Assembly: GCF_004010195.1 (NCBI RefSeq)
Contig: NC_057721.1
Span: forward strand, 44,657,240 to 44,721,239
Direction of reading: 5' to 3'
DNA: 64,000 nt
Source of the DNA: Chiloscyllium plagiosum
Taxonomy: Eukaryota
This document shows, piece after piece, positions 1-64,000 of this stretch. Numbering within the stretch: position 1 is the first letter of the stretch; each line of letters opens with the position of its first letter. The notes below the pieces were generated by a model, which worked only from the letters and a program-made list of their open reading frames with translations, searched no databases and had not been told where the DNA came from. Made by a program: the position numbers and the translations under genes.

Positions 1-337
1 GAAGTGATGTCACGTGTGATGCATGAGGAATTGTGAGGGGTGGAAGTGGTTGTGGGAGTGGCCATGATGGGGGCAGAAGTGACATCATCAATCAGCGTGG
101 GGGTGGTAGCTGCATCAGCCGCATGGCTAATGGTGTTTCCGAGGCCAGGGGAATCTTCTGGAATGTTCGAGGAGCGCTGGGTATGGAGCTGGGTAGATAA
201 AAGTTTGTTGTACTTACAGTTTTTGATGTTTGAGATGGAATTGAAATACTGTTTGTTGAGAGTATGAATTCTCCTGAGGATGTAGTACAGAGTGGGTCCT
301 TTGCAATTCTGAGAGAGTGTGGCCCTCAGCTGAGGCA
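1..337 (-). mobile_element. Penelope-like element ORF fragment (N-terminal, pre-RT region)
   Basis: Stop-free minus frame PQLRATLSQNCKGPTLYYILRRIHTLNKQYF...DDVTSAP, which I recall from shark Penelope-type repeats; family assignment is from memory only. Confidence 0.55.
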
Positions 338-447
338 TTATACAGTGTTAACTTAAATCTCATTATGAAAATGAACTTTACTCACTGAAACTTTGTTTTT
401 TAAAAGAAAGTCCATTAACCCCTTGAGCCTACTCTGCTTTCCAGTTA

Positions 448-592
448 CAGAGGAACCTCGATTATCCAAAGGACACAGGCGGGGAGTATTTTGTTCAGTT
501 AGTCTGAATGCCAGCTAGCATAGTTTAGCCAAGCTTCAGGACCTTGCGATCTTGCCGGATAATCTGATGCTCGGATAATCGAGGTTCCTCTG
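448..592. mobile_element. Tc1/mariner-type (pogo/Tigger-like) MITE
   Basis: Perfect 20-bp TIRs cagaggaacctcgattatcc / ggataatcgaggttcctctg, with TA on both sides (446-447, 593-594). Confidence 0.9.
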
Positions 593-1107
593 TAGATTTA
601 TAGCTGATTTGAATATCTATTCCATATCCTTGTAGTATTCCTGAATCTCAGAAATTTATCCATTTAAATTTTAAAATTTTCAATTGGTCTTGCCTTAAGG
701 GCCTTTTGGGGATGAGGATGCTAGATTTTTCTATCTCTTGCTTGTAGAAATGCTTCCTGGCAGCTCAAATTGGACATGTGCATGTTCCGGCCATGCTTTT
801 CCAAGCAAGCAGCAAGTTTTGCTCTGATTTCATGGATTGGGAATTTGCATTCCAGTAGATCAGAGACCCCGAAGCAGCAGTGGTTTGTCAGTCAAGATAC
901 TGTAGTATATAGCATTGTACTATATGAATTGCTATGTAATTTATAAGTCTCATCTCAATAAAGTCGTCAAAGCTAAGTACTTCCTGGAAGCCAGGGTCGT
1001 CTTTTATGCAATCGGAGTTGGTAATGGTTTATCTCTATTCACATTGTGCCGACAGTTAAGCTATAAAGGGAATTGAAACTCAAACTCAACAAAATCTTTC
1101 ACTGTAG

Positions 1108-1272
1108 GCGATGAAACAGAGAATAGTTATATCAACCCCTTCGACAAAAGTGGCACCATCTTACAAACCAAGCTTGCACCCCATCAGGATCCTCCATCTG
1201 ATGCAACAACTTTACAATTCAATTACATCTCTTCTCTGGGATCAAGTCAACTTCACAGCCAGCTGTATGGAG
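1108..1272 (+). CDS. TTF2: TTF2 exon ([11 protein letters not shown]...SQLYG)
   Basis: ctgtag acceptor, G|gtaaaa donor, open frame, phase 1-1 fits the next exon; low-conservation linker region. Confidence 0.75.
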
Positions 1273-4200
1273 GTAAAATATTACAAGATAGCATTTTTCT
1301 AAGAAAAAAAACTGCTGTTAAGGAATGGTACAGCACACAAACAGGCCAGTGAACCTATTTTCTTTTAAGACCTTTCCCATTCCGAGTATGCTGCTATTTT
1401 GGGACATAATTTATTTTACCTGGCATGGTTGGGATAAGTTTTATAGCATAGTTCATCCTGTCCTCTACAAATGTTGTCTTTGTGTGGAGGGAAGGTCAAC
1501 CGTGTTACATTGTTTATTGTTGAAACCTGATCTGGAGCGCGATTAAATGGAGATGAAATTGCTTGTCGTTATAAATATAGAAATTATAAATTTCAGAGAG
1601 GTATGCAATGAGAATTTGAATTACCTTTCTGTGGATTTGAGGACTTGAGTTTGAATTTTGTTGTCAAATACAGAATGAAATGTTTTTAAGCTGCCCTTTC
1701 TTGATTTCCTGTAATCCCACAAGGAGTGTAATTCTCTTTGCATGTTGTGAATTAACTATTTTTTATGATTTCAGCTCATTTTCAGCAACAAGGCCTATAT
1801 GGAGGACGGATGACTGAGGAAAGACTCCTTACTGTCAAGAACATAACCAGTGAAGCTATTGAACAACTCCATAGATCATTGGAGTCTTGCCCAAATGCAT
1901 CTGAAGAGGCTGAAGATCCACCATATCTAAAGGTAATTGAAAGTGAAATGTAGTCCAGAACAATTTCCTTACTTGGTGCACCATTTTGAATTTAGTGTTG
2001 AATACACAAAGTATAGGATATTTTTCAATATAGTGATCTTCGTCATCTGATTAGTGTTTTTTATTTAAAGCTGCTCAGTACAGTTGGATGAGAGAGGCAG
2101 TTTCTCTCGATAAATTCAGACTTGCCTTTTTGTGCGTATGGTTTTCTTGCTAGGTATATTAATTGACCACTACTGCTATGCTTATGCGTAACAAGGTCTT
2201 GTCTCTGGAATGATCATTATGCAGCAACAGATAGGTAAGCAGAGTGCTGGATTTTGATGAAGTAAGATATCCCATACTTCTGCAATCCTCGGTAGCTTTC
2301 TTCTGTAGGTTTTGAAGCACTAAATATTGTAGGTTGAAGCTGTAAGACATTTGCACCTAGGTTTTGAAATGGTTTGCATGATACAACACTCCAGAAGATG
2401 TAAAGTATAGGGAAATAAAATCTGTTCTTTCCTATCATCAGGTTTTTACAACTTATGTTGACCATCGTGTATAATAGCTGCTTGTTACTGAAAATTACTT
2501 CTTCCTCTCAGCGTATTATTTGGAAAATCTGGACTGCTGGATTTAATTGAAGAATCCAGTGTCAACACTGAATAAGATAAATCGGCATCTCCTGGTTGTA
2601 TTGTTCTTCCAACTTTTTTTTGTGGAATTAGCTTAACAAAATCAATTGTAACGGTTTTGTTTCAAGATTCACTTTTTGAGACGCAATTTCTTTCATTAAA
2701 GAGAAACACTCAAACCATGATGCATGAACCCTATTAGTCCAAGAATTACAGAACAGTACTCATGAATATTGTTTTTATGATAAACCAAGAGCTGGAGTAG
2801 ATTTTTAATTAAGTTTGCATTTTGTAATTTTAAGAAAAATGTGTAGCATTAAGTTAACCTTGTTTTATGTTTCTTGTGTGTTTCAAAGAGGGGAGATGTG
2901 ACTTCAGGTGTCCAGGTCAATATCAGGAATTTTGTGTTCACTTGCTTTTGATTTTAAATGAGATTTACAACCTCGAAATAAAGAGCAGGGGTGAATAGCT
3001 GAGCGCACTGAAAGAAGGTTGAGGAAAAATAACCTGCTGCTGAGCAACGGGGATCCAGGGATTTGGAAATGGAATAATACAGAAAATTGGTCAGTTTGTG
3101 TGTGGGTGTGCTAGAAAGTGAAAACTGAAGTGTTAAATTCTTTAGCCAGGGATCCAGCACAATGACTGCTCGAAAGTTAGTTTATAGAACTCCTGCTTGC
3201 TTTTGAAGTTTAAGTTATAGTGAGTTTAGTTTGGCTTTGTTTTTGGTGTCTCTGCATGCAGTTTGAAATTTGAAAGGAAACTGGCTGCATCTGGTCCAAT
3301 CTGAGTAAGATCTTTGATATGGAGGTAGCGGTAATTCTTTAGAGTTTTAGGGGTTTGTAAGGGTATTACTGGGCTAAAAGGGGTAGTGTAAGTGTGAACG
3401 ATTTTCTTATGCTTGCTATGGTAAATTTCAAACATTATCTAATATACTATAGTTCATGCTTTACTTTGTGTAATAAACATTTTATTCTTTATGCTAAAAA
3501 TACACTAGCAAGCTTTTTTGTCCTTGTAACAACAGACTCCATAGTTATATAAAAAAACACTTTTTAAAAAAGGTCTGTGCTCCAATAAGCCATATTTACC
3601 AGGTGTGATCTGACTTGTCCAGAGTGAACCTCAGCTGGAATCATAACTGTTTGCACAGTGCAATACTAGCTTTATTGAGCTTCAAACATCGTAATTTGTG
3701 GTCAGTTTTCTCTGACCATGTTATCAACCCCCCTCGCTGTCAAATAGAATTTGAGTTCAATTTCTTTTTGTTTAAACTGAAAAGCACAAAGACTATTTTG
3801 GAGTACTTGTTATAGTTCATGTCTAAAAAGTTGTAAAATTAATATTACAGATTCATAGGCTGCAGCAGATTTTCTCTTGTCATCACATTACTGGTCATGT
3901 CTGTAAATGAGCATTCCATCTCCTACAATCTTTGTTATTTAGTATCTAATTAAAATATAGCATAACATAGAGACCTTAGCAGTAAGCCAAAAGTCATCTA
4001 GCATCTCTCAGTTAATAAATTTATTTGTAGATTCATAAGGTGACTTAAAAACACAATAAAAATATAAACAGGACAGGAAGTCCTTCAGGCAGCAAGAATA
4101 TGCATTATATCCTGGAGAGGACAGGTTGTGATTTTATGTTACCATCTCACTAAAACGCATTACCAGACACACATACTGGATTTGTGCGATGTTATTGGAA

Positions 4201-7200
4201 TAGTTGAGCATGATGGATATCATGTGGTGCAATGCATTTTAATGTGGAATAATACTATTGTTATACATTCTAGTCACAACTGATATGGATATTATGATCT
4301 GGATGCACTCAAAACCTTTTTAATTGATGAAGCTGATATGTCTATTTTCTTGCAGGTCTCAAACCATCAAACAGAAAATTCATTGATCATTAGGATCATA
4401 CAGCTTCTTGTTAGTTTGCTTATGACACTGTGATGGAATTATATTTGCTCCTTTTGATGTCTCTATCCCTGAAGGCAAACTTAACTGATACAAGGTTGAG
4501 ATATTGTTTGTTTTAATCTATAAGCTGTATGTTCCATCTGAAATTGCATTGCACCAGATGACATCCATCATGCTCAACTATTCCCAAAACATTCCACAAA
4601 TAGAGAGACTGCGTGTAGTAGCTCATTTTAGTGTGATAGCAGTATAAAATCGCAAACTGTCCTGACCAAGATATAGTGCACACTCTTGCTGCTTGAAAGA
4701 TAACCTGTAGTGTTTTTGGTTTGATTTTATTTTTAAGGCAGTTATTTTTATGAGGACACAAATTTATTAACCATGAGATGCTAGATTTTTTTAAAATTGG
4801 CCAGGCATTGTATTATGTGAATGTAGGTTTGCTTGCTGAGCTGGAAGGTTAGTTTTCAGACGTTTTGTCACCACACTGGGTAACATAATCGGTGAGCCTC
4901 CGGATGAAGCACTGGTGGTATGGCCCGCTTTCTATTTGTGTTTAGGTTTCCTTGGGTTGGTGATGTCATTTCCTGTGATTGTCATTTCATGTGGTGACAC
5001 CATTTCCTGTTCTTTTTCTCAGGGGGTGGGAAATTGGGTCTAAGTCAATGTGTTTGTTGATAGAGTTCCAGTCGGAATGCCATGCTTCTCTGAATTCTCG
5101 TGTGTGTCTCTGTTTGGTTTGACCTTGGATGGATGTGTTGTCCCAGTCGAAGTGGTGTCCTTCCTCCTATAGATGTAAGCATACTAGTGAGAGTGGGTCA
5201 TGTCTTTTTGTGGCTTGTTGATTATGTAACCTGGTGGCTAGTTTCTGCCCATTCATCCAATGTAGTGTTTATTACAGTTCTTGTAATTTGTAAATTACAT
5301 TAGTTTTGATTGTTGTCTGTACAGGCTCTTTCAAGTTCATTAGCTGCTGCTTTAGTGCATTGGTGGGTTTGTGGGCTACCATGATGCCAAGAGGTCTGAG
5401 TAGTCTGGCAGTCATTTCTGAGATGTCCTTGAAGCAGGGGAGAGTGGCTAGGGTTTCTGGACGTGTTGTGTGCTTGTTTGGGTTTGTTGCTGAGAAATCG
5501 GCAGACTGTGTTCGTTGAGTACCTGTTCTTTTTGAATACGCTGTCTCGGTGATTTTTGTTTGCTCTTCGTAGTTCCTCTGTGCTGCAGTGTGTGGTGGCT
5601 CGTTGAAGAAATGTTCTCATGCAGCTTCATTTGTGGATGTTGGGATGATTGCTTCTGTAGTTCAGTATGTGGTCCATATGTGTTGTTTTCCTGTAGGCAC
5701 TGGTTTGAAGTTCCCATTGGCTGTTCGCTCTACAGTGGCATCTAGGAATGGCATTGTTGTTGTTTTCCTCCTCTTTAGTAAATTTTATGCCAATAAAGGT
5801 ATTATTGATGGCCTTGAAGGTGTCCTCTAATTTGTTACGTTTAGTGATGACAAAGGTGTCATCCACGTGGCGGACACAAAGTTTGTGTTCGATGGTTGGC
5901 AGAGCTATTTGTTTGAGTCTCTACATTATTGTCTCTGATAAGAACCCTGATATCGGAGATCCCATGGGTGTTCCGTTTGTTGTAGGTTGTGTTAAAGGTG
6001 AAGTGGTTGGTAAGGCATAGGTCCACTGGCTTGATGATATTGTCCTTGCTGATGTAGTTGGTGTTTGGCATCATGGTAGCCCACAAACCCACCAACACAC
6101 TAAAATGGCAGCTAATGAACTTGAAAGACCTGTACAGATGACCAGCAAAACTAATGTCGTTTACAAAATACCTAACAAGAACTATAACAAACACTACATT
6201 GGACAAACAGGCAGAAAACTAGCCACCAGGATACAAGAACATCAACTTGCCACAAAACGACATGACCCTCTCTCACTAGTATCCTTACATACAGGTAAGG
6301 AAGGACACCACTTTGACTGGGACAACACATCCATCCTAGGATAAGCCAAACAGAGACATGTACGAGAATTCCTAGTGGTGTGGCATTCTAACCGGAACTC
6401 TATCAACAAACACATTGACTTGGATCCAGTTTACCACCCCCTGAGAAAAAGACCAGGAAATGATGTCACCACATGAAATGACATCACCAACCCAAGGAAA
6501 CCTAAACACATAAATAGAAAGCAGGGCATACCACCAGTGCTTCATTCGGAGGCTTATTGATGATGTTACCTAATATGGTGACAAAATGTCTGAAAACGAA
6601 CCTTCCAACTCCGTGAGCAAACTACATCAGGAATCTCAACCTGAGCTACAAATCTTCTCAAAATTCACTAATTGCATAACATGAATTAAAACAAAATCCT
6701 ATCTTTGGCAAATAGATGACATTTCCAGATAAGTTATTCATGTTCATTTGCTATAAATGCCGGAGGAAACATAACAGAAGCGCTTCACAGGAGGCTCCCA
6801 AGCACTGAGGATGTCACCTAGACAGGGGACGAAATGTCTGCAACACAAATTCCCAGCTTGGCGAATAGAACCACAACATATTCATTTGCTATTAATCAAT
6901 TGTAACTGGAATATATAGCAGTAGTATTATGTAAATGATCAAGGTTGCTTATCTTCCTACTTAACACCCCATGTTTCTTAATGTTTAATGTCTTTCTGCC
7001 TTAATTTTTTTCTTGTGAATTCCATGAACAGTTAAGTTACATTATAATGGTCACATCTTCCCTTATGTGTTTGAAAGGGAGATAGAATTAGTTACTATGG
7101 TTACAATCTGGTTACAGTGACCTTTTGCTTTTGTTTAGTTTCTATATTTTGACAAAGTTGAAAAAATTAATAAATGTTAGAAATTTTCTACATTAAAATG

Positions 7201-10200
7201 TTCATTTTTATAGATCCCGTTGCTGGTCCATCAGAAACAGGCATTGGCATGGTTACTGTGGCGGGAGAAGCAAAAGCCATCAGGTGGTATTCTAGGTAAG
7301 AAGGAACCTTTTTTAAAAATTAAAAAGGATGGCGTGGTCATGGAAGAACAATGAGATCAGAGTCTAATTTGAGATGATACAAAGCACAAGCTTAATATAG
7401 TACCATCTGTGGGATTGAACTGATCTTAATTATTTGTGATTCACTATTATGAGCTCGATATCATTTCAGTATCAAGTCAATGTACATTGATAAGCAGGGT
7501 AATAAATTTATATTAAGCTAAAATTAATCAAAATAATAACTGGCAATGGCTCTTTGATTTATTAATCACAAAAGAGGGGATCAGAATCTACAGTTGTCAC
7601 TAGGACCAAATAAAAGTTATTTGAATTTGATAATTTGTAACTGTCTAATTTGGAGTAACAGGAAAATTATGAATTTAAATGGTTGCCATTTATGCTTCTC
7701 TTTTAGCGGATGACATGGGTTTAGGGAAAACGCTAACAATGATTGCACTCATCTTAGCACAGAGGTGCAATAGGAAGGAAGAAAAGGAGGAAAAACCCGA
7801 TGAGTGGATCTCAAAAACTGGTACAAAGTGTTAATAATTTACAATGATTTCAGTAACTGACAAAACAATGCACAGTGTAAAACTATGGGATGGTTAAGCT
7901 CCAAAGCAAGTGTATTTTCACAAGTTTGAGATTTGAAGTGCTGCATTGTTGGAAGTACACCATATCTAATGGCATGCTTAACTGGTTATCTATATACAGG
8001 TAGACGATCCTTTATTTGAAATCCCGAAATCCGAAAAGCTCAAGTCCAACGGTTTGTTTTTTGTGAAGTTTTTTTTTCCCATTAACAAGGTTGTTTGGGA
8101 TGCAGACAGTTAACCCAAGTCGACACCCACTCGATGCGTGTCACTCAGATGTAACATGGGGTGGGGGGGTGGCCCAGCACTGGCAGGCCTCAATTCTGTC
8201 TCAAGGCCTGTTTTACCCAGTGAGTCTGCTCCTCTAGTAAGATTTTAAAAAATTTCACCATCAAACTGTCACTTATACTGAAATTCGAAAAATTCTGAAA
8301 ACCAGCTGGTCCTGAGCATTTCGGATAAAGGATTGTGCACCTGTACCTGATTAGATGAAATTCAAAGACCCCTGGCACTGTTGGTGCCCTGACACTATCT
8401 TGTCCTGTGTAACTACATTGCATAAAAGGTTGGATGTCTGTCAAAGTAGTTTATTGAATGAGAAGTGCTTTTTTAAAAAATTCATTCATGGATATCACTG
8501 ACTAGCCCAATGTTTTGCCTGTCCTTAATTGCCCTGGAGAAGCTGGTAGTGGTGAGCTGCCTTCCTAAACCACATCTGTTCATGGGGTGTACAGACACCC
8601 ACAGAGCTGTTAGAAAGGGAATTCCAGGATTTTGACCCAATGTTAGTGTAGTGTTTCCATATGTCTACTGCCTTGGTCCTTGTAGTTGGTAGATGTCGTG
8701 GGTTTGGGATGTGCTGTTGAAAAGAGTCTTGAGTTATATTAAATACCTGATTTTCTGACATTGACATTTATTTTTAGTTAAAATATTTAATTGGGAGTTA
8801 AACTAGTTCGTTATTATCATTTTGTTGTTGTATCTGATGTTGTTCTGTCTTGCAACCTTGTCTGTTCCAAACCTAATATTGCATTCTAATATCCAACTTT
8901 CTACAGAGAGCACACATGTCACCTCCTCTGGGACACTTATCATTTGTCCAGCATCTCTAATTCATCATTGGAAGAAGGAAATCGAAAGGCATGTCTCTGT
9001 CACAAAAATAAGCATTTACATGTACCATGGGCCAAAGAGAGAACAATCTGCAAAAGCGTGAGTAATTTCAGAAATAATGTTTCTGTCCTGCAATAGAATT
9101 TGCTGATCTGTGTACATAATGCTATGCTCTGTGTTTTTGATAGGCATGATATTTTAAAAGACATGATTATTTTAAGTTTGCGCAACCTTTCTTTTGAGAG
9201 TTGTGGTAGATATTTCTTGCTAATTAACCTTTGCTAGATTGCTATGTAAACATTATCCAGTGGATCACTACATTCATAGTGTGCTTTAATTAAGATACAA
9301 AGAACAGTACAGCACAGGATCAACCCCTTCCAGTACAACAAGACTGCACCAACACAATGCCTTTCTGTGCTAAAATCTTTATGCCTCTATGCGGTCTGCA
9401 TGCCTCAATTCCTTACCCATTCGTATATCTATTAAAATGACACTCAAATGTTGCTATTGTGTCTGCCTCCATGTCCTGTGGCAGCACACTTAACACCATG
9501 TGTTTTAAAAAAAAATTACCTCTCTCATCTTACCCCCTTATACCTTAAACCTGTATCCCTTTGGAAATTGACATTTCTACCCTGGGAAGAAGACTCTTAT
9601 CTATTCTATCCATGACTTCCATAATTTTGTAAACTTCTATCAAGTTGGCCTTTATCCATCATTCAAGTGAAAACAAGCCAAGTTTGTCCAATTTTTCCTC
9701 AAAGCCAGGCAATATCCAGGTAAACTGTTTCTGTCACTCTCCAAAGCCGCCCCATCCTTCTTTTGGTGTGGCTACCAGAACTGTACACAATACTCAAAAT
9801 TAACAAACTCAAAAGTTAGCTTTTTCAACTTTGAAATGATGACCGATTAAGCTATCATTTTATGCAATAGTATTATGTAGATTAATGTTCCACAGTCATC
9901 CCCATTGGAGTTTCTGCTTTTGATCCTATTTTGAAGAAGACATCAAACAAGTATATGTTTCTGCTATTATCAATTCATATCCTTTCTCAGATTAAAAAAA
10001 AAGTAATCCAGTCAATTTGCAGTCATCGGATACTAGCATTGGACATGGGGAGAAATAAGTGCCATGGTGCCGGTCAATTTAAGGACATCACACATTAGGG
10101 TGTCCTAATGACTGGAAAGGAATGTCGTCCTGGAATGTCAAAGTTGACATTGAACAGCTGCACCCAGAAAAAGGAATTTAACTCTAAACTAAAAGTAGTA

Positions 10201-13200
10201 TTTAGAAACAGTTTTATTGGCACTGGTCTATGACGCTTAAACATTTTTCTTACAGACTATCAAAATTTGATGTTGTTGTGACAACATATAGCCTTGTTGC
10301 AAAGGAGATCCCAGTGAACAAAGAAAATAGCCATTGTGCAACCAAGGATGATGCGAACGTAAGTTGAGCGTTTTTCAGTGATGTTAGTGGTACCAGTTGC
10401 TGATATGAATATTATGTAATAACGTGTTGGATGCGTTTTTGCATTTGGCTATCTCTAACAATTGCTGCTTGTTAGAATAGTCACCAAACTAACAAATAGC
10501 AGCTCAGCCTTGCAGATTATCTGAGCATTTTTACAGTGGAATAGTGCTCTTGGCTCTTTTTTTTGGACTGGGCGTGTCAGGCCAGTTATTAGTATGCTTT
10601 CTGATTTGGTGATTACACTATCTTTTTATACTACCAAAGAGCCAATGGAATTACTGGTAGATTTCTATTTCCTCTCAGAAAATCTGTTGGTGTAATTGAG
10701 TCTGGGAGTGATTAGGGTGCTTCATCTTTTTAATTCAAACACGCTGCAATGAAAACTACACACATCTTTAGTTTCTTTTTGTTTTTCAGGCCTTGACTGT
10801 GACAAAGTCTTCTCATTCTCCTCTGCTGAAGATAGCATGGTCTCGGATCATCCTGGATGAAGCTCACAACATTAAAAACCCCCAAGTACAAACCTCAATG
10901 GCAGTGTGTAAACTCCAAGCTAAAGCACGCTGGGCAGTCACAGGAACGCCCATTCAGAACAACCTGTTGGATATGTACTCTTTGCTGAAGTAAGAAAACA
11001 GAACCAGAGTACCTGGGTTAAGCTTAATTGTTAAATTGTGTTTTTCAGATACATTTTTTTGTCAGCATTGTTTCCAAATAATTGTTACAGCATTAAAACA
11101 AATATATTATTTCCATATTGTAGACCTGCCCCTTTTTAAGATAAATCACCTAAGTTATTTGAGATATTTGCTCCCAGTTTGTTTTGTTGTCAATTATTGT
11201 TCTGGGCTGATTTCTAAGATCTCATTGCTCTTCTTTCTAATTTTTTCTGTATTGTCTCAGGTTCCTTCACTGTTCCCCATTTGATGAGTTCAAGCTTTGG
11301 AAGAATCAAGTGGATAATGGTACCAGGAAAGGTGGTGAACGCCTTAATATTATCACCAAAAGCCTTCTGTTGAGGAGAATGAAAGACCAGCTTGATGCTA
11401 ATGGCAAACCTCTGGTAGCTAAGCCTATTGTTATTTTGACCAATAAAATCACATGTTCAGTTTTGCACCATTCGAAAGTGATTTTGACTTTATGCCAATG
11501 CTAAACTGCAGTATGGTGCTGACTTTGGATCCAACACTGATTCCATGAAGTGGGTTTTTTGTCAAATCTTTCATGATGTACATCTAAATGCGTACTCTAG
11601 ATATAAATTGAGATTAGATATAAAATCTTCCTTTTTTGTTTCTGAGTTCCTCAATTTTTGCTCTTATCCAAATATCCCTATTAATCAATTCTGAGAAAGT
11701 AAATGAGGGGCAGCAAATTTAAAGAAACATTTCCTTGCCTGAAATCTGAGTTACAGTAACTAGTCTCTCATGGTGGATGGAGTGTATACTTAAGAGTCTG
11801 TAGAGGATAAAAGATGATGCTTTACCAAAGCTGTTTGAAAGCTGAAAAATTTGGTTCCTTATCTTTGAGACATTGTTGGTCTTAAAGGTCAAATATTTCT
11901 TACTATACTTGGATTAAAATGGATGCAGAACAGTAATCAATGAACTGCATATGACTATGAGAAGGGGTTTTGTATATCAAATGAAGCTATATGCTGTCAG
12001 TTATTCTTGTAGCAAATGTTTCATGTAACAATATAATTATAGAAGACAAAGGAGAGATGCAAGATAGCTTTTAAATTAGTGGGTTACATGTTGGAAAAAG
12101 TAGCAAAATGCAATGCCACTAACTCTGTTCCTGTTCTGTCACTCTACTTGGTTCCATTTCCCTTCTAAGTTATTTAAGCCCTGATCCGATACCTGCCAAA
12201 AACAAATTGTCAGCTGGTCACATGCATGTGATTTCTCTTGCAGCATTTGAGGCTCAGGAATAGGATGTTATCCTTTGTTCTCAGTTACAGTAAGTAAATA
12301 ATCACTAAGATTTAAAAAAAAAAGTAGGGGAATTGAGTAGTGTCATGACTCAAAGATTGACTAATTAAATTTTCTGGTACTTAGCCAGTAATAGACAGCT
12401 TGGAGTAGAATGCAATAAAGTTGTACTTCTCATACCATTTACCTTGTATAACTTGGACAAAAAGTCTGTAATATTGTTTTTTGATTCCTGTCAATCACAG
12501 CAATTTTGGAACCTAGGAGCAGCAGTAGTATTTTGGAGTTTCCAAGTCATGACCTTCATCTCAGGTGAAAAGAGTCCAGGGTTTTCTGTGAAAATAATGA
12601 GGAGGCTAACAATATTGATGATTTTTTTATGGTCGACAGCACAGTAATAGACGGCAAATGAAGATATGCAGTTCAATAAGGAGTTGCTGTCCCAGGCATC
12701 CCCACCCCACATTTTGAATGTATTTAAATTTGAAGTTCCTTCGCTGTCCTGTCATCATGGAAACAGACTAAACATACCATAGAAATGGAATGTGGAATCA
12801 TTCTCCACAAAGACACAGCATTATTCTAAATATCATTTTTTGTGACAATTTCTGTGTAACTTTTGTTTCCGCAGGTTGTCCTGCCGCAGAAATTTAACCA
12901 CACTCATAAGCTAAAATTGTCAGAGGAAGAGGAAGCTGTTTATAATGTCTTGTTTGCTCGTTCAAGGTATGTTTTGAGGAATTGTGTGTTCTTAAAATAT
13001 CACTGCTTCCAGTTAGAGAACATACTTTGGTTAATCCTATCCACTCCCTTGTGGATATTTTGCATAATTCTCCTATTATAGAGGTTGGGAGGGAAACATT
13101 TGCCAAGCTACGCAGACCTGTGCTGATTGCTCAGGTGTATGCTGTGCCATGGGCATGTTTTATGGATGAAGCAACACTGTTCTTTTTTTAAAAAAAATTC

Positions 13201-16200
13201 TCCCCTACAGTATTCAAACTCTTTTCCTATGGGGGATGAAGGTGACTGAAAAGATAATTGCTTCCTTTTATCATGTTGAAATAAAATAGATGTGACACCA
13301 TATATTTCAACACCTTTTTTTTTGTTCTATTGTGTATTTGAAAGCTTAATTAAAAAGATTACCAAACATATTTTCATGAAGGCGATGATCTCTTAAATAA
13401 AGATTAGATTGATTCAGCCTTTTGACTTATAATACTCCACTGAAGTGTGATCTTTATTCAAATGTTAATTTTGAAGAGCTTTTTAAGAAGTAGAACATCC
13501 ACCAATGAATAAAACATTGAGAAAACTGCACTTATCTTGATCCCATAAAGATGCTTTAATCCAGCACCACAAAATCCAGCTTGTTGTTTTCCCTTACAAG
13601 ATAAAAGCTCTTGCTGTAGTAATTAATCAATTGCAGTAGAAGTTTTGTGAACATGTTGCACTATCCGCCAAAACAATTTTACCTGTGGTGCCTGAAAAAT
13701 GCAATTCACCAATTATAGTTCCTATTTGTAGCAGTTGCTGACGTAGAATGTTTCATTCATTAATAATTAATTAAACATTCATTCATTCATCAATAAACTT
13801 AAAAATGCTGCTATCTAGGTTTAATGTTTTTAGAATCTATTGTGTGAGCCATACTATTTGCTCCACCACTACTTCCTTTTTTGTGATATTGAGCGATATG
13901 TACTGCAGGTTGTAAACTTGCCTACTGAACTGGTAGATTTGTTCTCGGACGTTTTGTCACCATGCTAGGTAACATCATCAGTGAGCCTGAGGTGAAGCGC
14001 TGGTGTTCTGTCCTGCTTTCTATTTGTGTGTCTTGGTCTGTTGTGGTGGGTGATATCATTTCCAGTTCTTTTTCCCATCGGTTGGTAAATGGGGTCCAAA
14101 TCAATGTGTTTATTGATGAAGTTCTGGTTTGAATGTCAGGCTTCTAGGAATTCCCATGATTGTCTTTGTTTAGCCTGTCCTCGGATGGATGTGTTGTCCC
14201 AGTGGAAGTGTCGATGAAGGACACCACTTCAACTAGGACAACACGTCCATCCAAGGACAGGCTTAACAGAGACATGCACGGGAATTCCTAGAACACCATC
14301 TCTTCACCGGAGGCTCACTGATGATGTTATCTAGCATGGTGACGATGTCCGAGAACAAATGTACTAGCTCAGTAAGCAAACTTTACAACCTGAACCTCAA
14401 CCTGAGCTATAAATCTTCTCAGATATCACATTGTGTACTGCATTGCACTTATTCTAGTGGTATTTACCTCCAAGGATACATGACTGATTTTAGCTACTTC
14501 ATTTAAACTTCCTAAATTCAAGTTAGCTCAATTCCATGTCAGATTGCATTTGAAATACTATTGCAGACACCTTTTCCTGTAGGGCTTACTGGGTTTTGTG
14601 TACACCATGGCACATGGGCAGAAGGCATGTGCAACAAATCTGAGAAGCAGCCCTATGGTATGCAGCCATCTCTCTACCATTAGAAAGTGCTTCATTGTGA
14701 CAGGAAACAGTATCAAGGATTAGTAGACCTGTTTCATTGCTCATTCTAACTGATTCTGTTTCAACCTGAAAGCCAGGATGTGAACCATAAACTGATTTTT
14801 CTATAAGTGTTGATTACGGTGATATTGAAATATTCCTTGTGAAGAAAAGTGTTGAATTCCATTTAACAAACTGTTGCTAGACTCCCCTTTTGAATAAGTC
14901 TTGGATCATTACTACTGATTTTAAAAGCATATTTTACATTTGCTAACTTTTTAGTAGAAATGGAAATAACCGCACATATGTATACTTGTATGCTGGTTAA
15001 TTATTTGTGTTTATTTTAAATTCATACAAAAGGTGAATATGTTCAAACAAATTACATTACAGCTATTAGCTGTGATATATTTTCAGTTGCCATGTTCTAT
15101 TAATTCCAGTGTTGTGACTATTATTGTAGTCCATTGAGAGACATTTTCTTTTTTATTCTCAATTACCTTCATCATTACTTATTCCACTAAGATTTCTGTT
15201 TTGCTTCATTGAACCTTTTTGTTATGACAGACAAAATATTTCATAATTTCTAGTTAACGTCATTTTCAACTGAATTCTCTTAAATAACATTTTTGAAACC
15301 GCTTTGTTAGTTCGGCTATTTTTCATAACCTTTCCTCTCCACAGATCAACCTTGCAGTCATACTTGAAGAGACATGAAGGCAAGGATGACAAAGCTAATT
15401 CATCACCAGATACTGATAACCACTTCAGCAGAGGTAAAATAAAAAATCAAGATGCCCGGTCAAGAAAGATAAATTCTGCATATACCAATAATCTGCAGCA
15501 AAAAAAGCACTCGGGAAATGCAAAGCAGTTAGGTCAGAAATGATTAACCCTATGAATGAAAATCGCCTTAACTTTTTCCTTTTGTCATAAACTCTAAACT
15601 TTTACAAGGCATTAGGCTTTAAAATATACCCTTAAAGTTCACAATGCAACAGAGCATTTTAGATAAGCACCTCATCTTGGAGTTTCGCCCGTGTGATCCA
15701 TTTGCCAATTAGATCTGGTGTCTCTGGTTTGAAATGGACATAATAATCCATCTTGAAAGATGTGTTTATAAATGTTTTGAGTGCAGTTACTGGATAATAT
15801 ATTTGACAACTTGCCAACTATTTTTAGCACCCATTAATGGAAGATGTTTAGGAAGCTTTATTATGATAAAGTCAAGTTAACTATCATGTTACCACTTCAA
15901 TCCCACTGAAAATCAGCCTCTTATTTTTGTCAGTTTTTTTTGTGATTTCAATCCTATCTATTTTCTGTTGTGGGTTCTAAGTATTGAAGTTTGGTATTTT
16001 GACCTGTGTTTTTCGGGATTTGAATTGAAATTAGTGTTCCATTCATTGAGCCCTTGCAGTTAGAAGACAAAGAAATGTTGCTGTGACAAATTCAAGCCCG
16101 TGTGCAAGAGGTGAAATTGATATAGTGAACAGTGCTGGAGAGAGACATATACTGAGCTCAAGTTTCTTTGGGCTTTGAGATTCCAGTGTCAGGAGAACTT

Positions 16201-19200
16201 GCATTTACTAATGGAGCAGCAAACAACATGATCTTCCTGTTGGCAGCCTCTTAATTGACTGCCAATTGATTCCTACTGAAGATGACGTGGGTTTTCTGCT
16301 GCCTGCAATATTCCAAGAACCAGCAGTTCTGAAATTGCAGCAAGCTCCACAGAGCTGGGTGCTGCTAAGGCAGTTTGATTATGCAAGAGAGGCCCTCAGT
16401 TTAAATGTAGAAGCTAATTTGATGAACCTCTCTTACTATCTCATCCCTTTTTTTTAACCTGATGTTCTTGGTGCAACAATGTCATCTTTTATTTTTAGTT
16501 ATTCAAACTCCAGATTTATTCTGTAATTCATTTCAATATCATTCATGGTTTACAAGTTTTTTTTGTCACTTGTGGAATTTGTTTTCTTTCATGGGATCTG
16601 TAAGAACAGCATTTGTTGCCTATTCTAATTTCTCTTGACTGAGTGATATCCTAGAATCCCTACGATGTGGAAGCAGGCCATTTAACCCATCTAATCCATG
16701 CCACTTTCCGACCAGCGTCCCACCCAGACCCACACCCCCCTACCCTATCCCTGCATTTCCCATGGCTATTCCACCTAACCTACACCATGCCTAGGTACTA
16801 AGGGCAATTTAGCATGGCCAGTACACCTGCACATCTTTGAACTGTGGGAGGAGACTGGAGCACCTGGATGAAACCCACACAGACACGGGGAGAATGTGCA
16901 AATTCCACACACAGCCCATTTCAAAGGGTAATTTAAGTCAATTACATTGGTATCGGTCTGGAGGCATATGTAGGTAGAGATGTCATGTTGGTGGGCCAGA
17001 TGGGTTTTTTCCAACGATCAGTGGTAGTTGAGATAATTACAGAGACTGCTTTTCAATTCCTTTAGTAAATGCCCTGGTAAAACTAAAGATTAACTTATAG
17101 TTAGTTTTGTGTTTTCATTTAGTAGCTCGTGAGTTTGGTATTGCATCTGTCAGTGGTGATCCTTCCTCTGTCCAGAAGAGTTCTCAAACATCAAGCACTG
17201 CACACATCTTATCCTTGCTTCTCAGACTTCGTCAGTGCTGCTGTCACCTCTCTCTGCTGAAGACGGTAAGAAGTAATTGCACAATACAAAAGTAGGTGCA
17301 AGTGAACAAATTCTCATCTTTTTAATATTATAGATATGCACAATTTCTGACATTAGAATACGGAAATAAATTGTTGCATTTTGCAAATTTATGACTGGAG
17401 TGCAAGCTGAAAATCCCTAAAAGTTTAGGCTTTCCTTTGTGGTACATGGAGAGCTCTACTGAAAGGTGTGAATATTATCAAATGCAGTAATTAAATCTTC
17501 CTTTATGTAACACAGTTCTGAGTACTACAAACACGTCTTCGTGGATGGCGAGTTGCAAAAAGCAGGCAACTGGGACTTTGGAAACCTGGACAGGTTGACG
17601 GAAGGGTCTGTTTCCATGTTGTATGACTCTATTAAAATAACTAAAAGCAGGGAATTAAAACTAATTATCTTTGGCCAGCACTCCAGTTTACCTTATACAT
17701 GATGAAGAAACAAAAACGCAAATTCAGATGCTGAAGTTAACTTGATTCGACTAGCTTGTGTCTTCCACATAAATCTGCAGCTGCTGAATTTATTTTGGCT
17801 ATGTTTCTATTTATTTTTAAATGGCTTTTGTCCTGACTTATAGGCTCTCAGTCAAAGTGAGATGGAATCTGAAGGCATCACCCTCTCACTGGAAGAGCAA
17901 CTCAATGCTTTATCATTATCAGAGGTCACGGCCTTTGACAACAAGCCAGCTGTTAGCCTGAATGGTACCAGCTTCAAAGCAAACCTGTTTGAGAATACCA
18001 GAAAGAGTACTAAGGTATATTCAGAGATAACTAAACACAAAGTCATAAAATTCATCTCAATGGACGTGCAATTTTTAGGAACGTTTTGCTGTGAACACTA
18101 GGAAAAGCAAAGCTATAAAGTTTTGATTCTGTGAAGTCCACATTGATGCCCTGGAGTTGAAGTGTTCCGAGGCAGAAGGTGAGGCGTTCAACCCCTGGGC
18201 ATCAATGTGGACTTCACCAGTTTCCTCATTTCCCCTTCCCCCACCTCACCCCAGCTCCAAACTTCCAGCTCGGCACTGTCCCCATGACTTGTCCTACCTG
18301 CCTATCTTCCTTTCCACCTATCCACTCCACCCTCCTCTCTCACCTGTCACCATCCCCACCCCCATTCACCCATTGTTCTCTCTGCTACCTTCCCCCACTC
18401 TCCTCCCTGACCTATCACCTTCATCCCCACTTCCATTCACCTATTGTACTCTATGCTACTTTCTCCCCACCCCCACCGTCCTCTTATTTATCTCTCCACC
18501 TTGCAGGCACTCTGCCTCTATTCCTGATGAAGGGCTTTTGCCCAAAACATCGATTTTTCCTGCTCCTTGGATGCTGCCTGAACTGCTGTGCTTTTCCAGC
18601 ACCACTCTAATCTAGAATCTGGTTTCCAGCATCTGCAGCCCTTTTTTTTTTACCTAGAGGATGATGGCAGTCTACTTGCCCATAGAGTCATAGAGATGTA
18701 CAGCACGGAAACAGACCCTTTGGTCCAACGTGTCTATACTAACCAGATATTCCAACCTAATCTAGCCTCATTTGCCAGCACTAGGCCCATATCCTTCTAA
18801 ACCTTTCCTATTCATATATCCATCCAGATGCCTCTCCACCACTTGCTCTAGCAGCTCATTCCATACTCACACTAACCTCTGTGAAAAGGTTACCCCTTAG
18901 ATCCCTTTTATATCTCTACCCCCTCACTCGAAATCTATGCCCTCAAGTTCTGGACACCCCCGACCCCAGGGAAAAGTCAGGCCCCTCATGATTTTACAAA
19001 CCTCCTATAAGGTCACCCCTCAGCCTCCGACGCTTCAGGGAAAACAGCCCCAGCCTGTTCAGCCTCTCCCTATAGTTCAAATCCTCCAACCCTGGCAACA
19101 TCCTTGTCAATCTTTCCTGAACCCGTTCAAGTTTCACAACATGCTTCTGATAGTAAGGAGACCAGAATTGCTCACATCCAGTTCGGTGTCTTTCAGAATG

Positions 19201-22200
19201 AAATGCCTGACTGGGTAATTCATTTTTGATCATACCAGTATAGGATGATTAATTGGGTATTATTGGAATCTGTCTTCTCTTTGAATAGTTTGAGTCCTTG
19301 AATCCATGCGACATTGGGTAGGCTCCTCAGAAGACTCGACTGTTTTTAACGGAAACATCATTACATTTCCTATGTATCATAAATCACTCTAAATTGATTA
19401 CTAATGGCAAAAATAATGAAAGTTTAAATACTATTGCAACATATTATAGAAGTATAATTGCTCAACATGTAAATATGCATTGCCTTTATAGAAACCAGAC
19501 ATTCTATCACGTTGAAACAAAAATGGACCTAGAACCAGAAGAGATTCAGATAACGTGAAATAAATTTTGGTGAAAAGCAGGGTTATATGTAAGGGCCTGT
19601 AAATGGATAAACAGAAACCCTCAGTGCATGGCTTGAGGCAGTTGAACAAATCCCTTTTCCTTCAGCCTACAAGAGCTTGCAGTCAGGAATGCTGAAGAAT
19701 GTTGCACAGAGAGGAGTACAAGGTCTTGGTGGGGTTTAAATCCAGAGTTTGGAAGTAAGTGTTGAATGATATGGGGACCATGTAGAGGGTCTTGTGTGAT
19801 CCAGAATTTCACGTAGGACAGGGTACAAGCATTGGAGTTTAGAAAGAGCTGAAGTTCTGAAAGCTGCTCAGGAAAGTGGCAGATAATTGAGTGTATAAGT
19901 GGTAGGAGCCTGAATGAGGGATTAAACAAAAAGTGAGCTGTGTTTTGGATGGAATGGATACTGTTAGAGATGAAATCAGTGATCTTTATGGTGGAGGAAA
20001 GACAGGTTATCAAGTCAGCTAGAGGTTAAAACTCTTTCTGCATAAGCTATTGTCTGGCTCAGCCTGACATTGCCTTCAGGCAAAGGAAGAAAGTCCACAT
20101 AAAAGTTATGGAGTTAGTGACAGATACCAGTGTGTTGTCACAGGAAATTTTGGTTTATCTAAGAGTGAATGCAGAGGGCAAGCTGAGCAGGTGGGGACAT
20201 TAGGATGCGATGGGTGAGGTAGAGCAAACATGTGGAAGATGATTGTCAACAGTTGATGATCTCCAGAAACATGTACATGAGGAAAGAAAAGGGTGTTGAA
20301 GGTATCTTGTGGACATCAGGAAGTAACTATGCAGAGGAAAGGCAGACTATTTGCAAGAATTGCTCTAGGTCAACACTCAGTAAGGAGCAATTTACTATGC
20401 AATAGATATAAACTGAAAGGTAAAATCTTAATGGATGTGTGTTTAGTGGGCTGCAATCACTTATAAACTAAGGAATCAGTAACTTGGTAACTTAAAGTTG
20501 CCAGCTATGGACCACAGATATATTGACTGAATACAAACACAGACGAGTTAAAATCAAGAGGAGGCTATTTGACCCCTCAAGCCTGCTCTGTGACTGAATA
20601 ATATCATGTCTGATGTGTATATTCAAAATTCCACATGCCCACCTATCCGTGATAACCTCTGATTCCCTGCCTCACAGGAATCTCTCTGAAAGTACTCACT
20701 AACTTCACCTTCACCATCCTGGGAGGTGGAGTATTCATGAAAAAACTTTCCCCATCCAAAAGGGTACATGCGATAGTTTTGGCAAATAGGGTTCAAGAGA
20801 ATCCAAAGTGATTTTATAAATATATTAAGAACAAAAGGGTAACTAGAGAGAGAATTGGGCCCCTCAAAGATCAGCAAGGCAGCCTATGTGTGGAACCAAA
20901 GGAGATTGAAGCGATACTAAATAAGTGTTTTGCATCAGTGTTCACTGTGAAGAAGGACATGGAAGATATAACATGTAGGGAAATAGATGGTGACATCTTG
21001 AAAGATTTAGAGGTGGAGCTACTGGATGTCTTAAAACTTATAAGTGGATAAATTTCCAGGACCTGATCAGGTGTACCCTAGAACTCTGTGGCAAGCCAGG
21101 GAAGTGATTGCTGGGTCCTTTGCTGAAATATTTGTGTTATCAATCGTCAGGTGAGGTGCTGAAAAACTGGAGGTGGGCTAATGTGGTGCCACTATTTAAG
21201 AAAGGTGGTAAGGAAAACCCAGGAAACTATAGACCAGTGAGCCTGAAGTCAGTGGTGGGCAAGTTGTTGGAGGGAACCCTGAGGGACAGGATGTACAAGT
21301 ATTTGGAAAGGCAAGGACTGATTAGGGATATTCAACATGGCTTTGTGTGTGGGAAATCATGTTTCATTAACTTGATTGAGTTTTTTTAAAGAAGTAACGA
21401 AGAGGATTGATGAGGGCGGAGCTGTGGACATGATCGGTATGGATTTCAGTAAGGCATTCGAAAAGGTTTCTCAGAGTAGATTGGTTAACAAGGTTAGATA
21501 TGGAATACAGGGAGAACTAGCCATTTTGATATAGAAGTGGCTCAAAGGTAGAAGACAGGATGGCGGTGTAGGATTTGCTTTTCAGATTAGAGGCCTATGC
21601 CACAAGGATCAGTGCTAGGTCCACGACTACTTGTCATTTATATAAATGACTTGGATGTGAACGTTAGGAGAATTGCAGATGACACCAAAATTGGGAGGTG
21701 CAGTGGACAGCAAAGAAGGTTACCCCTGATTTTAACGAGATCTTGATCAGATGGGCCAATGGGCTGAGTGGCAGATGGAGTTTAATTTAGATAAATGTGA
21801 GGTGCTGCAGTTTGGAAAGGCAAATCGGGGCAGGACTTTATACACTTAATGGTAAGATCCTGGGGAGTGTTGCTGAACAAAGAGACCTTGGAATGCAAGT
21901 TCATATTTCCTTGAAAGTGGAGTCGTAGGTAGATAGGATAGTGAAGAAGGTATTGGGTATGTTTTCCTTTATTGGTCAGAGTATTGAGTACAGGAGTTGG
22001 GAGGTCATGTTGTGACAGTACGGACCTTGGTTAAGCCAGTTTTTGAATATTGTGTGCAAATCACCCTCCTATGGGAAGGATGTTGTGAAACTTGAAAAGA
22101 TTCAGAAAAGATTTGTAAGGATGTTGCCAGGGTTGAAGTGTTTTGAGCTATAGGGAAAGGCTGAATAGGCTAGAGCTGTTTTCCCTGAAGCATTGAAGAC

Positions 22201-25200
22201 TGGGGGATGACCTCGTTTAAGAGGTTTATAAAAACATGAGGGGCATGATAGGATCAATAGACAAGGTATTTTCTGTGGGGTTAGGGGAGTCTAGAATTAG
22301 AGCGCACAGGTTTATGGTGAGAGGGGAAAAATTTTAAAGGGACCTAAGGGGTAACTTTTTAATGCAGAGGATGATGCCTGTATAGAATGAGCTGCCAGAG
22401 GAAGTGGTGGAGGCTGGTACAATTACAGCATTTTAACAGCATCTGCATGGGTATATGAATAGGAAGGGTTTAGAGGGATATGGGACTAGATTAAGTTAGG
22501 ATATCTAGTTGGCATGGTCAAGTTGGACTGTGGGGTCTGTTTCCGTGATGTGCATCTCTATGACTCTATCTCACCCTAATTTTTAAATAATGACTTCCCA
22601 ACCCAGCTAAACATTCTCTCCACCTCCACCTTTTATCAAGACCATTCAGGTTCTTTTAAATTACTATCAACTCGAGCCTTTTTTTTCTGAGCTCTCATGA
22701 ACATAAGCCCAGCCTGTATCAATCTGGTAAATCTCGTCTGAATCACATTCGATGTTCCTTCATCCTTCCTTTTTGCAGAAGGAAACCAAAACTGTAAACT
22801 GTATTCTAAATGTCTTCTCACCAGTATACCTGAAGTTAAACATACTTCTTTTATGTTCAATTCTTCTTTCAATATTCTCACATTGGCTTTCCTGATAAAT
22901 GCAGTATCTGCATAATAACTTATTGTGTCTCAACATGAATGAATGTTTAACAACTGTTTTCTCCTTTGATTTTGCTGGCAGATTTTTGCACTCCTGGAGG
23001 AATTAAAAGCAATAAAAAGCAACCAAGATCCACAAAAATGGTATGACTCTAAAAGGGATCAATCTTTCAACAAATTATTTATATATGAGGAGATATTTTC
23101 TGTGTGGTGAATATAGGCTGTGCATGTTTTGCATTTTTCTCTGCAGTACTATATATGGTTATAACAATGTTATTGAACACCCAGTATCTGAAAGTGAACA
23201 CCAAATTGTATTAGTGCCCAGCAGACTTTCAGTGCTATAAAATGCAGGATCACCTCATTTGAATAACTACTGGTAGTTCATGTGTAATATCACTGTCACT
23301 GCTGAACATTTTATTAAAATCAAAGTATAATTTTAAAAAGCCATGCCTGGCTAAAGATTGTAAGTGCAAGCTAAGAAGAAGGGTAAGGCTAAGGTAAATG
23401 GGAAAGTAAGACCATAGGAAATAGGAACAGAATAGGATTTCAGATCCTCAAGCCTGCTCCCTTGGTCAATCCTTGGTTTGCACCACTCTCCCCACCAAAC
23501 CACCCCACCCCCCCACTTTCAAAACTTGCAACATTAAAAGATGTAAAACCTACCAGTACACCAATCCCTGACCTCATCCAGGGCTCAAAACAGCCCTTCC
23601 AAGTGAGACAGAAGTTCACCTGCGCCGCCTCCTACTAGGTTTACGTTATCTGGTAGTCCAAATGTGGTCTTTTCTACATCGGGGAGACCAAAAGTAAACT
23701 AAGGGCACTTTTCTCTGAGCATCTCAGCCGGGCCCGCAGGGGCTGACCTGCATTCCCAATCAACGCCCATTTTAATTCCCCTTCTCACTCCCTTTCTGAA
23801 ATGACCAACCTCTGCCTCCTCCATTGCCACAGTGAATCACCTGCAAATTGGAGGAACAGCACCTCATCTTCAACCTGGGCACCACACAGCCCAAGAACTC
23901 AACATTGAGTTTTCCAATTTCTAATAACTCCCCTTCCATCCCCTGGTTCCCTTTCCAGTCCCTCCCCCTCTTTTCCATTCCTCTTACCGACCCTACCTCC
24001 CAGCTACCAACCAGATTCACTCCTCACATTGAGGTTGTACCCTCTATCTGTGTTCATCTCTCCCTATCTCACCACTCTGCCCCTCCCCCAGCCCTCCCAT
24101 TTTATCTGCAGCTCCCCTTGCACTCACCCCCAATTCTGTAGAAGGGTTGCACCTGAAATGTTGATTTCTCCACCGTCTGATGATGCCTGGTAGGAAGCAT
24201 CAAGGGTATTGACATCTTCACGGAGCCTGTCACAGTGCTGCTAAAGATGTACTATACTTTAGTTGGGAGATGCTGATTTTTGATGGTGACAGCAGAAAGG
24301 GAACAGAAGAATGGCAAAGGAGTTGATCCTCCACGACCAAAGGAAATATTTATCATAGTAGAAGGAATGAACCAACTCTGGCCTCTAGCAAAAATTCGGA
24401 ACAGTGTGCTGAGAAATCTGGCTGTCTGATGAGGACAAGCTTAATAATGCTCGAGCTGCTCACTTCTCATGGTTGGTTATCAATACACTGTTTAGCCACC
24501 ACCATCTTCAGTTTGCTCAAGTTTGCAATATACAGTGATACCAACAGTGGGTTCAATTCCTGTACTGGCTTAGGTTACCATGAAGGACTCTCCTTCTCAA
24601 CCTGTCCCTTCAGCTGAGGTGCAGTGACCCTCAAGTTAAACGACCATCAGTCATGTCTCTCTAATGAAAGAGCTGCCCTATGTTCTGGTCTGGTAAGACT
24701 ATGAGAAAGTGAAGGCTGCAGATGCTGAAGATCAGAGTCGAGAGTGTGGTGCTGGAAAAGCACAGCAGGTCAGGCAGCATCTGAGGAGCAGGAGAATCAA
24801 CATTTCGGGCATAAGCCCTTCATCCTCGGATGCTCCCTGGCCTGCTGTGCTTTTCCAGCACAACACTCTACTCTGGTAAGATTATAGCGACGTTATCTTT
24901 TACATCAATCTGCCTCTTTAAACCTATTCGTACAATGCATAGTTGAACATGTTTCCTGAGGATCTAATACAGCCATGATGATTGGGATGAATAATAGGAA
25001 GGGAAAATCACCTTGTGAACAAATGAGGGTGAAGATGTTGAGGGTCAGTAATTTATAAGGAGCCAAGCCAAGTAAAATGCATTGGTCTTGCAGATATCAG
25101 AGTTACAGATTTTCTCTTTTACTGCCTGAAATGACTGGCTGCCACTTTTAAGTATTAACTTCAAAGTCACAAACAGTTGGCAGCATTTGTGACGTGCATC

Positions 25201-28200
25201 TTTCAGGACCCTACACAGGATGGAGAGGTCCTGTCATTTTGCTGGCTGTCATTCTCAAACTGGCACTGGGACCCTGGGCTCCACCTAGTGTCAGGCACTG
25301 GTTAGTGCAGATAGTTCTGCACTGCTACCAGCACCAGAATCAAAATGTAGCGCTAGAAAAGCACAGTAGGTCAGGCAGCACCCGATGAGCAGGAGAGTCG
25401 TCGTTTCAGGCATAAACTCTTCATCGAGAAAATGGAGGGGGAAAGGGGTTGGTGGGATATTAGGTGAGAGGGTAATGGAGGATGCAAGGGGGAGTTATGA
25501 TTGGGTGGAGCAGAGAGGTGCGGAGGAGGATGGACAGGTCAAGAGGGTAGTGCCAAGTTGGAGGGTTGAATATGGTTGAATTTTACATATAATTTGAGAG
25601 GGAGAAGAGTGAGTCCAAGACTACAATTTTGAATTGAACAAGGCCAATTATGAAGGCATGAAAGCAGAACCAGTGATTGTGAACTGGCAGTTTAAGATAA
25701 GGGATAAGTCAATAGAGATGTAGTGGCAAAGATTTAAGAAAGCAGAGATTGAATATATTCCAACAAATGAGCAAGATAAACCAACTGCCCGTAAGAGCCT
25801 AGTCAGTTAAAGCTTCCATCAGGTGAGTCTAACCATAGGGCATTTATTTACAAAGATTATTTTATTTGCAGATGTTAACCAGTTTAAGTTAATGTTTTAA
25901 ATTAATTTGCTAAGAAATGTCAATGATTTAGCAGCAGCTTGCTGCTGTCACATCCATGTATTTTACCACATTCCTGACCTTCATATTGTAAATGAGTTAT
26001 GAAGGTGTATTAGATATTGCATTTACTTATGTAATGCAAAGATAATTGTTTGACTGTAAAATGCTTCAATACGTCCTGAACATATAAAGGGTTCCATATA
26101 ACTATTATTTCCTCAATCATATTAACTCACAAGCATTTTCTCCTTCTATCAATATGATTATGTTGAAGTCGGTATCTGAATTAGACCCCTATGTATGTAA
26201 CTTATAACTTTGTGTTCTCTTTTTTTTCAATTTTCCTATTTCAATTGTTCGTTAAATACATAAGAGATACTGAAGCTTCAATAGTAGTTTTGTTCTATGT
26301 AACGATACTATTTGTCCATCTCTGTCAGTGTAATAATTTCTCAATGGACCAGCATGTTGAAAGTGGTAGCAGGCCACTTGGATCAAATCAGGCTGAGCTA
26401 CATCACACTTGATGGCAGTGTGACTCCTAAACTTCGTATGGATTTGGTGGATGAATTTAACACTAACCCTAAAGGACCTCAGGTACCATCTAGTTCTTGT
26501 TTTGAATTTTCTTCTCAACACGTATCCAGAGTACTAATAGGGTGATAACTTACAGTTGTTGACTTCCCTCTGGTACTGAACACATTTGAGAACTAGACTG
26601 GGTTTAATTTTGATACGTGTACCTTCCATATCTTTATCCCCGGCAAATAATTTGCAATATAACAATCTAACTTCATGTCAAGAATGATTGATTGCTTACA
26701 TGAAGTACAAGAATGTAATTGTTACCATAGGACATACCCAAAGTGAAATGAAAGGAAGGTTGGATAGTAGAAAATATTTACCTTTTGGATAGTGCTTTAT
26801 ATATTAGAAAGTTAAATAATGGGTTCTAATAATTATCGAAAATATAGTCAGTTGCTTGGTAGCACAGTGAGCGTTAGAAAAGAACTAGGCCAGAGCAGGT
26901 ATACAAACACAGCAGACAAAGTGAGACTTCAGTGGTCAGGCAGCTGCCACCAGGAGCCTGCATCCGGTATGGAAATTCAAGGTGTGAAAGCATAGCAATG
27001 GTTAGGTGATTGCCTGCTTAGTATTTCTTATTTCATCTAAATGAGGAATATTCAATTGGGACATGTGGAGCATTAATTAACCTCCTGAGGTGGTGACACA
27101 GTGGCAATGTCAATGCACTAGTATTTCAACGATTGATGCTCTGGGAACGTGGCTTCAAATCTCATCATGGCAGATGGTGAGATTTGAATTCATTAAAAAT
27201 CTGAAATTACAGAATAGTCTAATCATGACGTGTAACCATTGTTGTAAAATCCCATCTGACTCACCAATGCCCTTTATGGAAGAAAATCTGTTATCCTTAC
27301 TTGGCCTGGATTATGTGTGACTCCAAACGCACAGTAATGTGGCTGACTCTTACCACTGTTTGAAATGCCATAGCAAGCCAGTCAATGGATAATTAGGGAT
27401 GGGCAATAAATGCTGGCCCAACCAGCAATCCCCATGTCCCACAAACAAATAAAAACCAGTTTATTTTTAATGAATACCAGTACAGACATGAGTAGAGGCG
27501 TTCATTAAAATTTAACTGGTAAAATATTAATTTAAAGCGTCATAAATATGGCTGGGCAAGTAATATGTTGCTGTTTCAGAATGTGGGTGTTCATGCATTA
27601 TACGCCCAAGATGAGCAGTTTATCGGTTTTATTTCAACTTTTCATATCCCTAAACCCCACCCCACCAATTAGCTGTTCACTTGTATCCTGGCATTCCTAG
27701 CCTCTGGGACAGTGACTATTCTGATCAGATAGTTGTTCATTGTGTATGTATCAATTCAGAAAAGGGCCAAATGCTGCACTTTCAAACCTGAAAACTTTGT
27801 CTACCTCAAATTATCCATGAAAGACAAAGTATCTCAAAAAATATAAAAAGGTGAAGCAAGCTGTTTAAGGCTGTTTCTATGCAACAATTGCACAATTTTC
27901 ACTAACAGAATATCACTGTCAGTTCAAAAAGATGTTCCACCTACTTCATAATGACAAAGTCTATGAATTTCGGGTAGTGTCAGGTATGTACATTGTACAT
28001 CCCAGTGTTCAACATTAAATAATGTACTTCTTCACTTGTTCATAATAGGCAGTGTTAACACTGTACTCTGCAAGATCACACTTGCTAAACCTAAAACAAA
28101 GCACACATTGTTAGTTTCTGCAAATTGGCAGAGCTTGTTGAACAAACCTAAATAGACTGATAGCTGCTAATCTTAAACACCAGTTTATGACAATCATTCC

Positions 28201-31200
28201 TGTTATGATCTCCGCTGATAATAGTATTTGACAAATCAGATTTCATAATGATACCTGGTTTTATAGAGGATATTTTTTGTTTACAGTTTTGTTACTATAG
28301 TGGTCACTAACTGAACATTATTTGCATAATGTTGACAATCTACTTTCAATAAAATAATTTTTATTTCATAAAAGAAAGAAAGACCATTTAGAAACATATT
28401 ATCATGAGCAGCTTAAAAAAATGTTTTATTTCCCAGAAATATCTTTAACAATCAACTCCAGTGGAGTATCATTCGTACCTTCACTTTCAAATTTCTCACT
28501 TAACTTATGAGGTTGTAACTGTTTCCTTTTGGTGACTTTCTGCACATTAACCAGATATGATTCTCTTCTTTACTATTTTCCCTGAGATATAGACAGGCTA
28601 CCTCACTGGTCTTTCTGACTTTGATTGTTTGAGGCTGCTAAATCAACTTAAGACTTATTTCTAGCTCTGATGGCCTGAAGCCTTCCAAAACTAAACTGCT
28701 GTTCAGGGATATTACTATTCTGCTCAACAGAAACCTGAATATGTCTGTCTTTCCCATTTGTCTTTCTGCACGTCAGACATTCAACTTTATAAGCATTTAT
28801 CAAATAACTCCCCATGTAGCTTAAGTCTCATGCTTTACTGCAAATGAGTTCAAAAATGATGCTGTGACCCCTTTACAAAACAAAAATGTCACCATCATTG
28901 TACTAAAATCAAAACCCCACCCACCTCTATTTTTATCCTTTGGGAATTCTGGTTGTAATAACATTATGTACCTTTTATCACATTGTCAATGTGGCTCATT
29001 GTCACTTGATAGAAATGACTTACTTTTATACACACAGACTTGCATCTTTTTTGAATATGAGGATGGCAGGTTATAAAACCTATAGTTTCCCGATGGTTGA
29101 TTGTTCAAGGTGCCATGGAGAAAGGAGAGTCAACTTGCCAACCAATCAACACACAGTTCGTCTACAATATAACTTCTTGTGGTTCTTTGAAATTTAGCAT
29201 TTTTGCATTGTTCCAGATGAGTGGAAGGCAAAAGATCTTTGGCAACATTACTTTTTTTTTCTCAGCAATAAGAGTGTAATGTATTTTCACTCTGACAACG
29301 GGAATTCTACTGATCTAAGCAAATATACTTGCGTCAATCGCAGATTAATTCTGAAGATCCGTCATTCAAACTTGACTTTTTTCCAGTAATATGTCATTTA
29401 TAACATTTAATTATTTTGGGAGTGGCTTCTTTCTAATTTAGTTTTTCTCTCTTAGGTCATATTGGTCTCTTTGTGTGCTGGGGGTGTGGGCTTGAATCTC
29501 ATTGGAGGAAATCACCTCTTCCTGTTGGATATGCACTGGTAAGATGTACTGCAAGTAGTTACTCACTAAAATAAAATGTCTATTGCAAGAACACCTATTC
29601 CTTGTTGTTCTGTGCATGTCAATAGTTTTGTGCTGCAGGGGTGGCCTCCTGGTAATGTCACTGGACAAGTATTCCAATCTATTGCTAATGCTCAAGAGGA
29701 CATTGGTTCAAATCCTGCCATGAAATTTAAATTCAATTAATCTTAAATCTGAATATAAAGCTAATGGTGCCTGAAATGTTCATTGTTTGCTGTAAAAACC
29801 CATTGGTTCACCTAATGTCTGTTTAGCAAAATAAATCTGCTATCCTTTCCTAGTCTGGTCCATATCTGACACTGGACCCACAATAACATGGTTGACTCTT
29901 GCTTGCTATGTAAAATGGTCTAGTCAGTTACTTTAGTTCAAGGTCAATTTGAGGAATGGCAACAACAGCTGACCATGCTAGCTATACCCAGGTTCCATGA
30001 AAATGTAAAAGGAAACATTCCATCTGACTACAAATATTTTTAATTATCAACATATTTTAATAACTCAGCACTTATTATTGCAAGCTTTCAATTATAGCAT
30101 TAATTGTAGATATCCTTGTATCTAAATGACCACATATTTGCATATCACATTTCAATGTCATTAACATCCTTAATCAATGCTTTCTTTTACCAAGTGCTTT
30201 GTGAAGATGTGACGTTTGGAACTGATGTTTTCCTTCATTCATAATAACACACTTTTTCTTGAATAATTGAGAATTTTCTTATTTATTTCATTTATGATAT
30301 TAATTCCCACCTTCCTTGTAAATTCTTCTGTATAATCGGATTCCACTTGCACCTGTTTTGTTCACTGCCTCCTTAGATTTGAAGGTACATAGTAACCTAA
30401 TCCTGGGCCTCAATCGGTACCAATCTGATCACAACATAATTCTTATCAATTTTCCTGAGCTTATTTTAAATATGTTGTCCCTGATGCTTGGTAATGAAAC
30501 CATCTCTGATCAGCACTTTACCATCGTGCACCCTCTCTCTAATTTCAATAAATCTTCTTCATATAATAATGTGGATTCATTGTAAGATTGATGGAATGCT
30601 GTATGCATTCGGTGTATTTTATATTTTTTTTAACCAAACTCCATTGCACTTTGTTTCTTCTATAGTAAAATTTGCATTTTTGCAGGAGGTCTTTGCAAAG
30701 TGGCTACTTTGCAAAAAGTCTTTAAATCTAAAGCTACATTAATTTTAGAAAAGGTTATGTTCATTAATTAAAGATCGATTAAAATTAATTAAAGAAGGAA
30801 GCATATGTCAGGTATAGACAGGATAGATCGAGTGACTCCTTAGAGTATAAAGAAAGTAGGAGTATACTTAAGAGGGAAATCAGGAGGGCAAAATGGGGAC
30901 TTGAGATAGCTTTGGCAAATAGAATTAAAGAGAATCCAAAGGGTTTTTACAAATATATTAAGGATAAAGGGGTAACTAGGGAGAGAATAGGGCCTCTCAA
31001 AGATCAGCAAGGCGGCCTTTGTGTGGAGCCACAGAAAATGGGGGAGATATTAAATGAATATTTTGCATCAGTATTTACTGTGGAAAAGGATATGGAAGGT
31101 ATAGACTGTAGGGAAATAGATGGTGACATCTTGCAAAATGTCCAGATTACAGAGGAGGAAGTGCTGGATGCCTGAAAACGGTTAAAGGTGGATAAATCCC

Positions 31201-34200
31201 CAGGACCTGATCAGGTGTACCCAAGAACTCTGGGAAGGTAGAGAAGTGATTGCTGGGCCTCTTGCTGAGATATTTGTATCATCGATAGTCACAGGTGAGG
31301 TGCCGGAAGACTGGAGGTTGGCAAACATGGTGCCCTGTTTAAGAAGGGCGGTTAAGACAAGCCAGGGAACTATAGACCGGTGAGCCTGACCTCGGTGGTG
31401 GGCAAGTTGTTGGAGGGAAATCTGAGGGACAGGATGTACATGTATTTGGAAAGACAAGGACTTATTCGGGATAGTCAACATGGCTTTGTGCGTGGGAAAT
31501 CATGTCTCTCAAACTTGTTTGAGTTTTTTGAAGTAATAAAGAAGATTGATGAGGGCAGAGCAGTAGATGTAGTTTATATGGACTTCAGTAACGCGTTCAA
31601 CAAGGTTCCCCATGCGAGACTGATCAGCAAGGTTAAATCTCATGGGAATACAGGGAGAACTAGCCAGGTAGAAGACAGAGGGTGGTGGTGGAGGGTTGTT
31701 TTTCAGACTGGAGGCCTGTGACCAGTGGAGTGCCACAAGGATCAGTGCTGGGCCCCCTACTTTTTGTCATTTACATAAATGATTTGGATGCAAGCATAAG
31801 AGGTACAGTTAGTAAGTTTGCAGATGACACCAAAATTGGAAGTGTAGTGGACAGTGAAGAGGGTTACCTCAGATTACAACGGCATCTGGACCAGATGGGC
31901 CAGTGGGCTGAGGAGTGGCAGATGGAGTTTAATTCAAATAAATGCGAGGTGCTGCATTTTGGGAAAGCAAATCTTAGCAGGACTTCTACACTTAATGGTA
32001 AGGTTCTAGGGAGTGTTGCTGAACAAAGAGACCTTGGAGTGCAGGTTCATACCTCCTTGAAAGTGGAGTCGCAGGTAGATAGGATAGTGAAGAAGGCATT
32101 TGGTATGCTTTCCTTTATTGGTCAGAATATTGAGTACAGGAGATGGGAGGACATGTTGCGGCTATACAGGACATTGGTTAGGCCACTGTTGGAATATTGC
32201 GTGCAGTTCTAGTCTCCTTCCTATCGGAAAGATGTTGTGAAACTTGAAAGGGTTCAGAAAAGATTTACAAGGATGTTGCCAGGGTTGGAGGATTTGAGCT
32301 ACAGGGAGAGGCTGAACAGGCTGGGGCTGTTTTCCCTGGAGCGTCGGAGGCTGAGGGGTGACCTTATGGAGGTTTACAAAATTGAGGGGCATGGATAGGA
32401 TAAATAGACAAAGTCTTTTCCCTGGGGTCGGGGAGTCCAGAACTAGAGGGCATAGGTTTAGGGTGAGAGGGGAAAGATATCAAAGAGACCCAAGGAGCAA
32501 CCTTTTCACGCAGAGGGTGGTACGTGTATGGAATGATCTACCAGAAGATGTGGTGGAGGCTGGTACAATTGCAACATTTAAGAGGCATTTGGATGGGTAT
32601 ATGAATAGGAAGGGTTTGGAGGGATATTGGCTGGGTGCTGGCAGGTGGGACTAGATTGGGTTGGGATATCTGGTCGGCATGGACGGGTTGGACCGAAGGG
32701 TCTGTTTTCATGCTGTACATCTCTATGACTCTATGACTGTATATTTTGACAGATGAGGTTGATATTCACTCAACTGTGTTTACAGGAACCCAGCATTGGA
32801 GGAACAGGCATCTGATCGAATTTATCGTGTGGGGCAACTCAAGAATGTAACTGTGCATAGGTAATGAAAGTTGTCAAGCTAAAGATGCAGTGTTCCTTTT
32901 GCGTGAAAATGAGTGGAAGAATAAATTAAAATAATTCTTGTGCATTTTTGCTTAACTGCATTTGAAAGTCAAAAAGAAAATTAACTTATTCAAAGCTACA
33001 ACTGCTTTTGAAGGACCTACTTGGATTTTAATTCTTCCTATCCTAAGCTGCAAGCAGCATCACCAGTTGGAAGGAAACATCTAACAGCACTAAGACAAAT
33101 TGTAAAGTGTTGTTCAAACATGACTGGCTAAGGATAGAGTTGGGTCCCTAAGGGCCGACCAGGGTAAGCTGCACACTGAAGCAAAAAGTATGGCAAAAGT
33201 ATTAAATAAGTACTTTTGTTTAAGTCTTTACCAATTAAAAAATACTTCTCATGGGTATGTACCTAGCTTGCGCCCTATTCATCTTTTTGAAAGTCTCCCA
33301 TTTTTCACCCACTTTTTATTTAATCCATCAAAACATACTTCCAATCAACCTATTCCAATTCAACTTCTGGACTCTTAAAATCTGTCCTTTTTCTTTATGG
33401 GATTTTAACCCTTGACTGATTTTTAAACTTTTCCAACTTTGGTTCTGTCTTTACCGAATTTGAAAATGTTGACAATGGTAATTGAAAATGTGGGTGTTGA
33501 GCAACTGAGCAGTGTAGTGATAGATAAAGAGATGCTTAAAAAAAAAATTGTAGGCAGCACTCCAGATAGAAAAGTCACCAGGCCCAGATGAGATACATCT
33601 AGATTACTGAGAGGGATAATCGTGAAAATTGTGGAGCCATTGACAGAAATTTTCCAGGCCTCTCTGAGTACAGGATTAGTTTCAGGGTACTGGAGAATTG
33701 TAAATGTAGTGTTGTTGTTTAAGAAAGGGGCAAAGGATAACCTTGGAAACTACAGACCTGTCAGCTTGACATCAATAGTGGGAAAACTGATGGAAGCCAT
33801 AATATGGGATATGGTAAATATCCATTTCAGAGACAAATAAGTTAATACTGTATGCAGTCAACTTTGTCAAGAGCAGGTCACGTCTGACAAATTTAATTGA
33901 GCTTTTTGAGGTGACACAGGTAGGGGACGAGGATAGTGCTGTAGATATTGTATATGTAGACTCTTAGAAAGCATTCAATACGTTGTCACATGCCAGATTG
34001 TTTAGCAATTACTATTATGTGGGATTGATGGGTCCTTGGCATCACGAATTAAAAGCTAACTAAAAGAAAGGAAACAGAGTAGGTATAAATGGGCATTTCA
34101 CAGACTGGAGACAAGTTGAAAGTGGTGTTCCCAGAAATTGCTTTTTCTGATTTTTATATAACTGGAGATGGATTGAGGATAAAATGCCTAAATTTATGGA

Positions 34201-37200
34201 TGATACTAAGCTAGAGAGAAAAGTGAATTGTGAGAATGATGCTGAGTGACTTCAGATGGACCTTGACAATTGGCCAAATGGACAGACACCTGGCAGAGGA
34301 ATTTCAATGCAGAGAAATCGGAGATAATGCATTTCAGTAGAAGAAACATGCAAAGACTATACAGGCTCTATGGTACAACTTTAAGGGGAGCACAGGAACC
34401 TTAGGGTTCTCATGCATAAATTTCTGAAGGTGGCCAGGCAAGTTGAAGCAGTTGTTAAGAAGTTTATAGGATCCTTGGGTTTATAAATAGAGAGATAATA
34501 GCTGACTTTGATTTTTAAATTTAGAATACTAAGCCAAGTAAATTAAGTGTGGGATGAAAAGCAACTGAGAGGAAATTTAGCTCTAGTCATGTGTTGAAAG
34601 TTTTTCAGTGCATTGGATAGTTTTCCAAAGCAAGGCGACAGGCCAAATTTATATACTGATGCACACAGCTGAGATAAGTATCCCTTTACTATTAGATTGT
34701 TAATAAGTGATTNNNNNNNNNNNNNNNNNNNNNNNNNNNNNNNNNNNNNNNNNNNNNNNNNNNNNNNNNNNNNNNNNNNNNNNNNNNNNNNNNNNNNNNN
34801 NNNNNNNNNNNNNNNNNNNNNNNNNNNNNNNNNNNNNNNNNNNNNNNNNNNNNNNNNNNNNNNNNNNNNNNNNNNNNNNNNNNNNNNNNNNNNNNNNNNN
34901 NNNNNNNNNNNNNNNNNNNNNNNNNNNNNNNNNNNNNNNNNNNNNNNNNNNNNNNNNNNNNNNNNNNNNNNNNNNNNNNNNNNNNNNNNNNNNNNNNNNN
35001 NNNNNNNNNNNNNNNNNNNNNNNNNNNNNNNNNNNNNNNNNNNNNNNNNNNNNNNNNNNNNNNNNNNNNNNNNNNNNNNNNNNNNNNNNNNNNNNNNNNN
35101 NNNNNNNNNNNNNNNNNNNNNNNNNNNNNNNNNNNNNNNNNNNNNNNNNNNNNNNNNNNNNNNNNNNNNNNNNNNNNNNNNNNNNNNNNNNNNNNNNNNN
35201 NNNNNNNNNNNNAAGGCTGGTGTCTGTTTCCAAACCTTTATTAACATGATCAATTTAAAAGTCTTCAGCAGTCCTTCATAGAATTAAACAAGGAGTATTA
35301 TTTACTCTCTCACACACACTTGCCCAGAAAATCTCTTCACTACATCAAAAATACAATAAGCCCTGAAGAAATGTACACTGAAAGGAAGGAGCAAATGTCT
35401 ACTAAACTTTTAAGTCCTGTGAACAAGGTTTCTTTCCCACTCAGCAGTTGATGCTCAGGTGGCCAAGTTCTGAATCCAGGTGAATTTGTCATCATTCAAA
35501 GTAAGGGACTGTTCAGCAGGCCATGCAATCAGCCCTGATAGCTCCTGTAGCTAGGTGTCCAATTTCTTTGCAGGTAAGCTGCATTTGTTTTGAATAGGTT
35601 CTCGGAGTCTTTCCAAAAACAACTCAAAACCTCATTTCTTGAAAAGGCCACACCTCTCCACTTTTCTCTTCAGTTGCAACCTTGTTGATTTCTAGTTTGC
35701 GGACTGCCTCAAAGCAGGCAGGAGTTTGTAATAAAAAATTTCAAACTTTGAGTAGTTTGATTACTGGTGAATGTCCATTGACACAGAATCATAGGTAATT
35801 TTGATCTTTCACAATAACAAAGTAGTTTAAATTGAATCCAAAAAAAAATTGACATGCAATAGAAGGTAGGGGTTTTTAGCACTGCATTACAGGTAACCAG
35901 TCTTGAACGCATCCTAAAGCTGCAGAGTCTTGGAGTTTATTGTCCCTGTGTTCTGGAGTAAACCTTAACGATAGGAGTGGAATTCCACTTAGCCATGGCC
36001 ATTCCAGATAAACTTTAGAAATTTCCAAAAGCTTGAATAGTCCTACAATTGGAAAGAAAGATGATAATTTGACAGTCAGTTTATAGCCTCTCCTAGTCAG
36101 TTTTAAAGCAGATTACAGACTTGCATGGGGATCACATTATCTAGAGGCCTAGAATATAATGAGAATAGGTTTCACTACATCTGTCCAAGCCTTGGTTAGA
36201 CCACATCAAGAGCATGATGTAAAGTTCAGGGTACCACATGTTGATAAATGCCTTGGAAGAAGTGCTGTGCACATTTATCGGGACTGAGGATGTTAAATTA
36301 TGAGGAATGTTTGCATGTGCTTGATTTATATTCTTGGAAAATGCATTTTTGTAAGATAATGTGATTTGAGGAGTTCAGGATTTCGAGCGGGATTAATACA
36401 GTAATGGAGAGAGATAAGTTCTGCTGGTTGGAAAGTGTGAAGACATGGGAAGACAACCTTCAAACTGAAGGCCTTTCAGGAGACGACACATCACCCAATG
36501 GCTGATGGAGTTGTGGAATTCTCTCTCAAATGCTATCATATTTATTTAATTTTAAAACTCAGATCAATAGACCTTTCTCAGTGAAGGAAATGTGGGATAT
36601 GGAGCCAAGGCAAATAAACAGAATAGGACATAGATCCGCTATGAACTCATTACAGGACATTGAGCTCATCAGCTGAATAATGTGTTACTGTTATTTCACA
36701 AATCATTTCCTTTAAAAATTGGAATATCAAATACATTACTGATCAATTTGAGCCAAAGCCATATGTCACTTCAGTACTTGCATTCTCTATTATTTGTATT
36801 TATAAAGTTAATTTGAGTTCATGTACAAGAGATCCTACATCAGGGTCTCAGGCTTTATTGAAAAGAACAGAGACTATGTTCCGCAATGAGCTGAAAATCT
36901 GCTATCATTGGAAATATAGCATTCTATCTGGGTCAGACTGTCCTTGAATCATTGTCAATTCACACTCTTCTCAGGTGGATCAAGTCAAATTGTGACTGAA
37001 GTTAGAACTTGGTTTTCATCAATTTGTTGTAAATAACCAAATGCAATGAGGTTTTGTAGCAAATTGGACATTGCTATGAAAGATGTTTTTCAAAACAAAA
37101 TGTTTTACTAAAGAAAGATTGTTTCTCTAGGTTTATCTGTGAGGGTACTATTGAGGAGAAGATCTTTGAGCTTCAGGAGAAGAAAAAGGATCTAGCAAAA

Positions 37201-37275
37201 AAGGTTTTAACCGGAACTGGAGGATCATTTACTAAACTTACACTGGCTGATCTGCGAATTCTGTTTGGTGTCTGA
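1108..37275 (+). CDS. TTF2: TTF2 (transcription termination factor 2, SNF2-family ATPase), 3' part: 17 coding exons, 5' exons outside window
   Basis: Exons joined by hand total 2138 nt in one frame with consistent phases. SF2/SNF2 motifs appear in order: ADDMGLGKT (I), IICPASL (Ia), ILDEAH (II), TGTPIQN (III), [10 protein letters not shown] (IV), AGGVGLNL (V), [11 protein letters not shown] (VI). There is no RING insertion between the lobes (unlike HLTF/Rad5). The C-terminus [12 protein letters not shown] is as I recall for vertebrate TTF2. Confidence 0.95.
1775..1932 (+). CDS. TTF2: TTF2 exon ([13 protein letters not shown]...EDPPYLK)
   Basis: tttcag acceptor, AAG|gtaatt donor; LHRSLESCP...AEDP motif. 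Confidence 0.92.
2833..3648 (+). mobile_element. Probable solo LTR
   Basis: TG-start, internal AATAAA near 3472, ends ...gaatcataac; no TSD confirmed and boundaries approximate. Confidence 0.4.
4818..6670. mobile_element. Penelope-like element with inverted 3' ends (RT + GIY-YIG on -, GIY-YIG + terminal repeat on +)
   Basis: Minus-strand RT motifs ([21 protein letters not shown]); plus-strand NVVYKIP...[16 protein letters not shown]; arms about 4818-5390 and 6065-6625 are inverted homologues. Confidence 0.9.
6755..6880 (+). mobile_element. Short Penelope-derived terminal fragment with hammerhead motif
   Basis: ctgagga-tgtcacc-tagaca-ggggac-gaaa-tgtc at 6805-6838; direct repeat ttcatttgctat at 6743-6754 and 6881-6892. 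Confidence 0.75.
7214..7295 (+). CDS. TTF2: TTF2 exon ([27 protein letters not shown])
   Basis: tatag acceptor, G|gtaag donor; Q-motif region of the SNF2 ATPase. Confidence 0.95.
7707..7820 (+). CDS. TTF2: TTF2 exon (Walker A, DDMGLGKT)
   Basis: ttttag acceptor, G|gtacaa donor. Confidence 0.95.
7997..8343. mobile_element. Tc1/mariner-type MITE
   Basis: Imperfect TIRs caggtagacgatcctttat / ataaaggattgtgcacctg, with TA at both ends. Confidence 0.8.
8470..8760 (-). mobile_element. Old LINE 3' fragment (shares tail with DeuSINE-type SINEs)
   Basis: Reverse complement resembles the tail of the SINE at 27088-27456 and the LINE at 61436-62335. Confidence 0.55.
8907..9057 (+). CDS. TTF2: TTF2 exon (motif Ia, [13 protein letters not shown])
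   Basis: ctacag acceptor, GC|gtgagt donor. Confidence 0.95.
9290..9800 (-). mobile_element. Degenerate CR1 LINE 3' fragment
   Basis: Similar to the reverse complement of the CR1 3' ends elsewhere in the window. Confidence 0.7.
10256..10358 (+). CDS. TTF2: TTF2 exon ([17 protein letters not shown])
   Basis: ttacag acceptor, AAC|gtaagt donor. Confidence 0.95.
10790..10989 (+). CDS. TTF2: TTF2 exon (DEAH box, TGTPIQN)
   Basis: tttcag acceptor, AA|gtaaga donor. Confidence 0.96.
11261..11414 (+). CDS. TTF2: TTF2 exon ([14 protein letters not shown]...[17 protein letters not shown])
   Basis: tctcag acceptor, CTG|gtagct donor. Confidence 0.95.
12875..12966 (+). CDS. TTF2: TTF2 exon (VVLPQK...YNVLFARS)
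   Basis: ccgcag acceptor, AG|gtatgt donor. Confidence 0.94.
13908..14430. mobile_element. Penelope-like element, inverted (hairpin) terminal repeats
   Basis: Same family as 4818-6670; minus arm 13908-14210, plus arm about 14222-14430; flanking direct repeat tgtactgca. Confidence 0.85.
15345..15433 (+). CDS. TTF2: TTF2 exon ([11 protein letters not shown]...)
   Basis: ccacag acceptor, G|gtaaaa donor. Confidence 0.92.
16650..16912 (-). mobile_element. HE1-type SINE, 5'-truncated
   Basis: Reverse complement matches the body of the SINE at 59101. Confidence 0.8.
17123..17265 (+). CDS. TTF2: TTF2 exon (AREFG...[21 protein letters not shown])
   Basis: atttag acceptor (tandem TAGTAG), ACG|gtaaga donor; LRLRQxCCH motif. 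Confidence 0.94.
17844..18014 (+). CDS. TTF2: TTF2 exon ([20 protein letters not shown]...STK)
   Basis: ttatag acceptor, AAG|gtatat donor. Confidence 0.94.
18131..18653 (+). mobile_element. Penelope-like 3' end with short 5' inversion
   Basis: 21-bp inverted repeat gtgaagtccacattgatgccc / gggcatcaatgtggacttcac; C-rich tract; hammerhead-like ctgatga...(a)aaa at 18524. Confidence 0.8.
18682..19175 (-). mobile_element. CR1 LINE 3' fragment
   Basis: [23 protein letters not shown]; (catagagt)n tail. Confidence 0.9.
19630..20400 (-). mobile_element. Highly degenerate LINE-like fragment
   Basis: Purine-biased decayed coding-like sequence; family not determined. Confidence 0.35.
20775..22569 (+). 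mobile_element. CR1 LINE, 5'-truncated RT, nested in an older minus-strand CR1 (about 20545-20770 and 22570-22930)
   Basis: [24 protein letters not shown]; many frameshifts; ctctatgactctat tail. Confidence 0.93.
22982..23040 (+). CDS. TTF2: TTF2 exon ([19 protein letters not shown])
   Basis: tggcag acceptor, TG|gtatga donor; phases link both neighbours. Confidence 0.92.
23470..24190 (+). mobile_element. Penelope-like GIY-YIG/3' fragment
   Basis: FTC...[15 protein letters not shown] and [11 protein letters not shown] motifs; decayed hammerhead near 24136. Confidence 0.85.
24703..24871. mobile_element. Short hairpin Penelope-derived element
   Basis: About 45-bp inverted arms around a partial hammerhead; direct repeat tctggtaaga(c/t)tat at 24689-24702 and 24872-24885. 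Confidence 0.8.
25335..25570 (-). mobile_element. Penelope-like terminal fragment
   Basis: gaaaagcacag..ggtcaggcagca motif shared with the other copies. Confidence 0.7.
26329..26482 (+). CDS. TTF2: TTF2 exon (motif [12 protein letters not shown]...DGSV...FN)
   Basis: tgtcag acceptor, CAG|gtacca donor. Confidence 0.95.
27088..27456 (+). mobile_element. tRNA-derived DeuSINE-type SINE (SacSINE1-like)
   Basis: A/B-box-like head, conserved core (cccatctg.ttcac.aatg.ccttta..gaagaaaatctg), tail ggatgggcaataaatgctggcc. Confidence 0.75.
29456..29538 (+). CDS. TTF2: TTF2 exon (motif [24 protein letters not shown])
   Basis: tcttag acceptor, TG|gtaaga donor. Confidence 0.96.
29638..30010 (+). mobile_element. 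DeuSINE-type SINE, second copy
   Basis: Colinear similarity with 27088-27456; B box ggttcaaatcc. Confidence 0.7.
30790..32738 (+). mobile_element. CR1 LINE, 5'-truncated, relatively young
   Basis: [22 protein letters not shown]...KFADDTK; few frameshifts; (ctatgact)n tail. Confidence 0.95.
32786..32860 (+). CDS. TTF2: TTF2 exon (motif [19 protein letters not shown])
   Basis: ttacag acceptor, AG|gtaatg donor. Confidence 0.96.
33110..34500 (+). mobile_element. Older CR1 LINE RT fragments
   Basis: [25 protein letters not shown]. Confidence 0.85.
34713..35212. other. Assembly gap (500 N) in the last TTF2 intron
   Basis: N run; flanking exons are phase-compatible, so no coding exon needs to be missing. 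Confidence 1.
36120..36690 (+). mobile_element. Degenerate CR1 3' fragment
   Basis: gccttggttagaccaca (LVRPH) and decayed 3' end. Confidence 0.6.
37131..37275 (+). CDS. TTF2: TTF2 last coding exon ([11 protein letters not shown]...[12 protein letters not shown])
   Basis: ctctag acceptor, TGA at 37273-37275. Confidence 0.96.
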
Positions 37276-37560
37276 GCTTCAAAGAAAAACAACCTTACCA
37301 TAAAATTATATTCTAACAAATTATAGTCAAAACTCAATGTGTCTGTACATTTGAGAATTTGAGGCATTTCTGTATTTTGGAAACATTTTTGTGTCAAGCA
37401 TAATATGAATATTGTGCAATTATGGTGCAAGTTATAAATCCTTTAGTGTACATGTTTATGTTTGGTATATCACTTTTTCTGTTGAAAAAAAATGAAACAC
37501 AAAGTTGCATCTTCCCAATCCCTGGAGAAAAGTACTTGTTATATGATTTCATCGTTTAAA

Positions 37561-37566
37561 AATAAA
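37561..37566 (+). terminator. Candidate TTF2 polyadenylation signal AATAAA
   Basis: First AATAAA I found after the stop, about 290 nt downstream, followed by T-rich sequence. Confidence 0.55.
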
Positions 37567-39746
37567 ATGCTACTTTATTTTCGTTAATGATGGGAAAGTG
37601 TTCCCAATGCAAATGATTTTTATTTTACATATGATTTCATTTGTTCAGAATGGGTGCTTAACTTGAACTTACCATTCTTTAAAAACTGAATGTGAGATGG
37701 CAAGTTAATCATTAAAATAAATTTGACTTCTTTTGCAAAATACTTTGGACAAGACTTTGGGATATGTATTGTTTTTTCAACAATTAATCCATTTCATCCT
37801 TACCATAGCTTTTCACCTGCAATTCTTTAACCTGTCATGGATTTAACAAACAATGTAAACATAGCACTTTTACTGTAATGAAATAGCATAGTAAAACAAA
37901 GTGTGACACCCAGTTCATGTAAGCAGGAACTGTGTCAGATCATCAAAATCTAGTTCAGAAATATGTTTTAAGCTGACTTTTAATGTAGGAAAGCAAGGTG
38001 AAGTATAGGAAAGCAATTTCAGTTTTTGTGGCTTAGACAATTGAAGATGTGGCTACCAAGAGTGGAATATTACTGATTGGTCATGCAGTTCAGACCAGGA
38101 TTAGTGGAGAGCAGATCAGAGTTGTGGGCTGGATGAGATTACAAAGATATGGAAAGGAATGGTCTTGGAGGACTTGAAAACTACGGTAAAAACTTGACAA
38201 TCAAGGTGCCATCTGACTGAGAAGCAATTGAAGTCAGCAAGAACTCCGGCATGGATAGCAGAGTTTTAAATGACTGCAAGTTCAAGGGGGAATCAAAGAT
38301 GGGAGATCACCCAGGAGTAGTCAGGTCTAGAGGTAGCACAGACATGGTTGAGGGTTTCAGGAGAAAAAGAACTGAGACAGGTATATTAATGGAGATAATA
38401 AAAGATGACACAAATGAGGTTGAAAGATCACCTGTGATTTCAGTGTTGTACAATTTATGAAATTGTTTCCCTGTGAGTTAATGTACTGTTTCTGAGATGT
38501 GTTTAATGCCAGCTCCAATTGCAATGGGTATCCCCATTGATGATAGAAGGGCTTCTTATGAAATGAGTTCAGATAGGCTTGACACATTGGTCAATAAGTC
38601 TGTTGCCCAAAACAGCCAACAATTCAACAGAAGTTGGCATTAAATGTTCAGTCTTGTTGGATAGCTGACCAGTTAATTGTAGGATGCTATCATAGGCAAT
38701 CACTAAAATGTAAATCCAATTTTTTTTTGATGCAAACCCATTTGATGAGGGGATCTTGATTTATCTTCTAATTGTAAATGTTGGTAATTCTTGCACTAAA
38801 GAACTAAACCAAACAATTACTGTACGTAAATTCTTATGTCGAGTATTATTATTCATGTAAAATCCAGAAAGATTTTAACTGTTGAAAATCTTTGAATTGT
38901 TTAAATTAGTGCTTTTCAAAGTGTTGTGTGGAAGATCCCTTCCAAATCTAACACTCCAAAGCACCATCAGTCTTTGGTTTTCCTAATGTAATCCAAGACC
39001 CAAACACATTGTCCTGCTTAAACTTTTCAATTAGTATTTAGCAAAATGAATATCCACCAATACACAAGAAAGCTGGTGTGCTTGTGCAAACCTAAATTTT
39101 AAAAATAATTTTGGTTGAGCTCAAATCCATTGGAATACAACTTTTTTTTTCCATCTAGAAAGGTGTTGTGCTTTAATGGCTGATATTGTGTAAGCAATTG
39201 AGGTCATCTGTTTCTTTAATTCTCCAATACCTCCATTTCCTGAAAGTTGTCACTTATCTGTGCTTGCAGGTGAAAATTATTTTACCTGTTGGCAATACAT
39301 AGAGGTTATACATAAACTAATGCAGGAGCTCCAGTATTTAATAGATTGAGGAAAGTGAAGTCTGAGACCAATTTGAGTTTATAAGGTACTGTATGAAATT
39401 ATCATAAATCATTAGCAACAAAACTAGTAAGAAAAGTCAAAGACAGAAGAAAATTGCTAGAAAATTTCAGCATCTGATCTGAGGAGGAATCACTTGACTT
39501 GAAACATTAATTGTGACGTCTGTCCACATTTGCTGCCAGACCTGCTGAGCTTTTCCAGCAATTTCCACTTTCATCTGATTTACAGCATCTGCAGTTTCAG
39601 TTTTTATGAAATCAGAAAAGTCAATTTGTATCATTTATGCAAATCTCCTGATTTCAATGGGACTGGATTCCACAAGAACTTTTGAGGAATAAAACAAAAT
39701 AATGCAAATTTATATCTCAAAACAAAGCTAAACTTTAACAACTTAC

Positions 39747-39841
39747 CATTTAACAGAAAATCTGAACATAAATCATTACCATCACTAACAAACTCAATCC
39801 CACAAGGATGATGATGTAGCGTACTGGGATAAACCGGCTAC
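39747..39841 (-). CDS. Transmembrane exon with stop codon, (G)SRFIPVRYIIILVGLSLLVMVMIYVQIFC*, probably the same gene as the C1 exon
   Basis: cattttcag acceptor; phase 1 matches the C1 exon; about 20 uncharged residues; TAA at 39750-39752, then a consensus ATG|gtaagt donor; independently supported by the paralogous exon at 52197-52329. Confidence 0.75.
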
Positions 39842-39909
39842 CTGAAAATGGAGTTCATAGGGTAAGAACACTTGGCTTTGATAACAGATTGACAATATAT
39901 TAACTTTTA

Positions 39910-40045
39910 TGGGCTATTTTGTGGTGCAGTGGCAGTATCCCTGCCCTTGTTCAAGTTGAACCTGCCCAGGTTCAAGTTACACCTGCACCAGAGGTGTGTA
40001 ATAATATCTCTGAACAGGTTGAATAGAAAAGTTGGTTGTAAAAAA
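39910..40045 (+). mobile_element. Short tRNA-derived SINE
   Basis: gtggtgcagtgg A box, ggttcaagt B box, A-rich end. Confidence 0.55.
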
Positions 40046-41150
40046 AAACTAATTTCAACATTCTTTTTTGTCCTTTTGCTTTTAAACAGAGACAACTACT
40101 TTGAATTAATTGATTTACCTGAGTAATTTATGGTCTGTCATAGCTAATTTGGAAGTTTGTGTCTTTCGATCCTTCAATAAATGAGCTAAACATCTTTTAA
40201 TGGAGTTAACTCATGTTACACTCGATCAACTAATATATTAGCATTACTTGAGCTCAGACAAATGTTCCTGCTTGTAATCTGGATATGATATTTATTTTAC
40301 AGCTATTTCCTTAAGCATAACTTGATAATAATTTGATCACACCAACACTTGAGTAAAAAAGCTGTTTCATTACACCACAAGCAGAGCACGCAGTTACATT
40401 TTGAATCATTTAAATCAGTTGGCCAATTTATTTTCCCATGTGAACATAAAATAACATCCCACCCTTCCTCTGCATCAATAGATTTTCTATTAAGACTTAC
40501 TGACTTAAACACGGTACCTTTCTCACTACCCTGCAGCATTTGTAAACATTCAGTCATCGTAAAAGCACTGAGAACTCTTAAATTTAAAAACTGTTCACAC
40601 AAATGAAGAAAAGAATCAAAAAGATTTTAATGTAACACATTCCAATAAGGACAGATATCTTAATGGGTTGCAGATCCTGACATTTGCAATAACAACTTGT
40701 AAATCTGATGATATATAATTTACTGGTCTGAAAAATCATGCATTGAAAATGTAACTGGTTTTTGAATCATTATTTTAAAATGATTTTAGAACAATACCAT
40801 AAATTATGTTAATCTGGCAATTCTGTATTAGCCAAAATTCTGTGCTTCGCAATTGGAAATGTTCATAGACAAAAATAGAAATTGCTGGAAAAGCTCAGCA
40901 GGATCGGCAGCATCCGTGGAGAGAAATCAGTTAACATTTTGGGTCAAATGACCATTCCTGAGAACTGGAAATATTTATAATTGGAGTGTGAATTTTACGT
41001 TCACAACTGCCATGCATAAAAAGGAATCTGTGTTACTTGCCCATTACAAAGGAAAATTTAGTTTGATGAGTCTAGGTTAACAGTGGTATATTTAGCTGGA
41101 CATACTGTTTACATTGGCTGAATTGCCAGCTAACATTACTGGGAATGTAT

Positions 41151-42397
41151 TGTGATTCAGCTAATGTTATTACTGGACAAATCAGGTCCCAGACTAAAAC
41201 TTGACTTGTTTGATCAAAGTTTATTTTGTTTTGTTTTAGCTGTAACAAAGTGATCTCTCAGTAAAACATATGCATGCAGTGCTGCAGATTTTGCTTTAAC
41301 AAAAAGCAGACGTTTATTAATAAACAAATCAAGATAAATAGATTAAACCAAACTATCAACTTGTAACAAATTCATATCTTAAAACACACAATGAAAGTGA
41401 AATTCCATTAATCCCAAAACAATTTGCAAAGAAAAACATCAATTTTTGTTTTGTACCCAAAACACAGTTACATCACCAAAAATATATTTTGCAAAGTACT
41501 CAAAAACATCACACATACAATAGTTATAGAGTCATAGAAATGTACTGCACAGAATTAGATCTTTCTATCCAATTCGCCTATGCCAACCAGCTATCTGAAC
41601 CTAATCTAGTCCCTTTTGCCAACACTTGGTCCATATCCCTCTAAAATCTTCCTATTCATATACCCATCCAGATGCCTTTTAAATGTTGTAATTGTACTGG
41701 TCTCCACCACTTCCTCTGGCAGCTCACACCACCATCTGTGTGAAAAACTTAACCCTTAGGTTCCTTTTAAATTTTCCCCCCTCCCCCTTTAGTTCTGGAC
41801 TCCCCCACCCGATGGAAAAGACTTTGTCTATTTATCCTATCCATGCCCCTCATAATTTTGTAAACCTCTATAAGGTCACCCCTCAGCCTCCAATGCTCAA
41901 GGGGAAAAAAGCCCCAGCATATTCATCCTCTCCCTAAAGCTCAAATCCTCCAACCCTGGCAACATCCTTGTAAATCTTTACTGAACCTTTAAAATTTCAC
42001 AACATCATTCCAATAAGAAGGAGACCAGAATTGCACACACACATGAGAATCCCTTTCTCTAACACCTTGGTCAATTTGATTGTAATTTAACTTCTAGACT
42101 GGGGAAATGCTGATAACTTCTTCCTGGACCTATTTTGTTCATACTCAGCTTTAAGCAACTTCGGCAGGGTTTTATCGCAACACTTATTGTCTTGTGCTAT
42201 CATTAACTCTTTACTTCAAAGTATATCCTTCCTTTCTCAGGAGCATATTGTGATACAAGCACTTTTATCAAAGGACCTCACAGGATTGCTCAAAACTCAT
42301 TGTAAACCTTTAAGCTATGATTGTTCCTTAAACTTAATATAATTCCAGAAACTTTTAGTAAATCTTGATGCCCCATTATTTACATGGCTGAGTCACA
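41151..42397 (-). mobile_element. LTR-like element interrupted by a CR1 (41527-42040, -)
   Basis: Inverted termini tgtgattcagc / gctgagtcaca; the nested CR1 has a tagagtcataga tail; no TSD seen. Confidence 0.55.
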
Positions 42398-43549
42398 AAA
42401 TTTTCATTAATTCCAAATCTAGGCCTCAAAGACTTCTTTCAATAAACTGCTATTCCACAGTCCATTTCTTTCATTGTTTGGTTAAATGTCCAACTATCCA
42501 TCTGCTCAATTTTTTTTCCTGTTTCTTTTAGTTTATTAAACAATACACAATTTACAAAACAATTAACAATAACAGCTGTATACAGAGAAACGGCAATTTT
42601 ACAAGGGAGAGGAATGGCAAAGCCAGGCCCCAAACCCTAACATTCAACTGGTTTTCAGGGAAATGAGGACAAACCTCAAACCCCCTGCTCAGTTTTTTAT
42701 TCAGTCTTCAGTCCCAGTAATTGATTAGCTATCCATGTGAGCATATTTGTGCTCAATGCAGCTTTCTCGATCTTTCTCTTTTTGTATTTCATATCGAATC
42801 TTCATACATATTCATTGTACTGCATACGTAGCAGAATCCTCTGAGCACTACTTTTTGCACATGGATACTTAGATCTTAAAATTCATACTTTTGACTTTTT
42901 TTGAAAATTTCTCCTGTCAAACTGACAAAGTTGCTAATTTTGGGCTGTGTTTCAGGAGGGCACTTGTGTCCAATCATCCACCTTTAATTCTACACTTTTT
43001 TGTCTTTACTAGCTATCAATGGAGTCATAGATTTATTTATAGTATCGGTTATGCTATTTGCATTTTAATAGGCAAGTTTTTTTCATTATATTTGTAAAAT
43101 TAATTCCTTTCAATTATAAGTTTTCATAGGTTTCTTATTTTTTGAAATGTGATGTGCTGCAGAGTAATTTAGTTATACATTTTAAAACTAATTCAATACT
43201 ATTTCATTAATTTAAAATGAGAATTATACTCTAAGTTGGTAACTTTTTTACTACTACTGGTCATACTTTAGTTATATGAGGTGAAAGTTAAATGTTCATT
43301 ATTGTCTGGGAGGAGTTTTTGTAAAACCATAACTTAAGATTAATTAGATCTTATGGAAGTTGAATTTATCCTGCTCGAAATTCTTGCATTGTTGAACAGC
43401 ATGAGCAGTTCATGTTGGGAGCAATAAGATTTAAAGAAAAACAGTATTGATGGATTGGAATCACTTTTTTTTTGTTTCTCACTGTAAAGTCAATTAATCA
43501 GGCCATGATTTTCATACAAACATATGAAACGGTAGCAAAATACAGTTTA

Positions 43550-44330
43550 TTCCCCCAGGTGTTCTCCAGTATTCAAAAGTCATTCTGATCTGCCTTCTAA
43601 GATCAGGAGTCCCAAAGTTACATAGTGCTCTGATATTTTTTTAAAAAACTCCTAATCGGTCCAAACCAGCTGACCTAATTTCAAAATATTTCTCCCGCGT
43701 TTTGAACTTAAACATACAGACCGGGCATTCACCCAAACAAGCTAAGAGAACTTCATACTGATTGGACAATTGCAGAGGCTGATATTTCTTCATTCTGGAT
43801 TCCCCTATCAGCCTCCCTCACATACACATATTTCTGTCCCTGATTAAACAAGACGACCCTACCCTAAATGCTCTGACTACCTCCTGATACCAAGAGCCTT
43901 CGTAACTTTCCTTCAGCTTCCAGCTCATAAACTCTGCGCCAAAGCATCTGAAGCTTGAAATGTTTCTGCTGAAGTGTTTGCTCTGGATCACAGTAGCATC
44001 CAGAAGCTCCCACATACTTCAGCCTCGACACTTCACCTGTCTTCCCATCCTGAATGAGTTTAAATTAATTGTGCAATTATGTTATACACTTATGTTCCTT
44101 TTGATATATTTTACCGACTTTATGACTAATTTATACACTGTTAAAATTAAGAATAAAATAGACAACCGCTTACCAGATACTCACCAAAACGTTAATCCTT
44201 TCCCAAGAACAGAACAAGAGCTAATTGTGACGGGACAGGAAGGGTAGAAAAACAAAACGAATTAAACACTTTCCTCCACCCCAACTTTCCCCAACTCACC
44301 AATCACCAGACTCCAGGATGCATTGCGTTT
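43550..44330 (-). mobile_element. CR1 5' UTR + degenerate ORF1
   Basis: MGRQVKCRG*SMWELLDATVIQSKH, the CxxC-SMWE zinc-finger start typical of CR1 ORF1. Confidence 0.65.
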
Positions 44331-45548
44331 CATTAATCTGTGTGTTTCCCTTGGCTACCCTTTCAGATTTCCACAAAGCACCGCATCAGGTGCCACACAA
44401 GCGGTGCCACAAGCTCATATCAGGGGTGGAGTACAAGCTGGGTAGGGTGCCCGCTGAGTAGGGGGTAGGGCGCCAGGCAAGTCGGGGGAAGGAGGGAACA
44501 AGTCAGATTCGATTTGGGTTTCAGGTCCCACATGCGTCAGGTCAGGATCTGGGGCTGTAAGTGCTGTGGCGATCGGTGGAGTAAGGGTGTGCCAGGTAAC
44601 CGCGGGGGGCACTTTAATACAAGGTCTAACCTCTCTTGCGCAATGATTTACTAAAATGCATCAGGATCCTCCAACTGGAGACTTTTGGAGAGTTCGAGGC
44701 GAAAAGGATATACCCACAGAATCTTCAATGTCTGCTACAATCGGGATTCCGCAGGATTCCTGCACACACTTCCCAATCACTGGAATGTTGGCTGTCTGGC
44801 CATGGGAAAATCCGGACCATTTTCTATCTACACTGGACGTTTCAGAAACTGCTACTTATAGATGCGATGTGGTTTTACGAACAAGATTATCATTTTAAAG
44901 TCTCCACGCACCAATCTCCCATTTGCACCGTTCCCTTTCAGCCATACATTGTCAGGTTGACTGGAGAACCGCAATAAAATACTCTTTGTCTCCAAAAACG
45001 ACAGTTGAAAACATTCTGTTTCGCACTGTACTTTAGCAACGATACACAGTAAGGTATGTAACAAAAAATGCACAGTTCGCCACACTACATGATGGGAGAA
45101 CTCAAAAGTGTAGAACTGGGCGCGGTTCATAAATTGTGCACATTCAGCGATTCAACTTCATATTTCCACTTAGATGAGTAAATGTTACTTAAACAAATTT
45201 GATAAACTTGGACCAGATATGCATTTTTAGAAAGTTAATTTCTCATTTAAACAATTCAGTTTTAATAAGTCTGAACTTACAATAAATGCCGAGGCGCTAT
45301 GGCAATCCACCTGTAATAGAATATTCTGCTGGCAACTTCCTTTGGTTTCCTGACAATATCTTGGATCGCGCTGTGGCAGACACCTTTTGTACGTTCATCA
45401 AACAATGTTGATCTATTTAATCTTCTCTACATTGCCCGACCACTTAATATTGTGCCTTCCGATCTATGCGTTAACATATATCATTTCACAGTTTGATGTG
45501 GACTCAATGGGAGTACTGTGGTGTGGTCAGTATTAGTGAGGCACCTAC

Positions 45549-45848
45549 CTGGACCGTCTCTGAGCCTTGTCCTCACTGACCCAGTGAAGGTCCTGTGCTG
45601 AATGTGACAGGAGACGGTGGCTCCCTGCTCCCGCTGGGGCCTTGCAATCCGCAGCCGGGAGCTCAGGTTGTAACTGCTGTCCGTGTTTACTGTCAGCGAG
45701 CCCGGCTCCTCCTGATAGGAGACATCCCCCTCAACAATCCAGGAAATGGTCAGATCCCTCGGGAAAAATCCCGCAGCCAAACAAGTCAGTGTCTGAATCC
45801 CAACACCTTCATTCTGAGGATCCGCAGTCAGATAGATTTCAGGTTTCG
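45549..45848 (-). CDS. Ig C1-set domain exon of an unnamed IgSF membrane protein (B7-H6/SIRP/tapasin-like C1)
   Basis: tttatttag acceptor, G|gtaggt donor, 300 nt, phase 1-1, no stop. Translation KPEIYLTADPQNEGVGIQTLTCLAAGFFPRDLTISW...NTDSSYNLSSRL...VSCHIQH shows the C1 signature L-x-C-x3-GF-x-P-x5-W and C-x3-H. Confidence 0.9.
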
Positions 45849-46164
45849 CTAAATAAACACATCAAAACAACACACATTGTGTCAATCTTCATTGTAGCAA
45901 ATAGAAATCGACAGGTAGCAAGGAGAGGGATGATTAAAACAGCGTGAAACTTGGATACTCAATGGGACAGTGCAGAATGGGTTTAATAAATTGTACCCCG
46001 ATTACCAAATCACCGACCCAAGGAGAACAGACCCCTCCTAACAATGTGGGTTAGAATGAGAGCCCGGGAGCCTCAATCAGTTTCGTCCCGACACGTGCTC
46101 GGGTTGTGTTTCTTTGGAGCAGGATGTTCAAGGAAGTAGGAAAAGTAAACTTTTTCATAAAATG

Positions 46165-47350
46165 GAGTCATAGAGGTCTACAGTACAGGAAAAGGTCCTT
46201 CGGCCCATCCATTCTGTTCCGGTTTAAAAAAAACTATCGTGAACCCATTATCCAGTTGGCTTTGTATGCCTTGTATTGCAAGTGTACATTTAAATACTTG
46301 TTAAATGTTATCAGGGATTTTGCCTTAACATCTTCACAGGCAGCGAGTTCCAGATTTCCACCATCATCTGATTGAAAACTTTTTTTTCCCTCATTTCCTG
46401 CCAGTCTCCTGCCCCTTGCCTTAAATCTCTGCTCCCTGATCCATTAACCAGTCCAACAAGAGGGAAAGCTATTTCCTGTCCACCCTATCAACATCCCTCT
46501 TAATTTAGTACATCTCAATCATGTCCCCTCTCAATCTCCTCTGCTCTACTGCAAAACAATCTGTCCGATCTGTCTTCATAACTGAAACTCTCCAGCCCAG
46601 GTAACAGCCCAGGGGCGGCACGGTGGCTCAGTGGCTAGCACAGCACCAAGGTCCCAGGTTTGATTCCTGCCTCGGGCAACTGTCTGTGTGGAGTTTGCAC
46701 ATTCTCCCCGTGTCTGCGTGGAGAATGCTCCAGTTTCTTCCCACAATTCAAAGATGTGCAGGTCAGGTGAATTGGCCATGCTAAATAGTGTTAGGTGCAT
46801 TAGTCAGAGGGAATGGGTCTGGGTGGGTTACCCTTCGGAGGGTCGGTGTGGACTTGTAGGGCCGAAGGTATGGAATCTAATCTAATCCTGGTAAACAGAA
46901 GTTGCTGGAAAAGCTCAGCAGAATTTGTTCTGAGGAAGGGACACGAAACGTTAACCCTGATTTCCCTTCACTGATGTTGCTTTTACAGCGATTTCTGATT
47001 TTGTTTTTGATGATCTTTCCGTTTTTATTTAGCTTCCTGATAAATCTCCTCTGCACCTTCTCCAATGCAGTTACACTTTTTCTATAATGTACTTTGCCTG
47101 TTCTTAAACGTTATGCCAAAGGCAAACATATTATATGTCTTCTTAACCACTCACTCTGCCTGACCTTAGGGACTTGTATGACATGCACACCAAGGTCCCT
47201 CTGATCCCTAATGCTGCCCAGGGTCCAACCGTTCCTGACCGATTCCCTTGCTTTATTTGTCCTGCCCATGTGCGTCACCTCACATTTATCTGGATTGAAT
47301 TCCATTTACCGCTGACCAGCCCACTTGGCTAACAAGTCTATATCATCTCC
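46165..47350 (-). mobile_element. CR1 3' part with nested HE1 SINE (46612-46885, +) and Penelope terminal piece (about 46893-47010)
   Basis: MEFNPDKCEV..GRTN, EKVQRRF; SINE head ggggcggcacggtggctcagtgg. Confidence 0.85.
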
Positions 47351-47794
47351 ATTAATTGTGTTTTATTTGGCATCATACTTGTTGGAAATCGGATCTTTAG
47401 GGTTCAGCTTAGAGAGCTTTGTCTTTTGGGCGGTTTTCTTCAAGCTAAGTGTTGACAAGGATGGGACTGAAAGGATCCGATAGAAAAGCAGGTGCTGCTG
47501 GTGGGTGGTTAATGTGAGATTAAAGGTAAACCCCGGGCAGACCCTGTGCTCCCACACAACATCCCAGTCTGGGCTCTATCTCTGTGATTCTAAGCACTGT
47601 TTCTGTTTCCTTCTCTCACACATTGAGTTATTTCACTCTCCCTTCATCTTCTCAGAGAAAGCTCACTGCACTGTTAACTTCCTGTCCAGGTCAGCCTCAC
47701 AAGTGAAGACATTCTTCCTCCATGCAGTTTGGGCTGCTTCATTTTTAAAGTTCTCTCACAAATTTTATTTTTTAAGTTCTCTATCCGGTCACTA

Positions 47795-48435
47795 GCTTAT
47801 ACAGTTAATGGTCGGGCCCTGGGTGTGTTGCTGAACAAAGAGACCTCGGGATGCAGGTGCATTGTTCCTTGAAAGTGGAGTTGCAGGTAGAAAGAGTGGC
47901 GAAGGAGACATTTGGCGTGCTTGCCTTCACTGGTCAGAACATTGTCGGGCTTGAGGCATTACGTTGCAGCTGTACAGGACATTGGTGAGGCCATTTCTAG
48001 AATACTGCACACAGTTCTGATCGCCTTTCTACAGGAAGGATGTTAAACTTGAAAGTGTGCAAAAAAGATTTACATGGATGTTGCTGGGACTGAGTTACAG
48101 GAAGAGGCTGAATAGGCTGAGGCATTTTTTCCCTGGATGATTGGAGGCTGAAGGATTTTTGAAGAGGGGGTTGGATCGGGTGAATAGCCGAGATCTTTTT
48201 CCCAGGTTTTGGGAGTCCAAAACTATAGGGCATAGGTTGAAGGTGAGAGGGGAAGATCTAAAAAGGGCCTGAGGGTTAACATTTTCAGGCTGAGCGTGCT
48301 GCATACATGGAATGAGCTGCCAGAGTGGTAGAGAGCGGTACAATTACAACTTTTAACTTATAAAAGGCTTTGAGTTGGATATATGAATAGGAAGGGTTGA
48401 GAAGGATATGGGCTAAATGCTGGCAATTTGGGATA
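47795..48435 (+). mobile_element. CR1 3' fragment
   Basis: Colinear with about 31985-32650. Confidence 0.88.
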
Positions 48436-49929
48436 TTAGAGAAGAGAAGAGGTGAGAAGATCCAGTTTACTAATCAAGGATTAAAGTTCAAATTGGATGT
48501 TGAATCCTCACCCAGGTCATCTTCCAAGGATCTTGAGGAGGAACAGAAGACTGTCATCCAATTGGAGACATCTGAAAGAGATGACAGTGTTGATGATAAA
48601 GAGGAAGTACTATCTCAAAATCCTTGTTCTCGACCTGTAAGTATTCAGTTTGAGCCAGTTTTGGGATGGATTTTAATTTTAAGAATTGGAGGTGTTATTT
48701 GTCTTGAAGCATTGATGTGATTGTTTGATGAATAATCCCAGAGCATATTAAATTCCCATATTTGAACATAATTGTTGGATTGTGATTGTTTCCGTCACAA
48801 ATGTCAAAATACAACTCCACTTTATTTGGGCACATTTTGCACGTCAACATTTTCAGAAATTACCCTGAGTGTTCCCCTTTACCAAGGACACTTTCCCAAA
48901 AGACTGTTGTGAGGAATATCTTGATAAATTGTTAATATATTTGTGGGTGATAAAATCAAGCTGTGGGGGATATTCTTAAAATTTCTGGTGTCTCAGTGAT
49001 TTTTACCTTGCCCATCAATTCTCAAAATAAGTGTAAGTATGCCTGATTATTTCTCAAGGATTTAGTGACTATTTCCACTGTGTAATTTCTGAGTTTAGAA
49101 CTGAAGGATTGCTATTGAAATTCAAACCTTTTCCTCCTGTACTTTTCTGTCCTTCCCTAAAAGGGAGGCAGTGTTTTTAAAGAGGATCTTTTGAACTAAG
49201 TTTTGAATCATCTCTGGCTTTTTCAGTTCGGATGCAATTTTTCCAGCGTAGTGTTCGGAAGCAAAGTCCTGAGACTGAATGACCATCTGATTAGAAGAAC
49301 AGAAGGGTTTATGGTTTGCACATATTAACATTGATTGGACAAGCAGCTCTTTCATAAAAGTGCTTGACAAGTTCTCATGCTGTCCATTCCTTTCTGAGCA
49401 TTCAATATCGGAAATCACTGAAATAGGTGCTTGGGTCAGTTTGATTTGACACAGCAACATCCTGACTAAACTGACACATGCTCTTCTGATATGTCAATAT
49501 TTGTGTTTCCCTATAAAGCGCAGGAATAAAAAGGGGTGCAGCAGTCAACTGAAGGTGATCTGATTTTGGAAAGCTGAAGCTCAGAACGTTCAGTCTGAAA
49601 TCATTCATTCCCCGAAGTACACAACAGTTTGTAGATGAAGAGATTCTCCATACTTATACTCTGAACCAGGAAAGATTTGAACAGTCGATATCAGTTTCCT
49701 AAAATGGCCATTACTTTCTCCATGGTAACTCGTAACAAGCCATATTTCTTGTGATTGCATAGTTTGAAGAATATTCACTGTTTTCATCACAATGTATCTG
49801 ATCCTGAACTGTCCAAAAGTATTCTTTTCAGTTCAATAACTGTATTCTTCTCATCCTCCACACTCCATGATAGTCCATGATATCTCCCTTTGTGAGCCGA
49901 ATGGAATATTGATTCCACCTAATGGATAA

Positions 49930-50250
49930 NNNNNNNNNNNNNNNNNNNNNNNNNNNNNNNNNNNNNNNNNNNNNNNNNNNNNNNNNNNNNNNNNNNNNNN
50001 NNNNNNNNNNNNNNNNNNNNNNNNNNNNNNNNNNNNNNNNNNNNNNNNNNNNNNNNNNNNNNNNNNNNNNNNNNNNNNNNNNNNNNNNNNNNNNNNNNNN
50101 NNNNNNNNNNNNNNNNNNNNNNNNNNNNNNNNNNNNNNNNNNNNNNNNNNNNNNNNNNNNNNNNNNNNNNNNNNNNNNNNNNNNNNNNNNNNNNNNNNNN
50201 NNNNNNNNNNNNNNNNNNNNNNNNNNNNNNNNNNNNNNNNNNNNNNNNNN
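49930..50250. other. Assembly gap (321 N) followed by a G29 run
   Basis: N run. Confidence 1.
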
Positions 50251-50282
<32 letters not shown>

Positions 50283-52196
50283 CTGAATGTGAGGGCCTAT
50301 GAAAAATCACATTCTAGTACCGATTCGTTTCTTTAATTTTGATTTGTTGTGAAATGATTATCAATATAGTGCGTAAATGTTCCGCACCTATTTCTTTATG
50401 CACTTTGTGATATTTTTGTGTTTGAAGGGTTATTGTTGGTAGTGGTGGTGGTGGTGGGGTGCAGCAGCTTGGGGTAGGGGAGAGGTTTGGGGTGGAGGAT
50501 GTTCCTTGAGGTGTACAGACGGTATAGAAAATATAAATGTCTTTCAACAGGGACATGATTTCATTGCACTTAGAAAATCAGGAGTACACAGAGTCAATCC
50601 GACCTCACTTTCGCCTCATAATAAGGTAACCTGTTTCACAAACCTTTAGTTTTTGAGGATATAGCTAAAGGGCAGATAAGGGACGAAGACGCATTTGGAT
50701 TTTCAGGAACCACCGAATAAAATGCTACACACGAGGTACCACAAATTCAGGTTCATATGATAACCAGTAATATGGTAACATCGACAGAATGCAAACAGGC
50801 ATTGTTGGGTTGACAGACTGTATCCAGCAAGTAAGTCAAGGACCTCAGCTATTATCCATATCAAGAACATGATGAGGATATGAAGTAAAATTATCCAAGT
50901 TTACTGTTGATGAAAAACTGGAAAAAGAGAAAATAAAACTCGTATTTGAAAAGCACCTTTTACATTCTCTTGTGATTTGCTTCTTATTTATTCTGGTGAA
51001 ATGGAATCAAATTTATTGATTTCGTAATCAATTATAAAATTGGTAACTGAAATGCACAGAATGGCATTTCCCCCTCAAGGTTATGAACAAACTTACAAAA
51101 AATAATTTCGGAGAATTGTAGAATCCAGGACACTAGAAGTAAACATGCTGAACTAACTGCTGATCAATAAGAGACAACTTGAGGTTGAAATTAACGGAAA
51201 CGATTCAATACCACGATCTACTTCCAAAGACACATTATGCTGTTAGTTGCAGAGAAACAATATTTTTATTTGTAGATGACTTCTCATTTCACAAACACTG
51301 AGTCCAATATAATTTAAATCAAAATAATTCTGATTTAATTCAATATCCATTTTGAGGACTCCTATTTGAGAAATGGATTTTGATCGATATTGAACTCAAA
51401 AATAAAATGTATCATTGTGTTTCAGTGCCTTTGGCTAAAGCAGACATTTAATAGAATCTTAAAGTTCATTATACAAGTACAATTCACAGAGAGATCGGCC
51501 ATTGAAAATTATGCTTATGCTTAAATGTATGATTTTCAGTGTTCTGTATGGAGGATCCCTTCAAAATCTGCAAAATACTCCACACGACCATCAATCTTGA
51601 CTCAGAAGAACATTCTATTAGCTAACTAAAGGGAAGCCACTGTTGTCCCAATAGAAACCATTTATATTAGCAATCATCAAAATCAGCATAAGCTAACAAA
51701 TGAAGAAGGTTGACGATATTCTCCGATCTGGGCTGAAAAACATGGTTTAAACGTCATCTAATGGGTTTAACTAAATGATTCGTTGTCACTGTTGATCTTA
51801 ATTTATGCTATTAGTAAGCTATCGTGATGCTCTCTGTTTAATTCCATAATTCATGCATTTCCTGAAAGCTGACAGCTACCAATGCTTGCAGACAATATCT
51901 CACCAGCCTGTTTGCAATAATCTCAGATTCGAAATAAACTTAATTGGAATCATTCCGTTATTTCAAAGTTTCAAACTGAAACCTCAAATACTTAGATATT
52001 TTATTAAGTGAAGAAGTTGTCATGACAAATCATTTCTACCACACCTGTAAATATAACCAAAAAAGTTCTCTGTGTCATTATTTATGCACGTCCCTTAATC
52101 CCCATGAGTTGATAATGCTCGCAGAACGTTTCAGAAATGAAGTCAGTCATGCAAACGTTTTTCGTTAAAAAAAAGTCTGTTAAATAGTCTAATCAC

Positions 52197-52329
52197 CGAC
52201 TGTTCACTTGGGGAGCTGAACATAGGTCACTGCGACAGAAACACTAATGCCCACAAGAATAATGTGGTAGTTGTTTAATGATATAGATGAAGTTGTATAG
52301 ATATATAGTTGTATAGATGAAGCAGTGAC
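52197..52329 (-). pseudogene. Paralogous TM exon (...YHIILVGISVSVAVTYVQLPK*), frameshifted by a 37-nt repetitive insertion
   Basis: catttacag acceptor; aligns to the 39.8-kb exon (YIIILVGLS..YVQxxx* vs YHIILVGIS..YVQxxx*); TGA at 52204-52206; possible donor G|gtgatt; the insertion is built of atctatacaact repeats. Confidence 0.65.
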
Positions 52330-52704
52330 CTGTAAATGAAGTTCATAGGGCGGTATCAAGTGATGTGACCATGGACTGACAGTCTGTTAAACCATTCTTC
52401 TGTCCCTTTATTTTTTTAACTGAGGCTTAAGACTGATTAATTCGTTTGTCAAAATAACTAATTCAGGTCTGTCATAGATTCTTCCTGAGTGTCAATAGCT
52501 TTAAACTCTTTCTAAAGTGATCTGAGTGCCACTCAATGAACGGACTTAACAGCACCTTCCTTCATCTTGTATACTAGCGTATTTGACGGTATAACAGAAT
52601 TACCGACTTGTGGTCTAAACTTGACAACTGATATTTAGTTTGTGCATGTTGTTTTGACCTTCGAGAAGTGGACCTCGCTAACAGTGGTGTAACGGTATGA
52701 AGTA

Positions 52705-53450
52705 GAGACAGAAAACTGCAGGATGCTGGAATCCAAGGCAGGCAAGCAGGAGGCTGGAAGAACGCAGGAAGCCAGGCAGCATCAGGAGGTGGAGAGGTCA
52801 ATCTTTCGGGTCTTACCCTTTCTTCAGGACTAGATGTAGGGGTAGGGGGAGTTACGGATAAAGATTGAGTGGGTGGGGTGGGGAGACTAGTGGAATGGTG
52901 AGGTCGTGTTAACACAGGTAGTGGGTAAGACCTGCTTGGTGGATGGGAAGGATAGATCCATTTAGTAGCTGGAAGGGTTCGTTGTGCACTGGTGGGAAGA
53001 AGGTGGCGCTGGGAAGGGAATCCAGAAGGGGGGGAAGGTGATTTGAAATTCAAGAACTCAATGTTAAATCCCTCCTGGCTGTATGCTGTCCTGGCTGTAT
53101 CCTGATGAAGGGCTTTTGCCCGAAACGTCGATTTTGCCTGTCCTCGGATGCTGCCTGAATTGCTGTGCTCTTCCAGCACCACTAATCCAGAATTTGGTTT
53201 CCAGCATCTGCAGTCATTGTTTTTACCTGTATGCTGCCCAGGCCGAAGGTGAGTTATTGCTCCTCCAATTTGCAGTCCGATTGGCTGTGGCAATGGAGGA
53301 GACCAAGGATGGTCATGTCTGTGAGGGAGTGGGAGGGGGAATTGAGATGGGCGGATGGGCTGTTAACGGGAGGTCAGGCTGGCCATTTCGGTCTGGTCTC
53401 ACCTACGTGAGTGCTGAAGAAACTCAGCTTGTCTGGCAGCATCTGTAGAG
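52705..53450 (-). mobile_element. Penelope-like 3' part with nested hammerhead-bearing insertion (53101-53226, +)
   Basis: Homologous to 62800-63250; the nested piece is flanked by duplicated ctgtatgctg. Confidence 0.85.
53099..53132 (+). ncRNA. Minimal type I hammerhead ribozyme motif (Penelope-type), intact core
   Basis: atc-CTGATGA-a-gggc-tttt-gccc-GAAA-cgTC-gat: conserved boxes, 4-bp stem II, AUC/GAU stem I, palindromic ACGU in place of a stem III loop, GUC cleavage triplet. Confidence 0.75.
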
Positions 53451-54303
53451 CGGGAAACTGCGTTCATTACACTTGTGATCATACTAGCGATAAACATGCA
53501 GTATTGGAATTACTGTCCATAATGATCTTATGTATATTTATGAAAAACAACCATTTGTCATCAACAAAAGAAAAATAAACTTGCTGCTATTTTTAAGAAA
53601 TTATCCATTTTTGAGTATAACATGCGTCAGTCTAATTAATTGCGTAATATTTATGTGAAAAACAATGATATTAACATTCACATTAGAATATGTTGATCCC
53701 CTACATCAGATGGTTTTATGGTAGAACTTTAGTTATACTTGAAGGCGGTCGTCCATTGTTTGTTCAGACAGTTAGAACATAGAACAATACAGCACAGAAC
53801 AGGCTCTTCGGCCCTCGATGTTGGGCCGATCAAGTTAATGCTTTGCATAGCTGCAGCATGGCTTCTACCCAACTGTCTACCGTTCCTGGAAATGTAAAGG
53901 CCAGCATTGCTTTAAGTCTGTTCTGTAGAAGACCATGGCACAGTCATGTTCTATGTATGTGGATCCTAAATATCTTTGGACCTCCGATATTTTTCAGGAT
54001 TTAGAAAGTATCCTGTTCTACTCAGTATTGACCCAAATGCATAACTTCAACATTTCTATGTTAAAAACCATTTGCTATAGTTTTCGCCATTGACTGAATT
54101 TATTATTCTGTTTGTAATTTAATGCTTCTATTTAGAATTGGCTTCTCTGATACTTGCCTCAACTAGTCCATGTGGCTACAAGTTCCAGAGTCTGACTTCT
54201 CTTTGAAGGTTTCTGCTGGGAATTCTTAATTGAATTTTATCAGTGGCAATCTTATATTTATGGTTATATTTATCCTACAAATCTAAACAACATATCAAAA
54301 TCC

Positions 54304-55329
54304 TGTTACGCCTCACTGTAGTAGCACAGTAGAAATCAAGCCCCATTATTCCTGGAGTTGACACAAAAGTTAAACATTTAAAAGAATTCCCTAATTTAGC
54401 TCTCTTTTACATGGAGGTTGACAGAAAGCATGACCCAGGTTTCTGCACTTCACAACAATTACATTTTCTTACAAATAAATAGATTCTACCTAAAGAAGAA
54501 CAGTTATGAACCATTGATCTATAACTCTACATGTTAAAACTTTAGAGTCAAAAGATTTAGCACTGGAAAAGCACAGCAGGTCAGGCAGCATCCGAGGAGC
54601 AGGACAGTCGACATTTCAGGCATAAGCCCATCATCAGGAATGTTAAAACTCTAGCCCAATAATAAACTCCCCATCAGCACATACATACAGTCAGACACAA
54701 AATATATTGGCGTTATGGGCAAAGAGGAGGACTGGAAGGCAGCACAGTGGGTCCTGTTTGCAGGGCTTTCTCTGATGATCCTTATGATCAGAAACTGCTT
54801 CTTGATCTTCCTTCTCCTGGTTCTTTAATTGTTTGCAAGAGACACTGGGTGACTGGGTGATAATGATAAAGATCTGTGACTTATTATTTAAAATTCATAG
54901 TTTAAGGCACTGATGAGGCAGAAAAAGCCATCTATTTTTAGGCTTGAGATGCTTTTTCCTGCTGAGCAAAAACAACTCCTTCACTTCCAGATGTTTTATG
55001 GTTTCTGATCCAGTCACATCTTCAACCTGTTTAACTACCGGAGAGCCAATGGCATTGTCTTGGCAAGCAGAAAGTGTTTGTCATCAATAACTGACTAATC
55101 TGCTACATGCCTCTGGCCAAATCTCCATTTGTCACACATTGGCTCTCTAGCTTTTCTGTAACTTAACCAGCCCCCACAGTTTGAACCAACAGCTCTTTAA
55201 ACAGCATTGACAATGAGTGTCAGATTACTTGCTTTTAAAATGTGCAGCAATCCTTTGAAAATCCTTAGCTTTTGAACCTTCCAGTCCAATGTCAAAAATA
55301 CAGAAACATAAAAAGATATGGTCTTTACA
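54304..55329 (-). mobile_element. Solo-LTR-like element within an old CR1, with nested Penelope terminal piece (54546-54639)
   Basis: TG...CA ends (tgttac / tttaca); flanks atcc / atct; the nested piece is flanked by atgttaaaact(t/c)tag repeats. Confidence 0.6.
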
Positions 55330-55920
55330 ATCTACGTTGCATGCCTAAAATGGAAACAATTGGTGCAGGCCAAAAAAATGCTTGAGATCTATTCATGCTT
55401 ATTGGTAATAGAAGATGACTTTGCCAATGAAGGTGAATGAAATGTTAGGATAATGTTAAGATTAAAAAAGCATAAGTACTAGAAATATTTGCAGTGCTTA
55501 ACCTGGGTAACTTATCCGATCCCAAACTGAAGTAATTTATAATACTGGCAGATAGAAGGGTAGAAATTATGAAGCTTTTGGGCAAAGTCTTCTCACCTAT
55601 TTATCTACCACACTGGTGCCAAAGGACTAGAAAATTACAAATGTTACACTTTTGTTCAAGAATTGTGAAAAAAATAACCTTAGCGATCATGACCAAGTCA
55701 GTTTAGTATAAGTGAGGGGAACCTTTTGATAAATATAGTCTGCAAGAAAATTAACAGTTACTTGGACTAATAAAGTTGAGTCAGCTTGATTTGTTAAGGA
55801 TAAATTGTGTATGATTACTTTGATGGAGTTTCATCTGATGAGGCAATAAAGAAAACTGATGATAGCATTGCAATGGATGTTGTGTATATGGATTTCCAGA
55901 AAGTTTTTGATAAAGTATAA

Positions 55921-56210
55921 AGCATGAGAATTTCTAGAAGCGTGGCATTCCAATGGAACTCTATCAACAAACACATCAAGTAAGACCCCCTCTACCACCC
56001 CCCTGAGAAAAGGAACAGGAAGCAACTTCACCACAGGAAATAACATCACCACAGGAAATGACATCACCAACCCAAACAAACCCAAAGATATAAATAGAAA
56101 GCAGGAATTTTCAGCATTGCTTCACATGAAGTCCACTGAAGATGTTATCTAGTAAGGTAACGAAATGCCTGGAATTGAACCTTTCAGCTCAGCGAGCAAA
56201 CCTACATCCA
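55921..56210 (+). mobile_element. Penelope-like terminal fragment inserted in an old CR1 (about 55470-56370)
   Basis: Homologous to 6360-6630; direct repeat aaagtataa at 55912-55920 and 56211-56219; hammerhead-like ctgaaga...gaaa at 56136-56165. Confidence 0.85.
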
Positions 56211-57459
56211 AAAGTATAATACTTGACATATTAGCAAAATTGAAACATGTAAGATAAAAGCACAGGATATGGAACAGAATGTGATAAACTTTTTTTTTAA
56301 CATACTGGATGGAGATATGCAGTTCCTTCCGGTTCAACAGTAGGATTGTTGTGCTCTTGATTTATAGTAATGACTAGTATTGCAATAATTTTCATTTCAA
56401 ATATTAACCAATATCAAATTTTGCTAATTCCATTCCATATCATTTTCTTTTAGCCATTTTTGTCCAAATTACATTTTGAAAAAAACTACATAACCATCAT
56501 TGCTGCTTAATTATCATGGAGATATTAAAGGTAATTGCTAATCTGTTCCTTACTGCTGCCAGTGGCCAGTGCACATCAGATTAAATACATAACTATTCTT
56601 GATTCTTTTGCTTGAAGCATTGACCTGTTTTAGTTTTGGATAGTCCAGTTTTGAGACCATCTGAACAGCGCTACTAAACATCTTGTATTAAATATGGAAT
56701 GAAATATTAAGTCCAGCACCTAGCACACAGAGCAACTCAATATCAAAAAACATTTGTGCAAGCCTATTTCCATTTCTCTTTTTCATAGATTGGAACAACC
56801 AAAAAGTAAATTATTCAGTCCATTGAGTGCCAAATCTTTCAAAGAGCAAGCCAACTATTTGCCACTTTCCCTGAATGTGTTTCTCCCTCAAATACTCACC
56901 CAATTCTACTATTATTGAATCTATATCACAGAACAGTTACAACACATAAGGAGGCTGTTCAGCCCAAGCTGTTTAAGCTGACTCTCTGCAATAGCAACAC
57001 ACCCTGACCCCATTCTCTAGACTTTTTACATAGCCCTGCAACAGTAGGTGAGATGATATTAATTCTATTTGTAAAGAACCTAATGCCATAATAAGTAAAT
57101 CTTGCTGGACTTTATTGAACATGGCGGGAAAGAGACAATTAAAACCTGCACATGTGATTAACTGTCAATTGCAATTTTCCTGCCTAGATTAGTTTAGTGT
57201 TGAGAATTCTTCTTTGTACTGGGGAGTCTAACACAGGACAGGTGGGCTCTTGTTTTAGTTGCAGATATAATCAATGCTTAAGACATTGTGTTTGACCGTA
57301 ACATTGGACAGCGGACCTCAATGAAACAACATCTTATTTTTCACCTGTTCACTTTTAGTGTGCCAGCTGACATTGCTAAATTAACATCGTGAAGATAATC
57401 TATATTTACTCACAGAAGGGCACATATGTGATGTGTGACATGTCTGTCTGTGGCTGTTA

Positions 57460-57739
57460 GGTGATGTTATTTCCTGTGGTGAAGTTGCTTCCTGTTCCTT
57501 TTCTCAGGGGGGTGGTAGAGGGGGTCTTACTTGATGTGTTTGTTGATAGAGTTCCATTGGAATGCCACGCTTCTAGAAATTCTCATGCTTTATACTTTAT
57601 CAAAAACTTTCTGGAAATCCATATACACAACATCCATTGCAATGCTATCATCAGTTTTCTTTATTGCCTCATCAGATGAAACTCCATCAAAGTAATCATA
57701 CACAATTTATCCTTAACAAATCAAGCTGACTCAACTTTA
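57460..57739 (-). repeat. 280-bp inverted copy of 55771-56050
   Basis: No mismatch found by eye; the ORF track gives identical translations for both copies. Confidence 0.95.
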
Positions 57740-58484
57740 GGTTTGAAACCCTTCAACAAACATTTGGTTCATGTATGGTGGGTGATGTGCTGCTGGAGGG
57801 AGGGGCTGGAGTGCATTCTTATTCCTGACTTATTTATTTCTCTTGTACAACCATCTGCAATAAACTAATAGATGGCAAGAGTCTTGTTAAAAAGGAACAA
57901 CCACAGCTGAAGAAACTTACTGAAGTTAAGAATCTAAACAAGGAAATATCAATTAGGATGTTTAACTTACTTTTAAAATTACATACAGAAAATAATATCA
58001 GATGGTTACAATGAAATTAGATTAAGAGATAAAATGCAATATTCAGCAAAATATTTAAATCTCAAATAAAAATTTTAAGCTAAAGGAATAGCTCCACATT
58101 CTTGGAAGGTTGAATTTTCAGGGTTAGGAATTTTGTTTGGAAGTAATTAAAACTTACTATGTCATTAAAAGGATACTTGGATTGGAATGGATGAGCTCTA
58201 TTTTAATGTTGAGCACACTAAACATGGCTGTTAAATCTTTAATCAGTTAGAATGAGGATGCAGGTTTTGATTGATTAACATGCAAATCCCAAAATTTCTT
58301 TAAAGTCACTGTCCTGAGATAACTTAAGGTTTCATCAGCATAAAAGAGGTGACATCTCAGGTCAGGCAATGCATTTAGGCGTGAGGTCTTGTTTAGAGTC
58401 TGTCTGGGTCTTAACCTGAAGTCAGACTGTTTAACAGTCATCTTAAGTGTGGTCAACTTATTAGCATCAGTTGTATGATGATCT

Positions 58485-58850
58485 TTTACTTATCTTTGAT
58501 CATTTACTTATAAAATCTGCATCAAAGGTCCTCTTGGTCTCACTAACACCTGAAAAAGGAGCGGGGCTCTGAAAACATGCATTTTCATATAAACCTGTTG
58601 AACTATAACCTGGTATCTTGAGATTTTTGACCTTGTCCAAACCAGTCCAACACCAGCACCTCCACATCATCACCTTACTCAATACATTTAATTATGAGTC
58701 CAATTAGTTAAAAATCATACAACACCAGGTTATAGTCCAAAAGGTTTATTTGGAAGCACTAGCTTTCGGGGCACTGCCTCTTCATCAGGACAATCACCTG
58801 ATTTTTAACTTTGTCCACCCCAGTCCAACACTGGCACCTCCAAATCCAGT
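58485..58850. mobile_element. Two Penelope-derived terminal pieces of a further family
   Basis: Shared cagtccaacac(c/t)(a/g)gcacctcca tail; minus-strand ctgatga...gaaagcta at 58760-58788. Confidence 0.7.
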
Positions 58851-59100
58851 CAGTTAGAAATTGTTTTTGCAAACTTTACAGGGATACAGATTATCATAGA
58901 CAGCAACATCCAAACTTTTAAGTTTAATTATGTGGAGAGGTTGATTTCTGAACTTTGCAAAAAGTATTGGTGTTGGTACTATGATCATTAATTTCATAGC
59001 GAAAAAATCCCTAATATTGATTTATTGGTAGGTTGGTTAACATTAACACAAGTACGTTTACTTTATTATCTAACATACGCAGACATAAGGTGAGTATAGT

Positions 59101-59404
59101 GGGCGGCACGGTGGTACAGTGGTTAGCACTGCTGCCTCGCAGCGCCAGAGACCCGGGTTCAATTCCCGCCTCAGACGACTGACTGTGTGGAGTTTGCATG
59201 TTCTCCCCGTGTCTACGTAGGTTTCCTCCGGGTGCTCCGGTTTCCTCCCACAATCCAAAGATGTGCAGGTCAGGTGAATTGGCCTTGCTAAATTGCCCAT
59301 AGTGTTAGGTAAGGGGTATGGGTGGGTTGCGCTTCGGCGGGTCGGTGTGGACTTGTTGGGCCGAAGGGCCTGTTTCCACACTGTAATGTAATGTAATCTA
59401 ATCT
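59101..59404 (+). mobile_element. Full-length HE1-type tRNA SINE (V-SINE)
   Basis: A box tggtacagtgg, B box ggttcaattcc, V-domain core, CR1-like tail, (tgtaa/tctaa)n end. Confidence 0.92.
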
Positions 59405-60719
59405 CTAATATATGCAAGTTCATTTGATTAATAAATCCTGAAAGGGCGCACTAGTAATTTAACAAACTGTGTAAGGTTGGGTTATAAATTTTATTGCACA
59501 CCATTTCCACATTAATGCCCAAATTTTTGTATCCGAATTAATTCAAAGGCATCGATGCAACTTGGATGAAGGTTCCTGTTTCAGTTTCTCATCATAATGA
59601 AATTAAGTAATCTTTAGAAGATGCAATGAATTATCAGAAAACTAAACAGGGAATTTTAAGAATATTTTTAAGCCTTTATTCCATTTAGCTTATCAGAGAT
59701 TTACATCCATGTCAGTTTTCAGCATTTACAAGGCTAAAACATACCCCCTATTCCAATGGTAAAATTCTTTCTATATATAACAAAAACATAATATTCTTGT
59801 CTTTCTTGGATTTTCCAATAAAATACTGAAAATCAATTACTTACACTTTTTCTTCCTAATATTCACTGTTGTGAAGAGGAAGTCTTGCTGCGCAGTTTAA
59901 CCATGGTAATTTTGTCAGTAAGTCTATAACAATGTTATCTGCCATTTGGAAATTGGGTAGGGTGGGGGCATGGTTGTGGATTGGAAGGAAGGGGCACACT
60001 ATTGTTAATAAGGACATCATATTGTGTGTATTTAGTATCTTTATCTATTCTGTTTATGTGTAAATCCCTTGTACGCCTAAAAGGTGCACTTTGGTTAAAA
60101 ATGTGCCTGCACCTCAAGCATGCAAAGTCCATACTGAAAAAAGTTCAAAGAACAGAAAGTTTAACACAAATAGAAGTGCCTGGTCTGTGGACTGCAGTTG
60201 TATATTTTTCTGATACAGCACTGAAAAGCACAGTCAAAAAACATTCTGATTAGCTTTGTGGTTGATGTAGACCTAACCACTTAAAAGTGTGCAGGCGTTG
60301 CATGTACTTAGCAGGAGTAAGAAACTATCTGATAAATGGCCTTAGCATTTGAAACTTGTGAACTTTCTGAGTCAACTCTGGTGATTGTGGCATGTAACAA
60401 AGTGAAGAGTTGCAGGCAGACAGGATCCATGCTATGGTTTTCAAGCTGCCATCAAGGTGAAACATATAACAAATAATCAAAGAGACAACATGACACCTAG
60501 AAAATATTTGTTCACATAAACCATATGCATTTAGTGTCTTAACGAGTTTTTGGTTTTTAAAATAACTGTCCCCAACTGAATTTGTATCAATTCAGTAAAA
60601 TTTACATGCAGATGATAGAAACCTGGTCAGCAGTGAATGGATTTTCATTTGTAACTGAACATATGCAGGGAGGACCAGAATGGAATGTACTGTCCAATTT
60701 TACTTCTCTTTAATTTAAG

Positions 60720-61435
60720 TAAGTAATTTTATCTAAATGCAATAAATTGGGAAAGGGGATGCAACAAGACCAGGGTGTTCTTGTACATGAGCCATTGAAA
60801 GTAGGCATGCAGGTTCTAAAGAGGGCAATTGGTATGTTGGCCTTCATAGTGAGAGGATTCAAGTATAGGACTAGGGATGTTTGCTGCAATTGCACAGGGG
60901 CTTGGTGAGACCGTACCTGGAGTTTTGGTCTCCTTATCTGAGGAAGGATGTTCTAACTAAGGACGAAGTGCAATAAAACTGTACCAGATTGATTTCTATG
61001 ATGGCAGGGCTGAAGCAAGACAGGATTGGTTAAGGTCTATATTCACTGGTGTTAAGAAGAAACCTATAAATTATGAACAGGCCAAGGCAAGATAACACAG
61101 GAAGGATGTTCCTGGTGACTGGGGAGTCCAGATTCAGAGGTCACATTTTAAAGATATAGGATAGGTCACTTAGGGCAAAGATGAGGAACAATTTCTTCAA
61201 GCAGAGTGTGGTGCACCTGTGGAATTCGCTGCCACAGAAAGCAGTTGAGGCCCAAATATTGAATGTTTTCAAGAAGACATTAGATATAGTTCTTCGGGCT
61301 AATTTGATCACACAGCATGAGGAGAAAGTAGGAATAGGATACTGAGTTGGATGGTTAACCATGGTCATATTGAAATGGCAGAGCAGATTTGAAGGGTCAA
61401 ATTTTCAACTCCTGCTCTTACTTTCATGTTTCTAT
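60720..61435 (+). mobile_element. Degenerate CR1 3' fragment
   Basis: LVRPYLE / WSPYLRKD-type coding remnants. Confidence 0.8.
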
Positions 61436-62335
61436 GGGCAAAGCTGGCTAGATCAGCCCTTACTGCGCATCCCAAATTGCCATTGAGAAGGTAGTGCTGG
61501 GTTTAATTCTTGAACGACTGTAGTCCATTTGTTGCAGATATGCCCATAATGCTGTCAGGGATAGTTGAAGAATTTTGAATCAACAATAATGAAGAAATCG
61601 AGAGTGTGGCACTGGAAAAGCACAGCAGGTCTGGCAGCATCCGAGGAGCAGGAGAATCAACGTTTCGGGCAAAAGCCCTTCATCGGATCTCCTGCACCTC
61701 AGATGCTGCCTGACCTGTTGTGCTTTTCCAGTATCACACTCGCGACAAATCTCCAGCATCTGCAGTCCTTCTTTTGCCAATAATGAAGAAATGTCAACAT
61801 AGTTCAAAGTCACGTTAGAGAATGGCTTTGGAGGAGAATTACAAACAGTGGAATTCCCATGTATCTGCTGACTCTGTACTTCTAGGTTGTAGAAATCACT
61901 GGTTTGGAAGGCGATGTCCAAAGACAAAAACAGAAATTGCTGGAGAAGCTCTGCAGATCCAGCAGTAGCTGTGGAGAGAAAACAGATTAAACATTTTGAT
62001 CCAGTGATGATTCTTCAGAACAGTTTTGAAGAACAGTTTCTCCAGAAATTTATGTTTTTGTTTCAGATTTCCAATACTTGCATTTCTTTTTTTTATATTG
62101 TGGTGTCTAAGGAGCTGTGGCAAGTTGTTGCTGTGTCTTTTGCAGGACACACTGCTGACTTCGTGTGTTCCTGTGTAGGGAGTGAATATTGCAGCCGTGA
62201 GATGGGGTGCCAATCAAACAGGTTGCTTTGACCTGGATGGTGTCAAGCTTCTTGAGTGTTGTTGACCATGCTCTGAGATGTTGGGGATTGCTGTCCAAGA
62301 TGGAGGCCCAGAGGAATAAGCAGCAAGATGGAATC
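61436..62335 (-). mobile_element. Old LINE 3' part with nested Penelope-derived pieces (61599-61777, about 61922-62090)
   Basis: TTLKKLDTIQ.KA.CLIGT; the nested hairpin element is flanked by caataatgaagaaat repeats. Confidence 0.7.
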
Positions 62336-62799
62336 ACCAGATTACTGCTCTGACTTTCATGTCAGGACTTGTCCCTATCTAGTTTCCATCCATTCATTGG
62401 GGCTAAAGGAAACTACATATCAATGAGGTGGAATTAGATAGTAATGGCATGGATGTAAAAACCCCTCTAGTTGCTTAATACCAAGATTCTTGTCTTGCCA
62501 TTAAAAACTGATGAATCTCTTTTATTGATGCCAAGAATCTAATTTCTGCCATTTCCCCAAATGACTCATCAATGCTCATGTTGTTCAGGGCTGGGAGGAT
62601 TCTACCAATGGTGCTATCTCGAAGAACAGCGAGGGAGTAATCCCTACTGGCCAAGCCAATAATTACCCCACAACAACTATTACAACAAGAAGTACTGTGA
62701 CCCTTTTAGCTCTGGCTGAAGGGGAAACCTGTGAAAAGGCATTACTGAGATGCTGTGCACATGGAATTGGGCACAAAGTGAGTCAGATTAACTGAGGAG

Positions 62800-64000
62800 T
62801 AGACAGATAGGAGGCTGGAAAAACACAGCAAGCCGGGCAGCATCAGCAGGTGTAGAAATAGACGTTTCGGATGTAACCCTTCTTCAGGACTGGGGGTGGC
62901 TGTAGGGGCATCTGCAGATAAAGGGAGTAGCGCGGGCAGGGTGGTGAAGTGGGGATAGGTGAAGACAGGCAGAAAGTATGACCTGGTTGGTCAATAGGGG
63001 AATGGATCCAGTTGGTGGCTGGGAGGAGAGGGAGAGGCTAGGAAGGGTGTCGGGGATGGAGAGGGAGGTATGTCAAATTGGAGAACTCAATGTTGAGTCC
63101 TCTGGGCTGTTGGGTTCCCAGGCGGAAGATAAGGTGTTGTTCCTCCAATAGACGTTGTATTTGTTTTGGCAATGGAGGAGGCCAAGGATGGTCATGCCGG
63201 AAAGGGAGTGGGTGGGGAATTGAAATGGGTGGTGACTGGAGGTCCGATCGGCCCCTGTGGACCCGGCTGCGATGTTGAGTTTATGTTCGGTCTCCCCGAT
63301 GTTGAGAAGATCACACTGAGAGCACCTGATGCAGTAAACTAGGGTGGAAGAGAGGCAGGTTGGCCTGTCTCACTTGGAAGGATTGTTTGGGGCCCTGGAT
63401 GGAAGTGAGGGGGTGCTCTACTGGCATGTTTTGCACCTTTTCTAGTGGCAGGGAAGGTACCTGTATGTTCGGTGGCAGGGGTGGCGTGAACCAACGAGTG
63501 TCGGAGGGAACAGTCCTTATGGAATGCAGACAGGGGTGGGGAGGGGAAGATGTTCTTGGTGGTGGGGTCTAGTTGGAGTTGGCAGAAATGTTTGAGGAAG
63601 ATGTGTTGAATGCAGAGACTAGTGGGGTGCAACGCATCCAACGCGTCATTCTCAAACACTTCCACAAACTCCAACTAGACCCCCAACACTAAGAACATCT
63701 TCCCCTCCCCAGCCCTCTCTGCATTCCACAAGGACCATTCCCTCTGACACTCCTTGGTTTATGCCACCTCCGCCACCGAACATCCAGGTACCTTCCCCTG
63801 CAACCAGAAAAAAATGCAAAACCTGCCAGTACACCACCCACTCACCTCCATCCACGGCCCCAAACAGTCCTTCCAGTTGAGACAGAGCTTCACCTGCCTC
63901 TCCTCCAACCTAGTTTACTGCATCAGGTGCTCTCAGTGTGATCTTCTCAACATCGGGGAGACCGAACATAAACTCAACATCGCAGCCGGGTAAGCTTAGG
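62800..64000. mobile_element. Penelope-like element, head-to-head inverted arms
   Basis: Minus arm 62800-63630, plus arm about 63634-63990 encoding FTCLSSNLVYCIRCSQCDLLNIGET (GIY-YIG); hammerhead motif at 62861-62887 (-). Confidence 0.9.

What the first reader, a model, noticed from the sequence alone, without database searches (positions are those of the whole stretch)
39747..45848. Unannotated tail-less Ig C1-set membrane protein gene convergent with TTF2
Seen: an intact phase 1-1 C1 exon and, 5.7 kb downstream, a phase-1 exon encoding a TM helix that ends YVQIFC*. A perfect donor follows 3 nt after the stop, implying a non-coding last exon. Known: C1-set domains are largely confined to jawed-vertebrate immune molecules (Ig, TCR, MHC, beta-2-microglobulin, tapasin, SIRP, some B7 members). 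In human, the genes on this side of TTF2 are TRIM45 and VTCN1/B7-H4, which is also nearly tail-less. Inference: this is a shark B7-family-like ligand with a B7-H6/SIRP-type C1 (xKP start, NxDxxYN motif) at the B7-H4 syntenic position. No TRIM45 exon was seen between it and TTF2, and no leader or V exon was found between 45849 and the next paralog, so it may be a single-C1 protein, a truncated duplicate, or have an exon lost in the gap.
Basis: partly seen in the sequence, partly recalled or inferred. Interest (0 to 1): 0.75.

Follow-up and report, generated by a model that had tools for sequence, protein, structure and literature searches.

The report
Tail-less shark paired immune receptor
These two exons are likely the rear half of a short-tailed shark immune receptor whose outer domain matches a family of long-tailed, probably inhibitory receptors of sharks and rays, so it is likely the activating partner of a matched pair and not the B7-type ligand first proposed.

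Summary
The exons are real: a 300-nt phase 1-1 C1-set exon and a 95-nt transmembrane (TM) exon with a stop 3 nt before a strong donor. The B7 reading is not supported. The C1 domain is 57-94% identical to shark proteins built leader-V(J-like)-C1-TM, which RefSeq names SIRP-like or Ig-kappa-like; the family spans 14 named chondrichthyans. Most members carry a different TM and a tail with ITIM/ITSM-like motifs. Two ray members instead join this C1 to a short TM homologous to the window's TM exon (0 and 1 of 5000 shuffles), sharing an arginine. C1 domains group by lineage, not by TM type (p-AU 4.6e-8), as in paired receptors with homogenised ectodomains. Best reading: the short, adaptor-coupled partner of an old elasmobranch paired-receptor family. 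Open: no read evidence for the junction; no leader or V exon in the sequenced window (a 321-N gap lies upstream), so a truncated relic is possible; the arginine may sit at the membrane surface only. Ten paper searches found no description, but the PRARP paper could not be read.

The parts
45549..45848 (-). Ig C1-set exon, 300 nt, phase 1-1, intact
   Evidence: 93 of 99 residues identical to Hemiscyllium P0001 and 91 of 99 to P0002
39747..39841 (-). short-type TM exon with the conserved Arg, a stop codon at 39752-39750 and a strong donor
   Evidence: homologous to the TM of ray proteins P0013 and P0016
39170..39285 (-). candidate start of a non-coding last exon; acceptor at 39285; its end is unknown
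   Evidence: acceptor at the 97.4th percentile; the same acceptor is kept in the duplicate at 51907; inferred, no reads
44192..44220 (-). possible alternative short terminal exon reading LVLFLGKD then stop, in the C1-TM intron
   Evidence: the last 10 residues of Hemiscyllium model P0001 match here exactly; acceptor at the 91.5th percentile
49930..50250 (.). assembly gap of 321 N with a 29-base G run at its edge; possible hiding place of the leader and V exons
   Evidence: the V exon would need about 336-342 nt
52201..52329 (-). decayed duplicate of the short TM exon: stop at the same codon position; Arg, phase-1 frame and donor lost
51300..52400 (-). old duplicate of 38700-39900 (TM exon with its 3' flank), 571 of 995 aligned columns identical
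37131..37275 (+). last coding exon of the convergent SNF2-family helicase gene (TTF2 by my recognition)
   Evidence: SNF2-rel_dom hits upstream at 8807-9058 and 11241-11501

Best explanation
The C1 exon belongs to a shark and ray family of V(J-like)-C1 surface receptors, and with the downstream membrane exon it likely encodes the short, tail-less partner of the family's long-tailed, probably inhibitory form, predicted to activate immune cells by docking an ITAM adaptor through its conserved arginine. Shown: the two exons, family membership, homology of the TM to the short ray forms, tyrosine motifs in the long forms, and C1 domains grouping by lineage. Inferred: the C1-to-TM splice (about 0.85), a leader and V exon in the gap or beyond the window (about 0.65), homogenisation of ectodomains by gene conversion or repeated exon duplication, and escape from nonsense-mediated decay because the stop lies only 3 nt before the last junction. 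Predicted and untested: pairing with FcR-gamma or CD3-zeta, and a ligand shared with the long form, so that a ligand or pathogen decoy that engages the inhibitory receptor also triggers this one.
For: Family: 11 of 127 candidates at E<=1e-5, all shark proteins; 20 of 7999 with a profile, 19 named chondrichthyan and 1 unnamed. Join: P0013 (Hemitrygon) and P0016 (Mobula) place a short TM straight after this C1. The window TM scores 52 and 47 against them (0 and 1 of 5000 shuffles) and 18-39 against the 10 long-type TMs (39 to 4165 of 5000); a shuffle of the hydrophobic core alone gave 0 of 5000 for P0013. The Arg is present in 3 of 3 intact short TMs while its neighbours vary, and is lost in the decayed copy. 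8 of 10 long-TM members have 2 or more tyrosine motifs; 0 of 2 short ray members have any. Tree of 19 C1 domains: the window groups with Hemiscyllium (100/98), P0013 with Hypanus long forms (98/98); a clade of the three short forms is rejected, p-AU 4.6e-8. This matches the description of paired receptors (PMC3533184, passages) and of their ectodomain homogenisation (PMC3210942, passages; PMC5112662, passages).
Against: No leader or V exon in the sequenced window, and the stated gap (321) is shorter than the V exon alone (336-342). No read evidence for the junction. The ray joins are automatic gene models whose RNA support I could not see. 18 (window) to 21 (rays) apolar residues follow the Arg, enough to span the membrane without it, so it may only mark the outer surface. 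The closest shark model, P0001, ends in the short exon at 44220, not in this TM. No short-TM shark protein appeared among the 20 hits. No adaptor gene or binding was tested.
Confidence: 0.4

Rival explanations
1. The gene is intact and short-tailed but does not signal: an adhesion or decoy receptor in the manner of SIRP-gamma, which competes with the long form for a shared ligand.
For: Only 4 residues follow the apolar run, and the Arg can lie outside a 18-21 residue helix. SIRP-gamma is listed as 'no signal' (PMC3533184, passages).
Against: A basic residue on the outer side is kept in shark and two rays while flanking residues change. Homogenised ectodomains are described for opposing pairs.
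Confidence: 0.24
2. In this species the C1 and TM exons are a 5'-truncated relic of such a gene; the leader and V exons were deleted and no protein is made.
For: No leader or V in about 17.8 kb of sequenced upstream DNA. The neighbouring duplicate at 52329 is already decayed and has no C1 within the window, so this cluster does shed copies.
Against: Both exons keep their frames and splice sites. An unsequenced gap with a homopolymer edge lies 4.1 kb upstream. The Hemiscyllium model that shares the intron sequence has a leader and V.
Confidence: 0.23
3. The main product is different: the C1 splices to the short terminal exon at 44220 to give a secreted V-C1 protein, or the C1-TM cassette borrows its V from an upstream long-form gene by alternative splicing.
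For: P0001 ends in this sequence; the acceptor at 44220 is top-decile and in frame. The window has no V of its own in sequenced DNA.
Against: The 44220 acceptor is weaker than 39841 (1.2 against 3.6). P0001 has a single member. In Hemiscyllium and Mobula the paired models have different V domains, which means separate genes.
Confidence: 0.1
4. One reading: a B7-family ligand (B7-H4 or B7-H6 type) at the VTCN1 position.
For: It lies next to a TTF2-like helicase. In the ESM feature search an NCR3LG1-named cluster ranks second for P0013 at 0.96, level with Ig-kappa-like and SIRP-like clusters.
Against: Near-identical relatives have a J-like V end and receptor-type tyrosine tails. No B7-named chain is in the best 60. 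For P0002 the two best ESM clusters are SIRP-named. CD80-like C2-set scores 22 bits against 51.6 for C1-set.
Confidence: 0.03

Closest known systems
[quoted passage not shown]
   Same: Same C1 domain (52-93 identical residues of 87-99 aligned for P0001-P0013). P0013 and P0016 have the same kind of short TM with Arg.
   Different: The window form stops 4 residues after the apolar run; the ray forms keep a 14-residue tail. The names are automatic and disagree with one another; I found no paper on the family.
Mammalian SIRP family (SIRP-alpha, -beta1, -gamma)
   Same: V domain with a J-like end followed by C1; SIRP-alpha is the best solved-structure match of P0002 (E 6e-20). Long and short members; up to four tyrosine motifs. 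Two ray long forms are V-C1-C1.
   Different: Usually one C1. The short form has an Arg near the outer face, whereas SIRP-beta couples to DAP12 through a Lys (recalled). Orthology and CD47 binding are untested; PMC13262535 groups SIRPs under Tetrapoda (passage).
PRARP (Fu et al. 2019, PMID 30770416; not held, seen only as a citation)
   Same: Named among non-rearranging VJ receptors. As I recall it, V-C1 with ITIM/ITSM motifs outside birds.
   Different: I recall no activating partner. No sequence was in hand, so the shark family may or may not be PRARP.
UrIg and UrIg2 (PMC12227049; abstract and passages)
   Same: Non-rearranging elasmobranch VJ-C1 genes; the UrIg2 structure ranks 2nd to 3rd.
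   Different: UrIg2 has up to 10 Ig domains, an Fc-like part and an IgM-like TM, and is linked to the antigen receptor cluster; this family has 2-3 domains and tyrosine tails or a short Arg TM.
Arg-TM, FcR-gamma-coupled activating receptors (LILRA, DCAR; PMC3533184, passages)
   Same: Short tail, no ITIM, basic TM residue, near-identical inhibitory partner.
   Different: Different ectodomain class; here the apolar run after the Arg is long, so the Arg may not be buried.

Membership tests
Paired Ig-like receptors (as a kind) | Near-identical ectodomains on opposing members | tested here: met
   C1 trees group by lineage, short clade rejected; window C1 91 of 99 identical to long form P0002 of a related genus. 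The long form of the window's own species was not seen.
Paired Ig-like receptors (as a kind) | Inhibitory member with ITIM/ITSM motifs | tested here: met
   8 of 10 long-TM members have 2 or more tyrosine motifs by a permissive pattern; motif only, no function
Paired Ig-like receptors (as a kind) | Activating member with short tail and a basic residue inside the TM | tested here: inconclusive
   Short tail and Arg in 3 of 3, but 18-21 apolar residues follow it
Paired Ig-like receptors (as a kind) | Members clustered on one chromosome | tested here: inconclusive
   P0001/P0002 and P0014/P0018 share the same longest-contig length; the window holds a decayed duplicate 12.5 kb away but no long-form exon
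Paired Ig-like receptors (as a kind) | Adaptor binding, shared ligand, overlapping expression | not testable with these tools
   needs bench work and reads
SIRP family | V(J-like)-C1(-C1) ectodomain | tested here: met
   Pfam V-set plus C1-set in relatives; alignment to SIRP-alpha. The V is missing from the window itself.
SIRP family | Short member couples to DAP12 through a mid-TM lysine (recalled feature) | tested here: not met
   No Lys in the apolar run of the three short TMs
SIRP family | Orthology by phylogeny and synteny; CD47 binding | not testable with these tools
   No tetrapod SIRP sequence was returned as a usable record; no genome held
B7 family (VTCN1/B7-H4, NCR3LG1/B7-H6) | Closest sequence relatives are B7 members | tested here: not met
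   None among the 20 relatives or the best 60 solved chains; one NCR3LG1-named ESM cluster ties at 0.96
B7 family (VTCN1/B7-H4, NCR3LG1/B7-H6) | IgV-IgC ectodomain | tested here: inconclusive
   V-C is present in relatives but is shared with SIRP, Ig and TCR; C1-set beats CD80-like C2-set, which fits B7-H6 but not B7-H4 (recalled)
B7 family (VTCN1/B7-H4, NCR3LG1/B7-H6) | Position orthologous to VTCN1 | not testable with these tools
   Only one flanking gene is in the window; no genome
PRARP | Sequence and synteny match to described PRARP genes | not testable with these tools
   Paper not held; no sequence available
PRARP | Joined VJ, C1 and inhibitory motifs (recalled) | tested here: met
   J-like V end such as FQGNGTTLNI in P0001/P0002 and tyrosine motifs; not diagnostic by itself

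The most novel reading that the evidence does not exclude
Cartilaginous fish keep an undescribed paired-receptor system built from non-rearranging VJ-C1 chains, the architecture of a TCR or Ig light chain. Its two signalling ends date from before the shark-ray split while its ectodomains are rewritten in each lineage, and its activating member couples to CD3-zeta or FcR-gamma through a TM arginine: a living model of an adaptor-coupled antigen-receptor-like chain from before RAG.
Probability: 0.2. Interest if true: 0.75.

Novelty: new member of a known kind. Interest (0 to 1): 0.5.

Why it matters
Non-rearranging VJ-C1 genes are sought as relics of the gene that RAG split to make antibodies and T-cell receptors (PMC12227049, PMC10751288; passages). 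A family of this build with an inhibitory and a short form in sharks and rays would show that opposing paired receptors, with lineage-wise homogenised ectodomains, were already built on the antigen-receptor scaffold in the oldest jawed lineage. It also gives two simple tests: the splice junction and Arg-dependent adaptor binding. It would correct five conflicting automatic names. If the copy here is truncated, the family-level result still stands, but this locus is only a relic.

Tried and rejected
Whole-genome search: none held. Cluster members and accessions: query could not be made. Sequencing runs: 12 of 24 listed runs hold part of the C1 exon, in 4 studies; no RNA holder listed; no evidence either way, and no reads were laid. 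phmmer of the 34-residue TM frame against 1.84 billion representatives: 0 hits at E<=0.001, expected for so short a query. AlphaFold2 on a 10-row alignment: mean pLDDT 49, too low, so no fold search was run. Leader scan upstream of the C1 (ATG, 31-79 nt, strong phase-1 donor, hydrophobic): 0 candidates. A 7-residue leader-like match at 57912-57892 has no in-frame ATG or donor by eye; rejected. ETS/ISRE-like motifs at 47400-47800: 5 per 400 nt against a mean of 2.2 over 620 windows, with at least 8 windows higher; not special. TRIM45/VTCN1 exons: none in 96 of 98 frames. Marker tables of a bamboo shark single-cell study (PMC11372145; main text 0 hits; supplement rows; file cut when stored): one SIRP-like gene marks kidney tubular cells and one kappa-like gene marks T cells, but neither can be tied to this locus. 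Elephant shark genome supplement: 0 hits for six terms. Earlier scan findings: nothing related. Fu 2019 and Ohta 2019 not held. No complex prediction was run: no adaptor sequence was in hand. Isoform models P0004, P0007, P0008 were left out, and P0018 out of the C1 tree.
Full report
Observation. The C1 exon (45848-45549, minus) is 300 nt, phase 1-1 and open; the TM exon (39841-39747) is 95 nt with a stop 3 nt before GTAAGT. Pfam gives C1-set at 51.6 bits. With approximate splice matrices of my own, both donors rank above the 99.7th percentile and the acceptors at the 83.6th and 96.5th; 1 of 34 strong acceptors downstream of the C1 opens a TM-like phase-1 frame, and it is this one. The convergent neighbour is a SNF2-family helicase ending at 37275; calling it TTF2 is recognition, not a call result.

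Family. The C1 found 11 shark proteins among 127 candidates. A search with P0001 gave 13 of 729 and a profile search 20 of 7999: 14 named species of sharks, rays and a chimaera, plus one unnamed record. No bony vertebrate passed, but these searches need shared exact words, so that is weak. The design is leader, V with a J-like end, C1, TM. The window C1 is 93 of 99 identical to Hemiscyllium P0001 and 91 of 99 to P0002, so the window is from a close relative of that genus. Automatic names range over SIRP-alpha-like, SIRP-beta-like, Ig-kappa-like, Ig heavy chain-like and TCR-beta-like.

Two kinds of membrane end. Of 17 proteins examined (three isoform models left out), 14 had a segment after the C1. 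Ten have a long-type TM, and 8 of these have 2 or more tyrosine motifs such as LHYASV, TEYAVL and TTYASL; two lack a TM; two ray proteins, P0013 and P0016, have a different TM and a 14-residue tail with no motif. The window TM matches those two (scores 52 and 47; 0 and 1 of 5000 shuffles) and not clearly the long type (18-39; 39 to 4165 of 5000). Pairwise BLAST agrees: E 2e-5 for P0013, 1.7 for P0002. Two long types reach about 40 of 5000, so the two TM kinds may be remotely related. This is the main support for the C1-to-TM join: rays use the same join in their gene models. It is indirect; no reads were laid.

Pairing. In a tree of 19 C1 domains the short forms fall with long forms of their own lineage: window with Hemiscyllium (100/98), P0013 with Hypanus (98/98), P0016 in a group of six ray domains (98/93). 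Holding the three short forms together costs 154.7 log units, p-AU 4.6e-8. V domains show the same pattern where available. So the short TM is older than the shark-ray split while the ectodomains are renewed within lineages, by gene conversion or repeated duplication (inferred; no DNA of relatives in hand). Opposing receptors with homogenised ligand-binding exons are described in PMC3210942 and PMC5112662 (passages), and the short-tail-plus-basic-residue rule in PMC3533184 (passages).

Mechanism. An Arg at the start of the TM is kept in 3 of 3 intact short forms. By analogy with LILRA and DCAR I predict coupling to an ITAM adaptor. Against this, 18 to 21 apolar residues follow the Arg, so it need not be buried; a silent, SIRP-gamma-like role remains. 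The odd donor 3 nt after the stop is best read as the old TM-to-tail intron, still coding in rays (boundary inferred from protein only). A strong acceptor at 39285 is kept in the duplicate and would start a non-coding last exon; a stop so near the last junction would escape nonsense-mediated decay (established rule, recalled).

The duplicate. 51300-52400 aligns with 38700-39900 at 571 of 995 columns. Its TM exon has the stop at the same codon position, so tail loss predates that duplication. It has lost the Arg, the donor and the phase-1 frame and has no C1 in the window: a dead copy. The TM exon (59%) is no better conserved than the region (57%), as expected if one copy decayed.

What is missing. 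No leader, V, long-type TM or tail exon is in the sequenced window. A 321-N gap with a 29-base G run lies 4.1 kb upstream; the V exon alone needs 336-342 nt, so the gap would have to be larger than stated, or the 5' exons lie beyond 64000, or they are lost. The last 10 residues of P0001 match 44224-44195, which marks P0001 as probably the same locus, with a leader and V, and offers a rival terminal exon at 44220.

B7 test. No B7-named chain is among the best 60 solved-structure matches for the C1, for P0002 or for the profile; SIRP-alpha ranks first for P0002, and UrIg2 and antibody chains rank near the top. ESM features put SIRP-named clusters first for P0002 and tie Ig-kappa-like, NCR3LG1-named and SIRP-named clusters for P0013. 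The motifs cited for B7-H6 are in SIRP-alpha too. Position next to TTF2 alone does not make it VTCN1.

Literature. Ten searches found no description of this family. I saw passages of PMC11599192, PMC10751288, PMC13262535, and the abstract and passages of PMC12227049. The two most relevant papers, Fu 2019 (PRARP) and Ohta 2019, are not held; what I say of PRARP beyond its listing as a VJ gene is recalled, and the family may be described there or in supplements I could not see.

Verdict. Real exons; family membership about 0.95; short-type join about 0.85; intact gene about 0.65; adaptor-coupled activation 0.4 overall. It works like a SIRP-type paired receptor; membership of SIRP or PRARP is open; B7 is unlikely. 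Interest 0.5.

Noticed in passing
window 55771-56050 and 57460-57739: A 280-bp, 100% identical inverted repeat pair about 1.4 kb apart; looks like a young mobile-element insertion.
   Followed up: no
P0002 residues 249-325; also P0003, P0004, P0009, P0011: Long-form tails give weak Pfam DUF4578 hits (17.1-25.6 bits, all under the cut-off of 27): P0002 and 4 of 8 proteins. I recall the human member as C1orf162 on 1p13, the band that also holds TTF2; untested, and may be generic tyrosine-motif likeness.
   Followed up: partly
P0014, P0015: Two ray long forms carry a near-identical tandem C1 pair (V-C1-C1), the domain count of SIRP-alpha.
   Followed up: partly
P0005, P0007: Isoform models that skip the TM exon and run from C1 straight into the tail; would be soluble if real.
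   Followed up: no
V domains of P0001, P0002, P0003, P0005, P0010, P0011: An extra Cys directly after the C-strand Trp in 6 of 10 aligned proteins; absent in the ray members.
   Followed up: no
window 44400-43850 (minus): The stretch holding the alternative terminal exon looks by eye like the 5' part of a decayed LINE; no Pfam hit, so unconfirmed.
   Followed up: partly
window 38974-38848 and 51598-51468: A 127-column block is better kept between the two duplicates (71%) than the region as a whole (57%); possibly a 3' UTR element.
   Followed up: no
window 37276-39285: Only about 2 kb separate the helicase stop from the candidate last exon, so the two 3' UTRs may meet or overlap; 9 poly(A)-like hexamers lie on the minus strand between 39746 and 36000.
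   Followed up: no
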